DNA of 64,000 nt from Candidatus Dadabacteria bacterium. Lineage in GTDB: Bacteria > Desulfobacterota_D > UBA1144 > Nemesobacterales > Nemesobacteraceae. The notes beneath the pieces are model-generated. The model saw nothing but the letters and a program-made list of their open reading frames with translations. It did no database searches and was not told where the DNA came from. The stretch covers positions 77,335 through 141,334 of the forward strand of contig CATOTB010000006.1 of NCBI GenBank assembly GCA_951812945.1. The letters are read 5' to 3'. Made by a program: the position numbers and the translations under genes. Numbering within the stretch: position 1 is the first letter of the stretch; every line of letters begins with the position of its first letter. Shown piece after piece: positions 1 to 64,000 of this stretch.

Positions 1-330
1 CCCTACATTGCTGATCTTCCCGATATCGTTTTGCCGGAGAAAGAGCTTGTCTACACGAAAATGGAATCCCTGATCAGGCATTTCGTTCTGGTTTACAACG
101 GTTTCGAGACTCCTCCGGGGGAGATATACCACGCCGTGGAGAACCCCAAGGGAGAGCTTGGTTACTACATAGTAAGCGACGGTACGGGAAAACCCTACAG
201 GATGCGGGTTCGTGGGCCGTCGTTTGTGAACCTGCAGGCCCTTCCAGATATGGTAAAGGGGGGATTTGTCTCCGATGTCGTTGCTGCGATAGGCAGCATC
301 GACATAGTGCTCGGGGAAGTCGACAGGTAG
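1..330 (+). CDS. nuoD: NADH-quinone oxidoreductase subunit D, 3' partial (the gene begins upstream of the window)
   Basis: Reading frame is open from position 1. The C-terminus ...[12 protein letters not shown] matches the conserved NuoD/Nqo4 C-terminal end. Stop codon at 328-330. Confidence 0.8.
296..323 (+). repeat. Direct repeat copy 1: the 3' end of nuoD (gcatcgacatagtgctcggggaagtcga)
   Basis: 28-nt exact match to 1080-1107. Read directly from the sequence. Confidence 0.9.
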
Positions 331-404
331 GAGTGAGGAGAAAAGACCTGCTTCTTCCGTTTTCTTACATTCTTCCGAAGTGCCTTGACACGACATGACC
401 GGTC

Positions 405-656
405 ATGAATACTGGTCATATGACAACCATTAATGCATCTGATTTCAAGGCACGGTGCCTGGCCATCCTCGATCGCGTTCATGAGACCGGCGAACGGGTG
501 GTTATCCTGAAGCGTGGTAAGCCAGTTGCAGAGCTGTCACGTGTGGTCAGCGAGGGAAACCGGTATCCTCAGAGTGAACTGGAGGGGACGGTCATCATAG
601 CTGGCGATGTCATGGAACCGGTGTTTCCAGAGGAGCAGTGGGACAGCCTGAAGTGA
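405..656 (+). CDS. Type II antitoxin, Phd/YefM family
   Basis: 83 aa, ...TINASDFKARCLAILDRVHETGERVVILKRGKPVAEL..., a typical Phd/YefM N-terminus. Overlaps the downstream PIN-domain gene by ~19 nt. Confidence 0.7.
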   Translation: MNTGHMTTINASDFKARCLAILDRVHETGERVVILKRGKPVAELSRVVSEGNRYPQSELEGTVIIAGDVMEPVFPEEQWDSLK

Positions 657-1054
657 AGAATGTGTTGCTCGACACACATATCCTGCTGTGGTGGCATGGA
701 GACCGCCGTCGGCTGTCTCGGGATCAACAGGACGTTATTGCGTCTGCCGACGCAGACTCGCCGTTGCAGGTATCCGATATTTCGCTTTGGGAAGTGGCGA
801 CGCTGCACAGTCTGGGTCGTATTCGCCTGAAGATTCCCCTCCGGGAATGGTTGGAGAAAGCGGTTGCACCTCCGCTGGTGCGGCGACATGGCATCTCCCC
901 GGCGGTAGCGGCCGAGTTAGTGTCGTTGCCGGATTCCTTTCATCGCGATCCGGCAGACCGCATTCTCGTGGCGACCGCCCGTGTGCTCGGCGCGACGCTT
1001 CTGACTCAGGACCACAGAATCGTCGAAGCTGAACTGGTTGACACGCTGAGCTGA
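638..1054 (+). CDS. vapC: PIN-domain toxin, VapC family
   Basis: 138 aa with the conserved acidic PIN residues (LLDTHILLW ... DPADRILVATA ... LLTQD). Translationally coupled to the upstream antitoxin. GC-rich. Confidence 0.75.
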   Translation: MGQPEVKNVLLDTHILLWWHGDRRRLSRDQQDVIASADADSPLQVSDISLWEVATLHSLGRIRLKIPLREWLEKAVAPPLVRRHGISPAVAAELVSLPDSFHRDPADRILVATARVLGATLLTQDHRIVEAELVDTLS

Positions 1055-1079
1055 TATCGAGGTAAGCGGGTCGGCGGCG

Positions 1080-1107
1080 GCATCGACATAGTGCTCGGGG
1101 AAGTCGA
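1080..1107 (+). repeat. Direct repeat copy 2 of the nuoD 3' end. Stays in frame through a stop and encodes ...[12 protein letters not shown]
   Basis: Exact 28-nt copy of 296-323, followed by ...tcgctga. Lies immediately downstream of the Phd-VapC module. Confidence 0.9.
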
Positions 1108-1247
1108 TCGCTGATTAAATTAGGAAAAACTGCCGCAACCTTTGGGTTGTTTACGTCTCTCTCCGTTGGCCGCGTGCTCATTTGACGCAATCTCGGAACA
1201 CCGGCTACTCTTTACGCCAGCGATGAAACCTGATTGGGAGGTTCAGC

Positions 1248-2996
1248 TTGGCGTCAACCCCTACAAACGACCACATCCGCTACGAGCCGGATGAGAAGTG
1301 CACGCCGCTCTCGTCCTTCGTCGTCGGCATACAGGGCATCGTGCTCGTGCTACCGCTTGCGGTTTCGATAGTGGTTATCAATGTTCTGGCGACCGGCCAG
1401 GACGAAGCATACCTGACCTGGTCCGTATTCTCGGCGCTGATAATCGTCGCGATAGTCACCGCGCTGCAAGCCTCCAGGATAGGTCGATTTGGCGCGGGGC
1501 ATCTGGTCGTCATGGGAGTGACGCCCAACTACATCCCGCTGTCGGTGCTCGCCTTGGATGAGGGAGGGCCAGCGATGCTGGCCAGCCTGATGGTTGTGTC
1601 CGCGTTCTTTTTCTTTGCGATAGCGACAAGGCTTCCGCAACTGCGGCGCGTGATAACGCCGACTGTGTCAGGCACAGTTCTTATGCTGATAGCCGTGATG
1701 GTGCTGCCCATCTGTTTGGATCGATTCGGGGAAGTACCGGAGGGTGCGCCGACATCCGCTGGGCTGTGCGTAGCTTTGGTAACGCTTGTGGTATCCACGG
1801 CGCTGATGCTGCGCGCCCCGAGGCGCTGGCGTCCGTGGTCCATACTGATCGGATTTGTGTCCGGCTGCATGGTCGCTGCCCTGTTGGGAGTGTACGACCT
1901 GGAGCCACTGTACACAGCACCGTGGGTCGGCATTCCCCAAGTCGGTTTCCAGGGATTGGACCTTACACTGACTGCCGGATTCTGGGCGCTGCTGCCGATG
2001 TTCTTGATTGTCACTCTGGTGCAGGCGATCAAAGGCATTGGAGACAACGTGGTGATTCAGCGGGTGTCGCGGCGCAGACCGAGGACGACCGATTTCCGGC
2101 TGCTGCAAGGTTCGCTCTACTCAAATGGGGTGGGTGTTTTGCTGTCGGGTCTTGCCGGAACGCCTCCTGCATCGCCATATTCGTCATTCACGGCGTCGGT
2201 CGTGAACATGACGGGAGTTGCCGCCCGCAATGTGGGATACGTCATAGCGATCATACTTCTGGGACTGGCATTGCTGCCAAAGTTCACGGGCGCGCTGCTC
2301 ACCATACCCAGTCCGGTGATGGGGGCATTTCTCTTGGTTGCTGTGGGAATATTTTTTGTCGAGGGAATACAGACTATCGTGCGGGACGGACTTGACTTTC
2401 AAAAGACCGTTGTGGTAGGCGTGTCGTTCGCGCTTGGCGCCGGGCTCGAGCAACAAAACATTCTTGAGAACTTGCTGGTGCACCCGTGGGGCACACTGCT
2501 TGGCAACGGCATCACTGTGGGCGCGGCAACGGCGATTGCGCTCAACGCCTTCCTGAATGTGACCAGTCCGCGTTCCAGGAAGCTTGAGATTCGACTGGAC
2601 TTTTCCGACCTGCCACGAATTGATGCCTTCATGCGGGAAGTTGCCGCCGATATGGGCTGGAGCGAGGAGGCGACCCAGCGGCTGCGTTCGGCGGGCGAGG
2701 AGACGCTGTCGAGCCTGTTACAGCCGGACAGCGGATATCCCGCGGATGGTGAGACGGACAAGGCTCCGCGCCTGATCATAGCCGTGCGTCCCGACGGCAG
2801 AGCAGCGGAGATGGAATTCATCTCGACGCTTGAGGACGAGGAGAACTTGGAGGACCGTCTTGCGTATCTGAATGAAGAGGACGAAAGCGTGGATGAGAGG
2901 GAAATATCGTTCCGCCTGCTGCGTCATTATGCTTCATCGGTGCGCCACCGGAAATATCAGGGGATGGATGTCGTTGCGGTGCGGGTCCAAGCGTAA
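1248..2996 (+). CDS. NCS2/SulP-fold (APC superfamily) permease with a ~150-aa C-terminal cytoplasmic extension (STAS-like or other regulatory domain, unresolved)
   Basis: 582 aa. TTG start preceded by GGGAGG. The N-terminal ~430 aa is polytopic membrane protein with a G-I-Q-G...PNYIPLSV pattern reminiscent of xanthine/uracil (NCS2) permeases. The C-terminal tail is soluble and acidic. GC-rich, inside the island. Confidence 0.55.
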   Translation: MASTPTNDHIRYEPDEKCTPLSSFVVGIQGIVLVLPLAVSIVVINVLATGQDEAYLTWSVFSALIIVAIVTALQASRIGRFGAGHLVVMGVTPNYIPLSVLALDEGGPAMLASLMVVSAFFFFAIATRLPQLRRVITPTVSGTVLMLIAVMVLPICLDRFGEVPEGAPTSAGLCVALVTLVVSTALMLRAPRRWRPWSILIGFVSGCMVAALLGVYDLEPLYTAPWVGIPQVGFQGLDLTLTAGFWALLPMFLIVTLVQAIKGIGDNVVIQRVSRRRPRTTDFRLLQGSLYSNGVGVLLSGLAGTPPASPYSSFTASVVNMTGVAARNVGYVIAIILLGLALLPKFTGALLTIPSPVMGAFLLVAVGIFFVEGIQTIVRDGLDFQKTVVVGVSFALGAGLEQQNILENLLVHPWGTLLGNGITVGAATAIALNAFLNVTSPRSRKLEIRLDFSDLPRIDAFMREVAADMGWSEEATQRLRSAGEETLSSLLQPDSGYPADGETDKAPRLIIAVRPDGRAAEMEFISTLEDEENLEDRLAYLNEEDESVDEREISFRLLRHYASSVRHRKYQGMDVVAVRVQA

Positions 2997-3039
2997 CGAC
3001 GGCTTGGATTGGCGAGCCAGCGCAAGGGAAAGGTCGAGT

Positions 3040-3945
3040 TTACGTAGTGATAATCGGCTCGATGAACTCAAGCATGGACTTGACGCATTCCTCTGGCTTT
3101 TCCAAGAGAAGAAGGTGCGTAGCGTCAGGCAGGAAGTCGTAGTCTACGGAGGACATATCACTCAGGTCGAGTGTTGGCAGGTATGAGTATGGCAAGGTCG
3201 GGTCAGCCCCGATGACCTTTGTCGGGCAGAGGAGCGACTGAAAGTCCACGAGTACGGCAAAGGCGCTTGCGTACTCTATTATCTGCGCCTGGTACTCAGG
3301 AGGGCAACAAGGTTCATACCCCTCTCCATTCTCACGCTCACGCAGGGTTGTTCTTGCATAAAGATCGAATACCCCGGGCACCACATGCTGGAAGGCTGGA
3401 ATGTAAGGAAGAATGTCCGCAAGTTCTTGCATGGTTTGAAATCGACTCGTGCTTTGACGGATACCTTTGGCCATACGTTTTGCGATATCTTCATAATCCT
3501 TAAAGCTCCGGCCAGGCTTGCAGAGAGGCGGGTCGAACAGAACCCGCGCTGCAAAGTCGCTGCCTTTTTTGGGTGATAGCAGAGTCGCCAGAGCCGCAAT
3601 TGAGTGGAACATGCCTATTCTGGGCTTTGCTCCATAGTGGCGGTCGATAGCCTCAACAATGGTGTCGTTGTCCTGAACCAATGTTGGAAGGCTATGGTTT
3701 TGAAGATCGCCTACCGGATTCCATCCATGGTTTCTGAGATCGTAGATTATTAGGTCGAAATCATTGGTCAGGAGCGACCAGAACGGATAATACAGGTCGA
3801 CTGCGAGGCCGTTGCCGTGGCTCATAACGAGTCGCGGTCCTGACGGATTTCCATGTTGCCGCAGCGTAATGACGGTTTCGTCGTCCACGCGGACATCGTG
3901 GGTGGAAAGCGGCTCAGGTAACTCCCATACGATTTCTGTAGTCAC
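3040..3945 (-). CDS. Alpha/beta-hydrolase fold protein, possibly a product-release or tailoring hydrolase of the PKS cluster
   Basis: 301 aa. An HG oxyanion motif (MSHGNGL), an HGWNP motif, and a nucleophile-elbow-like GMFHSIAA with a non-canonical F in the small-residue position. Overlaps the upstream PPTase gene by 4 nt, suggesting translational coupling. Confidence 0.55.
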   Translation of the reverse strand: MTTEIVWELPEPLSTHDVRVDDETVITLRQHGNPSGPRLVMSHGNGLAVDLYYPFWSLLTNDFDLIIYDLRNHGWNPVGDLQNHSLPTLVQDNDTIVEAIDRHYGAKPRIGMFHSIAALATLLSPKKGSDFAARVLFDPPLCKPGRSFKDYEDIAKRMAKGIRQSTSRFQTMQELADILPYIPAFQHVVPGVFDLYARTTLRERENGEGYEPCCPPEYQAQIIEYASAFAVLVDFQSLLCPTKVIGADPTLPYSYLPTLDLSDMSSVDYDFLPDATHLLLLEKPEECVKSMLEFIEPIITT

Positions 3946-4715
3946 TGGTAAATTCCTCGTCTTTCTGACACGTTACAGTTCAGTTGCTGTAATGACTGGT
4001 CGCCCAATTGGGACGGGGGAAGCTCATGTGCGATGGCTGCTGAGAAATCCTCGTTGCCAATGTATTCGACGCGCCAGTGCACTTCCGGCAGATGTGGGAA
4101 GCGAAATATGCTTATTCTCTCCTGATGCAAGGCTTGTGGCACTTCGAACTGAGACACATCAAGGGTAAAACCTAGGCCAAGAGCCTTGACGAGGGCTTCC
4201 TTGATGGTCCAGAGTCTGAAGAACAGTTGAACCCTATCCGATCCACGTGCACATGCAAGGGCGGACTGTTCATGAGGACCAAACACGGCTTCGCTCAGTT
4301 CGTCAAAATCCCTTCGGGAGACGCGCTCCTCTACATCCACGCCCAGCCGTCCATGGGGAACAAGAGCTATCAAGCCATGCTTTCTGCTGTGACTGAGGTT
4401 GAAACTGATGGCTGCCGGTTCCCCGTCTACTAGCGCAAACGGCTTTCCATAGTCAGATGAGCCGAAGCTGAGGCGTTCATTGCTGCAACCGAGCTGGCGA
4501 CAGAGGATAGACCGAAGCGCAACACGACACAGAGCAAACCTGCGACGAGGACCTGGGAGCGGATATTGGCGACAGCGCGCCTGCTCTTCCTCATTCAGCC
4601 ATAATAAAGATGATGCCTCACGGCTGGCATTAGGCCTCAGGTCTACATGTATGATGGTAACGGGACCAGCTTTATGGAAGAAACTCCACAAGCACCTTGC
4701 AGCAGAAGTGGACAT
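3942..4715 (-). CDS. 4'-phosphopantetheinyl transferase, Sfp type
   Basis: 257 aa. The two Sfp signature motifs are present (LGVDVEE and WTIKEALVKALG). Sits between the ACP and hydrolase genes of the PKS operon. Confidence 0.8.
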   Translation of the reverse strand: MSTSAARCLWSFFHKAGPVTIIHVDLRPNASREASSLLWLNEEEQARCRQYPLPGPRRRFALCRVALRSILCRQLGCSNERLSFGSSDYGKPFALVDGEPAAISFNLSHSRKHGLIALVPHGRLGVDVEERVSRRDFDELSEAVFGPHEQSALACARGSDRVQLFFRLWTIKEALVKALGLGFTLDVSQFEVPQALHQERISIFRFPHLPEVHWRVEYIGNEDFSAAIAHELPPSQLGDQSLQQLNCNVSERRGIYQ

Positions 4716-4747
4716 CAGATGCCGTTTACCCCTAAAGGAGCGAGGGG

Positions 4748-4993
4748 TTAAGAAGCGTTGGCTTCCAGGTACGCTATCAAGTCTCCAATCGTCGGAATCT
4801 CCCCGGCCTTCTCGGGAAGGAGGGAGACATTGAACTCCTGCTCGATCACTTTGGCGAATGACACTGCGTCCATAGAGGAAACACCCAGGTCAGCAAGGCC
4901 CTTGCCCAGGTCCAGCAACTTGCCTATCGGTTGTCCATCTACCTCCAAGTTTTCGTCTGCAAGTTGTCTCAGCCGCTCTTCAGTTGATGCCAT
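4748..4993 (-). CDS. Discrete acyl carrier protein
   Basis: 81 aa, acidic four-helix-type sequence with DLGVSSMDAV (an LGxDSL-like phosphopantetheine attachment site). Lies 112 nt downstream of the PKS stop on the same strand. Confidence 0.7.
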   Translation of the reverse strand: MASTEERLRQLADENLEVDGQPIGKLLDLGKGLADLGVSSMDAVSFAKVIEQEFNVSLLPEKAGEIPTIGDLIAYLEANAS

Positions 4994-5105
4994 AATATGC
5001 AGTCCTCCTTTTAAGAATTTAAGATATTAGAGCACAATGGTACAATATACAGGTGCTTGGGTCAATCGATTTTTCTCTAGTTTCCTCCGTGACGAGGCAC
5101 CCCAA

Positions 5106-8100
5106 TTACACCCAGTGACGCCTGCGCTGGAACGGATAGGTCGGCAGCGAAATGCGGCGGCGCGACTCCCCGGCGAACATGCCCTCAAAGGAAAGTGCCA
5201 GTCCCGCCTCGTATGCCCCTGCAACCGCTTCCGCAAAACCAGTACTGTCCTCCTCTGAATCCTCGTCGGATGGTCGCATCAGGCTCGCAAGCACGAATGG
5301 TGAGGCGGCAGCTTCCTCTCCGTCCGACGAGTCCGGCCACTGAAGGTTCACCTGCGGTCCCAATACCGCTCCGGGGCCAATCTCCACCACCGTATCCACT
5401 CCCAGCTCGGCAAGCGTGGAAACACCTGTGCCAAACGCCTCAGTTTCGCACGCCTGCGTACGCCAGTACGCCACGTCGAGTGGATTGTCCGCATCCACAA
5501 CTCGCCCCGTAACGCCGCTCACCAGAGTCAGGGATGGAGGTGAGACCGCACTCTCTGCAAATGCCACTTCCAGGCCGTTTAGAGATTGGTTCGGGTCCGC
5601 TCCCGGCAGCGCCGCCATCAGCGTGCCACGAGTCAAGGCAAGGCGCAATCCGTCCTCCAAGGTGAAGACTCCCGCAGCCCACGCCGCGGCAATCTCACCC
5701 GTTCCGTGCCCCAGTGCGACGTTCGGGCGGATCCCAACGCTCGCCCAAAGCGCCGTCAGCGCGCACTCCAATGCATAGAGAGCCGGCTGCGCCCAAGCTG
5801 CATCATTCAAATCGCCCGTTGCTTCGGCGCGCCCGAACATCACATCGAGTAGCGATGCTCCTTTCTCTGCGCGCACCACGGCGTCACAGTGGTCCAAAAC
5901 AGCGCGCACGACCGGCTCGCTGTCGTACAGCGCCTCGCCCATACCAACCCACTGGCTGCCCTCGCCTGTGTATAAGAATGCCACCCTTGTTACAGGCTGT
6001 GGAGCCGGTTTATCAGGCGTAGCGACAGTCTCCGCGAGTTTCGTCAGCCCTGCACGCAGAGACTGCGTATCCCCGAACACTACGGCGGCACGATGGTCAA
6101 AATGGCTGCGTCCGACACTCGCCGTCCACGCTATGTCAGCAAGTGCAGGCGCTTTTGGAGACGACCCGGCAATGTGCTCGTCGAGCCACGACAGGTATTG
6201 TCCCGCCATGTCGCGCAGGGCGCCGTCCGACTTGCCCGATAGCGGCAGGAAACGCACCGTGCGCTCCGTTAGTCCGTCTGTAGCCAGCGGCAGATTCGCA
6301 ACCGGCTCCGGCAGGGAAACGGGCACCGGCAGTGCGGCACCCCTGAGCGACTGCACTCCAGCACTTGCGCTGTCATCCTCTGTCGCGATTCCGTAGCCTT
6401 CCACCACCATATGTGCGTTTGCGCCTGACATGCTGAACGCGCTTACTGCCGCGCGTGGCGGCTTGTCAGAATGGGGTGGCCAGTCGGTTTTTTCAGAAGT
6501 TACCCGCACGGGCAGTTGGTCCCAGTTGATTTGTGGATTCGGCTCCTTGAAATGCAGATGTTTCGGAATGACACCCTGCTTCATCGCCAGCACAGCCTTT
6601 ATCAGGCCGGCAACGCCCGCCGCCGTCTCCAGATGTCCGATATTTGACTTTACGGTGCCTATCAGCAGCGGACAGTCGGCGTCGCGCCCTCTGCCGTACA
6701 CCGAGCTGGCTGCGTGTACTTCAATTGCGTCGCCCAATTGGGAACCTGACGCGTGCGCTTCGAGATAGTCAACATCCGTTCCGGTGAGACCCGCCCGAAC
6801 AAGCGCCGCCTCCATAACACGTTCCTGTGCTGGACCGTTCGGGACGGTCAATCCCGCGCTTGTCCCGTTCTGGTTAACAGCAGAACCCTTGATGACGCCC
6901 CATATTCGATCTCCGTCAACCTCCGCCTCGCTCAGCCGTTTTAAAACGAGCATTCCGCAGCCCTCGCCGCGTACATGACCGTCCGCAGAAGCATCAAAGG
7001 GGTGACACTGCCCGCTCGGCGACAGCATCCCCACATCCAGCATGAATCTGGAAACATCGTGCGACAGAGCCGCATGCACGCCTCCGGCGAGAGCCAGGTC
7101 CACCTCGCCCCGCTGTAGCCCACCAACGGCTTGATGCGCCGCAGCCAATGCTGAGGCGCAGGCCATATCGATGGCCATCGCCGGGCCCTCCAGACCCAGT
7201 GCGGACGCGACCCGCCCGGTGGTGATGCTGGCCGTTGTGCCGAGGTGAATGCCAGTCTTACCGCTGGCCTCAATCACATGTCGGTATTCGCTGCCGGCGA
7301 CTCCGGCATACACCGCGGTGCGGCTGCCCCGCAGGCTGTCGGGAGCGATTCCAGCGTCTTCGACAGCCTCCCAACTCGTCTCCAACATCATTCTTTGCTG
7401 TGGGTCCATCATCCGCGCTTCTATCGGCGCAATGTGAAAGAATCGTGAGTCGAACCACTCGATATTCTCAACAAACGCACCGTGCAGGTGTGTGGTGCCC
7501 TCGGAGTTCGAGTCTCCAAAGGCGTCCCTACGCGGATCGCCAGCCTGGCGTCCGTCGGTCACTGCGTCAGTGCCCGATTCCAGAAGATGCCAGTATTCCG
7601 AAAGGTTTTTCGCGCTTGGGAAGCGGCATGCCATGCCGACTATCGCTATGTCGTCATCCTCAGTAGCGACGAGTGGGCGCGGCGGGGGTGCGGCTGTCTC
7701 GGGTGTTGGAGCCGTCCCATCGTCCCCATCCAGTTGACCGAGTTCGTCCGCCAGATAATGCGCTAAGGTTGTGACGTCGGGATAGTCGAAGACAGCTGTG
7801 TTGGAGACGACATACTCGCCCGCGAATGCGCGGTTGAGCCGGTTTCTCAGTTCTACTGCCATCAATGAGTCCATACCCAGATCGAAGAACCCCACCGTTG
7901 GCGTCGGCGCCGACGGCAGCCGCAGAACTGCCTGTACTTCCCCCTGCAGGAATGACACCAGCATGCCTTCGCGTTCCGCCACAGTCGTCTTCCGCACTCT
8001 GGACATCAGGTCGTCCGCCTGAGCGGGCGAGTCGGCGTCGGCCTCGGGACTGGTGGACAGCAGGTCTTCTAGCAGGGAGGGACGGTCTTCGACAGCCTCC

Positions 8101-11100
8101 TCAAAAACTGCCCAGTCCATGGACATCACCACGGAATTCGTTACGTCCTGGCGCACAAGTCTGTCAAACGCCCTGAGACCTTGCTGCGGTGTAAACCAGC
8201 GGCCACCGAGCGCCGCTCGTTGCCGTTCAATCCGGTCTCGTTGTTCCGCCGCTTCGCCGATCTCTGACCACGCCCCCCAGGCAATGGCCTGTCCCGGAAG
8301 CCCCACCGCCCGCCGGTGGGCGGCGAGCTGGTCCAGGAACGCATTGGCTGCGGCGTGGTTTGCCTGGCCCGGATTGCCCATGACGCCAACTCGGCTCGAA
8401 AAGAGGATGAAGAGCTCCAGATCGCGGTCCGCCGTCGCACGGTGCAGGTGCCAAGCGCCCAGCACTTTCGGCCACAGCACCTGCTCGAACCTCTCCCAAC
8501 TCTGGTTCGACAGTGAAGCGTCCGACAACACTCCCACGCTGTGAATCACTCCGCCGAGCGGCGGAAGTTCCCGATCCATCCGCGCCAGCATGTCGTCCAC
8601 AGCTGAGGCATCCGTCACATCTGCCAGTTCCACCCTCACCGTGGACCCGCGTTTACGCAACGAGTCGATCTCTTTTTCAACCTCGGGGTCTGGTGGTCGT
8701 CGTCCATTCAGCACGATCGCCCCCGCACCGTGATCCGCTAACCAGCCGGCCACGGCGCACCCGATACCGCCCAGGCCGCCGGTCACCAAGTAGGTCCGGT
8801 CCTGCCGCAAACCACCCCCCCCCGCAAGCGGTGGTGTCGTCACGACGATCTTCCCGAGGTGCCGGGCCGATCGCATGAATCTCAACGCAGCTCCCGCTTC
8901 GGCCAGGGGCCACCTGCTGTGGATAAGCGGTTTCAGTTCTCCCGCCGTAAGGCGCTCCATCACGTCCCGGAGAACCCTTCCGACCCAAGCCGGCTCAGTC
9001 TTCTTCAAAACATCCAACTCCAGGATGGAGTAGGCAACGTCGGGACGAACTGCCGCCATCTCCTCCTCGCTCAGAATGTCCCGCCTGGCCAATTCCACAA
9101 ACCGGCCACCCTGTGCTAGGCATGACAGACTCGCCTCGATGAATCCCTCTCCCGTCAGGCTGTTGAGCACCACGTCGACTCCTGCGCCGTCCGTGGCCTC
9201 GAGGATCTCTTCCCCGAACTTTGTCGTGCGGCTATCGAACACATGCTCCACACCGATGGAACGGAGATAGGGCTGCTTCGATGCACTCGCCGTGGTATAC
9301 ACCTCGATGCCTACAGCACGCGCCAACTGGATGGCCGCGAGTCCCACACCTCCAGCACCTGCGTGAATCAGCACCCGTTCGCCAGCGTTCAACCCTGAGA
9401 GCTCATACGAGAATGCGGCTGAGACGAACACATTCGGCACCGTGGCGAGACCCGTCACCGAGATTCCCGATGGCGCGGGCGCCACCAATTCCTCCCGTAT
9501 GATCATTTCGGCCGCGAACGCACCACCGAACCCCAATCCAACCACATGATCGCCGGCCGAGACGGTTGACACCTCGGAACCCACATCGAGCACGTGGCCA
9601 CACATCTCCTTGCCTAAGTTCCCCTCTTCAATGAAGCCAAGCGAACGAAATACATCCCAGAAATTCATTCCGGCAGCCTCGACCGCGACGCGGACTTCTT
9701 TCGGCTCCAGGGAACGCTCCGGCAGCGGCTTGACGTAAGGCTTGTCGAATATGCCGTCCGGGTCCGGAGCCAGCACCCAGGCCGACTGCTGCGGCAATGT
9801 TAACCGCTCCGTGTTGGTCCCGGCCCGGACCAGGCGGGCTACCATACGTCGGCCGTAGCGATGTGCGATGTGATTCTCGTGATCGGGATACAGCAGTTCG
9901 TCCGGGAGTTCAGGCGACTGCGTTTTTGAGGGGTCCAGGTCAATCATCCTCGGCTTTAGATGCGCCGCTTCGCGGGACACCACCTTCCCGAAACCCCATA
10001 GCGTCGCGCCGGCAAGTTCCCCGCCAAGCTCCTTCTCCAGCACCTGCGCGCCCCGCGTAAGAAACCACACTCCGTTCTCGGGCACCGCATCGGAGTCAAC
10101 CAGCCCCTGCGTCAACGCCAGTGCGCTCGCCACCGCTCGCCTCGTGTCCTTCGCCATCTCTTCGTTTGTCGCATTCAGGCCGTGGCCGCCCAGCGCCACG
10201 AGGTGCACGACTCCTTTCAGAGGCGCATCCCCGGGTAGGCACTCCAACAGCGATTGCCACGACTCGCGCCGCTCCATGTCCACCGTTGACCGGACAATGC
10301 CGGACCCGTCCACTTCTGAATTCCCGTTCTCCGGGAGTTGATGGTCCGCCAGCACGACTGTCTGGTTGCGTGCGGCCAGATCTGCTGCCAGTTCTTCGGC
10401 CACGCCAGCGCTGTCCGCCGCCAGAACCCAGATGCCCGGTCTTTCGGTCACCTCAGCCGGACCCCGCGCCACGATCACACCCTTATCCGGCATCTCGGCC
10501 GAGTCGGACTCTTCCAACCCCAGCACTTCTATTTCCCCGAAACCCACGTCAGTGAGTACGCGACGCCACACAGCAGGATCCACCAAGGCGTGTTGCGGTC
10601 GGTAGGCATCGGCGAACCGCCACCAGCCGTCCAACGGCCCGAAAGTCAAGTCCATCCAACCCATACCCCTCAGGTTCTCGAGCGCGACCAGCTGTCCTGA
10701 TGGCGCGAGAAGCCGCCGGCAGTGCGCAAGCGTCTCATTTAGGTATTGCGTGGCGTGCAACACATTGGATGCAATCACCAGGTCGTAACCGTGGAAATCG
10801 AATCCCTGCTCCACCGGATCCTTCTCGATATCCAGCATGCGGTAATCTATCGACGCTTCATCGCCTCCGAAGCGCGCCTCTGCTTCCGCAAAGAAGCCCG
10901 CCGAGATATCCGTGTACATGTAGTCGAACCGTCCTTCCGGGAGTTCCGGCAGGATGGCCGCGGTCGCCGACCCTGTACCCGCCCCGACTTCGATCACCCT
11001 GAGGCGTCGGCCGTCGGGCAACCCCGCCACAAGAGTCTGAACCGTTTCTCTCAGTATCCGGTTCGCCGCACGCGCCACCGGAGCTTTTCGATACAGATCG

Positions 11101-14100
11101 CCCGGGGTCGGGTCTCCGCTGCTAAACAGGATTGTCAACGGGTCCGCTCGGCCCAGCAGCACGTCTGCCAGGGCGTTACCAGACCGTCGAAAAAGCCCGA
11201 TCTCGGTCAAGCCGTGGGGATATAGCTCAGCTATTCGGGTAGCGAATTCTTCTGTGTCAAGCGGCATTTCATCCGGCAAGGGATCCCCGGATCCGATCCT
11301 CACGACGAAGTTGCCGTCCACCTCCTCCAACACTCCGGACTTGGCCAGCATCTCGAGCATCCGGCGGAACAAGCGCTTATGCTCCTCCACGACATTCAAG
11401 CGCCGCCGCAAGTCCTCTGAATCCACGGCCGCGCCCCCCTCGCGTTCCCACCCCAGCTTCTTCAAGGTCTCTAGCGCGCAGGATCGAGACCACCTCTCCA
11501 GGTCAGTCAGGAGGGCGCTTCTGTCCTTGGGCGTGACTCCTTCGTCGGCCAAATAATCTGAGAGCAACCCCGAGCGCGTTGCAACCGTTGCCTGAGACGC
11601 GAGGAAATCTGCGGACAGCATTCCGGGCGTGAGAGCCCTTTCGCGCCACACAACCTCATACAGCAGTTCATTCACCCCTTCGACTGCGGAGAGCAGCGCC
11701 GCCCGCGTCGCGCGTTTCACCATGTATCCGCTCAACCCGCCAAGCAGAACTCCATTGGGATCGTAGATGCGCAATTCTCCGTTCCAGACCTCGGGCGGCT
11801 CGCCCTGTTCCACTTCCGTTCCTTGGGAAGCCTCACTCATGCGCACGTGGCAGAGCAAGCGATCCGGCAGCCGATCCGCCAGCCACAGTCGCTCCCAGCC
11901 AAATGGTAGATAGGTGGTTTCCTCTTCTGCCCCGCCTGGATTGCGCGCTGCGGCCATAACCTGAAAGCAACCGTCCAGCAGGAGCGGATGAACGTCCAGC
12001 CCGTTGCGGCCGAGAGCTTCAGGGAAAGAAATCTCGCCTAACGCCTCGCCCGGCCGGGACCAGACCCTCCCGAGCGTACGGAAGAACGGGCCGAGATTAA
12101 TCCCCGTACTGGCCCGGGCACGGTAGTAGGCTGCCACGTCTATTGGCGACAGAGGGGCCTTGAGGCTTTCGAGATCGATCCGCCTACCGGCTTCCGGCAT
12201 CGGGGCGTCCGGCGATACGCGGCCTTCCACGTGTAACGTCCAGCCCTCTCCACTCCCCTTGCTGAATATCTGGACACGACGCGAATTTGCCCGCTCGGAA
12301 GAATCAAGCACAACCTGCACCTTTCGGCCCTCGTCACCGGTACCGTCCTCGGAACCCTCCTCCGGGAAAATCAGCGCGTTGTGCAGCTGCATGTCCTCCA
12401 CAACCACCGCGCCGCTCTCTTCTGTAAGGGATACCGATGCCGCCATGGCCCCATAGAGCGCGCCCGGAGCTATAACCCGGCCGAACACCCGGTGGTCGCT
12501 CAACCACTCCGGATCCGACCGGAACACTTCTGTCTCGAATGTGACCTCGCCGCTGGCGGATTCGTGCCGGACCCCCAGCAAGGGGTGGCCGACGCCCGAG
12601 CGTTGTTTTCTATTTGAATCAAGCCAATGGCGTTCGCGTTGGAATGGATAGCTTGGCAACGAGATGCGACGGCGCGCCTCCCCCGCGAAGAGCCCTTCAA
12701 AACGAATCGGGAGCCCCGCCTGATACGCTTCCGCGACCGCCCGCGTGAAATCGGCGCCATCCGCGGACGCTCGGGATTCACCAGACGGTGGGCGCAGGCT
12801 TGACAGCACCGTGGGTGGCGGTGTCTGTACCGAGTCCGGCCAAGCCGCGCCCGTCATCGTGGCCAGGATCGGTCTCGGCCCTATCTCCAACACCAAGTCC
12901 ACCCCGAGTTCCGCCAACGTCCGGACACCGCGGGCGAACGCCACCTTCTCGCGGGCATGCTGCCTCCAGTAGGCTCCGTCCAGCGCTTGGCCAGGCTCCA
13001 GCGCTTGGCCAGTCAGGTTGCTGACCACGGTGAGGGAGGGTGGTTCGATCGCCACACTATCCAAGGAAGCTTCCAGCATGTCCAGAGCTGGCTCCACCAA
13101 GGCGCTGTGGAACGCGCGGGCTGTGTTCAGCCGTCTTACCCGGACTCCTTCCGATTCGAAGCGCTTCGAGATGGTTTCAATCTCTGCAACCGGGCCGCTC
13201 ACCACTTGGTGGCCGCCGTTGTCCGCCGAGATGCTCAGCCCAGCACTGGCAGATGATTCGTTCAGCTCCTCGACCGTTGACGCCACTCGTGCCGGAGTGG
13301 CAAAAACCGCTGCCATTGCGCCCGGTTCGGTTTCCGACAGCAGGGTGCCCCGCGCCGCGGCAAACCGCATTCCATCCTCCATGCTGAACACTCCCGCTGC
13401 CTGCGCCGCCGCCAGTTCCCCGACACTGTGCCCCAACACCACGCTGGGACGAACCCCTACACTCGACCAGAGCGCCGTGAGCGCGCACTCGAGGGCGTAG
13501 AGGGTCGGCTGCTCCCACGCCGTATCGCTCAGATTGCCTTCGCCGCACCCGAACATCACGTCAAGCAACGAGGCGCCTCTTTCAGCCCGAAACACCTCCT
13601 CACAGCGGTCGAGAACCGCCCGCGCCACCGGCTCACGTTCGTAGAGCGCCTTTCCCATGCCGGCCCATTGGCTTCCTTGCCCGGTATAAACAAACGCCAC
13701 TTTCATCGCTGTTTGCGGCCCTGGACTCTCGCCCACATTCCCCAGCGCTTTCAGCCCCTCCCGTAGCGACCCGGTATCCCGAAACACCACGCCTGCACGA
13801 TGATCAAAATGGCTCCTCCCTACGCCTGCAGTCCACGCCATGTCCGAGAGTAAGGGTTCTAAAGAGGTGCTTTGGGAAGCAAGATCCTCTGGATGCTCGT
13901 CCAGCCACAAGAGGTAACGCTCCGCAAGTTCCCGGAGTGCGGTCACCGATTTGCCGGACAGCGGCAGCAACCGGGTCTCGCGCTTCCTTAACCCTTGCTC
14001 AGGCAGCGGCAAACTCTCCGCGGCCTTCGGCAAAGAGACTGTCACTGTCTGGGCTGAGCCAACAAGCTGACGCTTCCCGTAGGGCAATTCCCCTGGGGCA

Positions 14101-15479
14101 ATGTATTCTTCCACCACTATGTGGGCGTTCGTCCCGGATATCCCGAAGGAGTTTACTCCTGCCAGTCGCGCCCGTCCGCCACGCTGAGGTAAGTCCATCA
14201 TGGACGAAGTAACCTTTAAAGGCAGTTGGTCCCAATCGAGGCTAGGGTTGGGAACCTGGAAATGCAGGTGCTTCGGAATCACGCCGCGCTGCATCACCAG
14301 CACTGCCTTGATCAGACCAGCGATTCCGGCAGCCGACTCGAGGTGGCCGATATTGGTCTTTACGGAACCGATCAAAAGAGGATGATCGGCTTTGCGTCCT
14401 CTGCCGTAGACAGCGGAGACGGCCTCGATCTCAATCGGGTCGCCTACAGCTGTTCCAGTTCCGTGCGCCTCCAGGTAATCCACATCCGAAGCGGGAACTC
14501 CGGCCTGCGACAGCGCCGCTTCCATCACCTGTTCCAATGCGGGGGTGTGCGGTACGGTCAGTCCGGTGCCGGGTCCGCCGTTATTCACCGCCGAGCCTCG
14601 GATCACCCCCCAGATCCGATCGCCATCCTCCTCGGCCTCGCTCAGCCGTTTCAGGATAACGACGCCGCAACCTTCACCGCGCACGTAACCGTTCGCAGAC
14701 GCATCGAACGTCTTGCACTGCCCGTCCGGAGACAGCATCATCGCATCCGCACGGAGTTCGAAAATGCGACTGTTCAGGATGGCCTGCACACCGCCTGCAA
14801 TGGCCAGATCCGCCTTGCCCTGCTGCAGGTCTGCCACCGCGTCGTGGACCGACACCATGGACGACGCGCACGCGGCGTCCACTGCCTTTGCTGGTCCCAT
14901 GAGGCCCAGCACGAAAGAGACCCGTCCGCTGGTACCGTTGAGGTTTGTGCCGCTCAGAGCATAAAGACATGAGGCGGCCTCGGCAGGTTTCCTTGACTCC
15001 ACTACCAGCATCCTGTATTCGTCGTTGCTGATCCCGGTGTATACCCCGGTGCGGCTGCCCTTCAGCCGATCCGGATCCATACCCGCATCCTCAAGAGCCT
15101 CCCAAGTGGTTTCCAGCATCATCCGCTGCTGTGGATCCAGCAACTGGGCCTCGACCGGAGAAATACGAAAGAACCCCGCGTCGAACTGCTCGATTCCGTC
15201 GACATAGCCACAGAAACGACAGGCCTTGCTCGGAATCTGTCCATCGGGGAAAAGCTCGTCCATACGCCCGACGCCGGAACCTGGGACGCCCTCCGTCACC
15301 ACGTTCTGGCCGGCTTCGAGCAGGCGCCAAAAGGCCGGTATACTCGGTGCGCCGGGGAACCGGCACCCCATGCCCACGATTGCTATCGGTGGACCGAGTC
15401 CAGATTTTTCCTGTCTCTGAATTTCAGAGTGGGGCGATGATTCCCCAGAGGAATCGCAAGACTTGTTTGATTCCGTCAT
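5106..15479 (-). CDS. Type I polyketide synthase with domains KS-AT-DH-cMT-ER-KR-ACP-KS-AT(degenerate)
   Basis: 3457 aa, ATG preceded by GGGAGGGAG. KS1: DAACASS Cys, EAHGTGT, NIGHLE. AT1: GHSVGE plus RAFHS (malonyl-type). DH: HRVFGRVIAPG plus LLDGCFQ. cMT: VIEVGAGTGS SAM motif. ER: LIHAGAGGVGLAAIQLA. KR: TGGLGGIG. ACP: FFDLGMDSL. KS2: DMACAS, EAHASGS, NIGHLE. AT2: GHGTGE, no Ser. Ends ...YPFQRRRHWV. Confidence 0.95.
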   Translation of the reverse strand: MTESNKSCDSSGESSPHSEIQRQEKSGLGPPIAIVGMGCRFPGAPSIPAFWRLLEAGQNVVTEGVPGSGVGRMDELFPDGQIPSKACRFCGYVDGIEQFDAGFFRISPVEAQLLDPQQRMMLETTWEALEDAGMDPDRLKGSRTGVYTGISNDEYRMLVVESRKPAEAASCLYALSGTNLNGTSGRVSFVLGLMGPAKAVDAACASSMVSVHDAVADLQQGKADLAIAGGVQAILNSRIFELRADAMMLSPDGQCKTFDASANGYVRGEGCGVVILKRLSEAEEDGDRIWGVIRGSAVNNGGPGTGLTVPHTPALEQVMEAALSQAGVPASDVDYLEAHGTGTAVGDPIEIEAVSAVYGRGRKADHPLLIGSVKTNIGHLESAAGIAGLIKAVLVMQRGVIPKHLHFQVPNPSLDWDQLPLKVTSSMMDLPQRGGRARLAGVNSFGISGTNAHIVVEEYIAPGELPYGKRQLVGSAQTVTVSLPKAAESLPLPEQGLRKRETRLLPLSGKSVTALRELAERYLLWLDEHPEDLASQSTSLEPLLSDMAWTAGVGRSHFDHRAGVVFRDTGSLREGLKALGNVGESPGPQTAMKVAFVYTGQGSQWAGMGKALYEREPVARAVLDRCEEVFRAERGASLLDVMFGCGEGNLSDTAWEQPTLYALECALTALWSSVGVRPSVVLGHSVGELAAAQAAGVFSMEDGMRFAAARGTLLSETEPGAMAAVFATPARVASTVEELNESSASAGLSISADNGGHQVVSGPVAEIETISKRFESEGVRVRRLNTARAFHSALVEPALDMLEASLDSVAIEPPSLTVVSNLTGQALEPGQALDGAYWRQHAREKVAFARGVRTLAELGVDLVLEIGPRPILATMTGAAWPDSVQTPPPTVLSSLRPPSGESRASADGADFTRAVAEAYQAGLPIRFEGLFAGEARRRISLPSYPFQRERHWLDSNRKQRSGVGHPLLGVRHESASGEVTFETEVFRSDPEWLSDHRVFGRVIAPGALYGAMAASVSLTEESGAVVVEDMQLHNALIFPEEGSEDGTGDEGRKVQVVLDSSERANSRRVQIFSKGSGEGWTLHVEGRVSPDAPMPEAGRRIDLESLKAPLSPIDVAAYYRARASTGINLGPFFRTLGRVWSRPGEALGEISFPEALGRNGLDVHPLLLDGCFQVMAAARNPGGAEEETTYLPFGWERLWLADRLPDRLLCHVRMSEASQGTEVEQGEPPEVWNGELRIYDPNGVLLGGLSGYMVKRATRAALLSAVEGVNELLYEVVWRERALTPGMLSADFLASQATVATRSGLLSDYLADEGVTPKDRSALLTDLERWSRSCALETLKKLGWEREGGAAVDSEDLRRRLNVVEEHKRLFRRMLEMLAKSGVLEEVDGNFVVRIGSGDPLPDEMPLDTEEFATRIAELYPHGLTEIGLFRRSGNALADVLLGRADPLTILFSSGDPTPGDLYRKAPVARAANRILRETVQTLVAGLPDGRRLRVIEVGAGTGSATAAILPELPEGRFDYMYTDISAGFFAEAEARFGGDEASIDYRMLDIEKDPVEQGFDFHGYDLVIASNVLHATQYLNETLAHCRRLLAPSGQLVALENLRGMGWMDLTFGPLDGWWRFADAYRPQHALVDPAVWRRVLTDVGFGEIEVLGLEESDSAEMPDKGVIVARGPAEVTERPGIWVLAADSAGVAEELAADLAARNQTVVLADHQLPENGNSEVDGSGIVRSTVDMERRESWQSLLECLPGDAPLKGVVHLVALGGHGLNATNEEMAKDTRRAVASALALTQGLVDSDAVPENGVWFLTRGAQVLEKELGGELAGATLWGFGKVVSREAAHLKPRMIDLDPSKTQSPELPDELLYPDHENHIAHRYGRRMVARLVRAGTNTERLTLPQQSAWVLAPDPDGIFDKPYVKPLPERSLEPKEVRVAVEAAGMNFWDVFRSLGFIEEGNLGKEMCGHVLDVGSEVSTVSAGDHVVGLGFGGAFAAEMIIREELVAPAPSGISVTGLATVPNVFVSAAFSYELSGLNAGERVLIHAGAGGVGLAAIQLARAVGIEVYTTASASKQPYLRSIGVEHVFDSRTTKFGEEILEATDGAGVDVVLNSLTGEGFIEASLSCLAQGGRFVELARRDILSEEEMAAVRPDVAYSILELDVLKKTEPAWVGRVLRDVMERLTAGELKPLIHSRWPLAEAGAALRFMRSARHLGKIVVTTPPLAGGGGLRQDRTYLVTGGLGGIGCAVAGWLADHGAGAIVLNGRRPPDPEVEKEIDSLRKRGSTVRVELADVTDASAVDDMLARMDRELPPLGGVIHSVGVLSDASLSNQSWERFEQVLWPKVLGAWHLHRATADRDLELFILFSSRVGVMGNPGQANHAAANAFLDQLAAHRRAVGLPGQAIAWGAWSEIGEAAEQRDRIERQRAALGGRWFTPQQGLRAFDRLVRQDVTNSVVMSMDWAVFEEAVEDRPSLLEDLLSTSPEADADSPAQADDLMSRVRKTTVAEREGMLVSFLQGEVQAVLRLPSAPTPTVGFFDLGMDSLMAVELRNRLNRAFAGEYVVSNTAVFDYPDVTTLAHYLADELGQLDGDDGTAPTPETAAPPPRPLVATEDDDIAIVGMACRFPSAKNLSEYWHLLESGTDAVTDGRQAGDPRRDAFGDSNSEGTTHLHGAFVENIEWFDSRFFHIAPIEARMMDPQQRMMLETSWEAVEDAGIAPDSLRGSRTAVYAGVAGSEYRHVIEASGKTGIHLGTTASITTGRVASALGLEGPAMAIDMACASALAAAHQAVGGLQRGEVDLALAGGVHAALSHDVSRFMLDVGMLSPSGQCHPFDASADGHVRGEGCGMLVLKRLSEAEVDGDRIWGVIKGSAVNQNGTSAGLTVPNGPAQERVMEAALVRAGLTGTDVDYLEAHASGSQLGDAIEVHAASSVYGRGRDADCPLLIGTVKSNIGHLETAAGVAGLIKAVLAMKQGVIPKHLHFKEPNPQINWDQLPVRVTSEKTDWPPHSDKPPRAAVSAFSMSGANAHMVVEGYGIATEDDSASAGVQSLRGAALPVPVSLPEPVANLPLATDGLTERTVRFLPLSGKSDGALRDMAGQYLSWLDEHIAGSSPKAPALADIAWTASVGRSHFDHRAAVVFGDTQSLRAGLTKLAETVATPDKPAPQPVTRVAFLYTGEGSQWVGMGEALYDSEPVVRAVLDHCDAVVRAEKGASLLDVMFGRAEATGDLNDAAWAQPALYALECALTALWASVGIRPNVALGHGTGEIAAAWAAGVFTLEDGLRLALTRGTLMAALPGADPNQSLNGLEVAFAESAVSPPSLTLVSGVTGRVVDADNPLDVAYWRTQACETEAFGTGVSTLAELGVDTVVEIGPGAVLGPQVNLQWPDSSDGEEAAASPFVLASLMRPSDEDSEEDSTGFAEAVAGAYEAGLALSFEGMFAGESRRRISLPTYPFQRRRHWV
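5310..5990 (-). other. PKS domain AT2, degenerate and predicted inactive
   Basis: aa ~3164-3390. The active-site motif reads GHGTGE (nt 5697-5711) instead of GHSxG. The ~70 aa carrying the specificity motif are absent relative to AT1. Confidence 0.75.
6390..7655 (-). other. PKS domain KS2 (second ketosynthase)
   Basis: aa ~2609-3030. Cys2774 in DMACAS, His2909 and His2949 present. Confidence 0.8.
7740..7982 (-). other. PKS domain ACP (integrated)
   Basis: aa ~2500-2580. GMDSL with Ser2538. Confidence 0.8.
8220..8798 (-). other. PKS domain KR (ketoreductase) with His in place of the catalytic Tyr
   Basis: aa ~2228-2420. TGGLGGIG Rossmann motif. SSRVGVMGNPGQANHAAANAF has H2375 (nt 8355-8357) where the canonical motif is GQxNYAAAN. 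Confidence 0.7.
8835..9782 (-). other. PKS domain ER (enoylreductase)
   Basis: aa ~1900-2215. NADPH-binding LIHAGAGGVGLAAIQLA. Confidence 0.8.
10530..11342 (-). other. PKS domain cMT (C-methyltransferase)
   Basis: aa ~1380-1650. ExGxGxG SAM-binding motif VIEVGAGTGS at aa 1496-1505. Confidence 0.75.
11730..12602 (-). other. PKS domain DH (dehydratase)
   Basis: aa ~960-1250. HxxxGxxxxP with His996, and DxxxQ with D1169. Confidence 0.75.
12810..13700 (-). other. PKS domain AT1 (acyltransferase, malonyl-type signature)
   Basis: aa ~594-890. GHSVG Ser685 and an RAFHS specificity motif. Confidence 0.8.
14106..15389 (-). other. PKS domain KS1 (ketosynthase)
   Basis: aa ~31-458. Catalytic Cys204 is encoded at 14868-14870, and both catalytic His motifs are present. 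Confidence 0.85.
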
Positions 15480-15565
15480 CGAAATCTCCCTCCCAAGATT
15501 ATGAGCTGATGGTTCTGTCTGTTCCCTTAATCTGAACTGTTTCCGTCTTAAAAAACGGTTTTCAG

Positions 15566-15595
15566 TTCACCACTCGAACTATGAAATTCACCACT
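15566..15595. promoter_or_regulatory. Tandem direct repeat TTCACCACT (15566-15574 and 15587-15595) in the PKS upstream region, a candidate operator
   Basis: Two identical 9-mers spaced 21 nt apart, ~90-115 nt upstream of the PKS start codon in a low-GC intergenic region. Confidence 0.2.
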
Positions 15596-15764
15596 GATTT
15601 TGATAATTCTCTTTCTGAAGAGTTTAGCATGGGGATGGACAGGGAACAAAGCTCTTCTTCGCTCGGGCCACGACTATCTCACGCTAAATACAGGTGGCAG
15701 TTTGGCATTTGTATGCTTTCTGTCTCTGTCCGCGAGGTTATCACAATCAGATGAATGCCGGGTC

Positions 15765-16424
15765 TCAGGGAAAAGTCACTGTTCCTGCTCCCTCCGGTTT
15801 CTTGAACGCAAAAAACGAATCAGGAATGCCGAGGTTAACTTCCGCAGTGCCCAGTTTTATGACCGTAGTGTTTCCGAAGATGTCGCCAATTATGATTTCT
15901 CTCAGCATATAGGTCTTGGGGTCGACTGCTATAGTCACCTGCTTTGACTGCTCCTGGTTTTTCTGTTTCAGGTCAAGGAGGACATTCCCCCGCCCGTCGG
16001 TGCTTCCGACGCCCGGGCGGACATCGAAAAGACGGTCAAGATCCTCCAGTATGGAAATAACGGTATAGGAACCGAGAGAATCTGCCCAGACGCTGTCAAA
16101 TTCCGTTTCGGCGACCTGGTTTTCCTGGCTGTCAAAATACCAGATCTTCTTTCCGTCAGAAACTATCGTGTCTTTCCATGGCTCTTCGTACTGCCACTTC
16201 ATCATCCCGGGTTTTTTGAACCACACCTTGCCCGAGGATGAGATTTTCTCCCCAAGGTCTTTTATCCGGGTTTCCTGTGTGAATGGCGATTTAAGGTCGT
16301 TTATGGAAGCGTATTTTTTCTGGATACCACTTACAATAGCAGCTGTATCCTGTGTTCTCGCCGGGTGGGTGGTAAAGAGAATGGATACGGTGAGAAGCAC
16401 CGCCGCAAGCGCGATTTTTCTCAA
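15765..16424 (-). CDS. lolA: Outer-membrane lipoprotein carrier protein LolA
   Basis: 219 aa. N-terminal signal peptide, and the LolA-like ...KSPFTQETRIKDLGEKISSSGKVWFKKPGMMKWQYEEP... Confidence 0.7.
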   Translation of the reverse strand: MRKIALAAVLLTVSILFTTHPARTQDTAAIVSGIQKKYASINDLKSPFTQETRIKDLGEKISSSGKVWFKKPGMMKWQYEEPWKDTIVSDGKKIWYFDSQENQVAETEFDSVWADSLGSYTVISILEDLDRLFDVRPGVGSTDGRGNVLLDLKQKNQEQSKQVTIAVDPKTYMLREIIIGDIFGNTTVIKLGTAEVNLGIPDSFFAFKKPEGAGTVTFP

Positions 16425-18619
16425 TCCGAACTTCCCCTGTCCGCCTTAATCATGTCTACATAGACTTCTCTCGGTTTCCCGGCCGCCCCCTGAGGCCCTA
16501 TGAGGCCTTCTTTTTCCATTACCTCAACGATCCTGGCCGCGCGGTTATATCCTATCTTGAGCCTTCTCTGGATCATCGAAATAGATACCTGCCCGGTTTC
16601 CGCTATTATTCCCAAAGCGGTTTCGTAAAGTTCGTCTTTTTCGTCTTCGCTAACCCCCGAGCTTTCATCGTCTGAGTCGTCTTTGGTTATTTCTTCTATG
16701 TAGACCGGGTTTGCCTGGGATCTTAGAAAATCCGTTACCTGTTTTCTTTCGTCATCGGATATCAGTGCGCCCTGAAGTCTCAAGAGATTGCTTCCACCGG
16801 ATGTGAGAAAAAGCATGTCTCCCTTTCCGAGCAGGGTTTCCGCTCCCCCGGTGTCAAGAATGATTCTTGAATCCACTTTTGAGGACACGAGAAAGGATAT
16901 GCGCGCCGGGAAGTTAGCCTTTATGAGTCCGGCAACCACGTCTGCCGAGGGGCGCTGGGTGGAGACTATTATATGGATTCCCGCGGCCCTGGCCTTTTGC
17001 GCGAGCCTTATTATCGAGTCCTTAACGTCGGCCGGGGAAACCATCATCAGGTCGGCAAGCTCATCTATGATAACGACTATGTAGGGAAGCCATCTGAGCT
17101 GTTTTTCCTCGATCTCAAGTGTCTCAAGTTTCTTGTTGTAGCTGTCTATGTCCCTTACCCCTTCTTCGGAGAGCATGCTGTATCTGGAATCCATTTCCTC
17201 AACCAGCCACCTAAGGGCTGCCACGGCTTTTTTCGATTCGGTGACCACCGGGTGGAGCAGGTGGGGAATATCTTCGTATATGGAGAGCTCGAGCATCTTC
17301 GGGTCTATCATTATCAGTTTGAGTTCGTAGGGAGTGGCCCTGTAGAGCAGGCTTGTGATCGCGGCGTTCAGCAGCACGCTTTTTCCCGAACCCGTTGTGC
17401 CGGCGATCATGAGATGCGGGGCGGTCTGAAGGTCCATGTAACGCGGTTTCCCGGATATGTCTTTCCCGAGGGCGATGGTAAGCATTGATTTTTGCGCCGT
17501 GAATGAGCTGCTCTCGAAGAGTTCCCGCAGCACCACGATCTCCCTGCTTTCGTTCGGCACCTCTATTCCGACCACGTCTTTTCCCGGTATTGGGGCTATG
17601 ATTCTTATGCTCAGCGCCTTAAGACCCATTGCCAGATCGCCTTCAAGAGACGATATCCTGTTTATTTTTATCCCCGGGGCGGGTTTATACTCAAACATCG
17701 TGATAACCGGGCCGGGCCGTATTTCCATGACCTTTCCGGTCACTCCGAAGTCCGCGAGCTTTTCCTCGATCAATGTGGCCTTCTGGTACATGGCTTCTTT
17801 GTCTATCTCTACTGACGTATCGATTTTCGGGTCAAGCAGATCAACGGGAGGGAGGGAGAAGTCAAGCCATCTGCTTTCAGGCACCGGGGGTTCCGCCTCG
17901 GCTTTTTTATCGGGGGCGGGAGGAGTGAACACTATCTGCGGTTCTGCGTCGGGTTCTTGCTTCTGCGCCGCAGCCGGGGCTTTTGCCGCGCGAGGGGGCG
18001 CCTTCGGTGCGTCTTGCTTCTTTTTTCCTCGGGTGCCCCTTCGTGCGGCGGTGCGTCTTAGCGCCCCGATCGGTGCAAAAACTCCTTTCAGAGCGCCTGA
18101 GAAGAGCAAGCGAACAATCTGCATTACGCGGGTAATCTTGGTTTCCGTCGTTATTACCACGGAGAGGAATATGACGATTATAGCGATAATGTACGTTCCC
18201 AGGGTTCCCAGGATGTTCTGGGCAAATTCCCGGGAGACTGCCAGTCCCAGCCATCCGCCAGCCGGCGAGTAGCCCAGAAGGGAACTTTTTCCGTAAGCAA
18301 GTCCGAGCAGGGTGGCTGAGGAGAGAAGGAAGATAATTGTGGAGAAAAGCTTCCAGTATATCTTCTCGGCGGGCTGTTTTCTCAGGATCACGTATGACGC
18401 GTAGAACATCAGCACGGGAAATACGAAGGAAAGCGTGCCGAAGGAACTTCCAAGAGAATGCGACACGTAAAGTCCCGCATTCCCCATTGCGCCTTCCGCG
18501 TCAATTTCAAGCAGGTTGCTTGAGACCAGAAGACTTATGAAGGTGAATACTCCGAGGGCGAAAAAGAAAACCGCCATTACGTCTACGAATACGCCTTGAG
18601 TGTCCTTGCCTTTCTGCAT
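16421..18619 (-). CDS. ftsK: DNA translocase FtsK
   Basis: 732 aa. N-terminal TM segments, a Pro/Ala-rich linker, and a C-terminal motor with the Walker A GTTGSGKSVLLNA. Confidence 0.9.
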   Translation of the reverse strand: MQKGKDTQGVFVDVMAVFFFALGVFTFISLLVSSNLLEIDAEGAMGNAGLYVSHSLGSSFGTLSFVFPVLMFYASYVILRKQPAEKIYWKLFSTIIFLLSSATLLGLAYGKSSLLGYSPAGGWLGLAVSREFAQNILGTLGTYIIAIIVIFLSVVITTETKITRVMQIVRLLFSGALKGVFAPIGALRRTAARRGTRGKKKQDAPKAPPRAAKAPAAAQKQEPDAEPQIVFTPPAPDKKAEAEPPVPESRWLDFSLPPVDLLDPKIDTSVEIDKEAMYQKATLIEEKLADFGVTGKVMEIRPGPVITMFEYKPAPGIKINRISSLEGDLAMGLKALSIRIIAPIPGKDVVGIEVPNESREIVVLRELFESSSFTAQKSMLTIALGKDISGKPRYMDLQTAPHLMIAGTTGSGKSVLLNAAITSLLYRATPYELKLIMIDPKMLELSIYEDIPHLLHPVVTESKKAVAALRWLVEEMDSRYSMLSEEGVRDIDSYNKKLETLEIEEKQLRWLPYIVVIIDELADLMMVSPADVKDSIIRLAQKARAAGIHIIVSTQRPSADVVAGLIKANFPARISFLVSSKVDSRIILDTGGAETLLGKGDMLFLTSGGSNLLRLQGALISDDERKQVTDFLRSQANPVYIEEITKDDSDDESSGVSEDEKDELYETALGIIAETGQVSISMIQRRLKIGYNRAARIVEVMEKEGLIGPQGAAGKPREVYVDMIKADRGSSD

Positions 18620-18679
18620 TTCTTAAATTCTGAAATAAAAACCCTCAGCGTCCGAGCTAGAGGGAAAATTCCCCGCCAT

Positions 18680-20137
18680 CTAAAAGGCGATCACGGCTAG
18701 AAGCGTATTTGAGGCCTGAGCCGCCAGATCCCATGACAACAAAGGAAATATACCGAAAAAAACAGTGACTGCGGTAAGCACGGCGATTGTAGCTCCCGAA
18801 AGCGGCTTGTTCGCGCTTGCTCCGTAACTGTCTTCCTTCATAAACGCGCAGACAAGCACCTTGAGGTAGTAGTACGCGGAGATTACGCTTGCTATTATTC
18901 CTATCACCGCAAGCGGCGTCAGATTAGCGTCAACTGCGGCTAAAAACACCCTGTATTTTCCGAAAAATCCTATAGTCGGCGGAATTCCCGCAAGCGAGAA
19001 CATAAATACTCCAAGCGCGAGCGATGTTGCCGGTTTTCTACTCCATAGTCCCGATATCCTCTCGAAAGTGTCGCAGTCGCTATCCTCCCTGCTCACGTAG
19101 GCGAGGATTCCGAAAGCCCCGAGGTTCATGAAAGTATAGGCAAACAGATAGTAAAGAACGCTTCCGCTTCCGACCGAAGCGTCAGAAAGGACTGCAGCCA
19201 CTCCGACAAGGGCGTATCCCGCGTGCGCCACGCTTGAGTAGGCAAGCATTCTCTTTATGCTTTTTTGATATATGGCGGCTATGTTTCCCACTATCATGGT
19301 CAGCACCGCCGCGATCTGTACAGCGGCCATCATGTAGCCCTCAAACGCAGAACCGGAGTCGAGAAATATTCTCAGCAGCAGTACAAAGGCCGCCGCTTTT
19401 ACCGCCACGGACATATATCCCGTAACTGTGAGAGGAGCGCCCTCGTAGATGTCCGGTACCCACTGGTGAAGCGGCACGGCTCCTATTTTGAATATGACTC
19501 CCGCCGCCACGAAAGCGGCTCCGCAGACATACATCGGGAGATTTGCCGGATTTGCGAAAATTTCCTCTAGAAAAGTGGAACCGGTAGCCCCGTAGAGAAG
19601 TGCGATTCCGAAAAGCAGTACCGCGGAAGAAAATCCCCCCAGAACAAGATACTTTACGCCTGATTCCGTCGAGTCGAGGGATCTGCTTCTGAACCCCGAG
19701 AGTATGTAGACGGCGATTGACATGATTTCGAACCCAACGAAAAGCGTCATGAGTTCAACTGAGGATGCGAGAATCATCATCCCGCTCGTGCAGAAAAGCA
19801 CAAGCGCGTAGAACTCCTCAAGCCACTGTGTGCGTTTCTCAAGGTGGTCTTTTGAAAAAAGAATCGTCGCAAGCGCCGCCAGGAGGAAAAGGGAGTTGAA
19901 ATAGGCGGAGAAGGAATCGATCACAAGTGCGCCGGAAAACGCGGAGCTTTCGCCGGAGAATCTGGCGAAGTTAAGGATGAGGGAGAGTACGGTGCCCGCA
20001 ATCGCGAGGAGAAAAAGCGACCCGGTCCATCTTTTTTTCAGAATCGGGGCGCAGATAAGTATGAGCAGGGCGGCTAGTATAAGTATGCACTCGGGGAGGA
20101 TTGCCAGCGTACTTTCAAATAGAACCTGGACATTCAT
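18680..20137 (-). CDS. nuoN: NADH-quinone oxidoreductase subunit N (NuoN/Mrp antiporter-like)
   Basis: 485 aa polytopic membrane protein with the NuoN-type conserved TM organisation. Confidence 0.75.
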   Translation of the reverse strand: MNVQVLFESTLAILPECILILAALLILICAPILKKRWTGSLFLLAIAGTVLSLILNFARFSGESSAFSGALVIDSFSAYFNSLFLLAALATILFSKDHLEKRTQWLEEFYALVLFCTSGMMILASSVELMTLFVGFEIMSIAVYILSGFRSRSLDSTESGVKYLVLGGFSSAVLLFGIALLYGATGSTFLEEIFANPANLPMYVCGAAFVAAGVIFKIGAVPLHQWVPDIYEGAPLTVTGYMSVAVKAAAFVLLLRIFLDSGSAFEGYMMAAVQIAAVLTMIVGNIAAIYQKSIKRMLAYSSVAHAGYALVGVAAVLSDASVGSGSVLYYLFAYTFMNLGAFGILAYVSREDSDCDTFERISGLWSRKPATSLALGVFMFSLAGIPPTIGFFGKYRVFLAAVDANLTPLAVIGIIASVISAYYYLKVLVCAFMKEDSYGASANKPLSGATIAVLTAVTVFFGIFPLLSWDLAAQASNTLLAVIAF

Positions 20138-20197
20138 AGCTTGATCTCTCCCGGCGTGTACGGCCTTTTCCTGGTTTCAGCTGTTTTCTTCATCACT

Positions 20198-20683
20198 TCA
20201 ATCGGAGTCTTTAACCACTTCGAACTTTCTTTCTTCAAACTGGAAGTCCTGCTCGTCAATGTACCATATTCTCGCGTCGGCTAGCTTCCCGCTGGTTACC
20301 GAGAAAATTATATACGCCCATCCAGGTGACGCCACCTGTCTGTCTGTTTCCGAAGGTACCGAAGGGTGGTCCGGGTGCGAGTGGTATATGCCGAGGATCT
20401 CGAGACCGTTTTCCCTTGCCCACGAATCCGCTTCTATGTAGGAACGCGGGTCAAGCTCGAAACGGTCTTTTAACCTGTTGCTGTCAATATTCCCTGTTTC
20501 CTTAAACGCCGTTTCGGATCTGTCGTCGGCGACCAGGTTGGCGCATTTGCGAAAGTGAGTAACGGTATCTTTTTCTCCGATCATCACGCCGCAAACTTCG
20601 TAAGGGTAGCCGGATTCGGCATCCCGTGTCATGCCCAGATAAGCCGATTTATATATTTTTAGGGAATTATGTATTTTTACCAC
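20198..20683 (-). CDS. JAMM/MPN+ metalloprotease, Mec+-like
   Basis: 161 aa. JAMM motif GIYHSHPDHPSVPSETD (HxHx7Sx2D). Overlaps cysM by 7 nt. Confidence 0.75.
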   Translation of the reverse strand: MVKIHNSLKIYKSAYLGMTRDAESGYPYEVCGVMIGEKDTVTHFRKCANLVADDRSETAFKETGNIDSNRLKDRFELDPRSYIEADSWARENGLEILGIYHSHPDHPSVPSETDRQVASPGWAYIIFSVTSGKLADARIWYIDEQDFQFEERKFEVVKDSD

Positions 20684-21618
20684 CAGAGTCTTTCACTCAG
20701 GTACCTTCTGCCCGAGTCGGGAAGAACCGTTACCAGAACTCCTTCTTTCAGTTTTTTAGCGTATTCAAGCATTACGCAGACCGCGGCACCTCCCGAGTGA
20801 CCAACGAATATTCCCTCGGTCTCCATCAGCCGTTCCATCATTTCATACGCTTTCTCAGTCGAGATGAAGACGACTTCGTCGGCCGCCTCCTCGTTGTATA
20901 GGCCGGGAACTATTGAAGTAGGCATGTGTTTCATGCCCTCGAGTCCGTGGAGACTTTCCTCGGGTTGGATCGCGATTGTCTTTATGTCGGGGTTGTACTC
21001 TTTAAGTCTTTTCCCGGTTCCCATGAAGGTTCCCGATGTGCCGAGTCCCGCGAGAAAATGGGTCACGGCACCCTTTGTCTGTTCCCAGATCTCAGGCGCC
21101 GTAGTCTCGTAGTGGGCGAGGGTGTTATTGATGTTGTTGTACTGGTCCGGCATGAAATATCTGTCGGGGTTATCCGCTTTTAGCTTGTGAGCCATTCTTA
21201 TTGCTCCGTCTGAACCCTCGAGAGGATTTGAGAAGGTTATTTTCGCTCCGTAGGCTTCGATCGCTTTTTTTCTCTCGGTGTTTACGTTCTCGGGCGTTAC
21301 GATTTCAACCTCGTACCCAAGCGCGGCTCCCAGCATCGCGTATGCGATCGCGGTGTTCCCGGAAGAGGAGTCCATAATAACCTTGTTTTTTGTGAGTTCG
21401 CCTGAGCGTATGGCTTCCAGGATCATTCTGCGGGCGGGGCGGTCTTTTATTGAACCTCCGGGGTTAAACCACTCGGCCTTCGCGTAAATCCTGACTCCCG
21501 GGGGGCATTCCTTTGCGGTTTCGGAAAGTTCCAAAAGAGGGGTGTTGCCTATAAGGTCAACCACCGATTCGACTCTTGAACCTCTGGCAGCGGAGGTTCC
21601 GGCTTCGGATCTATGCAT
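20677..21618 (-). CDS. cysM: Cysteine synthase, CysM/CysK family (PLP-dependent)
   Basis: 313 aa. PLP lysine motif GSIKDRPA and the glycine-rich SSGNTAIAYAMLGA. Confidence 0.85.
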   Translation of the reverse strand: MHRSEAGTSAARGSRVESVVDLIGNTPLLELSETAKECPPGVRIYAKAEWFNPGGSIKDRPARRMILEAIRSGELTKNKVIMDSSSGNTAIAYAMLGAALGYEVEIVTPENVNTERKKAIEAYGAKITFSNPLEGSDGAIRMAHKLKADNPDRYFMPDQYNNINNTLAHYETTAPEIWEQTKGAVTHFLAGLGTSGTFMGTGKRLKEYNPDIKTIAIQPEESLHGLEGMKHMPTSIVPGLYNEEAADEVVFISTEKAYEMMERLMETEGIFVGHSGGAAVCVMLEYAKKLKEGVLVTVLPDSGRRYLSERLWW

Positions 21619-21857
21619 TAGCAGCGCTCGATGATTACCTTGTGGTAGCGGCCTTCTTCTTGTACTATGGCCAGGACCTTGTGACCTTCCTGTTCCACGC
21701 TTCTCGGGAGGTTGGAAAGAGGCTCTCCCTCGCAGAGCCTGACTTCAAGGACCTCACCGCGTTCCATTCTCTCAAGCTTAAGTTTGGTTTTTACAAACGT
21801 CATCGGACAGATGTAGCCCGTTATGTCTATTTTTTCCTTGCTCTGCGTATCGTCCAT
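21618..21857 (-). CDS. TusA-like sulfur carrier/sulfurtransferase
   Basis: 79 aa. GYICPMTF, a CPxP-like TusA motif. The stop overlaps the cysM start. Confidence 0.6.
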   Translation of the reverse strand: MDDTQSKEKIDITGYICPMTFVKTKLKLERMERGEVLEVRLCEGEPLSNLPRSVEQEGHKVLAIVQEEGRYHKVIIERC

Positions 21858-21914
21858 GTTAAAAACCTCTCGGCGCGCAATCTCCCGTTAAGACTAACAC
21901 AGTCCGCATTTTAC

Positions 21915-22628
21915 TCAAACCGCTTTTCCGTCGGCATTCCGGGACTTTATCCACGATATTACGGATTCGAACATTTTCCTGCCGTCCTCTGAACCCAGCA
22001 GGCTCTCGAAACTGCGCTCGGGGTGAGGCATCATGCCGAGCACGTTGCCTCGGCTGTTTGCGATTCCGGCTATGTTGTCCTCGGCACCGCTTGGATTTGC
22101 TTCGGAGGTCAGTGCTCCTCCATCCCCGCAGTACCGCAAAACTATCCTTCGTCCCTGGGAGCTGTTCCCGTCCGGAGGCAGTACGAAATTGCCCTGGGCG
22201 TTTGCGACCGGGAGCTTCAGCACTTCTCCCTTGCGCAGAGTGCAGGTGAAAGGGGTGTCGGTATCCTCAACCCTCACGCTTGTCCATCTGCAGACGAATT
22301 TCAGGGAAGAGTTGTGTATGAAAGCTCCGGGGAGAAGTCCCGATTCGACCAGGATCTGGAATCCGTTGCATATTCCTATTACGGGGACTCCGAGCCCGGC
22401 AAGTTCCCTAAGCGGGCTTACGACGGGAGAGAACTGCGATATGGCTCCCGCACGAAGATAATCCCCGTAGGAAAACCCTCCCGGTATCACGACGCAGTCA
22501 ATTCCCGCAAGGGAAGTTTCCTCGTGCCATATAAGATCGCAGGGCTGGGCCAGAATTTTCCTTATTGCGTGGTAGCAGTCGTGGTCGCAGTTAGAACCCG
22601 GAAAGAACAGAACTCCAAAATTAGGCAT
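21915..22628 (-). CDS. purQ: Phosphoribosylformylglycinamidine synthase subunit PurQ (glutaminase)
   Basis: 237 aa class I glutamine amidotransferase. Catalytic GICNGFQ plus the His/Glu pair HPE. Confidence 0.85.
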   Translation of the reverse strand: MPNFGVLFFPGSNCDHDCYHAIRKILAQPCDLIWHEETSLAGIDCVVIPGGFSYGDYLRAGAISQFSPVVSPLRELAGLGVPVIGICNGFQILVESGLLPGAFIHNSSLKFVCRWTSVRVEDTDTPFTCTLRKGEVLKLPVANAQGNFVLPPDGNSSQGRRIVLRYCGDGGALTSEANPSGAEDNIAGIANSRGNVLGMMPHPERSFESLLGSEDGRKMFESVISWIKSRNADGKAV

Positions 22629-22629
22629 T

Positions 22630-22884
22630 TTACTTTTCCGCTATTTCTACCGAGAAATCTTCAATTACGGGATTGGAAAGCAGTTTCCGGCACATCTCAT
22701 CCGCTTTGCGGCCTATCTCTTCCGAGGATTCACCTTCCATGGTGAGTTCCACGATTTTTCCTACCCTCGCGTCGGAAACCCCGTTGAATCCAAGACCGCC
22801 AAGAGCGTTAAGCACCGCTTTGCCCTGAGGGTCGAGCACAACGGCCTTAAGCTTGACCTCTATTTTGACCGAAAACTGTTTCAT
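22630..22884 (-). CDS. purS: Phosphoribosylformylglycinamidine synthase subunit PurS
   Basis: ~84 aa starting at MKQFSVKIEVKLKAVVLDPQG. Lies immediately upstream of purQ. Confidence 0.75.
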   Translation of the reverse strand: MKQFSVKIEVKLKAVVLDPQGKAVLNALGGLGFNGVSDARVGKIVELTMEGESSEEIGRKADEMCRKLLSNPVIEDFSVEIAEK

Positions 22885-22921
22885 CTCTTGTTTCCTTGCT
22901 CCGGCGTGGCTTCGCGGGATA

Positions 22922-23785
22922 TTACCCGCGCGAGAGGAGCATGCCAACAATTCTCTCAAGCTCCTCGGGAGAATAGTACTCTATTTCTATTTTCCCTCTT
23001 GTCTTGTTGTGGCTTATCCTTACTTTGGTTGAGAATTTTCCGGCAAGTTCTTCGGTAAGTTCTCTGGTGAAAATATCTTCCTCGACCTCAATTTTCCCCG
23101 CGGTGAGCTCGGTGGGCAACTGAGCGCTTCCGGCTTCCTTCTTTACAAGCGCTTCGGTTCTCCTTACCGTGAGATCTTTTTTAAGCACTTCGCCGAGAAG
23201 GAAGTCCATCTCCTTGAAGGAGGGGGCGGTGAGAAGCGCTCTTGCGTGCCCCGCGGTTATTGAGCCCGAGACAAGGGCTTCCTTCGCCTTCTCTGAAAGC
23301 CTGAGAAGCCTCAGCTGGTTTGTTATGACCGAGCGGTTTTTTCCCGTCCTCTTTGCTATTTCCTCGTGGGTAAGCCCGAAGCGCTCCGCGAGCTTTTCAT
23401 AGGCTTCCGCCTCCTCGATGGGGTTCAGGTCCTCTCTCTGTATGTTCTCTATTAGCGTGAGTTCCGCCACGTCCTGATCGGTGGCGGTCCTTATTACGAC
23501 GGGCAGTTTCTCCAGTTTCGCTATTTTCGCCGCTCTCCACCTGCGTTCCCCGGCCACTATTTCGAAGCCGCCGTTTTCTTTGCGTACGACAAGTGGCTGT
23601 ATGACTCCGTTTTCCCTTATGGATTCTGCGAGTTCCTCAAGGGCGCCCTGCTCGAAGTGCTTTCTCGGCTGCGATGCGTTCGGCTTCAGCAGGTCCGTGT
23701 TTACCATCCTGTACCCTTCGGATTCTTCGTCCGGACTCTTCGGGATAAGCGAGTCAAGTCCCCTTCCCAGACCTCGTCTCTTCAC
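22922..23785 (-). CDS. parB: Chromosome partitioning protein ParB
   Basis: 287 aa. ParB box GVIQPLVVR...IVAGERRWRAA. Confidence 0.85.
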   Translation of the reverse strand: MKRRGLGRGLDSLIPKSPDEESEGYRMVNTDLLKPNASQPRKHFEQGALEELAESIRENGVIQPLVVRKENGGFEIVAGERRWRAAKIAKLEKLPVVIRTATDQDVAELTLIENIQREDLNPIEEAEAYEKLAERFGLTHEEIAKRTGKNRSVITNQLRLLRLSEKAKEALVSGSITAGHARALLTAPSFKEMDFLLGEVLKKDLTVRRTEALVKKEAGSAQLPTELTAGKIEVEEDIFTRELTEELAGKFSTKVRISHNKTRGKIEIEYYSPEELERIVGMLLSRG

Positions 23786-23786
23786 G

Positions 23787-24569
23787 TCAGTTAACCTCCG
23801 CTGTTATTATTTCATTTGCGAGTTTCATGTAGTTCTGCGCCCCGGTCGACTTTATTTCGTAAAGCAGAAGGGGTTTTCCATGGCTTGGCGCTTCAGCGAG
23901 CTTCACGTTTCTGCTTATCACGGTGTCAAAGGTTTCTTCGCCGAAGTGGTTTCTTACTTCCTCGGCCACGGAGTGACATATGTTGTTTCGGGAATCGAAC
24001 ATGGTAAGAAGATAGCCTTCCACCTCAAGCGAGGGGTTCAGTCTCTGCTTGGCAAGCGATATGGTCGTCTGCAGTTGGACTATTCCTTCAAGCGCGTAGT
24101 ATTCGCACTGGACGGGTATGAGCACCCTGTCGGCCGCGGCAAGCGCGTTTATGGTGAGCAGGCTTAGCGACGGGGGAGCGTCTATGAATACGTAATCGTA
24201 GTCGGCTCTTACCTCGTCAATGACCTTTTTTAAACGATACTCCCTGCTCTCCGTCTCTATAAGATGTATCTCGGCCCCGGTGAGCTCGTGATTCGCCGGA
24301 CACAGGTGCAGATGACCGTTTAGAAGCTCCGGGTAGATGTCGATTATGGTGTCCGCGAGCCTTGTTTCTCCCAGTATGACGCTGCAGATGTTCTTTGAGT
24401 TGACGGATTCCTTGTCAACTCCGAGCCCTCCGGTCGCGTTTCCCTGCGAGTCAAGATCTACTAGAAGCGTGCGGCGGTTTGCCACAGCCAGAGAGGCCGA
24501 AAGGTTTACTGCGGTTGTGGTTTTACCGACTCCCCCTTTCTGATTTACCACGCATATTACTTTTGACAT
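23787..24569 (-). CDS. parA: Chromosome partitioning ATPase ParA/Soj
   Basis: 260 aa. Deviant Walker A NQKGGVGKTTTAVNL. Confidence 0.9.
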   Translation of the reverse strand: MSKVICVVNQKGGVGKTTTAVNLSASLAVANRRTLLVDLDSQGNATGGLGVDKESVNSKNICSVILGETRLADTIIDIYPELLNGHLHLCPANHELTGAEIHLIETESREYRLKKVIDEVRADYDYVFIDAPPSLSLLTINALAAADRVLIPVQCEYYALEGIVQLQTTISLAKQRLNPSLEVEGYLLTMFDSRNNICHSVAEEVRNHFGEETFDTVISRNVKLAEAPSHGKPLLLYEIKSTGAQNYMKLANEIITAEVN

Positions 24570-24665
24570 TTGGTGATTAAAGAATGATAAACTTGCAGGT
24601 GTTATCAGTCAAATAAGTCTTGTCCCGGAACCGGGCCCGCGCGGACGGTTCCCGGAGGATTAACC

Positions 24666-25121
24666 TTGATAAACAGGATATGCACTGTTTTTTCAACTTT
24701 TTTCGGGGTGGGATACGTACCTGGAGCCCCTGGAACTGCGGGAACTCTGGCGGCGGTCGGAGTCGTATATCTGCTCAGTCTCGCAGGCGGCACAATTCTC
24801 TTCTCGGTACTCACTCTGGGACTGATTATCATCTCTTTTGCAACTGCGGGCCGTTGCGCGTCTATTCTCGGGAGGGAAGACCCGCCTGAGGTCGTCATTG
24901 ATGAAGTATGCGGATTTTTGGTATGTATGCTTTTTGTCCCATTAAATCCCATTAACCTCGCACTCGGTTTTTTCCTGTTCAGGTTTTTCGATATAGCGAA
25001 GCCGTTTCCGATACGAAGAGTCGAGAGACTTCCTGGTGGGTACGGTATCGTTATGGATGACGTTTTAGCCGGAGTGTACGGCAACCTGTGTCTTCAGGCG
25101 TTTGTTCTTCTTTCCGGTTGA
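24666..25121 (+). CDS. pgpA: Phosphatidylglycerophosphatase A
   Basis: 151 aa. PgpA family pattern GVGYVPGAPGTAGTL...DEVCGF...FDIAKPFPIRRVERLPGGYGIVMDDVLAGVY. Confidence 0.8.
   Translation: MINRICTVFSTFFGVGYVPGAPGTAGTLAAVGVVYLLSLAGGTILFSVLTLGLIIISFATAGRCASILGREDPPEVVIDEVCGFLVCMLFVPLNPINLALGFFLFRFFDIAKPFPIRRVERLPGGYGIVMDDVLAGVYGNLCLQAFVLLSG
25011..25121 (+). repeat. Direct repeat copy 1: the 3' end of pgpA
   Basis: ~108 bp, roughly 85% identical to 26225-26332 by eye. Confidence 0.85.
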
Positions 25122-25421
25122 GATTACCGAGCGATCTGTGTTGAGATGGCTGCGATGGAGACATTCACTAAAGATGCCCTCATGCTTTTGTGGATTGGCA
25201 CATTAATTGATTATGTAGATTGATCTAGAAAGCGGCTTTGGAGTGCCTGATTTTCAGATTTGTAAGGGTTAGGCAAGTCAATCTATCCACACCCTTAATT
25301 AACATTTCTTGCCTGAACAGTAAATCTCTGGGCGATATGTAGATTTTTGCTCTACCTAACTCTTGCAAAGTCAGTTTAAAGAAAACCTCAATCCTGCCCA
25401 TGTTTAAGACATTATTCCATA

Positions 25422-26063
25422 TTACTCTTTTTCTTTTCTAATTTGTTTTGAATTAGATACTTTTTCAGCTAATTCTTCTAGGCTACGGCTTAATGCTTTT
25501 TGGTAAGCTTTGCCGAAAATCTTTCCAATATTTCCACAAAAAGCACCACTGCCACCCTCACTATGTCCTCGTCCACCTGCGGTTGTCCCAAGTAACTTTT
25601 CTCCTGTCTGTCCTCTAGCGTCTATTCCGAGGACAATTTCTGCTTCTCCTCTACATTTATCACTCCAGAAACCAGCGCGACACTCTACAAGTGGAAGAAA
25701 ATGGTCAAGACTAATTAAAACATAACCAGATATATTTTCCCTTTTCATATCATCTATGGTTGGATTGGTTTTCCTTATCGTAACTTCCTCAAATATGTTT
25801 TTGGTCGTATTTGTTAAAGATACTTGTATTGAATCCCCAGAATCGAATGCGACACTATGAGTACTACACACAAAACTACTTACCTCTATATCTCTTGAAA
25901 AGATGGTCGACCCTTCATCTATAACAACTGCCCAGTCACCTTTAATTTTCTCTGAATAGGAAGATCGTAGCTTAACTGCAGTTGCTGCGGGTCCAGTAAC
26001 TTTGTGTGCACAACCCGTTACGAAAATTACAATTGTCAAAATAATTGCGCTAGCATATTTCAT
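25422..26063 (-). CDS. Hypothetical lipoprotein in an AT-rich insert
   Basis: ~213 aa starting at MKYASAIILTIVIFVTGC (a lipobox). The surrounding ~1.1 kb is markedly AT-rich (estimated below 40% GC), unlike its flanks. Confidence 0.5.
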   Translation of the reverse strand: MKYASAIILTIVIFVTGCAHKVTGPAATAVKLRSSYSEKIKGDWAVVIDEGSTIFSRDIEVSSFVCSTHSVAFDSGDSIQVSLTNTTKNIFEEVTIRKTNPTIDDMKRENISGYVLISLDHFLPLVECRAGFWSDKCRGEAEIVLGIDARGQTGEKLLGTTAGGRGHSEGGSGAFCGNIGKIFGKAYQKALSRSLEELAEKVSNSKQIRKEKE

Positions 26064-26224
26064 AAGTGCCTCCAGTGTAATCCTGTACATCAACTACTTC
26101 GTCTGCAATTCTTTCCCGTGCCGTTTTTCCCAATTGAACTTGCAAGTTTTTGAATAACCGATAAGTCCTAAATATTTAGTAGAGGTTGTAATTCTAGACT
26201 CACTTTAAAGTCAAGATGTTTCTT

Positions 26225-26332
26225 ATACGAAGAGTCGAGAGGCTCCCGGGTGGGTACGGTATTGTTATGGATGACCTTCTGGCCGGGGTGTACGCTAACC
26301 TCTGCCTTCAGGTGCTTGTCCGGCTCTATTGA
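26225..26332 (+). repeat. Direct repeat copy 2: a diverged duplicate of the pgpA 3' end, in frame through a stop
   Basis: Encodes ...IRRVERLPGGYGIVMDDLLAGVYANLCLQVLVRLY* versus the genuine pgpA end ...IRRVERLPGGYGIVMDDVLAGVYGNLCLQAFVLLSG*. Confidence 0.85.
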
Positions 26333-26365
26333 TGATACCCACCGTGTTCTTCGCGGAACCGGGTT

Positions 26366-26791
26366 TCATGCGTAGAGCAGAAATGGATTCTGAACGGTTA
26401 CCGTGCCGTACATGCGACCGTGCTGAAAATCTTCTGAGAACAGTTCTGCTATGCCGTGAACTTCAGCGTAAGCCCAGATATGGGCATCAAACCACGACAA
26501 GCCGTATGCCGCCGTCCCGCGCAGAGCCATTCGCAGCACAGATTCATCGGGGTAAATAACCGGGAACTGGGCCATCAGTTCTTCTGCTTCACGTATCGCG
26601 TCTGGAAGATCAAGTATGCGATTTTCGGGCGCTCCCCGGGTTGTTGCCGCGACGAATTCAATGATTGATTGGTGTGCGATACGCACATGCCCTCTCTCGG
26701 CTCCTTCGCGAACAACATGCCTCGCAATTCGTTTTTTGTCCGGGAACCGACCGTCGTAACAATAAATCAATATGTTGGTGTCAATCAGCAT
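26366..26791 (-). CDS. vapC: PIN-domain toxin VapC
   Basis: 141 aa, MLIDTNILIY...D...E...D PIN pattern. Overlaps the upstream antitoxin gene by 11 nt. Confidence 0.75.
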   Translation of the reverse strand: MLIDTNILIYCYDGRFPDKKRIARHVVREGAERGHVRIAHQSIIEFVAATTRGAPENRILDLPDAIREAEELMAQFPVIYPDESVLRMALRGTAAYGLSWFDAHIWAYAEVHGIAELFSEDFQHGRMYGTVTVQNPFLLYA

Positions 26792-27077
26792 TTGAGCTGC
26801 CCCGAGTGTAGAGTTCTTCCCGGGTCCAGCCTCGCTCAGTTGCCGGGGACACTGGTTTCACCGCTTCACGGGCATCCTGTCGGGCCATTGCCTCATCAAA
26901 CATACGCAGACGCGCTTCGGTGTCGAGTTGCTTTTTCTGCGTCCGGGCATTTGCGGGCACCACGCGGATGGTTTCTCCGGCCTCCTCAAAACGTATATCA
27001 TCTCCTGGCCGAATGCCGTAACGCTCGGCAATTGCTTTTGGCACTGTTACCTGTAATTTGCTGCTGACTTTAGACAT
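26781..27077 (-). CDS. vapB: Antitoxin VapB, AbrB/MazE (SpoVT) fold
   Basis: 98 aa with an N-terminal swapped-hairpin pattern VTVPKAIAERYGIRPGDDIRFEEAGETIRVVP. Confidence 0.7.
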   Translation of the reverse strand: MSKVSSKLQVTVPKAIAERYGIRPGDDIRFEEAGETIRVVPANARTQKKQLDTEARLRMFDEAMARQDAREAVKPVSPATERGWTREELYTRGSSNAD

Positions 27078-27163
27078 ATCTTTACTTTATCAAAGAAAAT
27101 TTCTTTGTCAATCATGTGATAACCTTTCCACCGGGTTTTCTTACCGGTTAGAATTACCCGGCA

Positions 27164-28408
27164 ATGTGCGTTGAGGTAATCACGACCGGAAACGAAATAA
27201 TGAGCGGTCTTACCCGGGATACCAACTTCAGCTGGGTAGCCGCGGAACTGTCCTCATCCGGTATTGAGGTTAAGCACCACTGCGCGGTTGCTGATGATCT
27301 TGAGGATCTTCTTGCTTCTTTTGCCACGGCATCAAAGAGGGCCAGATTTGTTATAGTCACAGGAGGGCTCGGTCCCACCGAGGATGATCTGAGCTCGCTT
27401 GCCGCCTCAAAGTTTCTTGGAACTCCCCTTGTTTTCAATCCGGCAGTCTATGAAGACATCGCCCGAAAACTTAGGAAGAGGGGAAGGGAGCCCAACATCC
27501 ATCATGAAAAACAGGCCATGTTTCCCGAGGAAACGACGGTTATCGAAAATCCCGTCGGCACGGCATCCGGCTTCAGCTTTGTTTCCGGCAACTCGAAATT
27601 CTACTTTCTTCCCGGTGTCCCAAGGGAATTCAGGCGAATGTTCTCAGAACATGTCTTCCCGGATATAAGCGGTGCCGTGGAAAAAGGGAAAATCCTGCGC
27701 GTGAGGGTGCTTAAGACCTTCGGCCTCGGCGAATCCGAAGTAGCGGAAAAGCTTGAGGGCTTCTCCCCCGAAGGGGTGGATGTTGGATACAGGATCCGCC
27801 TGCCCGAGATTCACCTTCGGCTCACGGCTTCGGGCCATGACGGCGAGGTGCTGGATTCGCTGCTGCGCGATGCCTGCGTGCAGACGAAAGAAAGGCTGGG
27901 GAACTTTCTCTTTTCCCAATGGGAGGAGAGCCTTTGGGAAGTAACCGCATCTCTGCTACTTGAAAAAGACCTGACCCTCTCTGCTGCGGAGTCCTGCACG
28001 GGAGGGCTTTGCTCGAGCCGGTTTACGGACATTCCCGGAAGTTCGACTTATTTTCTGGGTGGAGCTGTGGTTTACAGTAACGATTCCAAGGAAAAACTCC
28101 TCGGGGTAAGCGCGGAGACCCTTGCGCAGTTCGGCGCGGTGAGCGGGGAGGTGGTCTCCGAGATGGCCCGCGGGGCAAGAGATCTGTTTGGAAGCGATAT
28201 AGGGCTCTCCATATCCGGGATTGCGGGTCCGGGTGGCGGAACCGTGGAGAAGCCCGTGGGTACGGTGTGGTTCGGATTCAGTCATGTCTCCTCGGGGACT
28301 TTCTGTGAGAGGAAAAATTTTACGGGCACGAGGGATGAGATAAAAAACTTTGCCGCCGCAACGGCGATCGATATGGTTAGGAAGTTCTGCCTCGATTATG
28401 TAGCATAG
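27164..28408 (+). CDS. cinA: CinA family competence/damage-inducible protein (with a C-terminal PncC-like domain)
   Basis: 414 aa. N-terminal MoCF-binding-like domain VEVITTGNEIMSG and a C-terminal CinA domain. Immediately upstream of recA. Confidence 0.85.
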   Translation: MCVEVITTGNEIMSGLTRDTNFSWVAAELSSSGIEVKHHCAVADDLEDLLASFATASKRARFVIVTGGLGPTEDDLSSLAASKFLGTPLVFNPAVYEDIARKLRKRGREPNIHHEKQAMFPEETTVIENPVGTASGFSFVSGNSKFYFLPGVPREFRRMFSEHVFPDISGAVEKGKILRVRVLKTFGLGESEVAEKLEGFSPEGVDVGYRIRLPEIHLRLTASGHDGEVLDSLLRDACVQTKERLGNFLFSQWEESLWEVTASLLLEKDLTLSAAESCTGGLCSSRFTDIPGSSTYFLGGAVVYSNDSKEKLLGVSAETLAQFGAVSGEVVSEMARGARDLFGSDIGLSISGIAGPGGGTVEKPVGTVWFGFSHVSSGTFCERKNFTGTRDEIKNFAAATAIDMVRKFCLDYVA

Positions 28409-28451
28409 TAGCTTTAGAACCCCAAAAAACCAGAATGGAGATTAAAACGGA

Positions 28452-29471
28452 ATGAGCGATACCGACGAGAAAAACAAGAGCATAAACGTAGCCATTGATA
28501 CGATAGAGAAGCAGTTTGGAAAGGGCTCCATAATGAGACTTGGCGAGGATGCATCTCTCGCCGATATTCCGGTGATTACCTCGGGCTCCCTAGGGCTCGA
28601 CATAGCGCTTGGCGTCGGAGGTTTTCCCAGGGGAAGGATCGTCGAGGTTTACGGTCCGGAGGCCTCGGGCAAGACCACCATAGCGCTCCACGCCATCGCC
28701 GAAGCCCAGAGGGCCGGCGGAATAACGGCTTTTGTCGACGCCGAACACTCTCTTTCCACAAGTTACGCGGCGGCGCTCGGTATCAAGGTGGAAGATCTTC
28801 TTATTTCCCAGCCTGATTTCGGAGAACAGGCCCTTGAGATCGTCGATACCCTCATAAGAAGCAACGCGGTTGATCTCATAGTGCTTGACTCGGTCGCGGC
28901 CCTTACCCCGCGCGCCGAAATCGAAGGGGAGATGGGAGACACTCACGTAGGTCTTCAGGCGAGGCTGATGTCGCAGGCGCTTCGCAAGATCACGGCTAAC
29001 GTCAGCCGCTCAAAGACCATAGTGATTTTCGTTAACCAGCTTCGCATGAAAATCGGGGTTCCGGCGTATATGAACCCCGAAACCACCACTGGCGGTAACG
29101 CTCTTCGGTTCTATTCATCGGTGAGAGTTGACATAAGGCGCATTGGATCTCTTAAGGACGGCGACCGTATAATTGGCAACAGGGTCAGGGCGAAGCTTGT
29201 CAAGAACAAAGTCGCCCCGCCTTTTAGGGAAGCGGAATTCGAGGTGATTTTCGGAAGGGGAATATCAAAACTCGGGGAGCTTGTGGACCTGGGAACTAAA
29301 TTCAATGTGGTAAAGAAAAGCGGGACTTGGTATTCCTATGACGGGGAGAGAATGGGGCAGGGAAGGGAGAACTCCAAGAAGTTTCTGCACGAAAATCCGG
29401 AAATTCGGGAAAAGATAAGAGACGAGATCATAAAAGCCTCGGGGATGGGTTCCTCTGAGGAAGCGGAGTAA
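28452..29471 (+). CDS. recA: Recombinase RecA
   Basis: 339 aa. Walker [10 protein letters not shown] plus the conserved RecA core. Confidence 0.95.
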
Positions 29472-29573
29472 GGGAAAACCCCGAAAAAAGTTTCTGCTGT
29501 GCCGAATCCACTAAATCTGAGCCCATAACTCTCACTCCTGAATGTCCATTTTTGCCATATTTAAAAGATACAC

Positions 29574-30236
29574 ATGAAGATTCTGGGAATTGAAACCTCT
29601 ACTTTTTCGGGAAGCGTGTCAATATCCGATGACGACACGATTCTTTGCGAATATGTTTTCAACACCGGTCCAAGGCATAACGAGGTGCTTATTCCCACGA
29701 TCGAGCGGCTTCTTTCGGATTGCGGGTTCGGAAAAAATGATCTGGATGCGGTCTGCGTGTCAACGGGTCCGGGTTCTTTCACCTCACTTCGCATAGGGGT
29801 GTCCACCGCGAAGGCGCTTTGCTATTCTTTGGGGATGGACCTTGCGGGAGTTCCTTCACTTGAGATTCTTGCCTCAAATGCGTTTTGGTCGGGAAACGAC
29901 GTGTGTGCCATGACCGACGCGGGCAGAGGAGAGGTTTTCTTTTCATTTTATGATCTCAGAGGCGAAGAAATGAACCCTGCGGAAATTGCCACACCTGAGT
30001 CTGTGTGCACTAGGGTAAGGGAAAAGACTGTTTTTGTGGGCAGCGGGGCCCTGCTTCACGAAAATCTCATACGGGAAACGTTGGGGAAGAGCGCTGTGTT
30101 CCTGCCTGCGAATCTGAACACTCCCAGAGCGTCCGGCTGCGCGCTTCTGGGAAGAAAAAAGATTCTCTCCGGACAAAAGGACGATCCCTTCACTTTAACT
30201 CCCTTCTATCTTCGCCGCTCTGCAGCGGAACGCTAA
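29574..30236 (+). CDS. tsaB: tRNA threonylcarbamoyladenosine biosynthesis protein TsaB (YeaZ)
   Basis: 220 aa. MKILGIETSTF..., an inactive Kae1-like ASKHA fold pattern. Confidence 0.8.
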   Translation: MKILGIETSTFSGSVSISDDDTILCEYVFNTGPRHNEVLIPTIERLLSDCGFGKNDLDAVCVSTGPGSFTSLRIGVSTAKALCYSLGMDLAGVPSLEILASNAFWSGNDVCAMTDAGRGEVFFSFYDLRGEEMNPAEIATPESVCTRVREKTVFVGSGALLHENLIRETLGKSAVFLPANLNTPRASGCALLGRKKILSGQKDDPFTLTPFYLRRSAAER

Positions 30237-30371
30237 GCCGTGTTGCCCAAGCCGGGGCAGGAATCTTTTTCCCTGGCGGTCTTGAAGTTGTCCACGCGCG
30301 GTGATAGATTAAGCGGGGTGAGGTTTTTTCAGCACTCCATATTTTAAAGATAATCAGGGAGATAGGATAAA

Positions 30372-32084
30372 ATGGCCAAGATGCTCGGCGCACAGATGTT
30401 CTTTGAGACGCTTCTTCACCAGGGTATTGACGTGGTCTTCGGACTGCCGGGAGGTTACGTTCTCAAGGTCTACGACGTGATGACCGACTATACGGACAGA
30501 ATAAACCATGTGCTCGTGAGGCATGAGCAGGGAGCTACGCACATGGCCGACGGGTACGCAAGAGCTTCGGGAAAACCGGGAGTGGTACTCTGCACCTCGG
30601 GTCCTGCTGCAACCAACACCGTTACCGGCATAGCGACGGCACAGATGGATTCATCTCCTATAGTTATCTTTACGGGACAGGTTCCTACTCAGTACCTTGG
30701 AAGCGATGCTTTTCAGGAGGCCGACCATATCGGCATAACAAGACCCTGCACGAAACATAACTACCTTGTACGGGAAACCCGGGATCTTCCTAGAGCGATG
30801 AAAGAGGCTTTCCACATAGCTGGCACCGGAAGACCCAGCCCGGTTCTGGTTGATATGCCGAAGGACGTCCTCATAGGAGAAGACGAGCTTGTAATCCCCG
30901 AGGATCATGAGATAGATATCAAAGGCTACAAGCCCACTACGAGGGGAAATCCTTCGCAGATAAAAAGAGCGGTGGAAATGCTGCTTGCCTCAAAGCGACC
31001 CGTTATTTATTCCGGGGGAGGAGTTATCTGGTCCGGGGCTACGGATGAATTGCTTGAGTTCTGCCACCGGCTTCAGATACCTGTAGCTTCAACCCTTATG
31101 GGCCTGGGTGGTTATCCAGCGAGCGATCCGCTTTTCATAAGCATGCTCGGGATGCACGGTTCCTACGCCGCCAATATGACCGTTACCGAATCGGACCTCG
31201 TTATCTCGATTGGCGGGCGGTTTGATGACAGGGCTACGGGCGGAAACTTTGATGAATTCGCCCCCAACGCGGAGATTATCCATATAGACATAGACCCATC
31301 CTCGATAGACAAGAACATAACGGTTCAGTGTCCGATAGTAGGGGATGCCAAAGTTGTGCTGCGCCAGATACTCGATGCTCTTCCCGGGGAGATTGACCTT
31401 GAGGGGAGGGAATCCTGGCTCAGGCGAATACGGGACTGGAACGAGAAGCATCCGCTCACCTATTGCCAGGGAAGCGAGAAAATTCTGACGACCTACGCCA
31501 TAGACACGCTTTACAAGCTTACGAAAGGAGACGCCATAATAGTTTCCGACGTGGGTCAGCACCAGATGTGGGTAGCCCAGTTCTACAAGTTCGAAAGACC
31601 GAGAACCCATCTTACCTCGGGGGGCTTGGGAACCATGGGATTCAGTTTCCCCGCGGCTATGGGAGCGAAATACGCAAGACCCGATGAGCAGGTTATATGC
31701 GTTGCCGGCGACGGAAGCTTCCAGATGAATTTCCAGGAACTTGCGACTGCGGTTGAAAACAATCTGGATCTTAAGATTATCGTTTTCAACAACCGTCATC
31801 ACGGGATGGTAAGGCAATGGCAGACGATGTTTTTTGGGGGCAATTACTCGGCATCTCGCTTTGAAGTGCTGCCGGATTTCGTGAAGCTCGCAGAAGCGTT
31901 TGGAGCCCGTGGCCTTCGGGCAGTGAAGCCCGAGGAGCTTGAGCCCACTCTCAGGGAAGGCCTTAACACTCCGGGAGTTGTCCTCATGGAGATAGAAGTC
32001 GATTGTACGGAAATGGTTTATCCGATGATAGCCCCCGGTGCATCGATGGACAACATGATAATGATGCCCGCGGATCTTGCCTGA
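30372..32084 (+). CDS. ilvB: Thiamine-diphosphate enzyme, acetolactate synthase large subunit-like
   Basis: 570 aa. N-terminal TPP-pyrimidine domain, and a C-terminal GDGSFQMN TPP-binding motif. Confidence 0.75.
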   Translation: MAKMLGAQMFFETLLHQGIDVVFGLPGGYVLKVYDVMTDYTDRINHVLVRHEQGATHMADGYARASGKPGVVLCTSGPAATNTVTGIATAQMDSSPIVIFTGQVPTQYLGSDAFQEADHIGITRPCTKHNYLVRETRDLPRAMKEAFHIAGTGRPSPVLVDMPKDVLIGEDELVIPEDHEIDIKGYKPTTRGNPSQIKRAVEMLLASKRPVIYSGGGVIWSGATDELLEFCHRLQIPVASTLMGLGGYPASDPLFISMLGMHGSYAANMTVTESDLVISIGGRFDDRATGGNFDEFAPNAEIIHIDIDPSSIDKNITVQCPIVGDAKVVLRQILDALPGEIDLEGRESWLRRIRDWNEKHPLTYCQGSEKILTTYAIDTLYKLTKGDAIIVSDVGQHQMWVAQFYKFERPRTHLTSGGLGTMGFSFPAAMGAKYARPDEQVICVAGDGSFQMNFQELATAVENNLDLKIIVFNNRHHGMVRQWQTMFFGGNYSASRFEVLPDFVKLAEAFGARGLRAVKPEELEPTLREGLNTPGVVLMEIEVDCTEMVYPMIAPGASMDNMIMMPADLA

Positions 32085-32163
32085 TACCCCGCGAGGCTTT
32101 CCGGACCGAACTCAAGGTTCTTTTCCCGCTTTCATATATACTTTTGCGTAAGACTGTGCATTA

Positions 32164-34605
32164 GTGTCTTCCGGTATCGTTATGGCTTCAGGAAAAATTG
32201 TTCAGGTAGCTTTGCCGATTCATTCCGAACAGCTTTTTCTATATTCGGTTCCGAAGCGTTTCCGGCAAGGGATCGCTACGGGAAAGAGAGTGTTTGTTCC
32301 ACTCGGAAACCGCAAGGCCATAGGATATGTGGTAGGAGATACGGCAGAACGGAAAGTCGATTTCCAGCTAAAGGATGTAATCGACATCCTTGATGAATTG
32401 CCGCTTTTTGACGAGAAGCGCCTGGAATTTTTCCGCTGGGTTTCTGAGTACTACATGGCGCCTCTCGGAATCGTGCTTAAATTTGCCCATCCTTCCGGGC
32501 TTGGTAAAAGCGTCGGGAAAACCGTGCGGATCACGGAGGAGGGGAAAAGCCACCTTAAGGAGGCGGGCCTGAACCGTCTCGAGAAAAAAATCCTGGAAAC
32601 TCTTCTGCTCGAAGGAGAACTCGCCTCGGAGAAGCTTATCGAACTCAGCGGCGGGGCGTCGCTTGAGAACCTCAACTCTCTTAAGAGAAGAGTGCATATA
32701 GAATTTGACTACAGGGTTATAAGAGATGAGAAGGTAAAGTACGAGAAGATCTATGGAATCTCCTGCGACCCCGACACTGTCTCGGAGGTTAGGCGGAAAA
32801 AACCAGCCAAGGGTGCCATACTTGAATTTATAAGTAGCCGGGATTCTACGCCCCACTCGGAACTAAAAGAGATATTCGGCAGTTTCACGGCCCACGTAAA
32901 GTGGCTTGTGGATAACGCTCTGATCTCCGTGGAGCAAAAAGAAATCGGAAGGGACCCCTACGGCGCGCTTGACGCGGAGGAGGAGCCGCCTGAGAAACTT
33001 ACCCAGGATCAGCGTATGGCTATGGAGAAAATCCTGCCTTACGTCAAGATGGGGGAGTACCGCTGCTTTCTCCTTCACGGTGTTACGGGAAGCGGAAAGA
33101 CGGAGGTCTACTTGAGGACCGTAAGCGAAGTCATAGCCGGGGGGAAACAGGCGATTGTTCTTGTTCCCGAAATAGCGCTTACCCCGCTTCTGGTGAGGAT
33201 GTTCCGTTCACGTTTTGGCGATGCGGTATCGGTGATTCACAGCGCTCTCAGCGATGGCGAGAGGTTTGACGTGTGGAGAAAGGCCCGCAGCGGAGATCTG
33301 AGCGTGGTTATAGGCGCCCGCTCCGCGGTTTTCGCTCCGCTTGAGAATCTTGGCCTCGTGGTGGTTGACGAGGAGCATGAATCCTCCTACAAGCAGAACG
33401 AGGCGCCATGTTACAACGCCCGCGACGCCGCGGTCATGCTTGGAAACATATATGGCTGTCCGGTGCTACTGGGTTCCGCGACTCCCTCACTTGAATCCTA
33501 CGCGAACGCGATCAGGGGCAAGTACGAATATCTTTCTCTTCCCGCAAGGGTGGGGACTAGCAGGCTTCCCGAAGTTGAGCTCGTGGATATGAAAAACGTG
33601 AACGAAAGCGTTTTCTCTCCGCGTCTCAAAAACGCCCTAGTGGAGAATTTCAGCCGCGGGGAACAATCGATTCTTTTTATCAACAGGAGAGGTTTTTCAA
33701 GCTTTCTGGTATGCGGGGACTGCGGTGAAATCTTCAGGTGCCCTAACTGCTCTATAACCCTTACCTTTCACAAAAAAGATAATTCAATCAAGTGCCATTA
33801 CTGCGGAATCAGGCAGGAATTCGAAAACATCTGCTTAAGCTGCGGGGCCAAATACATGGGCAAGGGTCTCGGGACTCAGAAAGTAGAGGAGCAGGTAAAG
33901 AGCATGCTTCCCGATGCCAGGGTTTTCGTTATGGACAGGGATTACACCCGCGGGAAAACCAAACTTCTTGACCTTTACAAAAAGCTTGAGTCCGGGGAGG
34001 TGGACGTTCTTGTCGGGACTCAGATGGTAGCCAAGGGACATGATCTGCCGGGGGTTACGCTTGTCGGCGTTCTCTCAGCCGATCATATGCTGGGGATTCC
34101 CGACTTCCGCTCGGGAGAAAGAACTTTCCAGGTGCTCACACAGGTAGCCGGAAGAACGGGCAGGGGGATAAAACCCGGGGCGGTCATTCTGCAGACACAT
34201 AACCCCGATCATCCTTCGGTAAGATTTGCCGTTACCCATAACAGTTCCGGGTTTCTCGAAGAGGAACTGGAGCTTAGAAGATCCCTCGACCAGCCTCCTT
34301 TTTCGAGGTTCATATCTCTTAGAGTAAACGGACTTGATGAGGAGAAAACACGGGATTTCGCCGAAAGAATGAAGCGCACGGCCGAAAGATTTCTTCTCAA
34401 TCTTCCGCCCGGATCGCTCAGAGTACTCGGCCCCTCCGAGGCTCCCATATACAAACTCAGAAACAGGTTCAGATGGCAGATCATTATCGCGTCAGGGAAT
34501 CTGGGGCTGCTTCGGAACTACGCCTCGGCACTTTACGATTCGTTGAAAAAGCACGCCTCGGGAATTAAGCTTGTAGTTGATGTTGATCCCTATGATTTTA
34601 TGTGA
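32164..34605 (+). CDS. priA: Primosomal protein N' (PriA helicase)
   Basis: 813 aa. Walker A GVTGSGKTEVY, DEEH box, and a Cys4 zinc-binding region CPNC...CHYCG. Confidence 0.9.
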   Translation: MSSGIVMASGKIVQVALPIHSEQLFLYSVPKRFRQGIATGKRVFVPLGNRKAIGYVVGDTAERKVDFQLKDVIDILDELPLFDEKRLEFFRWVSEYYMAPLGIVLKFAHPSGLGKSVGKTVRITEEGKSHLKEAGLNRLEKKILETLLLEGELASEKLIELSGGASLENLNSLKRRVHIEFDYRVIRDEKVKYEKIYGISCDPDTVSEVRRKKPAKGAILEFISSRDSTPHSELKEIFGSFTAHVKWLVDNALISVEQKEIGRDPYGALDAEEEPPEKLTQDQRMAMEKILPYVKMGEYRCFLLHGVTGSGKTEVYLRTVSEVIAGGKQAIVLVPEIALTPLLVRMFRSRFGDAVSVIHSALSDGERFDVWRKARSGDLSVVIGARSAVFAPLENLGLVVVDEEHESSYKQNEAPCYNARDAAVMLGNIYGCPVLLGSATPSLESYANAIRGKYEYLSLPARVGTSRLPEVELVDMKNVNESVFSPRLKNALVENFSRGEQSILFINRRGFSSFLVCGDCGEIFRCPNCSITLTFHKKDNSIKCHYCGIRQEFENICLSCGAKYMGKGLGTQKVEEQVKSMLPDARVFVMDRDYTRGKTKLLDLYKKLESGEVDVLVGTQMVAKGHDLPGVTLVGVLSADHMLGIPDFRSGERTFQVLTQVAGRTGRGIKPGAVILQTHNPDHPSVRFAVTHNSSGFLEEELELRRSLDQPPFSRFISLRVNGLDEEKTRDFAERMKRTAERFLLNLPPGSLRVLGPSEAPIYKLRNRFRWQIIIASGNLGLLRNYASALYDSLKKHASGIKLVVDVDPYDFM

Positions 34606-34611
34606 CCCGGC

Positions 34612-37416
34612 ATGGTGAAAAAGAAAATCCTTCTTCCCGACGAGGAAAACGCGCGCTTAACCGTTGAGAGATTCCGGGAGATAAACGGCAGACTCTCCGG
34701 GGAAAAAGCAAAAGTCCTCCGCATCATCTCTTCGCACAGCAGATTCCTCGGCAATTCAATCATAAGAAATCCCCGCGCGCTGAACGTACTTACTAATAAA
34801 AAAGCCCTCGGGAGAAAAAAAACGATTTCTTCCCACCGGGCTCCGCTTGCCTCGATTGTGAGGAATTCGAAGGATTCGGAGCGGTTCTCAGAAAGACTCA
34901 AGGAGTACAAGTACACGGAACTCTCTAGAATAATCTACAGAGAAATTCTGGGTCTCTGCGCGTTTCGCCAGACCATGGAGGAGATTTCTGATCTCGCCGT
35001 TTCCGTGGTCAGGGCGGTGCTTGATTTCTACAGGTCCCGAATTGAGGTCGGAGACGAATTAGAATTCGTAGTGCTTGGCATGGGGAAACTGGGCGGGAGA
35101 CTCCTTAACCTCAGTTCCGATATAGACCTCGTTTATCTCTACAGAAGCGAGGACTACGCCGAACAGATATTCACGCTTTCTTCATCAGTTACCAGAACGA
35201 TAAGCTCCGTCACCCCCGGCGGTTTTCTCTACAGAGTCGACCTGGGCCTGCGTCCTGGGGGCAGCAGGAGTCCGGTCGCGGTGTCGGTTGACGCGGCCCT
35301 TGATCATTATTACCACTGGGCCGAGACCTGGGAGAGAGCGGTTCTGCTCAAGGCAACCCCTGTTGCCGGGGATGTTGAGCTCGGTCGCGAATTCCTCAGG
35401 GAACTTGAACCGATAATATACCGCAAGCTGCTTGATTACGAGTCCATAGAGGATCTCAAGGACATGAAGGTTCGTCTCGAGGGCATACGGAAGGAAAACG
35501 ACGTGAAGCTCGGGAGGGGAGGAATAAGGGATATCGAGTTTTTCGTGCAGGCGACCCAGCTTATGAGCGGCGGGGCGGTGAAGAAGCTCAGGGGACTCAT
35601 GAACACTCTTGACGGCCTTTCCGCCATGGCGACGACGGGTTTCATAACAAAACAGGTAAAGGAAGAGATGGAACATTGCTATCTTTTTCTTAGAAAGGTG
35701 GAGCATTCGATTCAGCTCTGGGATGAACTTCAGACGCACAGCATTCCCACGGAGGAGAGTTCGCTCGCCAGACTCTCAAGGAGGATGGGTTTTGAGAGGA
35801 CGGCGGACTTCAGGGCCGCTTATGAAGAGATAACCTCGCTTGTCGTGAAGAACTGCGGGAATCTGTTCTTCGATCCCGGGGTGGAGCTTGAGGAAAAAGG
35901 CAGGGAATTCTGGGAGGTGGCGGATTTTATGGCCGAGGGAAATGTAAACCGCGAGGAGGCGATTTCGACCCTCGGAAATCTCGGGTTCTTGGCGCCGGAC
36001 GACGCGATCGAAATAATATCGAGCCTCATGAATCCCCAAAGGGCCGGACTCACGGAAAGGGGAAGGGTGCTTTCGAGAAAAGTGATACCGGCTTTTCTCT
36101 CAAACATAATCAATCTTAGCGATCAGGACTCTGCGCTTTTAAATCTTGAAAGATTTATCTCCGGTCTAGGTTCCAGAATGTCGGTCTACTTTCTTCTGAC
36201 TGAAAACCCTAAAATCATTCCTCTGCTCTCCAGGCTCTTTTCAAGAGGCGGCATGCTGTCTAATTTTCTTATCAGGCACCCCGAGTATCTTGACTCCATC
36301 ATACTGAAGGATGTGACGCAGTTTTACGATTCGAAAGATGCCATGGCGGGGGCTCTCGGGGAAGCCGTCTCGGAAGAGGAGTCCTTTGAGGAGAAACTCA
36401 ACGCTCTTCGAAGCTTCAAGAACATTGAGTCCCTTAAGCTTTGCTTCAAGGAACTTTCCGAGGACTTGGAACCGATCTACGTGGGAAAATATCTGTCGAT
36501 GGTTGCGGACGTTGTAATGGACTCAAGCCTCGAACTTGCCAAGGATTCCCTTAAGTGCTCTTCGGGAAAGAGAAAGCTTCTTGATAACATGGTCGTCTTG
36601 GGACTTGGTAAGCTCGGAGGAGGGGAAATGAGCTACGCTTCAGACCTGGACATAATCTTCATTTACGAGGGAGATGACCACGAGCTTTTCTCCAAGTACG
36701 GTCAGAGATTCATATCCAATCTTTCGGTTTACACTTCCAAGGGCTTCTGTTACAAGGTGGATGTTGAACTGCGCCCGTCGGGAAATTCGGGTGCCCTAGT
36801 CGCCTCGCTTGAGGCCTTTGAAGAATATCATAATTCAAGTGCTCATATCTGGGAGAGGCAGGCTCTTGTAAAAGCCCGCGCCGTTGCGGGAAACCGCGCG
36901 CTCGGCGAGAAGGTAATGAAAGTCATAGAGAATTTCGTTTATGCGAAAGAGCTCGCTCCGGATTTCCCCGAGGAAATCCACAGGCTGCGCGGGAGGGTCG
37001 AAAAAGAGCTTGCCAACGAGACGGAATCCAGGTTTAACCTGAAGACGGGAAGGGGGGGATTGGTTGACATTGAGTTTCTCATCCAGATGCTTCAGCTTGC
37101 TCATGGTCCCGCAAACCCCGAGCTAAGAACGGCAAACACCATGGAGGCTATCGGGGCGCTTTACAGTGCTGGGCTAATTGAAAGCGGCGAGGCCCTGACG
37201 CTTAGCGAAGGCTATCTATTTTTAAGAAAAATGGGAAATCTGCTGAGTCTTTTCAACGACAGGAGCAAAAACGAAGTCACACAGGGCGATTTCGACCGAA
37301 TGGCGCCTGAGTTCGGTGGTTCCGGTGGAGAGGGAGGTTTTCTCATGTCTGAATACGCGCGCGTGACCGGGAATATCAGGGAAATTTATAACAAATATTT
37401 TGCGGGAAATCCCTGA
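34612..37416 (+). CDS. glnE: Bifunctional glutamine synthetase adenylyltransferase/adenylyl-removing enzyme GlnE
   Basis: 934 aa with two nucleotidyltransferase cores (GMGKLGGRLLNLSSDIDLVYLY and GLGKLGGGEMSYASDLDIIFIYE). Confidence 0.8.
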   Translation: MVKKKILLPDEENARLTVERFREINGRLSGEKAKVLRIISSHSRFLGNSIIRNPRALNVLTNKKALGRKKTISSHRAPLASIVRNSKDSERFSERLKEYKYTELSRIIYREILGLCAFRQTMEEISDLAVSVVRAVLDFYRSRIEVGDELEFVVLGMGKLGGRLLNLSSDIDLVYLYRSEDYAEQIFTLSSSVTRTISSVTPGGFLYRVDLGLRPGGSRSPVAVSVDAALDHYYHWAETWERAVLLKATPVAGDVELGREFLRELEPIIYRKLLDYESIEDLKDMKVRLEGIRKENDVKLGRGGIRDIEFFVQATQLMSGGAVKKLRGLMNTLDGLSAMATTGFITKQVKEEMEHCYLFLRKVEHSIQLWDELQTHSIPTEESSLARLSRRMGFERTADFRAAYEEITSLVVKNCGNLFFDPGVELEEKGREFWEVADFMAEGNVNREEAISTLGNLGFLAPDDAIEIISSLMNPQRAGLTERGRVLSRKVIPAFLSNIINLSDQDSALLNLERFISGLGSRMSVYFLLTENPKIIPLLSRLFSRGGMLSNFLIRHPEYLDSIILKDVTQFYDSKDAMAGALGEAVSEEESFEEKLNALRSFKNIESLKLCFKELSEDLEPIYVGKYLSMVADVVMDSSLELAKDSLKCSSGKRKLLDNMVVLGLGKLGGGEMSYASDLDIIFIYEGDDHELFSKYGQRFISNLSVYTSKGFCYKVDVELRPSGNSGALVASLEAFEEYHNSSAHIWERQALVKARAVAGNRALGEKVMKVIENFVYAKELAPDFPEEIHRLRGRVEKELANETESRFNLKTGRGGLVDIEFLIQMLQLAHGPANPELRTANTMEAIGALYSAGLIESGEALTLSEGYLFLRKMGNLLSLFNDRSKNEVTQGDFDRMAPEFGGSGGEGGFLMSEYARVTGNIREIYNKYFAGNP

Positions 37417-38834
37417 TGGATAAAAGGAAATGCATTTTTTTTCTTGCCGATGGTACGAGGCTGGATGTCTTTGCAGAACTTTTCAAAAGAGGCGATCTTG
37501 AAAACATACAGAAATATGTCGTAGAGCCGGGGAAATTTCTTAAGGGAATCACAGTTTTTCCCTCAACAACGGGTCCGGCTTATACTCCGTACCTTCTCGG
37601 CAAGTTTCCGGGCAGGTGCAATCTTCCCGGCATAAGATGGTTTGACAGAAGGTATTACGATGAGACCCCGTTTTCCCTGCGAAGATTCAGAAGCTACGCG
37701 GGTCCACAGGCGTCTCTTATCAACCGGGACATAGAGAGCGACTCCCCGACCCTTTTCGGCCTGGTTCCGGGAAGCGTAAGCATCCTAAACGAGATAACCA
37801 GGGATATAAGCCCCTTGGGGAGAAACAGGACCAAGTATCTTAAGTACTACTTAGTCGTGAAAAGCCATTTCACCAACAGAAGCGACGACGTTGAAGAGGC
37901 CGCGGGGAGAATCCTGGTTGACTCTCTTATAAGCTCTCCGCGTTTTGTTTTCTGCGTTTTCACCGCAGCGGATGCCTACTCCCACCGCTATCACCCTTTT
38001 CACCGCAAGGTTATGGAATCCTACAGAAGACTTGACCGGTACGTGGGCATGGTAGCGGAGAAGACCGCGGAGCGGGGGGAACTTGACGATACGCTTTTTG
38101 TCGTGGCAAGCGACCATGGTCTCACTCCCACGCATTCCCATTTCGATTCCCTGGGGTTTCTTCGCAAGCGGGGTTTCAAACCACTTTATTATACCAACGT
38201 GTTTAGGCATTTCCTGGATGCCGATTCATCCGTCATGGTTTCTGGAAACTCAATGGCGCATTACTATTTCAAAAATTCCGACGGATGGAAGAGACATACT
38301 CGTTGCGAAGAAATAGCGGATATTGTGGATGAGCTCTCAAGCCGGCCGGAAGTGGATATTGTCTGCGCCAGAACCGGCGGGGCGGGTGGTGAAGTGAAAA
38401 TAATAAATCCGAGGGGAGAAGCTCTTGTGAGTGAGGATGAAGAAGGTCTGATCTGCTACCGCAATGTTTCGGGCGACCCTCTTGGCTACGGTTTTTCCTC
38501 AAGGAAGATGGATGCCTCGGAATCGCTTCAACTCACCATAGATTCTGATTACCCTGACGCCCTTCTCCAGATTCTCCAGCTTTTCGAATCACCCCGCACC
38601 GGTGACGTGGTGGTGAGCTCAAAACCGGGTTATGACCTTCGTGCTACCCACGAGAATCCCGAACATCATGGTTCCCACGGTTCCCTGCATAAAGATCACA
38701 TGGTGGTTCCCGTTCTTATAAGTCGCCCGACGCAGCACGACTACGTAAGAACCGCGGATATATTCACAAGCATCGTCCGCTATCTCGGGATTGAAGTTCC
38801 CAGGGGGATTGACGGAAGGGATATTCTTGAGTGA
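37416..38834 (+). CDS. Alkaline-phosphatase superfamily (type I phosphodiesterase/nucleotide pyrophosphatase-like) metalloenzyme
   Basis: 472 aa. Metal-ligand patterns (FFLADGTR, SDHGLTP, HHGSHGSLH). Confidence 0.55.
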   Translation: MDKRKCIFFLADGTRLDVFAELFKRGDLENIQKYVVEPGKFLKGITVFPSTTGPAYTPYLLGKFPGRCNLPGIRWFDRRYYDETPFSLRRFRSYAGPQASLINRDIESDSPTLFGLVPGSVSILNEITRDISPLGRNRTKYLKYYLVVKSHFTNRSDDVEEAAGRILVDSLISSPRFVFCVFTAADAYSHRYHPFHRKVMESYRRLDRYVGMVAEKTAERGELDDTLFVVASDHGLTPTHSHFDSLGFLRKRGFKPLYYTNVFRHFLDADSSVMVSGNSMAHYYFKNSDGWKRHTRCEEIADIVDELSSRPEVDIVCARTGGAGGEVKIINPRGEALVSEDEEGLICYRNVSGDPLGYGFSSRKMDASESLQLTIDSDYPDALLQILQLFESPRTGDVVVSSKPGYDLRATHENPEHHGSHGSLHKDHMVVPVLISRPTQHDYVRTADIFTSIVRYLGIEVPRGIDGRDILE

Positions 38835-38840
38835 GTGGCT

Positions 38841-39338
38841 TCAGGAAAAAATTTCTTCTATCTGGCTGTTTACGTCTCCCTCTTTTTTCCTAAGCGCTAT
38901 GGAGAGTTCCTTAACTACGTGGGAGAGGGCGTTTTCCATTATTCTTTTCTCGCCGAAAGACAGGTTTTTTACCTTCTTCAGGTGGTGTATGTCTCTTAAC
39001 ACCGTGGCTATTTCGTATATGTCGCCGCTTTTAACCTTGTCAGCGTATTCCTTGTACCTTTTGTTCCAGCTCTGCACGCCTAGTTTGGGTATTTCGCCGT
39101 CTTCTTCCTTTAGTATGTCAAGGACTTTTTTTACTTCCTTCTTAGCTACTACGGGCCTTAAACCAACGGAATTGATGTTGTCGGTGGGGACCATGAGCTT
39201 TACGTTGCTTTCAAGAACGTTAAGTATGTAGAAGGCTTTTTTTGAACCGAGTATCTCTTTTTCTTCGACTCCCTGAACCTCAACTACCCCATGCACGGGA
39301 TACACGGCGTTTTGACCTGCTTTAAATTTCTTGCTCAT
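38841..39338 (-). CDS. carD: CarD/CdnL family RNAP-binding transcription regulator
   Basis: 165 aa. N-terminal RNAP-interacting, Tudor-like pattern GQNAVYPVHGVVEVQGVEEKEILG. Confidence 0.75.
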   Translation of the reverse strand: MSKKFKAGQNAVYPVHGVVEVQGVEEKEILGSKKAFYILNVLESNVKLMVPTDNINSVGLRPVVAKKEVKKVLDILKEEDGEIPKLGVQSWNKRYKEYADKVKSGDIYEIATVLRDIHHLKKVKNLSFGEKRIMENALSHVVKELSIALRKKEGDVNSQIEEIFS

Positions 39339-39417
39339 TTTATTAAGTTATACGAAACTAACACTCTACCTGATTTACGATCGATTTGCTAGAAAACGAG
39401 TGAGAAGGGCTGGAATA

Positions 39418-40632
39418 ATGGAGAGAAGTTGCGATTTTCTTGTAGTTGGCGGAGGAATTGTGGGTCTTACTATAGCAAATGAACTCCTTTTGCGCGGTTG
39501 TAAGAACATCCTTGTTTTAGAAAAGGAAAAAAATCTCGGGGCGCACTCAAGCGGCCGAAACAGCGGCGTTCTCCATGCCGGGATCTACTACACTCCCGAT
39601 TCTCTCAAGGCGAGGTACTGCATTGAGGGGAACCGACTGATGAGGGATTTTTGCCGGGAAAACAAGGTTGCGATATCTGAGTGCGGCAAGGTTATCGTGG
39701 CGGACTCAGAGGAGAAGCTAGAGGGACTTCACGCACTTCAGCAGAGGGCACAAAGAAACGGCGTTGAATCCTACCTTGTTGACGAGAAGGAGCTTGCGGA
39801 GATAGAACCGCACGCCGCCACGTTTGAGAAAGCGATATATTCTCCTTCGACATCAGTGTTTGATCCTATGGGTGTTCTAGAGGCTCTTTACTCCAAAGTT
39901 AAGAGGACCGGAGAAGTTCGTGTGCTTTTTGACACGGCTTTTATCGAAGAAAAAGGGGGACGCGTTGCTCTTACGAGCGGGGGAGAGATAAGTTACGGAA
40001 AACTCATAAACGCGGCGGGGCTCCATGCGGACGTGGTAGCCCGTCACTTCGGAGTGGGCGCTAGATACAGATCGATACCCTTTATGGGTTCCTACAGGGA
40101 GCTTACGGAAGAAAGCTCCTATCTTGTCCGCGGCAACATCTATCCGGTTCCCGACGCAAGAATGCCTTTTCTGGGGGTGCACTTCACTAGGAGCACCTCG
40201 GGGCGGGTCTTTATCGGTCCTACCGCAGTGCCGGTTCTCGGCAGGGAGAGCTACGGATTTCTTGAGGACCTGGGACTTGAGTCGTTTCGCTTCCTCTACA
40301 GAAACGCATCGATGTTTATGAGTGACAGTGGCTTCAGGGCAAACGCACTCTCCGAGGCGAAAAAATATCTGGGGGCTCATTTCTACTCAGAAGCCAGAAA
40401 ACTGGTTCCCGGGCTCACACCCCGCGATCTTATATCCTCGGCGAAAACCGGCATACGCTCACAGCTTGTGGACTGGGAAGAGAAAAAACTCGTTACAGAC
40501 TACGTTGTCTGTAAGGAAGGGGACAGCCTTCACGTTCTAAACGCGATATCGCCCGCTTTTACCTCCTCAATGTCGTTTGCAAAGTATGTGGTGGATATGC
40601 TCTTTGAGGAAAAAGCGCCGGAGGCGCAGTGA
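39418..40632 (+). CDS. FAD-dependent oxidoreductase, L-2-hydroxyglutarate oxidase-like
   Basis: ~404 aa from MERSCDFLVVGGGIVGL (GxGxxG). LhgO/DAO family features. Confidence 0.7.
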   Translation: MERSCDFLVVGGGIVGLTIANELLLRGCKNILVLEKEKNLGAHSSGRNSGVLHAGIYYTPDSLKARYCIEGNRLMRDFCRENKVAISECGKVIVADSEEKLEGLHALQQRAQRNGVESYLVDEKELAEIEPHAATFEKAIYSPSTSVFDPMGVLEALYSKVKRTGEVRVLFDTAFIEEKGGRVALTSGGEISYGKLINAAGLHADVVARHFGVGARYRSIPFMGSYRELTEESSYLVRGNIYPVPDARMPFLGVHFTRSTSGRVFIGPTAVPVLGRESYGFLEDLGLESFRFLYRNASMFMSDSGFRANALSEAKKYLGAHFYSEARKLVPGLTPRDLISSAKTGIRSQLVDWEEKKLVTDYVVCKEGDSLHVLNAISPAFTSSMSFAKYVVDMLFEEKAPEAQ

Positions 40633-40759
40633 ACGCGAGGCTTTTTACGCATGGTCTTGTTTTTTCCCTTTTTCCTTGAAAAATTCCGGCAATCGCATTT
40701 AATATTTATCCGTACTTATCCTTCTTTCCTTTGAAGAGTTGTTTTAGCTGGATCGGAAA

Positions 40760-42022
40760 ATGCCCGAGCAAAGAATCATAAGAAATTACGTAGACAGGAC
40801 TAACTCCTACACTATCGAGTCGTATCTGTCCTCGGGTGGATACTCAGCGCTTAGAAAAGCACTCGGCATGGTGCCCGGAGAGATAACCGACGCGGTCAAG
40901 AAATCGGGTCTCCGTGGAAGGGGAGGCGCAGGCTTTCCGGCCGGCATAAAGTGGAGTTTTATCCCGCCTGATTCCAAGAAACCGGTTTATCTCTGCTGCA
41001 ACGCCGATGAAAGCGAACCCGGAAGCTTCAAGGACAGAGAGATTCTTGAGAGAGACCCCCACCAGATGATCGAGGGCATAATAATTGCCTGCTACGCTAT
41101 CCGCTCCCACAAGGCCTACATATATATAAGGGGAGAGATGCCCTACGGAGCCAAGAGAATACAGCAGGCCATAGATGAAGCCTACGAGCACGGCTATCTC
41201 GGCAAGAACATACTCCTAAGCGGTTTTGATATTGATATGAAGCTGTACGTAGGCGCCGGCGCCTATATATGCGGAGAGGAAACCGGTCTTCTCGAGTCAA
41301 TAGAGGGAAAAAAGGGAGAACCGAGACCCAAGCCTCCTTTCCCGGCACAGATAGGCCTTTTCGGCTGTCCCACGATAGTCAATAACGTGGAGACGCTCGC
41401 ATGCGTTCCTCATATAATAAACAACGGGGCGGACTGGTTTGCCTCGATAGGGACTCCCAGAAACACCGGAACCAAGATTTTCGGGCTGAGCGGACACATA
41501 AACAATCCCGGGCTTTACGAGCTTCCACTTGGAATAAACCTTCTTGAACTGATTGAGGAGTATGGCGGAGGAATTCCCGGGGGAAGAAAAATAAAGGCCG
41601 TTTCTCCCGGCGGTTCTTCATCCGCGGTTTTTTCCGCGGACGAACTGGACATTGCGATGGATTTCGACACCATAGCGGCTGCGGGCTCCATGCTTGGAAC
41701 TGCGGGTGTAACTGTGATGGATGAGACGGTGAGCATGATCAAGGTAGCCCAGAATCTTGCCCATTTCTACAGGGATGAATCATGCGGGCAATGCGTTCAG
41801 TGCAGGGAAGGAACGTGGTGGCTTGAGAAGATACTGAGAGAGATTGACGAAGGGAAGGGATCTCTTGAATACCTCGACATAATGCTTGACGCGTGCTCGC
41901 AGATGAGGGGAACGACCATATGTGCCCTTGCCGACGGCTGTGCGATGCCCATTGAATCGATAGTGACGAAATTCAGGGACGAGTTCGAGGAGCATATAAA
42001 AAGAGGGCAATCCCAAGGTTGA
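40760..42022 (+). CDS. nuoF: NADH-quinone oxidoreductase subunit F (51 kDa, FMN/NADH-binding)
   Basis: 420 aa. GRGGAGFPAGIKWSF FMN site, and a C-terminal Cys cluster for N3 [4Fe-4S] (CGQCVQC...C). Confidence 0.9.
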   Translation: MPEQRIIRNYVDRTNSYTIESYLSSGGYSALRKALGMVPGEITDAVKKSGLRGRGGAGFPAGIKWSFIPPDSKKPVYLCCNADESEPGSFKDREILERDPHQMIEGIIIACYAIRSHKAYIYIRGEMPYGAKRIQQAIDEAYEHGYLGKNILLSGFDIDMKLYVGAGAYICGEETGLLESIEGKKGEPRPKPPFPAQIGLFGCPTIVNNVETLACVPHIINNGADWFASIGTPRNTGTKIFGLSGHINNPGLYELPLGINLLELIEEYGGGIPGGRKIKAVSPGGSSSAVFSADELDIAMDFDTIAAAGSMLGTAGVTVMDETVSMIKVAQNLAHFYRDESCGQCVQCREGTWWLEKILREIDEGKGSLEYLDIMLDACSQMRGTTICALADGCAMPIESIVTKFRDEFEEHIKRGQSQG

Positions 42023-42103
42023 GAAAATCTTGCGCACTTTGATTTTAACGAGCATTGCTGCCGTATACGCTAAATTCTGATAGCTGAAGATTTTACGTCA
42101 GAA

Positions 42104-42316
42104 TCAGACGCCTTCGTTATCTTCCGGGAAAATTTTTCTTATATCCTTTTCCCAGACGATTTCACCTTCACTAAAAATTGCTACCGACCCAGTGGTTTCT
42201 ATAGCCCGGCGGCGCGCACGTTTAGAGGCTCTTAGCATAGCCGCCTCCGCACCAATCAAATCCTGATCCCGCGACTTCTTGGCAAGCCTCGGGCTTTTCT
42301 GTCTCCTTACGGTCAT
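42104..42316 (-). CDS. Small basic hypothetical protein, possible partner of the upstream zeta-like kinase
   Basis: ~70 aa from MTVRRQKSPRLAKKSRDQ... Starts 5 nt after the stop of the upstream P-loop gene. No recognisable fold by eye. Confidence 0.3.
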   Translation of the reverse strand: MTVRRQKSPRLAKKSRDQDLIGAEAAMLRASKRARRRAIETTGSVAIFSEGEIVWEKDIRKIFPEDNEGV

Positions 42317-42321
42317 ACTAC

Positions 42322-42840
42322 TCAATCCTTTTCTTCTAATAGCACAGGTGTGTGCCCCGAATTTCCATATATTACCCATTCATCTACTAGATCTCTATAG
42401 ATCAATTGGAAATTACGCCACCCGGAACGGAATCGTCGACGAACAGTTTGTTCCGGTACATCGTGTCCTCCTTCCATGGCCCGCTGCCTGACGCGGGCTA
42501 TAGCCATTTCCGGTGTTGGCAATCTAAGAAAAAACAGCTTTACCAAGTACCCCTCTTTTTGCCAAAGGGGAACCAGGCGTGTGTAACCATGTCCGCTCAG
42601 AGTGGTCTCAAAGGCAAAACTTTCCTCTTTCTTCACGCAATTATGAATCAACTTCAGCATCGTTCTGCCTGCCTGAATAGCCGCCAGATCCGGTTGAAGC
42701 GGGTTAAGTTCTGCCGCTATCAGGTCTGCGTTTATGAAAGTCGGGCAATGTGCCTCGTTAGGAAGAAACTCTGTTGCGAAAGTTGTTTTTCCCGCGCCAT
42801 TAGGTCCTGCGATAATGAAAATCCTCTTGGGTTCACTCAT
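42322..42840 (-). CDS. Zeta-toxin/AAA_33-like P-loop kinase
   Basis: 172 aa. Walker A IIAGPNGAGKTT and a zeta-toxin-like small kinase architecture. Confidence 0.55.
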   Translation of the reverse strand: MSEPKRIFIIAGPNGAGKTTFATEFLPNEAHCPTFINADLIAAELNPLQPDLAAIQAGRTMLKLIHNCVKKEESFAFETTLSGHGYTRLVPLWQKEGYLVKLFFLRLPTPEMAIARVRQRAMEGGHDVPEQTVRRRFRSGWRNFQLIYRDLVDEWVIYGNSGHTPVLLEEKD

Positions 42841-42920
42841 GTTTCCCTTTTTTTGTAAATTCAGTTGGTTCCTGTGGTATCCAGGCAGAATACTTCTTGG
42901 AATTATCTCTTAGGGTCTCA

Positions 42921-44351
42921 TCACTTTTCTTCAAGGGATTTTCTAAGCGTTTGATTTACAATCGCAGGATCTGCTTTTCCCCTTGTCGCTTTCATCACCT
43001 GACCGACGAAAAATCCGAGAAGTTTCGTATCCCCGTTTCTGTACCTTTCAACTTCCTTCGGGTTTGCTTTGATTATTTCCGCTATAATCGAAGAAATCTC
43101 ATCTTCATCCGTGATCTGTGTGAGTCCTTTCTCCGCTACTATTTCTCCGGCCCGCTTGTCCCCGCTTATCATCTCGGAGAATATTTCCTTGGCGGTCTTA
43201 CGGTTTATTTTTCCTTCCCCGATAAGGTTCAGCAGTTCGGCAAGATTCTCGGGCCTGACGGGAAATTCCGCTATCCTGTCCTCGTTTTCAACCTCTCTTA
43301 ATAGCTCGTTTAAAATCCAGTTGCTTGCCGCCTTCTTGTCATTTGCGTGTTTTGCGCACTCTTCAAAATATTCGGCAAGTGGTCTTGAGGACGAAAGCGT
43401 CTCGGCGTCATCTTTCGATATGGAGAATTCATCCACGAACCTGCTGAGTTTTTCGTCGGGTAGTTCCGGAAGGGAAAGGCGGACTTTTTTCAAATGATCT
43501 TCCTCGACGAGGACCGGCAGAAGGTCAGGATCCGGGAAATACCTGTAGTCGTGAGCCTCTTCTTTTGATCTCATCGCAAACGTAACCCCTTTTTGGGAGT
43601 CAAAAAGCCTTGTTTCCTGAACAACCTTCCCTCCGCTTCGAAGGACCGCCTCCTGCCTCTTTGTTTCATATTCTATGGCTCTTTGTATGAAGCGGAAGGA
43701 ATTCAGGTTCTTTATCTCGGTTTTTGTTCCGAGTTCGCTCTGCCCTGCCGGCCGCACGGAAACGTTTGCGTCGCAGCGCAGGCTTCCTTCCTCCATGTTC
43801 CCGTCGCAGACCTCGATATACTTCAGAATGGTTCTCAGTTTTTTTACGTATTCGACCGCTTCTTCGGCGGTTGAGATGTCGGGCTCGCTCACTATTTCCA
43901 CAAGGGGCACACCGGCTCTGTTGAGGTCCACGTGGCTTTCGAAGTCGGAATATTCGTGCACGAGTTTTCCCGCGTCTTCCTCGAGGTGGATGCGGGTTAT
44001 TCTGATTTTCTTTTTGCCGTTCCCCGAATCTATCTCGAGATGTCCCCCAAGGCAAAGCGGCTCGTCGTACTGGGAAATCTGGTAGCCCTTCGGAAGATCC
44101 GGGTAGAAGTAGTTCTTCCTCGCGAATCTGGATTTTCGGGCGATTTCGCAGCTGGTCGCCAGTCCCGCTTTTATGGCGTACTCAAGAACCCTTTCATTAA
44201 AAACCGGCAGCACCCCTGGCATGCCCAGACAGACCGGATTCACCTGGGAGTTGGGAGGACTTCCGAATTTCGTTGAGGAAGAAGAAAATATTTTGGATTC
44301 AGTGGCAAGCTGTGCGTGTACTTCAAGACCAATTACCGCTTCGTATTCCAT
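42921..44351 (-). CDS. gatB: Asp-tRNA(Asn)/Glu-tRNA(Gln) amidotransferase subunit B
   Basis: 476 aa. MEYEAVIGLEVHAQL... GatB N-terminus and a C-terminal GatB/YqeY domain. Confidence 0.9.
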   Translation of the reverse strand: MEYEAVIGLEVHAQLATESKIFSSSSTKFGSPPNSQVNPVCLGMPGVLPVFNERVLEYAIKAGLATSCEIARKSRFARKNYFYPDLPKGYQISQYDEPLCLGGHLEIDSGNGKKKIRITRIHLEEDAGKLVHEYSDFESHVDLNRAGVPLVEIVSEPDISTAEEAVEYVKKLRTILKYIEVCDGNMEEGSLRCDANVSVRPAGQSELGTKTEIKNLNSFRFIQRAIEYETKRQEAVLRSGGKVVQETRLFDSQKGVTFAMRSKEEAHDYRYFPDPDLLPVLVEEDHLKKVRLSLPELPDEKLSRFVDEFSISKDDAETLSSSRPLAEYFEECAKHANDKKAASNWILNELLREVENEDRIAEFPVRPENLAELLNLIGEGKINRKTAKEIFSEMISGDKRAGEIVAEKGLTQITDEDEISSIIAEIIKANPKEVERYRNGDTKLLGFFVGQVMKATRGKADPAIVNQTLRKSLEEK

Positions 44352-44655
44352 TGATCGTTCCTTTGGGGGAAATTTGATAAAGCAGTCGAGCGAAAATTAT
44401 ATATGTACTTGGCCAGCAGGCAACCTCTGGTCTGCGTATTTCTGTCCAGGATAGGGAATAGGTCTAGCGGAAAGCTCTTTCAACAGATCCATCGTTCTTT
44501 TTGACCTTTCGGCTGAAAAACTTTATTCTTTCTGTTCGTGGAGGTGTATTCTCCTGTTGATTAGTTTGGGTAAATTCAAATCAACCGGATACGCCGCTTT
44601 TTTTTTCAAACCCTCCGTACATCAAATTTGAATATAACTCAGAGGAGGACGTAAG

Positions 44656-45924
44656 ATGAGAATTTTAGCAGTTTTAGCTGTGTCTTTTTTCACTCTGTTT
44701 ACCCTTATGTCACTTCCCGCCCAAGCCGGCGGCGACCAGAGCATACAGGAGCAGATAGAGGAACTTAAGAAGCAGATAGAAAAGCTTGAGCAGCAGGTGA
44801 ACATGAAGGAGTACGAGGCTACGGCCAAAGATTCTAAGGCCTGGTACAACAAGATAAAGGTCAAAACCAAGAAAGGCTCGGGTCTTACTTTCCAGACCAC
44901 GGACAAGAACTACAAGCTCAGGATGAGATTTTTTGGTCAGTTTCTGGCCAACTACACAGATCCTGATGCTGACAAAGAGGGTCTTGGCTTCAATGTAAGA
45001 AATCTCTGGCTGATCTGGGACGGTAACGCTTTCGCTCCCTGGATGAAATACACGGTTCAGTATGATCTCTCGGGGAGTGGAGCACTAAAGGATATGAGGC
45101 TCTCGTTTGCCAAGAACAAGGCTTTTGTCCCCACGATAGGCCAGTACAAGGTTCCGTTTAGCAGAGAGTTCCTTACCTCAATTACCGCCCTGCAGCTTGT
45201 GGGAGCCTCGATCATAGACGATTACTTTCGGTATGGCAGGGATATCGGTGGCGGCGTTTACGGTTTTCTCGGAGACGGGATGATTCGCTATGATGCGGGT
45301 GTTTTCCAAGGCGAAGGCGCAAACCAGAAAAACGACAATGGTGATACTGGTATGCTCTGGGCAGGAAGGGTTCAGGCGGCCATTATCGGCGGGAAAGCCA
45401 AAAGCGTAAAAGAGAATTTTGCCAAGAGGCCAACGCTCATGGTTGGAGCCGCTGTTGCGGGCATAGATGTTGAAGATGGAAGTGACGGCAATATCGGAAT
45501 TCCGTCTGGAGAGAGAGAGCTTGAAAGCGGTACAGTCACTTCCTTTACGGCGGACATAAACTACAGGGACCCGATGTTCAATCTTACCGGTGAGTATGTC
45601 GGAAGGTGGGCTAATCCGGACGATGCTGGTGTAGGCACTGCCTATGATTCTGGTTTCAGGGTTCAGGGCGGTTTCTTCCTCCTTCCGAGAAAGATTGAAC
45701 TTGCCTCAAGGTATGCGATGGTCATGTTTGACGATGACGCCGACGTTCTCGGAGGAAATGACCTTGACAACGTATGGACGTTCACCCAGGGACTTAGCTA
45801 CTACCTGAGCGGCAACCACAAATGGAAAATACAGCTTGACTACACTTTCCAGAGAGAAGAGGATCTCGCTGGCGTAGAGTCTGATGAGTCGATGGTAAGA
45901 GCGCAGGTTCAGACCTACTTCTAG
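44656..45924 (+). CDS. Outer-membrane porin, phosphate-selective OprO/OprP-like
   Basis: 422 aa. Signal peptide, N-terminal coiled-coil (EQIEELKKQIEKLEQQ), a beta-barrel with alternating hydrophobics, and a C-terminal ...VQTYF. Confidence 0.65.
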   Translation: MRILAVLAVSFFTLFTLMSLPAQAGGDQSIQEQIEELKKQIEKLEQQVNMKEYEATAKDSKAWYNKIKVKTKKGSGLTFQTTDKNYKLRMRFFGQFLANYTDPDADKEGLGFNVRNLWLIWDGNAFAPWMKYTVQYDLSGSGALKDMRLSFAKNKAFVPTIGQYKVPFSREFLTSITALQLVGASIIDDYFRYGRDIGGGVYGFLGDGMIRYDAGVFQGEGANQKNDNGDTGMLWAGRVQAAIIGGKAKSVKENFAKRPTLMVGAAVAGIDVEDGSDGNIGIPSGERELESGTVTSFTADINYRDPMFNLTGEYVGRWANPDDAGVGTAYDSGFRVQGGFFLLPRKIELASRYAMVMFDDDADVLGGNDLDNVWTFTQGLSYYLSGNHKWKIQLDYTFQREEDLAGVESDESMVRAQVQTYF

Positions 45925-46376
45925 GGATGCATTTAGAGATATAGTCAATCTGGTGTATAGAAGCATAATCAAGTGCCAATCTGATAGTCTGTTTTCATCT
46001 CTGTTGTTTTGTCCATTGTGTGCTCGATTCCATCTTTGAATTTCCCTCTTTTACGTTTTAACGATATTGAGCTTGGTTGAAGTCTTTATGCGTCTGAGCA
46101 ATTTTCTGCAGTTCAGTTGAAACTTTGGAATTTCAGGGAACTACGAGATACAAATCCCGATAGGCCTAGAAAGCAGCACAACCTGTTGGCAAATGTCCTT
46201 TTCAGGCTTTTTTAAAACCATAGATGAATTGATACAGGATAGATGGGTTTTCTGAACTATAGGGCTTTTCGATGCTTTCTCGACAAAGCGCGTAACAAGT
46301 TATTATTGGTATTTCCCTAATTTGAGTTCACGGTGTAATTTAGATTCCGGTACTCTTTTTACTGAGAAGAACCGAT

Positions 46377-47042
46377 ATGCAAGATACAAAAGCCCTTATA
46401 ATTTCTCCCCACCCCGACGATCTTGAAATAGGCATGGGGGGAACTACCTGCCTGCTTCTGGAAAAAGGTGTCGACGTGATTTCCGTTGTTGTTACCGATG
46501 GAAGGAGAAGCGCGAACCCGACGGGTATCACACGGGAAGAACTTATAAGCACAAGGGAGCGGGAAGTCAGGGAATCCTCAGAAATACTTGGGGTGGAGAT
46601 TTCTCTTCTGGGGCTCTCCGACATGGAATCCGATTCGAACAAGCGTGAATTCAGTTCCAGGATGGTGGAAATAATAACAAACCTCCGCCCGGGAGAGATA
46701 TACCTCCCGCATCCCGAAATTGACAAGCACAGAACCCACAGGACGGTTTCGCGCCTGACGCTTGATTGTCTTAAGGCGGCAATTAAGGAGATCCCTTTTA
46801 AGTGCGAATGCTGGTTTTATGAGGTATGGACGCCTTTTTCCTCATACGACCGGATCGAGGATATAACGTCTTTTGCCGACCGCAAGCGCCAGGCGATTGA
46901 GGCGCACAGGAGCCAGACGGCCTACAAGGACTACACAGACGGCATAATGGGCCTTAACAGGTACCGGGGGGCTTTTCACGACACCGCGGACGGATTCGCG
47001 CCGCTTTGGGCCGAGGTTTTCATAAGGCATGACTCCGAGTGA
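46377..47042 (+). CDS. PIG-L/LmbE family N-acetylglucosaminyl deacetylase
   Basis: 221 aa. ISPHPDDLEIGMGGT with the zinc-binding HPDDE-type motif. Confidence 0.75.
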   Translation: MQDTKALIISPHPDDLEIGMGGTTCLLLEKGVDVISVVVTDGRRSANPTGITREELISTREREVRESSEILGVEISLLGLSDMESDSNKREFSSRMVEIITNLRPGEIYLPHPEIDKHRTHRTVSRLTLDCLKAAIKEIPFKCECWFYEVWTPFSSYDRIEDITSFADRKRQAIEAHRSQTAYKDYTDGIMGLNRYRGAFHDTADGFAPLWAEVFIRHDSE

Positions 47043-47044
47043 CC

Positions 47045-47695
47045 TTATCTCGGAACGTATTTTCTTTTCCTTGACCAAAGGAGCAGGTCAAATTCATCAA
47101 GACTGATTCCCAGTTCGTGGGCGGCTTCCGTCATAAGACTTTCGGTTTCAAGGTATCTTTTTTTCGTCAGAGGATATTTCGTCTCGCCTATGATCCCCAG
47201 TTCGAAAAGGGACGCCAGGTTGTTTCGGTCAAGAATCGCATAGCCGGAGAATCCCAGATTCCTCAGAAAATGGCTTGCCTGCATATACCCAAGCCCTTTA
47301 ATTCCGGGATTTTTCGCGAGGAAATCTCTTCTTTCGACCCTGTCTTCAAAAGAACTGACAAGCAATTTTAGAAGAAACCCGTGTTCTTTTTTAAGATATT
47401 CCCTTGTAAAAACAATATAGCGCGACGCGTTTTCGGCATATTTATGAATCGTTTCAATGCGGCCCAGCAGTTCATCTTCTTCTCCGTTCCCAAGTTTTTC
47501 TCCTATGGCCCTCATGCATTGACCGGCTATTTGGGGACCGACACCGGAACTCAGTATGCAGAATGAGAGTTCATGGAATATCCCGAGGTCATCGGCCTTT
47601 TGGAGAGTTTCTTTGAATTCCAAAAGCTGGTTCCGTATTTCTTCCCCTCTGAGCTCGTAGAGTTCCAGGAGTTCTCGTCTTTGTTTCTCAGTCAT
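47045..47695 (-). CDS. 8-oxoguanine DNA glycosylase/AP lyase, Ogg2 (archaeal) type
   Basis: 216 aa. HhH-GPD element GIKGLGYMQASHFLRNLGF and the catalytic Lys/Asp context. Confidence 0.65.
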   Translation of the reverse strand: MTEKQRRELLELYELRGEEIRNQLLEFKETLQKADDLGIFHELSFCILSSGVGPQIAGQCMRAIGEKLGNGEEDELLGRIETIHKYAENASRYIVFTREYLKKEHGFLLKLLVSSFEDRVERRDFLAKNPGIKGLGYMQASHFLRNLGFSGYAILDRNNLASLFELGIIGETKYPLTKKRYLETESLMTEAAHELGISLDEFDLLLWSRKRKYVPR

Positions 47696-47720
47696 GCGGA
47701 GAGTTTTCTTTCCCGAGGCA

Positions 47721-48365
47721 TTATTTCAGTATTTCGCCTGTTTTTTCACTCCAGAGAAACAGATCCATTTCATCGAAATCAAATCCGTTTCTCTCAGAGA
47801 ATCTCTTGAACTTGTTTTCAATCTCGATGTATTTGGATCTTGAGTGTGGCGCCCGCGGGGATTCAGTTATATTGAGTTCAAAGAGGCACTGGAGTATGTG
47901 CTTATCAAGTATCGCGTAGCCGCGAAAACCGATGTTTCTTAGAAAATGGCTTGCTTCCTTAAAACCGAGTCCCTTTATATCCTTGTTAAGCGCGAAAAAA
48001 TCTCTTCTCTCGACCGGGTCTTTAAACGATAGAAGAAGCGGCCTCAGTTTGAGTCCAAATTCGCGGGCAAGATAGGCTCTTGTGTGGATCACATGTTTTG
48101 AGCGCACGTTTGGAAATCTGTATACTCCCCGAAGTTTCGCCCTTAGTTCATCCTCGCTTGCGCTCGGAAGAATACTCTTTACGGCGCTGAGCGCGCTCAG
48201 TCCCATCTTGGCGCTTGTTCCGGCCGTGAATATGCAGAAAACCAGTTCTTCGAAGATCACTTCTTCAGAAGCGTTTTTGATGATGTTTTCGAATTCTTTG
48301 AGCTTATGGCGTATCTCGGGGGTTTTTCGCGGAAGGCTCTCCCTTATTGACCGTACTGTCAACAT
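47721..48365 (-). CDS. Ogg2-type 8-oxoguanine DNA glycosylase paralog (tandem copy)
   Basis: ~214 aa from MLTVRSIRE... Contains DIKGLGFKEASHFLRNIGF. Collinear similarity to the adjacent copy along the whole length. The start is uncertain. Confidence 0.6.
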   Translation of the reverse strand: MLTVRSIRESLPRKTPEIRHKLKEFENIIKNASEEVIFEELVFCIFTAGTSAKMGLSALSAVKSILPSASEDELRAKLRGVYRFPNVRSKHVIHTRAYLAREFGLKLRPLLLSFKDPVERRDFFALNKDIKGLGFKEASHFLRNIGFRGYAILDKHILQCLFELNITESPRAPHSRSKYIEIENKFKRFSERNGFDFDEMDLFLWSEKTGEILK

Positions 48366-48372
48366 CCAGGGC

Positions 48373-49989
48373 TTATTTGTAGATGACCAGATTTCTTCCG
48401 GCGACCAGCGTGGTTGAGGACATGTTGTTCCACCTCTTGATCTGAGAGACCGAGACCCTGTAGCGAAGCGCCAGTTCACTAAGAGTATCGCCGGGGATTA
48501 TCTTGTGGCTCATTTTCCTCGGAACGTCGCGTGGTACGTAGGTGGATGAAAGTCTCTGGGGGATAGAGAGGGTTTTTCCCGCTATTATAAGCGAGCTCTT
48601 AAGGTTGTTAGCCCTTTTTATTGCGTCGATTGAGGTTCCGTATCTTTTCGCCAGAAGGTAAATATTTTCCCCGGGACGAATTTTGTGCTTTACGTATACG
48701 AGATTTCCTCTCGAAGGTATCTTCAGTCTCTGTCCGGGACGTATTACCGAACTGGAAAGGCGATTTGCGTACTTGAGTTTCTCGACGGACGTTCCGAATT
48801 TCCTGGCTATTTTCCATAAGCTGTCATCCCGTCTCACCGTATATCTTATCGGCCTTGTCCTGAAAGGAATTTCAACGTCTTTTAAGGCAATTACTTGGTC
48901 TTGGACTGAAATGAGTTTCTCCGCGTAGTCCTTGGGGACCTTGAGCTCATAAGCTCCTCCAGGAGGAGTGGAGAGTCCTACGAGCGAGGGATTGTACTTG
49001 GAAATTTCCTTGTATCCCATGTCAAGCAGGTTGGCGATTTCCGCAATACTTTTTCTGGGCGGAACGCTCACGGCTTGATAATCCTTCTCCAGTTTTGTGA
49101 TTCTGAAGCCGTATTTCTCAGGGTCATTGGCTATTATCAAAGCGGCGTTGAATTTTGGCAGGTAGTTTCTTGTTTCCCTCGGAAGCTTTCTTGAGAGTGT
49201 CCAGAAATCGGTCGAACCCGTTTTTTTCATGGCCCTCAATACCCTTCTCTCCCCGCAGTTGTAGCCTGCGAGGGCAAGTTCCCATGAACCGAATTCTTCA
49301 TGCATTTTCTTGAGATATCTGGCCGCCGCCAGGGTTGATTTATCTACGTCCATCCTCTCGTCTACCCAGTAGTTTATTTTGAGTCCGTACTTCAGGCCGG
49401 TTGGTCTTATGAATTGCCAGAGCCCGACGGCGTTTTTTCTTGAAACGGCCCTAGGGTTAAAACCGCTTTCTATTAGAGGTAGGTACGCGATCTCTAAGGG
49501 AATTCCCTCGGAGCGGAGGATTTCCTTGATTTCCGGGAGAAATATGCCGGATCTTTTGAGAATCTCGGCGAAGTTTCTCTTCCCTTTTCCCGATGAGAAC
49601 CGGCGGATGTAATGTTCAACTCTTGAGTTTCTCTTTACCTCGAATTTTATGTTCTCGTAACTTTGTTGAGGGTTCGTGTGCCCGACTGCCGGGGTTCCTT
49701 GAGCTCCAAGCTCTATCTGGGGAACCTGCGGGATTTGCTTAGCAGATTCAGAAGATAATTGGGTTTCGGTATCGGAGTCTTTCCCCCCAATTTTTTCGAT
49801 TTCTTCGGGCTCTTCAGTTTTCTGCGCTAACTCGACGAATACGGTCTGTTCTTCTTGCGAAAACGGGGTCGGTCCCAGTAAATCCTTGCTGAATGCGGTA
49901 GTGGAATCCCATGGCAGAAAAACGGTGAAAATCGCGCAGAGTGTAAGAATTAAGTTAGAATTGATTCTGTCTGAAGTAAATTTATCCAT
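48373..49989 (-). CDS. mltD: Membrane-bound lytic murein transglycosylase D-like (SLT domain plus three LysM repeats)
   Basis: 538 aa. SLT catalytic region ...ESGFNPRAVSRKNAVGLWQF... and three C-terminal LysM motifs. Confidence 0.8.
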   Translation of the reverse strand: MDKFTSDRINSNLILTLCAIFTVFLPWDSTTAFSKDLLGPTPFSQEEQTVFVELAQKTEEPEEIEKIGGKDSDTETQLSSESAKQIPQVPQIELGAQGTPAVGHTNPQQSYENIKFEVKRNSRVEHYIRRFSSGKGKRNFAEILKRSGIFLPEIKEILRSEGIPLEIAYLPLIESGFNPRAVSRKNAVGLWQFIRPTGLKYGLKINYWVDERMDVDKSTLAAARYLKKMHEEFGSWELALAGYNCGERRVLRAMKKTGSTDFWTLSRKLPRETRNYLPKFNAALIIANDPEKYGFRITKLEKDYQAVSVPPRKSIAEIANLLDMGYKEISKYNPSLVGLSTPPGGAYELKVPKDYAEKLISVQDQVIALKDVEIPFRTRPIRYTVRRDDSLWKIARKFGTSVEKLKYANRLSSSVIRPGQRLKIPSRGNLVYVKHKIRPGENIYLLAKRYGTSIDAIKRANNLKSSLIIAGKTLSIPQRLSSTYVPRDVPRKMSHKIIPGDTLSELALRYRVSVSQIKRWNNMSSTTLVAGRNLVIYK

Positions 49990-50206
49990 GTATGTTCGCG
50001 GTTTTGAATTAATGGTGGGGACGGCAATCCCCGAATAGAACCTTCCGGTTTATTTTTCCGTTAGTTATTTGTATAATGATTATAACCACATGGTTCTAAT
50101 CATCAAAGTATGTTGTGGGAAATTTCATAAGAACGAAACTTTTCAGCTTTTTGTTTTCCCAAGTCTTTGATAAAATTTCCCCCTTGAACACACCTGGAGT
50201 CGTGAG

Positions 50207-51319
50207 TTGAGCAAAAAAACCATTGCGGTCCTTTTCGGCGGTATTTCGGTTGAGCATGAGGTGTCGCTAGTTTCATCAAAATTTGTCATCAGTAATCTCG
50301 ATCCTTCAAAATTCTCTCTGTTGCCGATTTTCATTTCCAAAGAGGGTTGCTGGCAAAGAGCCGTTGTTGAGAACTGGCCGGAGGGGGAGACCCCCGCCCT
50401 GATTCCCAACTCCGAGATCGTACCCATGCTCCAGGGTTCTTCCCCCGGTCGTCTTGCCGAAATAATCAAAGGGGAGGTAACCAAGATCTTTTCCGTGGAT
50501 GCCGTTTTCCCCGTTCTTCACGGAACTTTCGGCGAGGATGGATCGGTACAGGGTTTGATTGACCTTATGGGTGTTCCCTGCGTGGGAGTGGATCTGCTTG
50601 GGTCTTCGCTTTGCATTGACAAGATAGTCTCAAAAACCATTCTCAGGGATAACGGTATTCCGGTTGTTTCCTTCTTTGGTTTTGCGAAAACCGGATGGGA
50701 AAATGATAAAGAAGCAATTCTCCGTCGCATAGAAGACGAGATAGGGTTTCCCTGCTTCGTAAAATCCTCAAACCTCGGTTCAAGCGTAGGAGTTTCAAAG
50801 GTGGGTTCTCCCGCGGTAATTGCCGATGCTGTGGAGGCTTCTTTTGATTTTTCTGAAAGGGTAGTCGTTGAGCGGGCCGTATTGAACCTAAGGGAAGTCG
50901 AGGTAAGCGTAATTGGAAACCAGGATCCAAAGGCATCGCTTCCCGGGGAACTCGTCGTGCAGGGAGGTTTTTATGATTACGAAAAGAAGTACCATGACGA
51001 ATCCACGGAACTTTGCATCCCCTGCGACCTTGATCAGAAGATTCAGGATGAAATCAGAACCCTCGCTCTTGCTTCCTATTCCGCTCTTTGCTGCACCGGT
51101 ATGGCGAGGGTGGACTTTCTGGTTGACGCTGATACGGAGCAGGTGTTTGTAAGCGAGATAAACACTATCCCCGGCTTTACCCCCATAAGCATGTACCCGA
51201 AACTGTGGGAGGCAAGCGGAATTCCCGTCGGGGAAATGCTCGAGATGCTGGTTGAGCTTGCGGAGCAGAGGCATCGGATGAGGAGGGAACTCAGAACGGA
51301 TTTTTCGGGCTCCCGGTAG
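50207..51319 (+). CDS. ddl: D-alanine--D-alanine ligase
   Basis: 370 aa. Ddl N-terminus KKTIAVLFGGISVEHEVSL and the ATP-grasp motifs. Confidence 0.9.
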   Translation: MSKKTIAVLFGGISVEHEVSLVSSKFVISNLDPSKFSLLPIFISKEGCWQRAVVENWPEGETPALIPNSEIVPMLQGSSPGRLAEIIKGEVTKIFSVDAVFPVLHGTFGEDGSVQGLIDLMGVPCVGVDLLGSSLCIDKIVSKTILRDNGIPVVSFFGFAKTGWENDKEAILRRIEDEIGFPCFVKSSNLGSSVGVSKVGSPAVIADAVEASFDFSERVVVERAVLNLREVEVSVIGNQDPKASLPGELVVQGGFYDYEKKYHDESTELCIPCDLDQKIQDEIRTLALASYSALCCTGMARVDFLVDADTEQVFVSEINTIPGFTPISMYPKLWEASGIPVGEMLEMLVELAEQRHRMRRELRTDFSGSR

Positions 51320-51322
51320 GAT

Positions 51323-52234
51323 TCACTTGCCGAGAATGTCGTTTTTCTGTCCCCGGAAAAGTACTAGGAAGACCACTCCGGCGATTATGGAAGCTCCCCC
51401 AAGAAGTTTCGTGACCGATGGCAGGTCGTCGAAGAAGACGTGCGCGAGAATCAGCACGAAGATCGATTCCATCGGCATGACGGCTGTTGTTCTTGAGATA
51501 TCAAGAAGCTTTATGGCGTGAAACTGGCTTCCTTTGGCTATGTACGCTCCACACGCCCCTCCGCACGCCATTATGAGTGCCTGTTTGAGGTTAGGGGGTT
51601 CGAAGGTTCCGGTGAGCATTAGGTAGATGAAAAGAACTATGGAAACCCCCAGGGTTCTGAGCGTTGCCACTGTGAGCATATTAAGGTCCTGCGCTATCTT
51701 CTTTACCATGAAGGAAAGAAGGGAGTACAAAAACGCGGCTCCAATAGCCATGGCTGTTCCGAAGATGAGGTAGTCTTCTTTTTGGTAGGCAACCACAGCT
51801 CCGCCCGCCACCGTCATCACTATTCCTATGCTCTCCCCTTTGTTGAGCCTTTCCCCGAGAAAGAGTATGCCGAGCAGAAGGGCAAAAAGCGTCTGGGCTT
51901 TCATTAGGAATGAAGTGAGAGCCGGCCCGATTGTCCAGAGTGCCACCATCCACAAAGCGGCTCCGGCCGAGGTTATCACGGAACTCCAGATGAAAATGTC
52001 GCGGTACTGGCGGATTCTTTTAAGTTCCTCTCTCTGTGCGCGAAGGAAGGGGAACAGAATCAGGGCGACTATAAAAGCCCCGAAGAACCAGAAAAACGTA
52101 GTGGTTTCGGGGTGAAGGTCGCTTCGCTCAAGCGCTTTTCCTATGGCGTAGGAAAGTGCCGTGAAAAAAGCGGTGGCTATCAGAAAAAGATAGCCTTTTA
52201 TGGGGAGCCTTTCTTTTTTCTCAGTTTTGTTCAT
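51323..52234 (-). CDS. DMT/EamA family transporter
   Basis: 303 aa, ten predicted TM helices in two EamA-like repeats. Confidence 0.6.
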   Translation of the reverse strand: MNKTEKKERLPIKGYLFLIATAFFTALSYAIGKALERSDLHPETTTFFWFFGAFIVALILFPFLRAQREELKRIRQYRDIFIWSSVITSAGAALWMVALWTIGPALTSFLMKAQTLFALLLGILFLGERLNKGESIGIVMTVAGGAVVAYQKEDYLIFGTAMAIGAAFLYSLLSFMVKKIAQDLNMLTVATLRTLGVSIVLFIYLMLTGTFEPPNLKQALIMACGGACGAYIAKGSQFHAIKLLDISRTTAVMPMESIFVLILAHVFFDDLPSVTKLLGGASIIAGVVFLVLFRGQKNDILGK

Positions 52235-53171
52235 GAACGCTCCTGTTTCTCCATAACGAGGCTATTGCTCCGCCCGAGATGTTATGCCAGATGCTGAAAA
52301 GCGCGGCGGGAAGAGCGGAGAGATAACCGAAATGCAGCTGGGAAAGAGCCGCCGCGAGTCCAGAGTTCTGCATTCCCACTTCTACGGATATCGCCCTGCA
52401 ACTGCTTTCCCGAAAACCCAGTGCCTTCGCTATAAGATAACCGCATATAAGCCCCAGGGCGTTATGAATGATCACTACAACCAAAACCACGGCGCCTATG
52501 GTTTTTATGGATTCTGCGTTCAAAGCCACGATTATTCCTACGACAAGAGCTATCACCAGAGACGATACGGAGGGCAAAAAGGGCAGTACGGCCTCTGATT
52601 TTCTCCCGAACAGCTTTCTTAATATAACTCCCAGAAGTACCGGCAGCAGCACTATCTGAAGCGCGGAGATGAAAAGGTCCGCGACCGGAATATCTATCCA
52701 TTTTCCCGCATAACCGTACATCAGCGCGGGCAGCAGAAACGGGCAAAGAAGCGTTGAAACCGAAGTAAGCGTTACGGAAAGCGCAAGGTCACCTCTTGCC
52801 AGATAGGTGATCACGTTTGATGCCGTTCCCCCCGGGCACGAACCCACGAGAACGATTCCCACCGCGATCAGAGGATTTATTCCGAACGCAAGGGCGAGGA
52901 GAAAGCCCAGAAGGGGCATCACAACGTATTGAGCGCAGACGCCCACAAAAATCTCAAGCGGTCTTAAGAAAACCCTTCTGAAATCATCGATTCTGAGCGT
53001 TATGCCCATTGCGAACATTATCACCGCGAGCATTGGCACTATAAGGAATCCGAGATTCTTGAAAACGTGGGGGAAAAAATACGCGACGGCCGAGAACAGT
53101 ATTATCCAGAGGATGAAAAACCTTGTTATGAAGCCTGCAAGCGAAGTCAGGGCACTTTTTGTCGAATTCAA
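52221..53171 (-). CDS. Bile acid:sodium symporter (BASS) family transporter
   Basis: 316 aa polytopic protein with the BASS-like pattern ...GSCPGGTASNVITYLARGD... Confidence 0.6.
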   Translation of the reverse strand: MNSTKSALTSLAGFITRFFILWIILFSAVAYFFPHVFKNLGFLIVPMLAVIMFAMGITLRIDDFRRVFLRPLEIFVGVCAQYVVMPLLGFLLALAFGINPLIAVGIVLVGSCPGGTASNVITYLARGDLALSVTLTSVSTLLCPFLLPALMYGYAGKWIDIPVADLFISALQIVLLPVLLGVILRKLFGRKSEAVLPFLPSVSSLVIALVVGIIVALNAESIKTIGAVVLVVVIIHNALGLICGYLIAKALGFRESSCRAISVEVGMQNSGLAAALSQLHFGYLSALPAALFSIWHNISGGAIASLWRNRSVHEQN

Positions 53172-53218
53172 CTTTGTTTGTTACCGTCAGGTTGCCGGGG
53201 GGCGATTGCGGTGGAGCT

Positions 53219-53617
53219 CTATCGCTTCGGCTCAACCCCGATTGCTATTTTCGAGAATCCTTGGGTTTTCGCAAGGTCCATGGTGCTTACCACAGGGCCG
53301 TGCATAGCTTCGGAATCCGCCCTTATTATTATCAGGGTGTCTTTGTTGGGTATTTTCTGAAACTCATGCTTTAGGGAGTTAGCGGAGGGCATAAGCACAT
53401 CGTTGAAATAAACTTTTCCGTCTTTGGCAATGTTTATGTTTACATCTTTTACCTCGACGATTTCGCCGGTCGCTTTCGGTAAATTGACTTTTATTCCACT
53501 TGATATGGCGAAATTAAGTGTAAGCGCAAAGAAAATAAGGAGGTTGAAAATCACGTCCACGATGGGAGCCATGTCTATGCCGGACCTGCTACCTGATTTT
53601 CTCTGTGAGAATTTCAT
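53219..53617 (-). CDS. exbD: Biopolymer transport protein ExbD/TolR
   Basis: 132 aa. Single N-terminal TM segment (IDMAPIVDVIFNLLIFF) followed by a periplasmic domain. Confidence 0.75.
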   Translation of the reverse strand: MKFSQRKSGSRSGIDMAPIVDVIFNLLIFFALTLNFAISSGIKVNLPKATGEIVEVKDVNINIAKDGKVYFNDVLMPSANSLKHEFQKIPNKDTLIIIRADSEAMHGPVVSTMDLAKTQGFSKIAIGVEPKR

Positions 53618-54234
53618 AGGGATGCCTTTGCGGAAAAAGCTTCCAGTATTTTTTTGCCTTCGTCCTCAAGCTCGGAGATTATCTCCTTGAATTTTCCGTC
53701 GGTGTATTTGTAGGCTATGAGCGCCGGGATCGCTATCGTGAGCCCGAGGGCCGTCGTATAAAGTGCCTCTGAGATGCCTCCCGCGAGGGAAGGCGGATCC
53801 ACTATATCCTTCTCCGATATTACGGCGAACACTTTTATCATTCCCGATATCGTTCCGAGAAGCCCGATAAGGGTGCTTATGCTGCTTATGGTGAGCAGGG
53901 TATCGATATATTTTTCAAGGCCCTGCGCCTCGGCCTTTCCGGCTGCCTCAATGGCTTCTTCCATTTCCGCTTTCGATTTGCCTGAGTTCTGCGCGGCCGC
54001 GAGAGCTATCTTGGCTACCGCAGAATCGTTTGATGCGGAAAGGGATTTTGCCTCTTCAAGCCCCTTTGTCTCGACAGTCTTGTACAGGCTTGAAAGAAAT
54101 TCTTCGGGGAGAAGCTTTTTCCTCTGAAGTATATGAAATTTCTGAAGAAAAATCGCAAGTCCGAATATGGAACATAAAATCAGGGGGAAAATATATATTC
54201 CGCCCTTGGTAAACAGATCAATAATTGCGTCCAT
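53614..54234 (-). CDS. exbB: MotA/TolQ/ExbB proton channel protein
   Basis: 206 aa with three TM helices. Stop overlaps the exbD start. Confidence 0.75.
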   Translation of the reverse strand: MDAIIDLFTKGGIYIFPLILCSIFGLAIFLQKFHILQRKKLLPEEFLSSLYKTVETKGLEEAKSLSASNDSAVAKIALAAAQNSGKSKAEMEEAIEAAGKAEAQGLEKYIDTLLTISSISTLIGLLGTISGMIKVFAVISEKDIVDPPSLAGGISEALYTTALGLTIAIPALIAYKYTDGKFKEIISELEDEGKKILEAFSAKASL

Positions 54235-54410
54235 GGGGATTTATCCTTGTAGAGAGGTTTTTGCTCCGAAGTTTAGGTTTTCGATACAACGGAACCATTA
54301 TAAAACAAATCCGGGCTTTCTCCAAGTAGAATTTATCGAGGCGTCCTACTTCGTTCGTCATCAATTGTTTTCCGCTGTTTTTTTCGGGTAGATTTTCTAC
54401 CTCGAAACCT

Positions 54411-55688
54411 GTGGGGGCTTATATGATGAACTCCGATTTTGAATACGTTAACGGCGAACTTTACGTGGAAAAGGTTCCCGTGAGGGAGATATGCGAGAAT
54501 CTGGGAACTCCAGCCTATATCTATAGCCACAATTCCATCAGGTCAAGCTTCCTTGAATATAAAGAGGCGTTTTCCGAAATAGACCCCCTGATCTGCTATT
54601 CCGTAAAGGCAAACTCGAATATATCCGTACTGAAGATTTTCTCCTCAATGGATTCCGGTTTCGATATAGTCTCGTCGGGGGAACTGCAGAGGGTTGTTGC
54701 CGCGAGGGGAGACGCCTCGAAAGTCGTGTTCTCGGGAGTCGGAAAGACTGAAGAAGAAATAAAGGCCGCACTTCGCTCCCGGATACTTTTTTTCAACGTG
54801 GAATCCGAAGCGGAGCTTCAGAAAATAAACGATGTGGCCATCTCCATCGGGAAGAGGGCCCCGGTCGCTATAAGGGTGAATCCTGATGTTGATCCCGACA
54901 CACATCCGTACATATCAACGGGTTTTGAGAAAAGCAAGTTCGGTATCGGAATCGAAAAAGCGGCGAATGTTTACAGAAATGCCTCGCGGATGAAGGGGAT
55001 TGAGATAAGGGGGATTGACGCCCATATAGGTTCCCAGATATTCGATCTTTCCTCCTTTTCAGAGTCCATATCGAAGCTCGTTTATCTCGCCGACAGGCTG
55101 GGGGACGACGGGATTGAAATTTCCTACATAGATATAGGAGGAGGCTTGGCGATAAGCTATGAGAGCGAGGAGAAGCCTCCGGCGAAATCCGAGTACGCGC
55201 GGGTTTTCGAAGAGCATCTTCGCGATACCAGCTACGGACTGGTTCTTGAGCCCGGAAGATCAATGGTGGGCAATGCGGGAATAATGGCCACCAGGGTGCT
55301 TTATATCAAGGAAGGGACTTCGAAGAAATTCGTAATAGTTGACGCCGCGATGAACGATCTTGTAAGGCCCGCGTTCTACGACTCCTTCCACCGCATAGAG
55401 CCGGTGCGCGGAGGAGATTCCGGACCCCCCGAGGTGGTGGATATAGTCGGCCCCATATGCGAATCCGGAGATTTTCTGGCAAGAGACAGGAGTTTCCCCG
55501 CGGTTTCCGCAGGTGAGCTGCTTGCGGTCTTCAGCGCTGGGGCCTACGGTTTTGTGATGTCGTCGAATTACAATACGAGACCCCGGGCGGCGGAAGTTCT
55601 TGTAAGCGGCGAGAGGTACTGTGAGATAAGGGCGAGGGAGACTCTCGAGGATATGCTCAAAGCCGAGAGGATCGCGGAATTTCTTTAG
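54411..55688 (+). CDS. lysA: Diaminopimelate decarboxylase
   Basis: 425 aa. PLP-binding CYSVKAN and a fold-III decarboxylase C-terminal domain. Confidence 0.9.
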   Translation: MGAYMMNSDFEYVNGELYVEKVPVREICENLGTPAYIYSHNSIRSSFLEYKEAFSEIDPLICYSVKANSNISVLKIFSSMDSGFDIVSSGELQRVVAARGDASKVVFSGVGKTEEEIKAALRSRILFFNVESEAELQKINDVAISIGKRAPVAIRVNPDVDPDTHPYISTGFEKSKFGIGIEKAANVYRNASRMKGIEIRGIDAHIGSQIFDLSSFSESISKLVYLADRLGDDGIEISYIDIGGGLAISYESEEKPPAKSEYARVFEEHLRDTSYGLVLEPGRSMVGNAGIMATRVLYIKEGTSKKFVIVDAAMNDLVRPAFYDSFHRIEPVRGGDSGPPEVVDIVGPICESGDFLARDRSFPAVSAGELLAVFSAGAYGFVMSSNYNTRPRAAEVLVSGERYCEIRARETLEDMLKAERIAEFL

Positions 55689-55731
55689 TATCGGGTCTGT
55701 GGCTGCGACGCCTTGGCTTGGGGATTAAGTC

Positions 55732-57693
55732 ATGAAACAGGATTTTAATGGACTTAGGGTAACGTCTTTTGAAAGTCGCCGTTGCGAGGAGATGAAAAAG
55801 CTCATCTCTTATCATGGCGGCGTGCCCAGGGTCGCGCCCTCGATGAGAGAAGTTCCGGATCTGAAAACTCCCTACGTTGCCAGGTTTGCCGATGACCTTT
55901 TCTCGGGCAGCGTTGACCTTCTTATTCTCATGACGGGGGTTGGCACTCGGATTCTCTCCGACATGGTAACTGCGGAGTCGGGGGAAAAAGAGTATGTCGA
56001 GGCTCTGCGTGCGACAACCATTCTTGCAAGAGGTCCAAAACCCGTCGCGGCGCTTCGCAAACTGGGGCTGAGACCTGATATCACCGTTTCTGAACCGAAC
56101 ACCTGGAGGGACATCCTCTCCACTTTTGATCAAAGAGACATGTCGCTTGAGAACCTGATCGTGTATGTTCAGGAATACGGCGTTTCCAATGAGGAATTCC
56201 TCGGTTCCCTTGAAAAAAGAGGGGCGGACGTAAGAAGGATTCCCATTTACAGGTGGGCGTTGCCGGAAGATCTGGGTCCCCTGCGGGACGCGGTAAGGTC
56301 CATATCCGAGGGCGCAGAGGATTGTCTTCTGTTCACAAGCTCCCGCCAGGTATCCAATCTTTTTGAGATTGCGGGTACGCACGAACGCGGTAATGAATTC
56401 ATGGAGGGAATGAAAAAAGCTCTTGTATGCTCAATCGGGCCAACCACTACCGAGACGCTCAGAGAAAACGGAATATCCGTTGACTATGAGCCCGACAGCC
56501 CGAAGATGGGAAATCTGGTGAGAGAAGTGGCCAGAAGATCCGCGGTGCTTCTGGCGAAGAAAAGAACCGCTTTTCAGAACGGGGTTGATACCCGGAACTG
56601 GAACCGCACGCAGATGGTCTGGTCCGGGGATGGCGCGCAGGCCCAAAGAAGAGAAATCACGTCTGAAGGAGCATTTATGAAGGCGTGTCGGCTCGAGAAG
56701 GCCGATCATACACCAATCTGGATTATGCGCCAGGCGGGAAGATTCCTTCGGGAATACAGGGAGGTCCGATCCCGCGTTTCGTTCAAGGAGCTTTGCAAGA
56801 CTCCGGATATGGCTTCGGAAATCACGCTAATGACGGTTGACCGCTTGGGCGTGGACGCTGCTATCATTTTCTCCGACATACTGCTCATACTGGAACCCCT
56901 GGGGCTTTCGCTTGAGTATTCAAGCGTTGATGGTCCCGTTATAGGCAAACCTCTTCGAACCCGAAGGCGCATAGAGGCTCTTAGAGACTTTGATCCTGAA
57001 AGCATGGATTTTGTCTACCAGGCCGTGCGTACCACGAGACGGGCGCTTGACCCCGAAGTTTCGCTTCTTGGTTTTACCGGTGCTCCGTTCACAGTAGCCT
57101 CCTACGCAATTGAAGGAAGCGGCTCAAAAAATTACATCAACACGAAAAAACTCATGTATGGAGACCCTTCTTTGTGGGAAAGACTTATGGAGATCCTGAC
57201 CTCAAGCATTTCGGATTACCTTTGTGCTCAGGTGGAAGCCGGGGCCGATGCAGTGCAGATTTTCGACAGCTGGGTAGGTTGTCTCTCTCCCGCGGATTAT
57301 GAAAAGTTTGTCTTTCCGCACGTAAAAAAGCTTGTCTCAACGCTTCCGTCGGATGTCCCGGTAATATTGTTCGGAACCGGAACCGGCTCACTTCTCGAGC
57401 TCATGGGGAAGACTGGAGCTGGAGTTATCGGTCTTGACTGGAGGGTTGATATTCTTGATGGCTGGCGCAGGGCCGGCAGTTCTCTTGCGGTTCAGGGGAA
57501 TCTGGATCCCGTTTCCGTGCTCTCAACCCCGTCTCACGTTGTCGGTGAGGCAAGGAAGATACTGGACAGAGTAGGGGAGAGGCCAGGGCATATATTCAAC
57601 CTGGGGCATGGAGTACTGCCGCAGACACCGGTTGATAATGTTCTAAGACTGATTGATGAGGTTCACGAGTATTCTGCGCAAGCAGAGGAGTAG
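55732..57693 (+). CDS. hemDE: Fusion protein: uroporphyrinogen-III synthase (HemD, N-terminal ~300 aa) and uroporphyrinogen decarboxylase (HemE, C-terminal ~350 aa)
   Basis: 653 aa. The N-terminal half is HemD-like. The C-terminal half begins ...HTPIWIMRQAGRFLREYREV, the HemE signature (PVWxMRQAGR). Confidence 0.85.
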   Translation: MKQDFNGLRVTSFESRRCEEMKKLISYHGGVPRVAPSMREVPDLKTPYVARFADDLFSGSVDLLILMTGVGTRILSDMVTAESGEKEYVEALRATTILARGPKPVAALRKLGLRPDITVSEPNTWRDILSTFDQRDMSLENLIVYVQEYGVSNEEFLGSLEKRGADVRRIPIYRWALPEDLGPLRDAVRSISEGAEDCLLFTSSRQVSNLFEIAGTHERGNEFMEGMKKALVCSIGPTTTETLRENGISVDYEPDSPKMGNLVREVARRSAVLLAKKRTAFQNGVDTRNWNRTQMVWSGDGAQAQRREITSEGAFMKACRLEKADHTPIWIMRQAGRFLREYREVRSRVSFKELCKTPDMASEITLMTVDRLGVDAAIIFSDILLILEPLGLSLEYSSVDGPVIGKPLRTRRRIEALRDFDPESMDFVYQAVRTTRRALDPEVSLLGFTGAPFTVASYAIEGSGSKNYINTKKLMYGDPSLWERLMEILTSSISDYLCAQVEAGADAVQIFDSWVGCLSPADYEKFVFPHVKKLVSTLPSDVPVILFGTGTGSLLELMGKTGAGVIGLDWRVDILDGWRRAGSSLAVQGNLDPVSVLSTPSHVVGEARKILDRVGERPGHIFNLGHGVLPQTPVDNVLRLIDEVHEYSAQAEE

Positions 57694-57704
57694 AAGGGGA
57701 CTTT

Positions 57705-58643
57705 ATGCGAAAGAACTTTGACGCGATAATGATGATCGGATACGGCGCCCCTGAGAGAAAGCAAGATATAATGCCCTTTCTCAGAAACGTGGCGAGCGGA
57801 AGACCGATACCTGAAGGCAGGCTGCGGGAAGTTGCCCATCATTACGAAATCTTCGACGGAAAATCTCCGCTGAACGAGTTTACGTACAGACAGGCTCAAA
57901 AACTTGAGAAGCTTCTTTCAGTGTGGGGATACAATCTTCCCGTTTACGTTGGAATGAGAAACTGGCATCCGTTCATCAAGGATTCTCTTGAGCGCATGCG
58001 GGACGAGGGGGTGAAAAATCTTATAGGTCTCATAATGGCTGTTTATCGCTCCGACGCAAGCTGGGAGAGGTACATGAGGGATGTAAGCGATGCTTGCGAG
58101 GATCTCAAGATGGAACTTCATGTGGAATATGTTCCTCCGCTTTTCAATCATCCTCTTTTCATAGAGGGTTCTGCGGCCAAGGTGATGGAGCGAATGCGCG
58201 ATATTCCCGAGGGCAGACTCGATACCACCATGCTTGTGTTTACGGCTCACAGCATTCCCAAGAGGATGTCGGATTCATCCCCTTATGCTTTACAGTTTGA
58301 AACTTCCGCCATGCTGGTGGCGGACAGAGCGGGGCACAAAAAATGGATGATTGCCTATCAGAGCAGGAGTGGCTCTCCGAACGAGAAGTGGCTTGAACCG
58401 GACGTATGCGACGTGATAGGGAACCTTGCTGACCGGGGCTTTACGGATATTGTGATTCAGCCGATAGGGTTTGTGTGCGATCATGTAGAGGTGCTTTTCG
58501 ATATAGGTGTTGAGGCAAGCGAAGCCGCGCGCGAGTGCGGGGTGAACCTTTACAGGGCCGAAACCGTAAACGATGATGACCGCTACATAAAGGCCTTGGG
58601 TGACGGGGTGCAGAGGCTCATTGATTCAGAAAACTCCCAGTAA
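57705..58643 (+). CDS. hemH: Ferrochelatase / coproporphyrin ferrochelatase
   Basis: 312 aa, ferrochelatase family including a conserved metal-binding His. Confidence 0.9.
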   Translation: MRKNFDAIMMIGYGAPERKQDIMPFLRNVASGRPIPEGRLREVAHHYEIFDGKSPLNEFTYRQAQKLEKLLSVWGYNLPVYVGMRNWHPFIKDSLERMRDEGVKNLIGLIMAVYRSDASWERYMRDVSDACEDLKMELHVEYVPPLFNHPLFIEGSAAKVMERMRDIPEGRLDTTMLVFTAHSIPKRMSDSSPYALQFETSAMLVADRAGHKKWMIAYQSRSGSPNEKWLEPDVCDVIGNLADRGFTDIVIQPIGFVCDHVEVLFDIGVEASEAARECGVNLYRAETVNDDDRYIKALGDGVQRLIDSENSQ

Positions 58644-58661
58644 TAAGTAAGATAGTCTGGT

Positions 58662-60059
58662 ATGAAAGTCGCGATTGTCGGCGCGGGAATTTCGGGTCTT
58701 TCCTCAGCCCACTACCTGAGAAAGCTTTGCTGGGAAGGGGGTGTCCCCCTTGAGCTTGTTCTTTTCGAGTCCTCCGTGTGTCCGGGCGGGGTCTTCGATA
58801 CTGTAAAAAAAGAGGACATGATTCTTGAACTCGGACCCGACTCCTTTATAACCTCAAAACCTTGGGCGCTTGATCTTGCAAGAGAGCTCGGACTTGGGAA
58901 TTCGCTTGTCGGGGTCGGTTACGGCCGCGAAAAAAACACGTTCGTCTATTACGGTGGGGAACTTCGGTCACTTCCCGAAGGTTTTTTCCTCATGGCTCCC
59001 TCAAGGCTTCTCCCGTTCCTGCGCAGCCGACTGTTCAGTGCCGGTGCCAAGCTCAGAGTGCTTTTTGAACCCTTAGTTCCGCGAGGCGGCAGAGAGGACG
59101 AAAGCATCCGTTCTTTTGTAGAGAGGAGATTTGGAAGGGAGATCTTCGACAAGGCCGCGCAGCCTCTTCTTGGCGGGATCTATATGGCCGACCCTGAGAA
59201 ACTGAGTCTTTCGGCCACCATGCCGCAGTTCCTTGAGATGGAGCGGCGAAGCGGAAGCGTCCTTTGGGACCTTCTTCGAAATCCTCCCACGTCCCGGGGG
59301 GAAAGCGGGGCCAGGTACGGTCTTTTCCTTACTCCGTTGGAGGGAATGTCCGTTATTATAGAAAGGCTTTGCGCAAGCGCCGAATTTGCTAGGCAGGATT
59401 TTGAAACCCCAGTCCTTTCCCTTAAGAAATCAGAAAAGAGATGGCTTGTCGGCTCCGAACGCGGAGAAGAAGAATTTGACGCCGTGGTTCTGTCCACCCG
59501 CGCCGATACGGCGGGGCAGTTGCTTTCGAATGTGGATCCGCAGCTTGGAGTGAGGCTCTCGGGCGTGCATTATGTTTCTTCTGTTGTTGCGACTCTTGTT
59601 TTTGAGGAAAAGGATTTCCGCGGTCTTCCAGAGGGCTTGGGGATCATAATCCCTTCCGCGGAGAAGATGAACCTTGTGGCGTGTTCGCTTTACAGCAGCA
59701 AATTTCCCGGGAAATGCGGGAGCGGAAAAGTGGTGATCAGGTGTTTTTTGGGAGGGGAGCTTAACCCCGAGGCCGCACTTTGGGATGAGGAAAAGATAAA
59801 AGCGGTTTTGAAGGAAGAACTTGCGCAAATCTTCGGATTTGATAACCATCCGACGGAGATTTATATCAGGAAATATCCGATGTCCATGCCGCGCTTTGCG
59901 CTAGGACATAGAGAGGAGATTTCGAGGGCTATGCATAGACTTTCACGCCACTCGGGGCTTGCTCTTTGCGGATCGGCTTACCATGGCGTCGGAATCCCGG
60001 ACTGCGCACGCTCGGGAGACCTTGCCGCCAGGAAAATTTACGCGGATATGGCACGTTGA
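58662..60059 (+). CDS. hemY: HemY-type protoporphyrinogen/coproporphyrinogen III oxidase
   Basis: 465 aa. N-terminal FAD dinucleotide-binding MKVAIVGAGISGLSSA. Confidence 0.8.
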   Translation: MKVAIVGAGISGLSSAHYLRKLCWEGGVPLELVLFESSVCPGGVFDTVKKEDMILELGPDSFITSKPWALDLARELGLGNSLVGVGYGREKNTFVYYGGELRSLPEGFFLMAPSRLLPFLRSRLFSAGAKLRVLFEPLVPRGGREDESIRSFVERRFGREIFDKAAQPLLGGIYMADPEKLSLSATMPQFLEMERRSGSVLWDLLRNPPTSRGESGARYGLFLTPLEGMSVIIERLCASAEFARQDFETPVLSLKKSEKRWLVGSERGEEEFDAVVLSTRADTAGQLLSNVDPQLGVRLSGVHYVSSVVATLVFEEKDFRGLPEGLGIIIPSAEKMNLVACSLYSSKFPGKCGSGKVVIRCFLGGELNPEAALWDEEKIKAVLKEELAQIFGFDNHPTEIYIRKYPMSMPRFALGHREEISRAMHRLSRHSGLALCGSAYHGVGIPDCARSGDLAARKIYADMAR

Positions 60060-60339
60060 GTGTTGAGAGGACGGAAACGGGGAAGAAGATGTTCTCGGGA
60101 TTATATTCCGGTTTCCTAAGAGTTTTACGCCGGGTAATAACGCAGGTTCTCCTCTCTGGTCAAGGAATTGTGATTGCAAAAGTACTTTGATCAAATGAAA
60201 AAGATGGTTCGATCACTTTTTCTTTATGCTAAGAGCGACAACCGGGGGCTGGCATAATTTGTCTAATTATGTATGTAAGTCTCTTTGTTTTCATATTCAC
60301 AAAATTTTTTCTTGTGTAATAATTAGTCCGATGATTACT

Positions 60340-60411
60340 GCCGATGTAGCTCAGTGGTAGAGCAGCTCACTCGTAATGAGCAGGTCAGGGGTTCGAATCC
60401 CCTCGTCGGCT
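60340..60411 (+). tRNA. tRNA-Thr (anticodon CGU)
   Basis: Hand-folded cloverleaf. 7-bp acceptor stem (GCCGATG/CGTCGGC, with one G-U pair), D arm GCTC/GAGC, anticodon stem GCTCA/TGAGC, loop CTCGTAA, T arm AGGGG-TTCGAAT-CCCCT. No CCA encoded. Confidence 0.85.
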
Positions 60412-60459
60412 GTATGTAACTTCGGTTCCACCTCGGCGACTAACTGCGTGATACAGCTA

Positions 60460-62154
60460 ATGGCGAGTCTTTTATCAAAGGAACGTATCGTTAGAGGTCC
60501 GGAATTCAACCGCTGGCTGGCTGTGCCTCCGTCTATTGCGGTTCACCTGTGCATTGGCTCCGTTTACGCCTGGAGCATATATAATCCCGCGTTAATTGAG
60601 GTACTTGGCGTTGCCACTAGTGCGGGGGACGACTGGACTCTGCGCCAGGTAGTGTGGATATTCAGCGTCGCGATCGCGTTCACTGGGCTTACGGCGGCGT
60701 TTGCCGGCAAATGGGTTGAGAAGGTGGGACCACGCATGGTCTGCGTGATGGCGGCGTGTTTTTGGGGTGGTGGCTACATGCTCAGCAGTCTCGGTGTTAC
60801 TTTGCATCAACTGTGGCTGATTTATCTGGGTTACGGCGTAATCGGCGGTATTGGTCTGGGTCTTGGTTATGTTTCTCCGGTCAGCAATTTAATTCGCTGG
60901 TTTCCGGACCGCCGCGGCTTGGCTGCCGGAATGGCGATCATGGGCTTCGGTGGTGGGGCGATGATCGCGGTGCCGCTTAAGGAATTCTTCCTCCAGTACT
61001 TTTACAAGGTGCCTCAATACTTGGGGACGGTCGACGCTGTCGATATGATCACTCATTCAGGCCGGCGCTTTGTTGAAGTCGGCGGTCAGCTCAAAGAGGT
61101 TGTCGTCGCGGGGGCTGTCGAGGCAGCACACGTGCTGGCGCCCGGAACCGAAGCGGCCGGGGTGTATGTAGTTGGCACCGGTTCCGCGGGAGTTGCCCAG
61201 ACCTTCCTTTTCTTCGGAGTGGTCTATTTTCTTGTGATAATGGTTTCGGCGTTTTTATATCGTGTCCCGGTTCCGGGGTATAAACCGCAGGGATGGGAAC
61301 CGCCGTCCGGCAAGGATTCTAGCAAGCGAATGATCAGTCAGAAAGATGTGCATATCGATCAGGCGTTAAAAACACCTCAGTTCTACCAGGTGTGGGTCGT
61401 ACTGTGCCTTAACGTTACAGCCGGCATCGGGATTATCAGTGTCGCCAAGACAATGATGACCGAGATATTCAGTAGCGCGCTTCCGGATATTGTTGACGTC
61501 ACTTTTGCCGCCACTTACGTCTTGATGATCGGCATGTTCAACATGCTGGGGCGCATTATGTGGGCGAGCGCCTCTGATAAACTAGGGCGACGCAATACGT
61601 GTTCGATATTTTGCGCGGCCGGTTTTTTGTTGTATTTGTCCATTCCCGTGGCCGCCCATCAAGTGAGTCTTGATCCTTCGATTTTCTGGCTGTTAATGTT
61701 TTACGCGGCGACGATGATAATTTTTACTTTCTATGGAGGTGTCTTCGCTACCGTTCCGGCATATCTTGCCGACCTGTTCGGTACTCGTTACGTCGGCGGC
61801 ATCTATGGACGTTTGCTGACCGCTTGGAGCGTCGCCGGAGTGCTCGGCCCCTTGGCGGTCACCTCGCTTAGAGATCGTTCGCTTATGACCGAAATCAATC
61901 GCCTCGCCGAAACGGTATCACCGCAACAATTCGTCAAGACTTTCGGAGCCGGAGTCAACGACCTCGAGATACTCGTGCAAAATAAAACCGTAACGCTCGC
62001 GAAACTCATGGATATCGCGCCTGAGGGGACAGTAGACCCGACGGCTTCTCTGTACAACTCGACGATGTATGTGATGGCAGCGTTATTAGTAATCGCTTTG
62101 ATAAGCAATCTCCTGATAAAACCGGTTCACGAAAAACATCACGTAAAGGACTGA
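60460..62154 (+). CDS. MFS transporter, oxalate/formate antiporter (OFA) family
   Basis: ~564 aa from MASLLSKERIV... 12-TM MFS with the OFA-type N-terminal pattern LAVPPSIAVHLCIGSVYAWSIY. GC noticeably higher than its flanks. Confidence 0.7.
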   Translation: MASLLSKERIVRGPEFNRWLAVPPSIAVHLCIGSVYAWSIYNPALIEVLGVATSAGDDWTLRQVVWIFSVAIAFTGLTAAFAGKWVEKVGPRMVCVMAACFWGGGYMLSSLGVTLHQLWLIYLGYGVIGGIGLGLGYVSPVSNLIRWFPDRRGLAAGMAIMGFGGGAMIAVPLKEFFLQYFYKVPQYLGTVDAVDMITHSGRRFVEVGGQLKEVVVAGAVEAAHVLAPGTEAAGVYVVGTGSAGVAQTFLFFGVVYFLVIMVSAFLYRVPVPGYKPQGWEPPSGKDSSKRMISQKDVHIDQALKTPQFYQVWVVLCLNVTAGIGIISVAKTMMTEIFSSALPDIVDVTFAATYVLMIGMFNMLGRIMWASASDKLGRRNTCSIFCAAGFLLYLSIPVAAHQVSLDPSIFWLLMFYAATMIIFTFYGGVFATVPAYLADLFGTRYVGGIYGRLLTAWSVAGVLGPLAVTSLRDRSLMTEINRLAETVSPQQFVKTFGAGVNDLEILVQNKTVTLAKLMDIAPEGTVDPTASLYNSTMYVMAALLVIALISNLLIKPVHEKHHVKD

Positions 62155-62238
62155 TGTTGGTTGGCTTTTTTTCGGATTTGCGTCCCGCCAGTTTCGCGGA
62201 GAAACTGCTTGGGCTGGAAACGAACGCAGCATACAGCG

Positions 62239-63471
62239 TCAGCGGAAGATTTTCGCAAAGTACTCCCTGAATTCGCTGCTGCTAAGGTTGGTCTGTTCAG
62301 AGAGCTTTTTAAGGGTCGCGGGTGTTTCGATGTCCTCGCGTTTTAACTTGATCATGTATTTCTGCGAAACCTCGTAGGCTTCTGTGTTCTTGTCAACATA
62401 TCTTACTTTAATACTGTTTGTCTTCTTATCTATTAATTCGTGAAACGGAATCGCCTGCATTTTCCCCGTTCTTACGTATACAAGAGATCCGTCTCCTTTT
62501 CCGTCTAGCAGGTACTTGACGGCACAGTATCCGAGCTTTCGAGTATAGTCGACGTCAAACGGAATCGGACTGGCCGAGCGCATTTCATAGCCAAGTCTCT
62601 TGTGTACCAGTTCCACTTTAACTCTTTTTTCGGAGAGTTTCTCGGCAAGAGTGTTTTTCAGAAGCTGACCGAAGTTGACGTCAACGTATCTTATTCTTCC
62701 CATGTTGTCCTTGTCCATAAGTCCCAAGTCAACGGGGTCTATCTTGTCAAGCATCCCTTCTGCGAGTATGGCTACTCCGTATTCTCTCCCCATGCTCATT
62801 CTTTTTATTATGGAGCCCTCAAGAATGGCTATGACCTCATCAAGCGGTACTTTCTCCTTCTTAAAATCCTCTGGGATTATCGTTATTGTAGCCCCGGCGG
62901 ACTGCCCGATTCCAAGAGCCAGATTGCCTGTCTTCCTGCCCATGGTTATAATCAGAAACCACCTGCCTGTAGTTTTTGCCTCTTCCATTATGTTATTCAT
63001 TATCTTCGCTCCCACATCCCTTGCGGTCTCGAATCCGAAGGTTGAGATGTAGTCGGGGAGGGCGATATTGTTATCTATGGTCTTGGGCAGGTGCGCTATT
63101 TTTAATCTTCCCTCGAAGTGCTCGTAAAGGGTTTTTGCGAGAAACATTGTTCCGTCGCCGCCTATGGTTATCAGGTTTCCTATTCCGAGTTTTTCAATCG
63201 AGGAAACCGTGTTTTTAAAGGCTTCCTCGGTAGCAAGGGGACTTTGTCTTGATATTCCGATAATCGAGCCGCCGGTTGTATGAATCCTAGAAGTGTTCTG
63301 GATATCAAGATTCAGGACCTTCGACGTGTCTCCCATGGAGATCCACTTAAACCCGTCAATGATGCCGATTACTTTCCTTCCTCTGTTTGTGGCTTCGATA
63401 GTCGCCGAGCTTATCACGCCGTTTATCCCCGGCGCGGGTCCTCCGGCTGCTATTATCCCTAAGTTGTCCAT
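62239..63471 (-). CDS. pfk: 6-phosphofructokinase (ATP- or PPi-dependent family)
   Basis: 410 aa. GGPAPGINGVI and TIGGDGT PFK motifs. Confidence 0.85.
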   Translation of the reverse strand: MDNLGIIAAGGPAPGINGVISSATIEATNRGRKVIGIIDGFKWISMGDTSKVLNLDIQNTSRIHTTGGSIIGISRQSPLATEEAFKNTVSSIEKLGIGNLITIGGDGTMFLAKTLYEHFEGRLKIAHLPKTIDNNIALPDYISTFGFETARDVGAKIMNNIMEEAKTTGRWFLIITMGRKTGNLALGIGQSAGATITIIPEDFKKEKVPLDEVIAILEGSIIKRMSMGREYGVAILAEGMLDKIDPVDLGLMDKDNMGRIRYVDVNFGQLLKNTLAEKLSEKRVKVELVHKRLGYEMRSASPIPFDVDYTRKLGYCAVKYLLDGKGDGSLVYVRTGKMQAIPFHELIDKKTNSIKVRYVDKNTEAYEVSQKYMIKLKREDIETPATLKKLSEQTNLSSSEFREYFAKIFR

Positions 63472-63478
63472 TGTCTTG

Positions 63479-64000
63479 CTAGTCTTCTCCGTACCATCCG
63501 GTTCCGTAACCGGCTTTGTATTTCTTGCTGCGGTATCCCCGTGTGTAAAGAAAACCGCTTCCGGCTATGGCTCCGCAGGCAAATCCTGCCAAGTGCGCCC
63601 ACAGCCCCTCGGTTCCCGCGTCACCAATATAGCCGATTCCGGTGAGAAACTGAACGGCAAACCAGAAAATTATGAACAGATAGGCTCTTATGCGTACAAA
63701 GTAGACAAACACCAGGACTATTAGAAGCGTAAGGATCTTTGATCTCGGGAAAAAAAGCATGTACGCGCCCAGAACTCCGGAGATCGCACCGCTTGCCCCT
63801 ATTACTGGAATTGGGGAGTGGGAGTTTAGAGTCACCTGGATAAATACGGCTACCAGTCCGCACACAAGATAGAAAAGCAGGTATCTTGCGTGGCCGAGCA
63901 GGTCCTCGATCCCGTTTCCGAATATATAGAGGAAAATCAGGTTTCCGACTAGGTGAAGCCAGTTTTCATGGATGAACATGGAACTGAAATATTTTGCCGT
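63479..64000 (-). CDS. Rhomboid family intramembrane serine protease, partial (N-terminus lies beyond the window)
   Basis: GASGAISGVLGAYM (the GxSG catalytic Ser motif) and a downstream His in AHLAGFACGAIAG. The ORF runs off the window end. Confidence 0.7.
   Translation of the reverse strand, partial: TAKYFSSMFIHENWLHLVGNLIFLYIFGNGIEDLLGHARYLLFYLVCGLVAVFIQVTLNSHSPIPVIGASGAISGVLGAYMLFFPRSKILTLLIVLVFVYFVRIRAYLFIIFWFAVQFLTGIGYIGDAGTEGLWAHLAGFACGAIAGSGFLYTRGYRSKKYKAGYGTGWYGED

Follow-up and report, generated by a model that had tools for sequence, protein, structure and literature searches.

In PKS surveys of sponge microbiomes, Sup clusters are the predominant finding. The primary papers cited for the cluster are Fieseler et al. 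2007 (AEM 73:2144) and Hochmuth et al. 2010; the 2007 drawing of Sup reportedly included an additional KS together with a partial AT. Sup, the 'sponge symbiont ubiquitous' PKS, is called 'monomodular' in the literature and has been proposed to be a maker of methyl-branched fatty acids (PMC3908369, PMC4245539, PMC9426513). Its accessory genes include 'Permease SupE (ABE03914)' of clone pAPKS18 (PMC3908369). The literature we searched, with Fieseler 2007 and Siegl 2011 outside its scope, makes no mention of a second KS or AT in SupA, of a dead AT2 or of SupB.

We compared the present locus with Sup and with other megasynthases. In the AT-less modules of trans-AT PKSs, such as leinamycin LnmJ and bacillaene Pks, what comes after the KS is a linker or 'AT-docking' remnant, and a free-standing AT loads the ACP. 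Mammalian FAS retains a pseudo-methyltransferase and a pseudo-ketoreductase as vestigial structural domains. Mycocerosic acid synthase-like PKSs and the highly reducing PKSs of fungi (KS-AT-DH-(MT)-ER-KR-ACP) share their fully reducing domain set with module 1 of the locus described here, and MAS and PpsC are among its PDB sequence matches; these enzymes lack a C-terminal KS-AT remnant and a discrete AcpP-like partner.

A probable Sup-type cluster with a second module

The window, by which we mean the whole 64-kb stretch of DNA analysed, carries a supA-type gene whose domains lie in one ORF in the order KS1-AT1-DH-cMT-ER-KR-ACP1-KS2-AT2 (remnant), read by Pfam as KS-AT-DH-MT-ER-KR-ACP-KS-AT. 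About 65 related loci have the identical architecture. The features are as follows, with their basis in brackets.

5106-15479, minus strand: supA-type PKS ORF, 3457 aa (ORF list, translation, Pfam)
14100-15407, minus strand: KS1, aa 25-460, with DAACASS, EAHGTGT and NIGHLE motifs (Pfam, motif positions)
12789-13694, minus strand: AT1, aa 596-897, intact, GQGSQ present (Pfam, motif positions)
7752-12587, minus strand: reducing loop and in-line carrier as a whole (Pfam)
11694-12587, minus strand: DH (Pfam)
10560-11162, minus strand: cMT (Pfam)
8841-9704, minus strand: ER (Pfam)
8262-8795, minus strand: KR (Pfam)
7752-7949, minus strand: ACP1 (Pfam; GMDSL at 7863-7877)
6390-7679, minus strand: KS2, aa 2601-3030 (motif positions)
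5991-6389, minus strand: KS-to-AT linker domain of module 2, aa 3031-3163 (strong conservation, AWTAxVGRSHFxHRA)
5310-5990, minus strand: AT2 remnant, aa 3164-3390, large alpha/beta subdomain only (motifs, alignments, AF2 model)
5583-5612, minus strand: AT2 deletion junction 'ALPGADPNQS', aa 3290-3299 (alignments)
5109-5309, minus strand: post-AT linker, aa 3391-3457, ending ...SLPTYPFQRRRHWV, then the stop codon
4748-4993, minus strand: supB-type discrete carrier protein, 81 aa, DLGVSSMD, AcpP-like (ORF)
3942-4715, minus strand: supC-type Sfp/HetI-like phosphopantetheinyl transferase (Pfam ACPS, AASDHPPT_N; NCBIfam HetI-like)
3040-3945, minus strand: supD-type alpha/beta hydrolase, 301 aa (Abhydrolase_6; FHSIA nucleophile elbow)
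1248-2996, plus strand: supE-type NCS2-family permease, convergent with the operon (Pfam Xan_ur_permease)

The names supB, supC and supD stand for the carrier protein, phosphopantetheinyl transferase and hydrolase genes of Sup; SupE is the accessory protein named in PMC3908369. The four accessory genes, for carrier, phosphopantetheinyl transferase, hydrolase and permease, are all present here, and the set is kept in L001-L003 and most other loci. The supB-type PP-binding gene occupies the matching place in L001-L004, its downstream position being conserved in relatives. All PDB matches of the carrier are type II FAS ACPs and its NCBIfam AcpP matches are weak; ACP1 matches type I PKS carrier domains only. 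The start of supD overlaps the stop of supC by 4 nt, and the hydrolase has 2549 homologues, with 65-100% identity among the 120 listed. The permease gene adjoins the cluster in L001-L003 and at many other loci. Within the cluster and the 64-kb window there is no discrete AT gene, and the window contains no FabD or other FAS II gene, the rest of it being housekeeping.

Like Sup, the locus combines a single fully reducing, C-methylating module (KS-AT-DH-MT-ER-KR-ACP) with small accessory genes including a SupE permease. Sup occurs in sponge symbionts of many phyla. The 79 genome loci closest to the present one are MAGs whose record titles leave the host unstated; MAGs named after sponge symbiosis are among them, and they include Ca. 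Poriferisocius and Ca. Palauibacter irciniicola as well as Dehalococcoidia/SAR202, Latescibacterota, Binatia, Nitrospirales, Gemmatimonadota and Acidobacteria. This spread of phyla agrees with the reported independence of SUP clusters from taxonomy (PMC9426513). Database searches with SupD and with the KS1 amplicon, and a look-up of the cluster, returned unnamed or generic MAG entries and matched no named Sup reference protein. We thus assign the cluster as putatively Sup-type, supA-E, on its architecture, its accessory genes and the putative hosts of its relatives. Nothing we found contradicts membership; the published accounts call Sup 'monomodular', and the locus here has a terminal KS2, an AT2 predicted to be dead and an AcpP-like SupB. 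The original prediction, made for the AT2 region, had omitted the minus strand, the discrete carrier protein downstream and the identity of the cluster.

Decay of the second acyltransferase domain

AT2 was originally placed at 5310-5990, which is exactly its core, and distinguished from AT1 by GHGTGE in place of GHSVGE and by the absence of RAFHS. Motif positions on the translation confirm this contrast: in AT1, GHSVGE occupies aa 683-688 (nt 13416-13433) and RAFHS occupies aa 788-792 (nt 13104-13118), and in AT2 the corresponding GHGTGE lies at aa 3257-3262. Only the nucleotide range given for the last motif, 5697-5711, needs correction to 5694-5711, as it left out the first Gly codon. The further claims that AT2 is some 70 aa shorter and lacks the region of the HAFH/YASH-type motif also stand, since the segment from RG to PPS measures 35 aa against 107 aa in AT1, a difference of about 72 aa, and the alignment of the two domains is gapped from 'GAMAAVF...' to '...HSALVEP'. 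The AT2 core comprises 248 aa against 316 aa in AT1, and it covers positions 2-126 of the 319 in the Pfam Acyl_transf_1 model, against 2-296 for AT1. The proposed check against a reference AT gave the same picture: the CurL KS-AT crystal sequence (4mz0) aligns in two blocks around the gap (query 26-256 with CurL 485-720, query 264-414 with CurL 800-936), leaving about 80 CurL residues (720-800) with no counterpart. The missing segment of about 72-80 residues corresponds to the small ferredoxin-like subdomain and the xAFH catalytic-His motif.

AT2 thus retains, of the features of an active AT, the alpha/beta large-subdomain fold between the KS-AT and post-AT linkers, but has none of the GHSxG serine, the catalytic His, the small subdomain or the combination of GQGSQ with a family-wide Arg; in the window GEGSQ replaces GQGSQ, and the carboxylate-binding Arg (Arg117-equivalent) is present. 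With both residues of the Ser-His dyad gone, and the small subdomain missing in its entirety, the prediction that AT2 is catalytically dead, and cannot transfer malonyl groups, is strongly supported by sequence. AT1 keeps GHSxGE in 73/73 aligned sequences and xAxHS in all orthologues.

Decay of AT2 is not peculiar to this genome. No full-length AT2 was found in 71 related genome loci, of which 60 have the large subdomain only, two are partial and shorter still, and nine lack the AT core, one of them probably through a frameshift. Across 59 Sup-type remnants from the 60 large-subdomain-only loci, the Ser92-equivalent is Gly in 46, Asp in 10, Ser in two and Lys in one; the His91-equivalent is any of 13 different residues, the Gln11-equivalent is Gln in 13/59 and the Arg117-equivalent is Arg in 33/59. 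The nucleophile column is similar in 96 database homologues ending ...PFQRRRHW (G80, D8, S4, Q2, E2). In 8-9 lineages, including Ca. Poriferisocius and other Acidimicrobiia, the core is wholly deleted and KS2 is retained; the KS-to-AT linker of module 2 persists even there, and the SupA C-terminus is conserved across the family. We read the loss of the dyad and the small subdomain as ancestral to the family.

The remnant nevertheless appears to be a selected, folded unit. Its dN/dS of 0.16-0.20 equals the range of the active domains, pointing to purifying selection, and its AF2 model is confident (pLDDT 90.2, pTM 0.92). The best Foldseek matches of this model are cis-AT KS-AT didomains, namely those of CurL, GfsA and DEBS (TMq ~0.76; E 1e-24 for CurL 4mz0). 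The best reading is that AT2 is a vestigial structural pseudo-domain whose linkers and large subdomain would pack against KS2.

Other explanations for the remnant fare less well. A sequence error that miscalled the Ser codon and collapsed a segment was raised at the outset as what might overturn the prediction. Such an artefact is possible a priori, and some long-read relatives do have frameshifts in supA. However, the deletion is in frame, the Ser-to-Gly change falls at the column homologous to the nucleophile in a domain that is matched at E 4e-37, the in-frame deletion and a non-Ser residue recur in dozens of assemblies made independently from different phyla, and codon-level purifying selection spans the junction; conservation and selection exclude an error at the Ser codon, and we give an artefact as a whole a negligible chance. 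It is also highly improbable that AT2 is still an acyltransferase acting through a different nucleophile or partner residues. The orthologues with Asp or Ser at the nucleophile position and the Arg117-equivalent in the window could be read that way, but the Gly found here and in most orthologues is not acylatable, the deletion has removed the catalytic His as well as the small subdomain that makes up half of the active-site cleft, and conservation is lacking at the oxyanion and Gln positions. A newly gained non-catalytic role that goes further than support of KS2, for instance docking of SupB, SupD or a trans-acting transacylase, would suit the highly conserved G-x-X-x-G elbow with its flanking helices, the compact fold and a level of purifying selection compatible with new function as well as with scaffolding. 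We consider it quite unlikely, as the lineages without an AT core keep the Cys-His-His residues of KS2 together with SupB, SupC and SupD, and complete deletion of the core makes whatever role the remnant has dispensable.

KS2, SupB and the proposed extension

KS2 carries the Cys-His-His triad of an elongating KS, with Cys (C2774) in DMACASAL (7146-7169), one His in EAHASGS (6741-6761) and the other in NIGHLE (6624-6644). Among its orthologues the Cys is kept in 70/70, the first His in 67/70, with Asn instead in three Sup orthologues, and the second His in 70/70. Each of the two KS types is monophyletic with respect to the other, KS2 forming its own clade (71/71), and the mean identity between them is 0.57. 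The conserved triad and the separate clade together predict that KS2 is functional and ancient. Because these clades stay separate across the family, we rejected the idea that KS1-AT1 and KS2-AT2 were recently duplicated from one another or homogenised by gene conversion. We also rejected an ancestral stand-alone KS2-AT2 gene: the 645-aa remnant in L001 is a truncation in one relative, the full gene being found elsewhere. Phage-tail-like genes lie directly before that remnant.

It had been suggested that KS2 might itself be non-extending, and conservation of the triad makes this the less likely alternative. In its explicit form, KS2-AT2 would be a non-elongating transfer station (KS0-like) in which the KS2 Cys takes up the finished chain and hands it to SupB or SupD for release, with no condensation. 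Module 2 has neither a working AT nor reducing domains; a multimodular relative (L035) ends in a KS that keeps its Cys and has lost both His (EAS..., VSN), followed by a SupD-like hydrolase, and the three Asn substitutions point the same way. Yet the KS His pair is required for malonyl decarboxylation and not for acyl transfer, and its retention at the frequencies given above is unexpected for a pure transacylase, so we regard a transfer station as unlikely.

Taken jointly, we think it probable that the cluster is Sup-type, that AT2 is a pseudo-domain and that KS2 extends onto the discrete carrier SupB, malonylated in trans. Module 1 (KS1-AT1-DH-cMT-ER-KR-ACP1) would make a reduced, methyl-branched acyl chain, which would move from ACP1 to KS2 for one more decarboxylative condensation, with malonate borne by SupB. 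The AcpP-like carrier is predicted to complete module 2, so that the trans donor of malonate could be housekeeping FabD as well as AT1; FabD is a candidate because SupB resembles a type II FAS carrier protein. We infer that SupD would then free the product from SupB, or that the product would go on to the enzymes of type II fatty-acid synthesis.

So understood, module 2 resembles the trans-AT modules in lacking a working cis AT, in keeping the KS-flanking linker and in the putative malonylation of its carrier in trans, and the shortest natural Sup variants, with KS2 and linker only, look just like AT-less modules. Unlike in trans-AT PKSs, KS2 is the sister paralogue of a cis-AT KS1, cis-AT didomains match it best in both sequence and fold, the Sup cluster has no dedicated trans-AT gene and most members keep the AT large subdomain. 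As in the pseudo-domains of mammalian FAS, AT2 appears to be once catalytic and now inactive, folded and selected; it differs in having lost a whole subdomain and in being completely deleted in some Sup lineages.

Implications for the Sup family

In annotation, AT2 is best left out of any tally of active ATs, and no AT2 'specificity' should be predicted. SupA is effectively bimodular. Its second module combines a KS predicted to be competent, an AT that is dead and, as a free protein, an AcpP-like carrier; this composition constrains any biosynthetic model of Sup and any heterologous reconstitution, which must therefore supply SupB together with AT1 or FabD as malonyl donor. On present sequences, the AT2 remnant is no one-off oddity: it has been inherited as a characteristic of a PKS family already known and widely distributed among sponge symbionts. 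The series among orthologues, from large subdomain only through shorter stubs to KS and linker only, is a ready-made natural experiment on how much AT scaffold a KS needs. More tentatively, and with doubts outweighing our confidence in the combined proposal, Sup may record a cis-AT module becoming an AT-less, trans-loaded one, driven by a SupB that FabD can malonylate, with KS2 and SupB forming a bridge to type II FAS. If this is true, KS2-SupB would pass a methyl-branched primer made by the PKS on to type II FAS, and the bridge would account for the mid-chain branching seen in sponge fatty acids.

The second acyltransferase of a SupA-type PKS

The degenerate AT2 lies within a supA-type PKS, whose domain order is KS-AT-DH-MT-ER-KR-ACP-KS-AT (Pfam) and which is accompanied by accessory genes:

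5106..15479, minus strand: supA-type PKS ORF, 3457 codons, enclosing the predicted AT2 interval
4748..4993, minus strand: supB-type discrete carrier, 81 aa, DLGVSSMD motif, between PKS and PPTase
3942-4715: HetI/Sfp-type PPTase (supC), downstream of the carrier gene
3040-3945: α/β-hydrolase (supD), downstream of the PPTase
1248-2996: NCS2 permease (supE), convergent orientation

The PKS stop and supB start are 112 nt apart. The supC stop and supD start overlap by 4 nt (3942-3945), which suggests translational coupling.

AT1 carries GQGSQ, GHSVGE (aa 683-688) and RAFHS (aa 788-792), the last two as originally predicted, whereas AT2 reads GEGSQ and GHGTGE (aa 3257-3262; nt 5694-5711). In a pairwise alignment of the two domains, the AT1 stretch from 'GAMAAVF' to 'HSALVEP' is absent from AT2, and the RG-to-PPS motif spacing is 35 aa in AT2 versus 107 aa in AT1. 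Against the CurL KS-AT sequence (PDB 4mz0), AT2 aligns as two blocks that skip CurL residues 720-800; it covers positions 2-126 of the 319-position Pfam AT model, compared with 2-296 for AT1. On the basis of established AT structures (FabD, DEBS AT), the missing block is the small ferredoxin-like subdomain plus the catalytic-His motif. SupA ends three residues past the post-AT linker motif YPFQRRRHW. The motif loss and shortening claimed for AT2 were therefore correct, and the feature was rightly located, although its strand (minus) and a 3-nt offset need amending.

Loss of AT2 across the Sup-type family

Searching proteins with the last 414 residues of the PKS returned more than 90 full-length matches, all ending in ...PFQRRRHW and with nucleophile motifs reading GHGTGE, GQGLGE, GQDLGE, GHGIGE and similar. 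Across 96 such sequences the nucleophile column holds Gly (80), Asp (8), Ser (4), Gln (2) or Glu (2), and the connector spans 14-41 aa in 94, versus about 107 aa. A genome scan with one genome per species gave 569 relatives, the best 79 loci of which were analysed. Among the 71 loci with a readable KS2-to-stop frame, none has a complete AT2: the core measures 202-252 aa in 60 (versus 316 aa for AT1), about 166 aa in two and 2-26 aa, that is, no AT core, in nine (L058, one of the nine, probably carries a frameshift). These short forms run straight from KS2 into the KS-AT linker domain and post-AT linker.

Every catalytic position is relaxed in 59 Sup-type remnants. The Ser92-equivalent is Gly in 46, Asp in 10, Ser in two and Lys in one; 13 different residues occupy the His91-equivalent, while Gln11 and Arg117 equivalents are retained in 13/59 and 33/59, respectively. 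As a control, AT1 of these proteins has GHSxGE in 73/73 aligned sequences, with GQxSQ, Arg and xAxHS also conserved. These patterns support the original prediction of a catalytically dead AT2. Sequencing error is excluded as the cause, as is the scenario of a corrected sequence restoring GHSxG, because the loss is a family trait.

The remnant core has a dN/dS of 0.16-0.20 (Nei-Gojobori; window versus four orthologues), and other supA domains fall within 0.06-0.34. For linker, AT2 and post-AT linker together, an AlphaFold2 model based on 67 sequences of the family reached pLDDT 90.2 and pTM 0.92; its top Foldseek matches are cis-AT KS-AT didomains, led by CurL (E 1e-24, TMq 0.76), then GfsA, DEBS and ZmaA. 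Since the fold is conserved while catalytic residues are relaxed, AT2 has the hallmarks of a pseudo-enzyme domain retained for its structural role. However, the AT2 core is completely deleted in 8-9 lineages, so even this structural role is dispensable. The dead AT2 is a defining, ancient trait of a known family. The original 2007 Sup paper reportedly already drew an extra KS and a partial AT. Our analysis newly quantifies the pattern of loss, traces a natural series of truncations that ends in an AT-less KS, and finds the remnant to be under purifying selection and the module-2 carrier to be AcpP-like.

Relatives and genomic setting of the cluster

Architecture, accessory genes and the hosts of relatives point to the window cluster being Sup, the small PKS type that predominates in metagenomes of sponges and whose proposed products are mid-chain-branched fatty acids (PMC4245539, PMC3908369); 'Permease SupE' is listed from clone pAPKS18 (PMC3908369). 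The carrier/PPTase/hydrolase/permease set accompanies the PKS, in either orientation, in most of the 79 loci. Among these best 79 of 569, relatives include MAGs named Ca. Poriferisocius and Ca. Palauibacter irciniicola, and others from SAR202/Dehalococcoidia, Latescibacterota, Binatia, Nitrospirales, Gemmatimonadota, Acidobacteria and Alpha-/Gammaproteobacteria. Bacterial taxonomy does not govern SUP cluster occurrence (PMC9426513). Of the representative genomes, L074 is closest: this Ca. Binatia MAG is collinear with window 1165-15389 and 85% identical in the AT2 region.

The sup cluster (about 1165-15500) forms a GC-rich island: GC in 500-nt windows is 0.58-0.66 in the PKS, 0.47-0.50 just past 15500 and mostly 0.46-0.53 in the remaining window. 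With housekeeping genes (LolA, FtsK, NuoN, ParAB) around it, the island is consistent with horizontal acquisition. Elsewhere in the window, two Ogg-HhH (8-oxoguanine DNA glycosylase) paralogues lie side by side (47045-47695 and 47721-48479, minus strand), and a 223-aa ORF (25422-26093, minus strand) has no Pfam match at E<=1e-5.

Compared with the Binatia orthologue, supA (5106-15479) has a synonymous divergence of 1.3-2.4 in module 1 (ACP1 0.77) versus 0.23-0.60 from KS2 to stop, with protein identities of 57-79% and 76-88%, respectively; four other MAGs (L037, L013, L051, L066) are more similar to the window in module 1 and less so in KS2-AT2. This suggests a mosaic gene with internal recombination.

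Several loci depart from the common form. L001, a syntenic relative (84% nucleotide identity) with intact supB-E, retains only the final 645 codons of supA (at 9962-11923 of L001, corresponding to window 7067-5106), without the KS2 Cys and with phage-tail-like and BNR-repeat genes upstream; this reflects either decay of the cluster or a join made during assembly. Ca. Aldehydirespirator (L071) carries two tandem sup clusters, both with the AT-less KS2 form, and in two Acidimicrobiia loci (L065, L078) a pair of neighbouring SupE-like permease genes lies upstream of supA. Giant multimodular PKSs of Sup-like modules, repeating KS-AT-DH-MT-(ER)-KR-ACP, occur in Bryobacterales and Rhodothermales MAGs (L035, L039, L042, L057). 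Protein-database matches to the 3457-aa PKS are nearly all 160-720-aa fragments, and frameshifts split supA in long-read assemblies L002-L004; automated annotation of supA is therefore often fragmented.

Module 2 and the proposed fate of its chain

The discrete carrier at 4748-4993, absent from the original prediction, completes module 2; related loci likewise have an 81-aa PP-binding gene directly after the PKS. By sequence, the PDB entries that the window's carrier matches are all type II fatty-acid-synthase ACPs, among them those of Aquifex, E. coli, B. subtilis and mitochondria, whereas every match to the in-line ACP1 is a type I PKS ACP. KS1 (n=70) and KS2 (n=71) are reciprocally monophyletic in a neighbour-joining tree (mean identities: KS1-KS1 0.70, KS2-KS2 0.66, KS1-KS2 0.57); therefore the KS-AT duplication happened before the family radiated, and KS2 has persisted since then.

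The main rival explanation is that KS2 merely transfers the chain, without condensation. This is suggested by the multimodular relative L035, whose terminal KS keeps the Cys but has lost both His, ahead of an AT remnant that lacks the Ser (GKGAGA) and a hydrolase resembling SupD. All 70 Sup orthologues, by contrast, retain the KS2 active-site Cys and the second His, and 67 retain the first His, which is Asn in L031, L034 and L041. KS2 is not degenerate, and the near-universal retention of both His argues against a transfer-only role. Our analysis shows that module 2 combines a competent KS with a dead AT as scaffold and a free-standing AcpP-like carrier.

With a condensing KS2, the reduced, methylated chain would pass from ACP1 to KS2, which would condense it with malonyl-SupB. 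SupB would be malonylated in trans, supply in trans by AT1 being one of the two options originally put forward; because SupB resembles a type II FAS carrier, FabD is no less plausible a donor than AT1. The resulting beta-ketoacyl-SupB may be either released by SupD or further processed by type II FAS enzymes. In the latter case the methyl branch would fall mid-chain, in agreement with the published hypothesis.

Follow-up and report, generated by a model that had tools for sequence, protein, structure and literature searches.

A conserved histidine at the catalytic tyrosine position of the ketoreductase in a SupA-like PKS

A SupA-like type I PKS is encoded on the minus strand of the window, by which we mean the whole 64,000-nucleotide stretch of Candidatus Dadabacteria DNA analysed here, and its ketoreductase (KR) carries a His residue, His2375, where the SDR/KR catalytic Tyr is expected. 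Judging from the sequences compared, this His-for-Tyr replacement is a fixed and selected trait of the SupA-like family and its close relatives. With a probability of about 0.68, we consider the domain to be an active NADPH-dependent B1-type beta-ketoreductase that would use His in the role of Tyr.

The PKS gene (5106-15479, 3457 aa) has the domain layout KS-AT-DH-cMT-ER-KR-ACP-KS-AT, which is the same in more than 60 related loci, these being from MAGs of about ten phyla. Domains were assigned by domain and motif matches, all on the minus strand. KS1 (14259-15389) has its Cys-His-His set intact (DAACASS, EAHGTGT, NIGHLE), and the KS primer motifs DPQQR and HGTGT are both present. AT1 (12789-13694) carries GHSVGE and RAFHS, a malonyl-type motif. 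It is followed by DH (11694-12587), with the motifs HRVFGRVIAP, LLLDGCFQ and YLPFG intact, by the C-methyltransferase (cMT) core (10668-11060) with the SAM motif EVGAGTG, and by ER (8841-9704) with the NADPH motif HAGAGGVG. The initial annotation described DH and ER as intact, and their catalytic motifs are indeed in place, as are those of cMT. Downstream of the KR are the ACP (7752-7949, LGMDSL) and KS2 (6270-7607), a second, C-terminal ketosynthase which retains Cys-His-His. The last domain, AT2 (5109-6032), is a degenerate AT-like domain in which the motif reads GHGTGE and the nucleophilic Ser is lost, and it can be used as a reference for a dead domain within the same protein. A 4'-phosphopantetheinyl transferase (3942-4715, minus strand) adjoins the PKS, as in many related loci. 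An alpha/beta hydrolase probably responsible for chain release (3040-3945, minus strand) is also found in related loci, and a permease of the Xan_ur_permease family (1248-2996, plus strand) stands beside the PKS in at least 32 of them.

His2375 is encoded by the codon CAC on the coding minus strand at 8355-8357 (GTG on the plus strand). It falls within GNPGQANHAAANAFLD and forms part of the motif GQANHAAAN. Alignments obtained with phmmer to the Mycobacterium tuberculosis mycocerosic acid synthase (MAS, 9d2z) and to AmphB KR2 (3mjv) run across the segment with no gaps, pairing gnpgqanHaaanafld with gspgqgaYaaanswvd and gsggqpgYaaanayld, respectively. Alignment to KR references was one of the checks proposed in the initial annotation, and it shows that the motif register had been read correctly, with His2375 placed on the catalytic Tyr of both solved KRs. 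The observation that a fully reducing module has His at this position is thereby upheld. PF08659-type KRs are recognized by the catalytic Tyr of YxxxN, and at the aligned position this domain has His2375. The KR catalytic subdomain has a single Tyr, Y2230 of RTYLVTGG in strand beta-1, which leaves none to fill the catalytic position. A register error or an alternative Tyr is excluded by the ungapped alignments to solved KRs together with this lone beta-1 residue.

The remaining features of the domain are those of an ordinary KR. The catalytic subdomain corresponds to PF08659 at 8262-8795 (aa 2229-2406, minus strand; Pfam E-value 2.5e-62), in agreement with the span 8220-8798 given earlier. An AF2 model of the domain (pLDDT 85.3) has PKS KRs as its best Foldseek matches, with TM scores of 0.74-0.77 to AmphB KR2 and EryKR1, and the fold predicted by this model is a normal KR fold. 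The NADPH-binding glycine-rich motif TGGLGGIG (8760-8783, aa 2233-2240), kept or near-identical in the tabulated SupA-like KRs, is followed downstream by NGRR (aa 2258-2261), which is present in all of them. Catalytic Lys2338 (WPKV, 8466-8468), Ser2362 (FSS, 8394-8396, 13 residues ahead of position 2375) and Asn2379 of the KR YxxxN motif (8343-8345; HAAAN here), all on the minus strand, line up with their counterparts in MAS and AmphB, and they are conserved in 97-98 of the 98 KR domains from related loci. Lys is found in all 98 of these domains (codons AAA in 16 and AAG in 82) and Asn in 97.

We have also addressed the stereochemical type of the KR. B1-type domains have no Pro at position +2, which is occupied here by A2377. 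According to the published fingerprint, the LDD of B-type KRs precedes the catalytic residue by about 57 positions and its second Asp does not vary; the same source gives the rules for Trp at -8 and Gln at -3 (bioRxiv 10.1101/2021.06.30.450545). In the KR studied, the LDD position is taken by L2318-S-D2320 (8520-8528, minus strand), at -57 to -55 from His2375 as this rule counts, and most relatives read LSD or LAD. Position -8 is M2367, i.e. not Trp, and position -3 is Gln (Q2372). The opinion that stereochemistry cannot be assigned is therefore not sustained: LSD keeps the invariant second Asp and, together with Gln at -3 and a residue other than Trp at -8, gives the KR a B1-type fingerprint by the published rule.

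The search for similar sequences yielded 559 relatives, and the top loci belong to MAGs of about ten phyla. Isolate names of these MAGs resemble those of sponge-microbiome bins, in records that carry no isolation source. The second check suggested in the initial annotation concerned the residue carried by relatives. Of 111 database homologues, 102 have His at the catalytic position. Among the 98 KR domains of related genomic loci 75 have it, and these include all the monomodular cases. At this position, related loci use both His codons, CAC (46) and CAT (29). A broad sample comprised 487 KR domains, 452 of them with Tyr and 23 with His. A single T-to-C transition is enough to change Tyr into His, and an error of sequencing or assembly would turn TAC into CAC in this way, as would an inactivating mutation specific to the strain. 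Such an origin is hardly credible, given that the same residue recurs in the 102 independent homologues and in the 75 KR domains, whose MAGs are independent and come from many phyla, that both codons occur, and that the ORF is unbroken over 3457 codons. Sequencing error as such is ruled out by the first two of these observations.

A scan of other positions disclosed that only 2375 and 2409 separate His-KRs from Tyr-KRs. Glu2409 lies in the lid helix (8253-8255, minus strand), where the sequence reads GEA compared with the canonical GMA, and Glu accompanies His in the Sup clade (75 of 86). An obligate His-Glu dyad was considered and rejected: position 2409 is Ala, Ser or Val in His-KRs of 44-55% identity, and Glu2409 is therefore not required. 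As this lone co-varying position loses Glu in divergent His-KRs, no residue compensating for His2375 was found in the scan. The canonical Met at 2409 was never paired with His in the set compared.

Conservation within the PKS is highest for the KR: its mean identity is 75.5%, and in 45 of 57 loci it ranks among the top two domains. Ratios of dN/dS, calculated with an NG86 script, are 0.163 for KR, 0.167 for KS1, 0.279 for DH and 0.30 for AT2; dS is near saturation (about 1.1-1.4), so that these figures are relative only. AT2 has a mean identity of only 50.7%, and the Ser of GHSxG is lost in about 49 of 51 loci. The KR is thus unlike the genuinely degenerate domain in the same protein, which favours a functional His over a dead reducing loop. 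Motifs of DH, ER, cMT and ACP are conserved across the family, in about ten phyla. A functional His is further favoured because DH and ER would have no substrate unless ketoreduction occurs, yet their motifs are intact family-wide, and because His is fixed in the whole family while the cofactor motifs and the other catalytic residues are kept in the most conserved domain. Conservation of a domain may also reflect a structural role, as the KR scaffolds the modifying region.

This structural role is the core of an alternative explanation, according to which the KR is dead as a reductase and is kept as a scaffold of the DH-ER-KR modifying region. In that case a 2-methyl-3-keto intermediate would leave the module or be handed on, with DH and ER idle. 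In every characterised KR the general acid is a Tyr, and activity is lost when Phe replaces it (review PMC7327777); Tyr is also present in 93% of KRs in the broad sample, and rule-based annotation would call the domain studied here inactive. We nevertheless find a dead KR unlikely, since TGGLGGIG, NGRR, Lys, Ser and Asn are all kept, unlike in C-type KRs, and since the domain under the strongest conservation, with dN/dS of 0.16, contrasts with the decayed AT2. Furthermore, His has been held through synonymous codon turnover with no drift, and catalytic motifs of DH and ER kept in about ten phyla are hard to explain without a substrate. The initial annotation left the choice between a functional His and a partly dead loop; conservation and intact partner domains speak for the former and weaken the latter. 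Regarding sufficiency of the residue, a Tyr152-to-His change in Drosophila ADH, a classical SDR, reportedly abolished activity; should that hold, it is not obvious that His alone suffices.

For the active His-KR that we prefer, the following reaction order can be proposed. AT1 would load malonate and KS1 would perform the condensation, after which cMT would methylate C-2. The His-KR would reduce the 2-methyl-3-ketoacyl-ACP to a D-hydroxy product, and DH and ER would complete the reduction. In the KR step, His2375 may take over the proton-donor or carbonyl-polarising role of Tyr, together with Ser2362, Lys2338 and Asn2379. We infer KR activity, this role of His and the nature of the product from the sequence comparisons described above. 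An active His-KR would leave the predicted fully reduced, alpha-methylated (methyl-branched) chain as it was, and the earlier statement that either possibility changes the predicted product is in this respect not borne out.

His-KRs are strongly associated with C-methylating modules. In monomodular loci cMT is always present. In multimodular relatives it accompanies 11 of 11 His-KR modules vs 7 of 14 Tyr-KR modules, and among 150 diverse PKSs it was found with 14 of 23 His-KRs vs 5 of 452 Tyr-KRs. A His-KR of 48% identity also resides within a KS-AT-DH-cMT-ER-KR-ACP module. This association is confounded by shared ancestry. Because His-KRs are almost always located in cMT modules, we infer, as a secondary and more speculative idea, that His might tune the rate or the substrate preference of the KR so that the substrate is methylated before it is reduced.

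In the multimodular sister PKSs, one assembly line can contain both types of KR, with His- and Tyr-domains as much as 95.7% identical alternating from module to module. We count this alternation, in modules whose DH Asp motif is intact, as evidence for a functional His. The pattern, like the association with cMT modules, also agrees with a KR that serves programming as a conditional or attenuated reductase. His would reduce its activity or substrate range, so that only methylated substrates or those of certain lengths are reduced. Partly reduced products would be formed in some cycles or modules, and the choice between His and Tyr in multimodular relatives would encode the reduced positions. 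For iterative highly reducing PKSs, it is accepted that selectivity of the KR and kinetic competition among domains can serve as programming devices (PMC10941261). On the other hand, this explanation makes the same predictions for sequences as a fully active His-KR, and alternating His- and Tyr-modules keep the same intact DH Asp motif, LDACFQ, in a comparison that covered the DxxxQ motif only. We consider a conditional reductase improbable, to about the same degree as a dead one. The alternation of His and Tyr in multimodular relatives can equally be read as programmed on/off switching of reduction. A broader proposal combines full activity with tuning: a large, horizontally spread KR clade would have swapped Tyr for His while staying fully active, the swap would be coupled with cMT in tuning, and the Tyr/His choice would be part of the assembly-line programme. 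On the sequences at hand we hold this proposal as tentative, and somewhat doubtful as a whole.

The state of the KR bears on how products of these enzymes are predicted. Rule-based tools need Ser, Tyr and Asn for KR activity, and would predict beta-keto products for a very abundant Sup-like family, contrary to the saturated methyl-branched fatty acids that have long been proposed as Sup products. An active His-KR would mean an exception to the accepted SDR catalytic set, and a one-residue switch (H2375Y/F) would then offer a handle on the order of ketoreduction and C-methylation in highly reducing modules. If the His-KR is inactive, the product proposed for a very widespread symbiont PKS family is wrong. 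If the broader proposal holds, the domain would represent a natural SDR-fold reductase with a His general acid, in which ketoreduction is slowed or gated so that cMT acts first.

The full-text literature searched contained no account of a His-type KR, whether in Sup or in another PKS. One review remarks that the Tyr is "sometimes replaced by histidine" and refers to Keatinge-Clay 2012, giving no example (PMC7327777). This remark may confuse the replacement with the A2-type His at -3.

Comparison with known systems places the domain among B1-type KRs: it shares with them LxD at -57 to -55 and Gln at -3, and lacks Trp at -8 and Pro at +2. Like B-type KRs, it lies upstream of a DH. The numbering of their fingerprint starts from the catalytic Tyr, which is His here. 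C-type KRs, such as PikKR3 (3qp9), likewise have one canonical catalytic residue missing, and they also lose NADPH binding. These reductase-incompetent domains are described as being without the active-site Asn, and C2 types as keeping Tyr and Ser (PMC7327777). In the KR studied the pattern is reversed, as Tyr alone is changed while the cofactor motifs and Asn are kept. Outside the SDR fold, His is the general acid in lactate/malate dehydrogenase (His-Asp) and in 3-hydroxyacyl-CoA dehydrogenase (His-Glu). Its use in these non-SDR carbonyl reductases makes the role proposed for His2375 chemically plausible, although their folds are unrelated and no obligate acidic partner was found for His2375.

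Among solved structures, MAS (9d2z) is the best sequence match (E-value 1.3e-46), and a MAS-like PKS KR is represented by 5bp4. MAS shares the DH-ER-KR layout of the modifying region and a methyl-branched fatty acid product, but it has the canonical Tyr (gqgaYaaan) where His is found here. Methyl branches in MAS come via methylmalonyl-CoA, without a cMT domain.

The PKS analysed here is probably a member of the Sup family, to judge from its architecture and neighbours and from its distribution over MAGs whose names resemble those of sponge-microbiome bins. SupA, the "sponge symbiont ubiquitous" monomodular PKS, is said to have been described by Fieseler et al. in 2007 and Hochmuth et al. in 2010. 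We take its exact domain order to be matched by KS-AT-DH-cMT-ER-KR-ACP in the present protein. A His-for-Tyr KR, an active C-terminal KS2 and a dead AT2 are described in none of the papers searched. A phosphopantetheinyl transferase, a hydrolase and a permease stand beside the PKS in the window, and for the original sup clone, pAPKS18, a permease named SupE is given (PMC3908369). Both systems consist of a single FAS-like, fully reducing module with a methyltransferase, and the product class proposed is methyl-branched fatty acids. In one paper Sup is presented as a small PKS of a single module, with branched fatty acids as its proposed products (PMC4245539).

The PKS is encoded by a single uninterrupted ORF (5106-15479, minus strand; 3457 aa), and its Pfam domains follow the order KS, AT, DH, C-methyltransferase (cMT), ER, KR, ACP, KS and AT, the last AT forming the end of the protein. 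The KR domain occupies aa 2229-2406 (minus strand; Pfam, E 2.5e-62). The His codon placed at its catalytic position by the initial annotation was borne out when read in the ORF: GTG on the plus strand at 8355-8357 corresponds to coding-strand CAC, His2375, within GNPGQANHAAANAFLD. Comparison of the KR with all PDB chains (phmmer) gave M. tuberculosis mycocerosic acid synthase (9d2z, E 1.3e-46) as the best match, followed by AmphB KR2, EryKR1 and TylKR1. The alignments are gap-free around the motif (gqanHaaan versus gqgaYaaan and gqpgYaaan), set His2375 opposite the catalytic Tyr, and match Lys2338, Ser2362 and Asn2379 with their counterparts in solved KRs. The motif register is thus correct. 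Another Tyr as the catalytic residue was ruled out, the sole further one in the KR catalytic subdomain belonging to strand beta-1. An AlphaFold2 model built from 37 homologues (mean pLDDT 85.3) has PKS ketoreductases as its closest structures (TM 0.74-0.77).

Among 111 database homologues with a readable motif, the catalytic position is occupied by His in 102 and by Tyr in 9, and His-bearing sequences extend down to 44-50% identity. The 120 KR homologues listed were all shorter than 500 aa, despite full-length PKSs of ~3400 aa in the scanned genomes; either they are fragmentary gene calls in the protein collection, or long proteins are under-represented there. A genome scan with one genome per species yielded 559 relatives, of which 80 loci, nearly all from metagenome-assembled genomes (MAGs), were kept for comparison. 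They represent Acidobacteriota, Nitrospinota, Binatia, Alpha- and Gammaproteobacteria, Chloroflexota, Latescibacterota, Gemmatimonadota, Verrucomicrobiota, Rhodothermales and Actinomycetota. The exact KS-AT-DH-cMT-ER-KR-ACP-KS-AT layout is found in more than 60 of the 80, and the KRs of all monomodular relatives (> 60 loci) carry His. Both His codons are in use among related KRs (CAC 46, CAT 29), indicating that His was kept while the codon drifted; taken with the homologue counts, this rules out a sequencing error or a private mutation. Two of the loci, L001 and L048, have overlapping ranges on one contig, VXMF01000036.1 (Terriglobia MAG), and in a third, L047, the tail of one SupA-like PKS copy (Sup, “sponge symbiont ubiquitous”) lies directly upstream of another. 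Two nearby SupA-like PKS genes in some genomes imply putative paralogous copies in one symbiont.

The initial annotation had offered two alternatives, a functionally substituting His or a partly dead reducing loop. TGGLGGIG, NGRR, Lys, Ser and Asn are strictly conserved in the family KRs. Reductase-incompetent C-type KRs are described as being without the Asn (PMC7327777), a pattern opposite to that of the window family, which keeps it. The KR is also the most conserved PKS domain, averaging 75.5% identity to the window and holding one of the two top ranks in 45 of 57 loci. Values of dN/dS, trustworthy as a ranking only because dS is near saturation, are 0.163 for KR, 0.167 for the first KS, 0.147 for cMT and 0.279 for DH, and reach their highest (0.30) in the second AT (AT2). 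Identity is lowest in the same domain (50.7%), and its GHSxG serine is gone in ~49 of 51 loci; AT2 is the protein's own example of a predicted dead domain, and the KR is nothing like it. Motifs of DH (HxxxGxxxxP, DxxxQ), ER, cMT and ACP are conserved throughout the family, and DH and ER have no substrate without ketone reduction. Given the kept cofactor and catalytic residues, the top conservation, the contrast with AT2 and these intact motifs, we judge the KR to be alive and consider it, with a probability of about two thirds, a functional His variant, an estimate that includes the core claim of activity in the tuning proposal below. The dead loop is disfavoured by this evidence and appears unlikely. 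One excised KR domain and its H2375Y/F mutant would allow a direct test of His-KR function.

A cMT accompanies the KR in all monomodular loci, all of them His, and in multimodular relatives it is present in 11 of 11 His-modules versus 7 of 14 Tyr-modules. In a broad sample of 487 KR domains from 150 diverse representative PKSs, the catalytic residue is Tyr in 452, His in 23 and another in 12; a cMT stands alongside 14 of the 23 His-KRs versus 5 of the 452 Tyr-KRs. The His-cMT association as a whole is inflated by shared ancestry. It suggests a possible tuning of the KR by His in favour of methylation, which necessarily comes before reduction. Kinetic competition among domains is an accepted programming principle of highly reducing PKSs (PMC10941261). 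A divergent His-KR, 48% identical, belongs to a KS-AT-DH-cMT-ER-KR-ACP module with adjoining glycosyltransferases (locus L081; ENA ERZ25039504 contig_49274, 306944-328206). Its PKS is bimodular, with KS-AT-cMT-ACP preceding that module, and its gene calls are fragmented, probably by assembly frameshifts. Downstream are an ACP-hydrolase, a hydrolase, a polysaccharide-synthesis protein and two glycosyltransferases, and the locus resembles a cluster for a glycolipid or a capsule lipid.

All monomodular KRs fall into one all-His clade in a neighbour-joining tree, and its sister group is composed of KRs from multimodular PKSs with repeated KS-AT-DH-cMT-KR-ACP modules. His- and Tyr-KRs are interleaved in these PKSs, one His/Tyr pair being 95.7% identical, and modules of both kinds retain an intact DH Asp motif (LDACFQ), so the His/Tyr switch requires no compensating change. 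Either the switch is neutral for function or it is a deliberate means of programming. Giant multimodular PKSs composed of near-identical KS-AT-DH-cMT-KR-ACP repeats were observed in Alphaproteobacteria, Rhodothermales and Bryobacterales MAGs (L061, L063, L064, L065) and likewise in L056, L057 and L062. Their KRs are 85-96% identical across modules, even across phyla, with His and Tyr alternating; a polyene or polyol with multiple methyl groups is a possible product. Apart from position 2375, His- and Tyr-KRs are separated only at lid-helix residue Glu2409 (GEA; canonical GMA). Glu co-occurs with His in the Sup clade, and Ala, Ser or Val is found in more divergent His-KRs, which rules out a required His2375-Glu2409 dyad.

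B-type KRs are recognised by an LDD motif ~57 residues ahead of the catalytic position, its second Asp being invariant; Trp at -8 denotes A type, and Gln at -3 A1/B1 (bioRxiv 10.1101/2021.06.30.450545). Relative to His2375, the window KR has L2318-S-D2320 at -57 to -55, Met at -8 and Gln at -3. Stereochemistry, held in the initial annotation to be unassignable, can hence be read as a predicted B1-type pattern, as expected upstream of a DH.

The PKS closes with a second KS-AT pair (5109-7607, minus strand) with no ACP after it. The Cys-His-His triad of this KS is kept in ~61 related loci, and the AT2 motif, GHGTGE in the window PKS and strongly variable among relatives, has lost the GHSxG nucleophile. 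An active terminal KS next to a dead AT2 suggests that the chain may be passed on to a different system, perhaps the FAS of the cell itself. In the first AT, aa 788-792 read RAFHS, the malonyl-type xAFH, and PAYHS stands there in 26 of 59 related loci; extender-unit preference may differ inside the Sup-like PKS family.

A PPTase (3942-4715), a hydrolase (3040-3945) and a permease (1248-2996) complete the cassette. The PKS of related loci typically has a PPTase and an alpha/beta hydrolase as neighbours, and in at least 32 loci a permease as well. The G+C content is 62% in the PKS, 59% in the adjoining permease and ~50% in the remainder of the window (16000-64000), which carries housekeeping genes (LolA, FtsK, NuoN, ParB). 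This contrast, taken with near-identical cassettes across ~10 phyla, points to horizontal acquisition of the segment 1248-15479.

Literature searches turned up no description of a PKS KR of the His type; a passing remark in one review, given without example, has Tyr “sometimes replaced by histidine”. The gene family itself is already known, and its family-wide His-for-Tyr KR and the link to cMT modules appear undescribed in the literature that could be reached. Sup PKSs are small, monomodular and dominant in sponge metagenomes, with mid-chain methyl-branched fatty acids as proposed products (PMC4245539, PMC9864124), and the “SupE” permease of the original sup clone is cited in PMC3908369. Judged on domain architecture, phylum distribution and gene neighbours, the identification of the window cassette as a putative Sup PKS cluster is well supported, if not proven. 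The two have in common a FAS-like architecture of one module that includes a methyltransferase, and a multi-phylum spread.

Follow-up and report, generated by a model that had tools for sequence, protein, structure and literature searches.

A pgpA 3' end displaced behind a lipoprotein gene at the pgpA/cinA junction of a Dadabacteria genome, and its possible origin in the stacking of two hotspot alleles

In the minimal mobile elements of Neisseria, different cassettes occupy the same interval between conserved genes and are swapped via homologous recombination in the flanks, a clean replacement which leaves no duplicated gene ends. The C-terminal displacement of Rhs genes is accompanied by a trough of low GC and by direct repeats that vary in length (Jackson et al. 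[quoted passage not shown] 2017, PMC5361080); for Rhs, CDI and T6SS loci the proposed mechanism is either homologous recombination by way of circular intermediates or illegitimate recombination facilitated by homology (PMC2935791, PMC5361080). When e14 or phage 21 inserts in icd, it brings a replacement 3' end and leaves behind an icdC fragment (PMC13626634).

The locus described here is found at the 3' end of pgpA in a Candidatus Dadabacteria bacterium, within a stretch of 64,000 nt which is referred to as the window. As in Rhs, CDI and T6SS loci, a new 3' end and low-GC cargo have been added to a conserved gene and the former end has been pushed downstream, where it is preceded by a partial repeat of variable length; arrays grow by repeated events, and there is no integrase. 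However, the gene concerned here encodes a housekeeping phosphatase with equivalent tails and not a polymorphic toxin with its immunity gene, and the cargo consists of lipoprotein, toxin-antitoxin or defence genes. As in the case of e14 and icd, the functional gene uses the tail borne by the element, a diverged in-frame native fragment sits at the far end, and the tail differences are largely synonymous or conservative. Whereas e14 has its own integrase and a fixed core, here there is a 1.2 kb insert with no recombinase and no fixed crossover point, and the "element" appears to be another allele of the same locus. The mosaic of identities between the window and its closest strain fits the exchange of flanks by which minimal mobile elements move; unlike in those elements, stacking here leaves displaced tails and relics of the junction. 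Integron arrays and CIMEs likewise hold ordered small single-operon cassettes, many of them toxin-antitoxin pairs, with repeats of the attachment region in places, but at this locus there is no intI, there are no attC-like palindromes, the orientations are mixed and the extents of the repeats vary.

The locus comprises the following features, given as positions in the window with strand:

24666-25121, plus: pgpA (phosphatidylglycerophosphatase A), intact, 151 aa (Pfam PF04608 PgpA, E 1.4e-43)
25011-25121, plus: left, in-gene copy of the pgpA tail (C1, ending LQAFVLLSG and a stop), of the type found in relatives with pgpA abutting cinA directly
25122-25155, plus: remnant of the pgpA-cinA spacer of the ancestral junction, followed by the initial ~22 nt of cinA, from alignment to eight class-A junctions (pgpA abutting cinA, without vapBC)
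25156-26221, minus: cargo module X, AT-rich (38% GC), delimited by blastn, alignments and GC content
25225-25401, minus: 58-aa ORF downstream of the lipoprotein gene; nothing supports its status as a gene
25422-26063, minus: lipoprotein gene, 213 aa, with signal peptide, lipobox VTGC and a GGAGG ribosome-binding site
26185-26214, minus: candidate promoter for the lipoprotein gene (TTGACT, 18 nt, TACAAC), as read from the sequence
26225-26332, plus: right, displaced copy of the pgpA tail (C2, ending LQVLVRLY and a stop), with no 5' part of the gene, of the type that accompanies vapBC
26321-27135, minus: vapBC cassette, inserted with respect to the ancestral junction, as seen from the nhmmer pieces [..-141/146] and [141-260]
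26366-26791, minus: vapC, PIN-domain toxin (Pfam PF01850)
26781-27077, minus: vapB, MazE/AbrB-type antitoxin (Pfam PF04014), overlapping vapC by 11 nt
27136-27163, plus: remnant of the ancestral pgpA tail, namely its last ~16 nt (TTTTCTTACCGGTTAG), and a 12-nt spacer, directly upstream of cinA
27164-28408, plus: cinA, the right-hand conserved flank of the hotspot (Pfam; synteny in L001-L022)
28452-29471: recA, which follows cinA

The 3' end of pgpA is repeated 1214 nt downstream over 114 nt with 82% identity (24992-25105 vs 26206-26319). By BLAST the repeat covers 102 nt at 84.3% identity with an E value of 3.7e-25 (25004-25105 vs 26218-26319), so that the original prediction of a diverged duplicate of about 108 bp, in frame and ending in a stop, rests on a significant pairwise similarity. 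The weak similarity of the right copy begins already at 26206, the identity of the two tails falls to 77% once the last 25 nt are counted in, and the longest run identical between them is 17 nt. C2 is in frame, ends in a TGA stop and translates as IRRVERLPGGYGIVMDDLLAGVYANLCLQVLVRLY, a fragment which by itself matches positions 110-140 of the Pfam PgpA model (E 4e-8). Over the first 29 codons ten differ, eight of these synonymously, and nine of the 12 base differences fall at third positions; both copies therefore have a history as coding sequence. In function the two tails are equivalent, and the displaced one has no obvious selective value.

Each tail belongs with a different class of allele in the relatives. 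The left copy remains homologous to the ancestral junction as far as 25155, the nhmmer piece [1-190] of the junction model mapping to 24966-25155 and thereby covering both C1 and the spacer/cinA relic, in which the ATG of cinA now reads ATC (25134-25136). The presence of this relic after the left copy indicates that the copy derives from an allele of the type in which pgpA abuts cinA. C1 is 87%, 86% and 85% identical to the tails of L002, L016 and L085, and 73-77% identical to vapBC-type tails; tblastn was also used to place it among the tail types of the relatives. C2, together with the intergenic stretch before vapC, is closest to L011 and L013. Among the close relatives with a resolved junction, 12 have pgpA abutting cinA and C1-type tails and six have vapBC and C2-type tails, and the two classes interleave when ordered by recA and parA identity. 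The C2-type tail is contiguous with vapBC in L001, L008 and L010-L013, and the C1-type tail is contiguous with the lipoprotein module in L084-L087, the same spacer/cinA relic adjoining that module in L084 and L085. The roles assigned to the two copies by the original prediction, which took the in-gene tail for the genuine end of pgpA and the downstream duplicate for the import, are thereby reversed: it is the in-gene tail, of the no-vapBC type, that travels with the lipoprotein, and the downstream fragment is the one linked to vapBC. As the left tail is linked to the lipoprotein allele and the right tail to the vapBC allele, two hotspot alleles would appear to have been stacked, with 3'-end displacement as the outcome.

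The closest strain, L001, is 92-96% identical to the window and has an empty site, with the order parA-pgpA-vapCB-cinA and a single tail; it is thus an undisplaced close relative of a locus whose two tails come from different lineages. When mismatches against L001 were mapped, dense divergence was found from 24859, within pgpA, which marks the left edge of a recombinant patch. The diverged patch extends over 24859-26426, with 46 mismatches in 24859-25120, and to the right of it there is one mismatch in 865 nt (26427-27291), against a background divergence elsewhere of 2.5-12%. Mosaic identity of this kind, as left by tracts of homologous recombination, is therefore present in the conserved flanks.

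The 13-nt pgpA/cinA junction is a hypervariable hotspot across about 30 Dadabacteria loci, and the synteny comparison proposed by the original prediction shows, besides the empty site of L001, a changing content. In L001-L022 and L084-L090 the site is either empty or occupied by vapBC, by a ParE-like/Unstab_antitox pair, MNT/HEPN, MazEF, a SNIPE nuclease, an IS110 transposase or the lipoprotein (SNIPE and Unstab_antitox were taken from Pfam tables, and identification was by eye for the other pairs and for the IS110 transposase). Different cassettes are hence found between the same two conserved genes in different strains, as in other hotspots between core genes. In terms of the nhmmer junction model the window reads [1-190] X [27-146] vapCB [141-260], and other alleles are made up as follows:

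L016: [1-241]..[123-260]
L085/86: [1-198]..[121-260]
L084: [1-198]..[141-260]
L090: X..[6-260]
L003: [1-140][123-258][2-141]..[124-260]
L012: [1-141]..[115-260]

Compared allele by allele, these pieces indicate that the extents of the repeats differ between events: right-hand copies start at model positions 2, 6, 27, 115, 121-124 or 141, and left-hand copies end at 141, 190-198, 241 or 258, so that the partial direct repeat ahead of a displaced 3' end is of variable length. About 20 junction alleles form a series from the empty site through single insertions and stacked alleles to decayed displaced tails and a 27-nt scar. A relative carrying the lipoprotein at this place with no repeat, which would have spoken against the prediction, was not found: L084, L085 and L086, where both flanks are present, all have the repeat, with different extents, and in L090, where the left flank is missing, another pgpA tail, now decayed, lies to the right of the lipoprotein module. 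L087-L089 end inside the island and were left out of this judgement. A scan of metagenome contigs with pgpA returned only one close relative, L093, and the exact junction between X and the second copy is found in this window only, among the data searched; the contig collection had no entry for the lipoprotein or pgpA sequence of the window.

The cargo, predicted to be an AT-rich insert with a lipoprotein gene, is just that: the GC content of the ~1.2 kb insert is 38.2%, against 52.5% for the whole window, and the product of the gene, whose real start is the ATG at 26063, carries the VTGC lipobox. The DNA of module X is 78-90% identical to that of the module at the same place in L084-L090. These loci also share its right end (...AAAGTCAAGATGTTT), beyond which there are three different continuations, and this end lies within 2 nt of the point at which two other alleles diverge (L085/86 and L084/L090). 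Homology to copies of X at other loci (L083, L091, L092) is confined to the coding sequence, so X has no portable ends. The putative promoter at positions 26185-26214 was not called by a consensus scan; in L090 the same positions read TTGATT, 18 nt, TATAAT. The lipoprotein is a member of an uncharacterised family with no Pfam model, and it is found repeatedly next to defence genes. Its AF2 model has a pLDDT of 93.4 (62-sequence alignment), and Foldseek against the PDB gave weak matches to DUF330, Cj1090c, CsgG, HpaA and LptE (TM 0.35-0.57); the predicted fold therefore resembles those of outer-membrane lipoproteins, with matches too weak to suggest a function. Neither the lipoprotein nor the toxin-antitoxin genes had a match in PADLOC or PHROGs, and the 58-aa ORF had none in Pfam, PADLOC or PHROGs.

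To the right of the displaced tail, the prediction of a vapBC module directly beyond the duplicate is borne out by vapC and vapB, which occupy 26366-27077; the module is not merely adjacent, however, but is itself an insertion before the ancestral stop. It has the layout predicted for a type II VapBC module, with a PIN toxin, an overlapping AbrB/MazE antitoxin gene and its own promoter-like sequence upstream of vapB (TTGACA-16-TAAAGT, 27111-27084, by scan). The cassette comprises the last four codons and stop of the C2 tail (26321-26332), vapC, vapB and this promoter, and its vapC protein is 100% identical to that of L001. It was inserted 13-15 nt before the ancestral pgpA stop and without target duplication; the relic upstream of cinA was recognised by alignment to class-A junctions and by the nhmmer piece [141-260], at 27136-27255. 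The pieces given by nhmmer are those of a simple insertion in the window, L001, L008, L011, L013 and L017. A duplication of ~20 nt of the pgpA end around vapBC was considered and rejected, as nhmmer places a simple insertion at model position 141/142. An inverted repeat (25111-25128/27175-27192) is also present in the window.

The same architecture, as had been predicted, occurs a second time in the window, at nuoD:

292-1114, plus: nuoD tail (292-330) and its displaced copy (1076-1114)
405-656 and 638-1054: Phd/YefM and PIN genes of the toxin-antitoxin pair flanked by them

The nuoD copies are identical at 31 of 32 positions, after which the final three codons differ synonymously (GAC AGG TAG vs GAT CGC TGA); the relative L173 has the Phd/PIN pair and lacks window positions 1061-1205. 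Elsewhere, the end of a glycosyltransferase gene is repeated (319 nt, 84%) next to a lipoprotein homolog in L091, and ABC-transporter/PBP genes show the architecture (663 nt, 96%) around a Phd/PIN pair in L174. When 48 window genes were scanned at the protein level with 40 residues from either end, duplicated ends came up for pgpA and nuoD only. A third repeat in the window (47229/47905) was rejected as a displaced end, being a pair of tandem Ogg-like paralogous genes. Of the suggested recurring cassette mechanism, the recurrence of the architecture is thus supported, at nuoD, L091, L174 and the pgpA/cinA alleles, but a dedicated cassette integrase is not.

The reading which we favour, with moderate confidence, is that the locus is an allele of the pgpA/cinA hotspot in which two alternative fillings have been stacked through a homologous and a microhomology-level join, and that an insert lies between two pgpA ends because of this stacking. 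One block would be a lipoprotein-type allele, consisting of the no-vapBC pgpA tail, the spacer/cinA-start relic and module X; the other would be a vapBC-type allele from about pgpA codon 115 onwards, with the C2 tail, vapCB, the relic of the old tail end and cinA. The blocks would meet at the upstream edge of the lipoprotein promoter, with pgpA now using the tail linked to the cargo and the other tail, truncated on its 5' side, lying downstream. The likeliest route is a homologous exchange with its anchor in pgpA (or cinA), combined with one illegitimate, microhomology-level join at 26221/26225; DNA from a related strain would then have been taken in through homology-facilitated illegitimate recombination, for which no dedicated recombinase is needed. 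The X end and pgpA 24999-25009 have GTTT(C), or AAG-NN-GTTT (7 of 9), in common, a match so short and imperfect that it could be due to chance. Homology-facilitated illegitimate recombination is rare in experiments (quoted in PMC5361080). The direction could be either, X-type DNA entering a vapBC-type genome or the reverse, and the finished composite may then have spread between strains by ordinary homologous recombination. We infer the action of RecA and of illegitimate joining, the order of the events and the route by which the DNA entered.

Several other origins were weighed against this stacking of alleles. A circle consisting of X and a pgpA-tail segment (~model 45-190) could have integrated by a single RecA crossover into a vapBC-type pgpA tail, in the manner of Campbell; it may have stemmed from an older X-type allele that looped out between its direct repeats, and cargo flanked by gene ends would then be a self-propagating, recombinase-free cassette. 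All alleles fit the form pgpA..[..k], cargo, [m..]..cinA expected from an [m..k] circle, L003 resembles two whole alleles in tandem with cinA codon 58 joined to pgpA codon 54, X-type alleles with long flanking repeats able to loop out do exist (L090, [6-198]), and the model has been published for Rhs tips (PMC2935791). However, as the left copy is of the class-A type and the right copy of the vapBC type throughout, the crossover would be confined to the first ~17 identical nt (ATACGAAGAGTCGAGAG); tails 84% identical over ~100 nt are a poor substrate for RecA, no circle or excision product was observed, and we consider this origin possible but rather unlikely. A misjoin by the assembler of co-occurring lipoprotein-type and vapBC-type strains might be suspected from the restriction of the X/copy-2 junction to this window among the searched data, and mixtures of strains are expected in such metagenomes. 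It is nonetheless highly improbable, given that the 4-5 bases identical at the join, and the at most 17 between the tails, are far below assembly k-mer sizes and that comparable stacked alleles occur on megabase-scale contigs (L003, 2.28 Mb; L016, 1.92 Mb). That a 3' gene end is directly repeated is all that speaks for local tandem duplication of the pgpA end, with divergence in place and later arrival of the cargo; a strain 92-96% identical (L001) has no insert, so the 16-23% divergence of the tails cannot have arisen in place. The differences are also mostly synonymous, although the fragment cannot be translated as part of pgpA, and the two copies match different classes of allele among the relatives. 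Local duplication is already refuted by the empty site and by the affinity of each copy to its own class, in agreement with the prediction that the repeat was not copied locally. A diversity-generating retroelement is rejected with it, as the mismatches involve all bases and are not adenine-specific, there is no reverse transcriptase and the insert encodes only the lipoprotein; we give these last two origins practically no credence.

A further candidate is a non-autonomous site-specific cassette (a CIME, an Xer-exploiting IMEX or an integron cassette), with a tyrosine or serine recombinase acting in trans, the pgpA tail serving as att site and the array growing by accretion. Direct repeats of a 3' end with an insert-borne functional copy are a classic signature of integrases, for example that of e14 in icd (PMC13626634); X ends sharply on its right side in three contexts, and at nuoD the repeated core is 31/32 identical and gives way to ends that are diverged but synonymous. 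An end of X as sharp as this fits a defined recombination site better than illegitimate joins at random, which speaks against the favoured reading, and selection to keep the promoter accounts for it only in part. Against a site-specific origin, no integrase or transposase was found by Pfam in the scanned ORFs of the window (several, including one of 3457 aa, were excluded) or in the Pfam tables of related contigs covering parts of the window, and among the listed hotspot-allele ORFs of at least 60 aa the only one, as judged by eye, was the IS110-like transposase of L010. Repeat boundaries vary between alleles and no shared crossover core was found, vapBC was inserted without duplication, and the copies of X elsewhere share coding sequence only. 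At the boundaries there is no conserved att-like core or hairpin and no structured inverted repeat, which together with the lack of an integrase sets the locus apart from integrons; it has neither the terminal inverted repeats nor the fixed-length target-site duplication of an IS, transposon or MITE, the gene-end "duplications" being diverged and of variable length (32 to >600 nt). A hairpin across the pgpA stop and cinA start was rejected as a target, with an RNAalifold energy of -0.17 kcal/mol over 14 junctions and pairing broken in many relatives, as was a dif/Xer-like site at the left end of X, where the near-palindrome is not conserved in L084 or L085. We therefore think a site-specific origin improbable.

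Gene gain without an integrase by the stacking of hotspot alleles is a well-documented, ordinary route, and as the process has already been met at Rhs and T6SS loci and in transformation experiments, the finding carries a known principle over to the housekeeping genes of an uncultured lineage and does not reveal a new one. The movement of small cassettes such as toxin-antitoxin pairs and single defence genes that lack their own recombinase has so far been poorly documented, and the allele series at pgpA/cinA allows the steps to be read, from insertion through 3'-end displacement and spread by homologous recombination to decay. It also carries a warning for annotation, in that an imported copy can look like the genuine gene, and the other, older allele can be what lies there as an orphan fragment. 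More speculatively, and we regard this as unlikely, conserved gene ends could be portable, recombinase-free attachment sites for looped-out circles, the sharp end of X perhaps being a recombination signal. If this were true, cargo flanked by gene-end repeats would loop out via RecA as a circle with one repeat and would re-target the same housekeeping gene in any related genome, and toxin-antitoxin pairs, small defence genes and the lipoprotein would spread as "tail-carrying cassettes" among streamlined symbiont genomes.

The pgpA locus of the window is a case of 3'-end displacement through the stacking of two alleles of a single hotspot. Repeat scans of the window found the last ~108 nt of pgpA again 1214 nt downstream. 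One scan aligned the two copies over 114 nt (82% identity) and BLAST over 102 nt (84.3%, E 3.7e-25), so the similarity is significant. The features of the locus are as follows.

24666-25121, + strand: pgpA (Pfam PgpA, E 1.4e-43), ending in copy 1 of the tail
25422-26063, - strand: lipoprotein gene, with lipobox VTGC and GGAGG ahead of the ATG, within the AT-rich module X (25156-26221)
26225-26332: displaced pgpA tail, copy 2, in frame with TGA at its end
26366-27077: vapC (PIN) and vapB (MazE/AbrB) by Pfam, to the right of the displaced tail

The original prediction of an in-frame duplicate ending in a stop, and of an AT-rich lipoprotein insert with vapBC to its right, was confirmed: the 35-residue translation of 26225-26332 alone matches C-terminal positions of the PgpA model in Pfam (E 4e-8), and the intervening DNA has a GC content of 38%, compared with 52.5% in the window. 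Across the first 29 codons of the tails ten differ, eight of them synonymously, and nine of 12 base changes lie at third positions, a pattern which argues that both copies evolved as coding sequence.

The pgpA relatives come from MAGs named as Candidatus Dadabacteria or Thermodesulfobacteriota; in twelve relatives pgpA abuts cinA with a stop-to-start gap of 12-13 nt. An nhmmer model of 260 positions, built from eight pgpA/cinA junctions (pgpA stop at positions 154-156, cinA ATG at 169), was used to scan all related loci. Contig L001, reached through an exact match to the window VapC, is 92-96% identical to the window across 20 kb and has the order parA-pgpA-vapCB-cinA-recA with one pgpA tail, the window being longer there by exactly 1214 bases; the insert is therefore missing from a close relative. 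In L001 and three further vapBC loci (L008, L011, and L013), counted where the right flank was covered (that of L010 lies outside the DNA compared), nhmmer placed model positions 1-141/145 before vapCB and 141-260 after it. Flanked by these pieces, vapBC is a simple insertion 13-15 nt ahead of the ancestral pgpA stop, without duplication, and the new last pgpA codons (...RLY*) come from the cassette. Locus L012 has positions 1-141 followed by 115-260, about 27 positions being repeated. The window itself reads 1-190 (24966-25155), X, 27-146 (26206-26325), vapCB, 141-260 (27136-27255) by nhmmer. Copy 1 thus extends beyond the pgpA stop, across the ancestral spacer and ~22 nt into cinA, in which the relic start codon is now ATC (25134-25136); the left, in-gene copy is a fragment of an allele in which pgpA abuts cinA.

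The affinities of the tails point the same way. The in-gene tail (...LQAFVLLSG*) is nearest to those of non-vapBC alleles (L002, 87%; L016, 86%; L085, 85%) and the downstream fragment (...LQVLVRLY*) to those of vapBC alleles (L013, 86%; L011, 85%), with the intergenic stretch ahead of vapC common to the copy-2 region and L011. Ten close homologs of the lipoprotein were found; the gene occupies the same pgpA/cinA site in L084 and L085-L089, and in L084-L087 the cinA-start relic adjoins the left side of X as in the window, the X DNA being 78-79% identical there and 90% identical in L090. Together these observations show that the cargo travels with the tail pgpA now uses, and that the orphan fragment is the tail type that travels with vapBC. 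The non-local origin originally proposed for the duplicate thus stands, given the empty site in L001 and the different allele classes matched by the copies, whereas its assignment of the downstream copy to the incoming DNA has to be inverted.

Identity to L001 is mosaic. As far as 24858 about 2% of positions are mismatched, and the next 262 nt (24859-25120) hold 46 mismatches; identity is 45-83% for the copy-2 region and intergenic stretch; 26427-27291, which takes in vapCB, the junction relic, and the opening 128 nt of cinA, has one mismatch in 865 nt; and the flanks beyond differ by 2.5-12%. This pattern argues that either the composite allele or that of L001 was swapped by homologous recombination, with crossovers that would lie in pgpA and near the vapC stop, and points to very recent sharing of the vapBC region between the window strain and L001 by recombination.

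Among the relatives the pgpA-cinA interval is hypervariable, being empty or holding one or more different cassettes: vapBC, ParE-like/Unstab_antitox, MNT/HEPN, MazEF, a SNIPE/T5orf172 nuclease, an IS110-type transposase, or the lipoprotein (SNIPE and Unstab_antitox were identified in precomputed Pfam tables; IS110 and the remaining pairs were recognised by eye in ORF translations). In many alleles the junction is directly repeated, to extents that differ and are given here in model positions.

L016: 1-241 and 123-260
L085/86: 1-198 and 121-260
L084: 1-198 and 141-260, together with a 27-nt scar matching the left end of vapBC
L090: X followed, after 43 nt, by a decayed tail that begins near position 6
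L003: a tandem of two almost complete alleles, with cinA codon 58 joined to pgpA codon 54

The 27-nt stretch of L084 (CCGGCTCTATTGATGATGCCCGCGTG; ~6820-6850, minus strand of the locus) is the left end of the vapBC cassette, lies at the vapBC insertion point with vapBC absent, and confers a vapBC-type C-terminus on pgpA; it may be either a deletion scar or a precursor of cassette insertion. The only transposase-like gene seen in the hotspot alleles is a 419-aa ORF in the L010 island (~8824-10083, locus coordinates), IS110-family-like by eye and not by Pfam. The right end of X (window 26207-26221) switches, within 2 nt, to three continuations (window; L085/86; L084/L090) and adjoins the upstream side of a putative -35 box. 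The end of the pgpA tail (25111-25128) is 89% complementary to the cinA coding start (27175-27192), and in the ancestral junction this pairing would enclose the cinA start codon in a stem, for which RNAalifold found no support across 14 junctions.

How the alleles came to be stacked can be explained in several ways. Homologous recombination would take place at one conserved anchor, either pgpA (left) or cinA (right), while the other end was joined illegitimately, the X end '...AAGATGTTT' to pgpA '...AAGCCGTTTCC', which share a microhomology of 4-5 nt, or 7 of 9. Such homology-facilitated illegitimate recombination is a described process in transformable bacteria and has been proposed to account for T6SS arrays (PMC5361080), and we consider the chances of this linear route about even. 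An equivalent route, in which a circle with cargo and tail segment integrated by a single crossover, fits the general formula of all the hotspot alleles and has been proposed for Rhs tips (PMC2935791), but is rather unlikely. A site-specific recombinase acting in trans is retained as a distinctly improbable reading, chiefly on account of the right end of X, whose position agrees to within 2 nt across three different contexts, a coincidence not fully explained. Against a site-specific element, no recombinase was found in the scanned ORFs and alleles, there is no fixed crossover point, and the tails share at most 17 identical bases in one run. No integrase was seen in the hotspot alleles, the related-contig Pfam tables covering parts of the window, or the scanned window ORFs, a set that leaves out several ORFs including one of 3457 aa.

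An assembly chimera is unlikely, as only 4-5 bases are common at the join and similar stacked alleles occur in megabase contigs, although the X/copy-2 junction was not found in a second assembly. Local duplication is excluded by the empty site in L001 and the allele-specific affinity of each copy. An integron was rejected (no attC-like structure, no conserved hairpin at the boundaries or junction), as were an IS or MITE (terminal inverted repeats are lacking, and the "duplications" are long, diverged, and of variable length) and a diversity-generating retroelement (mismatches not adenine-specific, no reverse transcriptase). Since the pgpA/cinA junction is so tight, the repeats may have been kept because any insertion has to preserve a usable C-terminus for pgpA and the upstream signals of cinA. 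We infer that these signals may lie within the pgpA tail; a scan found a promoter-like TTTCCA-18-TAGAAT at 27125-27154.

The architecture recurs, as originally predicted, at other genes. At nuoD in the window a Phd/PIN pair stands between the tail (292-330) and its second copy (1076-1114), which are identical at 31 of 32 positions before three last codons that are synonymous yet different; L173 (3600-4480) keeps the pair and lacks window 1061-1205, that is, the second tail and ~100 nt of 3' flank. The repeats of the two other cases are as follows.

L174 (4.2 Mb contig), 2927-3589 and 6371-7033: 663-nt, 96% direct repeats, taken from a gene for an ABC-transporter ATPase and one for a periplasmic-binding protein, around the same Phd/PIN pair and a cytochrome c gene
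L091, 2626-2943 and 4863-5180: glycosyltransferase 3' end, 319 nt, 84%, around a 40% GC insert with a 75-77% identical lipoprotein homolog and two other small secreted ORFs, adjoined by HEPN and DndB genes

When the ends of 48 window genes were compared at the protein level, no duplicated gene ends emerged beyond those of pgpA and nuoD. The nuoD-locus PIN toxin (window 638-1054) has 80-95% protein identity to over 100 cluster representatives, whose genomes range from 1.9 to 6 Mb, and the few matches with a source name are Rhodospirillaceae and Boseongicola MAGs, which suggests recent spread of one Phd/PIN toxin-antitoxin module between distant lineages.

Elsewhere in the window, a Zeta-toxin/AAA_33-like ORF (42322-42840, - strand) between nuoF (40760-42022) and gatB (42921-44351) may be another small selfish insert; a duplicated gene end was looked for there and not found. 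Tandem paralogs lie at 47045-47695 and 47721-48479 (- strand), the first matching Pfam Ogg-HhH (8-oxoguanine DNA glycosylase) and the second ~35% identical to it at the C-terminus. The 3457-aa ORF (5106-15479, - strand) is probably a polyketide or non-ribosomal peptide synthase, as the matching L173 region adjoins PP-binding and phosphopantetheinyl-transferase genes.

The lipoprotein has no family match in Pfam, PADLOC, or PHROGs. A profile search recovered 250 cluster representatives, mostly lipoproteins of ~210 aa with a few fused to caspase or trypsin domains. The best PDB matches of its AlphaFold model (pLDDT 93.4, 62-sequence alignment) are the outer-membrane lipoproteins DUF330 XCC0632, Cj1090c, CsgG, HpaA, and LptE (E 5e-5 to 2e-3, TM 0.35-0.57), which place it in a fold class but assign no function. 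At other loci it lies beside defence genes (type I restriction-modification, Eco57I-type methylase, HEPN, DndB, and SNIPE), which hints at a putative role in conflicts involving phages or other mobile DNA.

Among known architectures, the C-terminal displacement of Rhs, CDI, and T6SS loci comes closest, and at the population level the concept nearest to the pgpA-cinA interval is that of the minimal mobile element or inter-core-gene hotspot; the nearest look-alike, e14 in icd with the icdC fragment left behind (PMC13626634), differs in mechanism. Displacement is thus already known in kind and, found here at housekeeping genes of an uncultured lineage, is no surprise to the specialist. The pgpA-cinA allele series is unusually complete, and its use lies in the study of how toxin-antitoxin and defence cassettes are gained without a recombinase.
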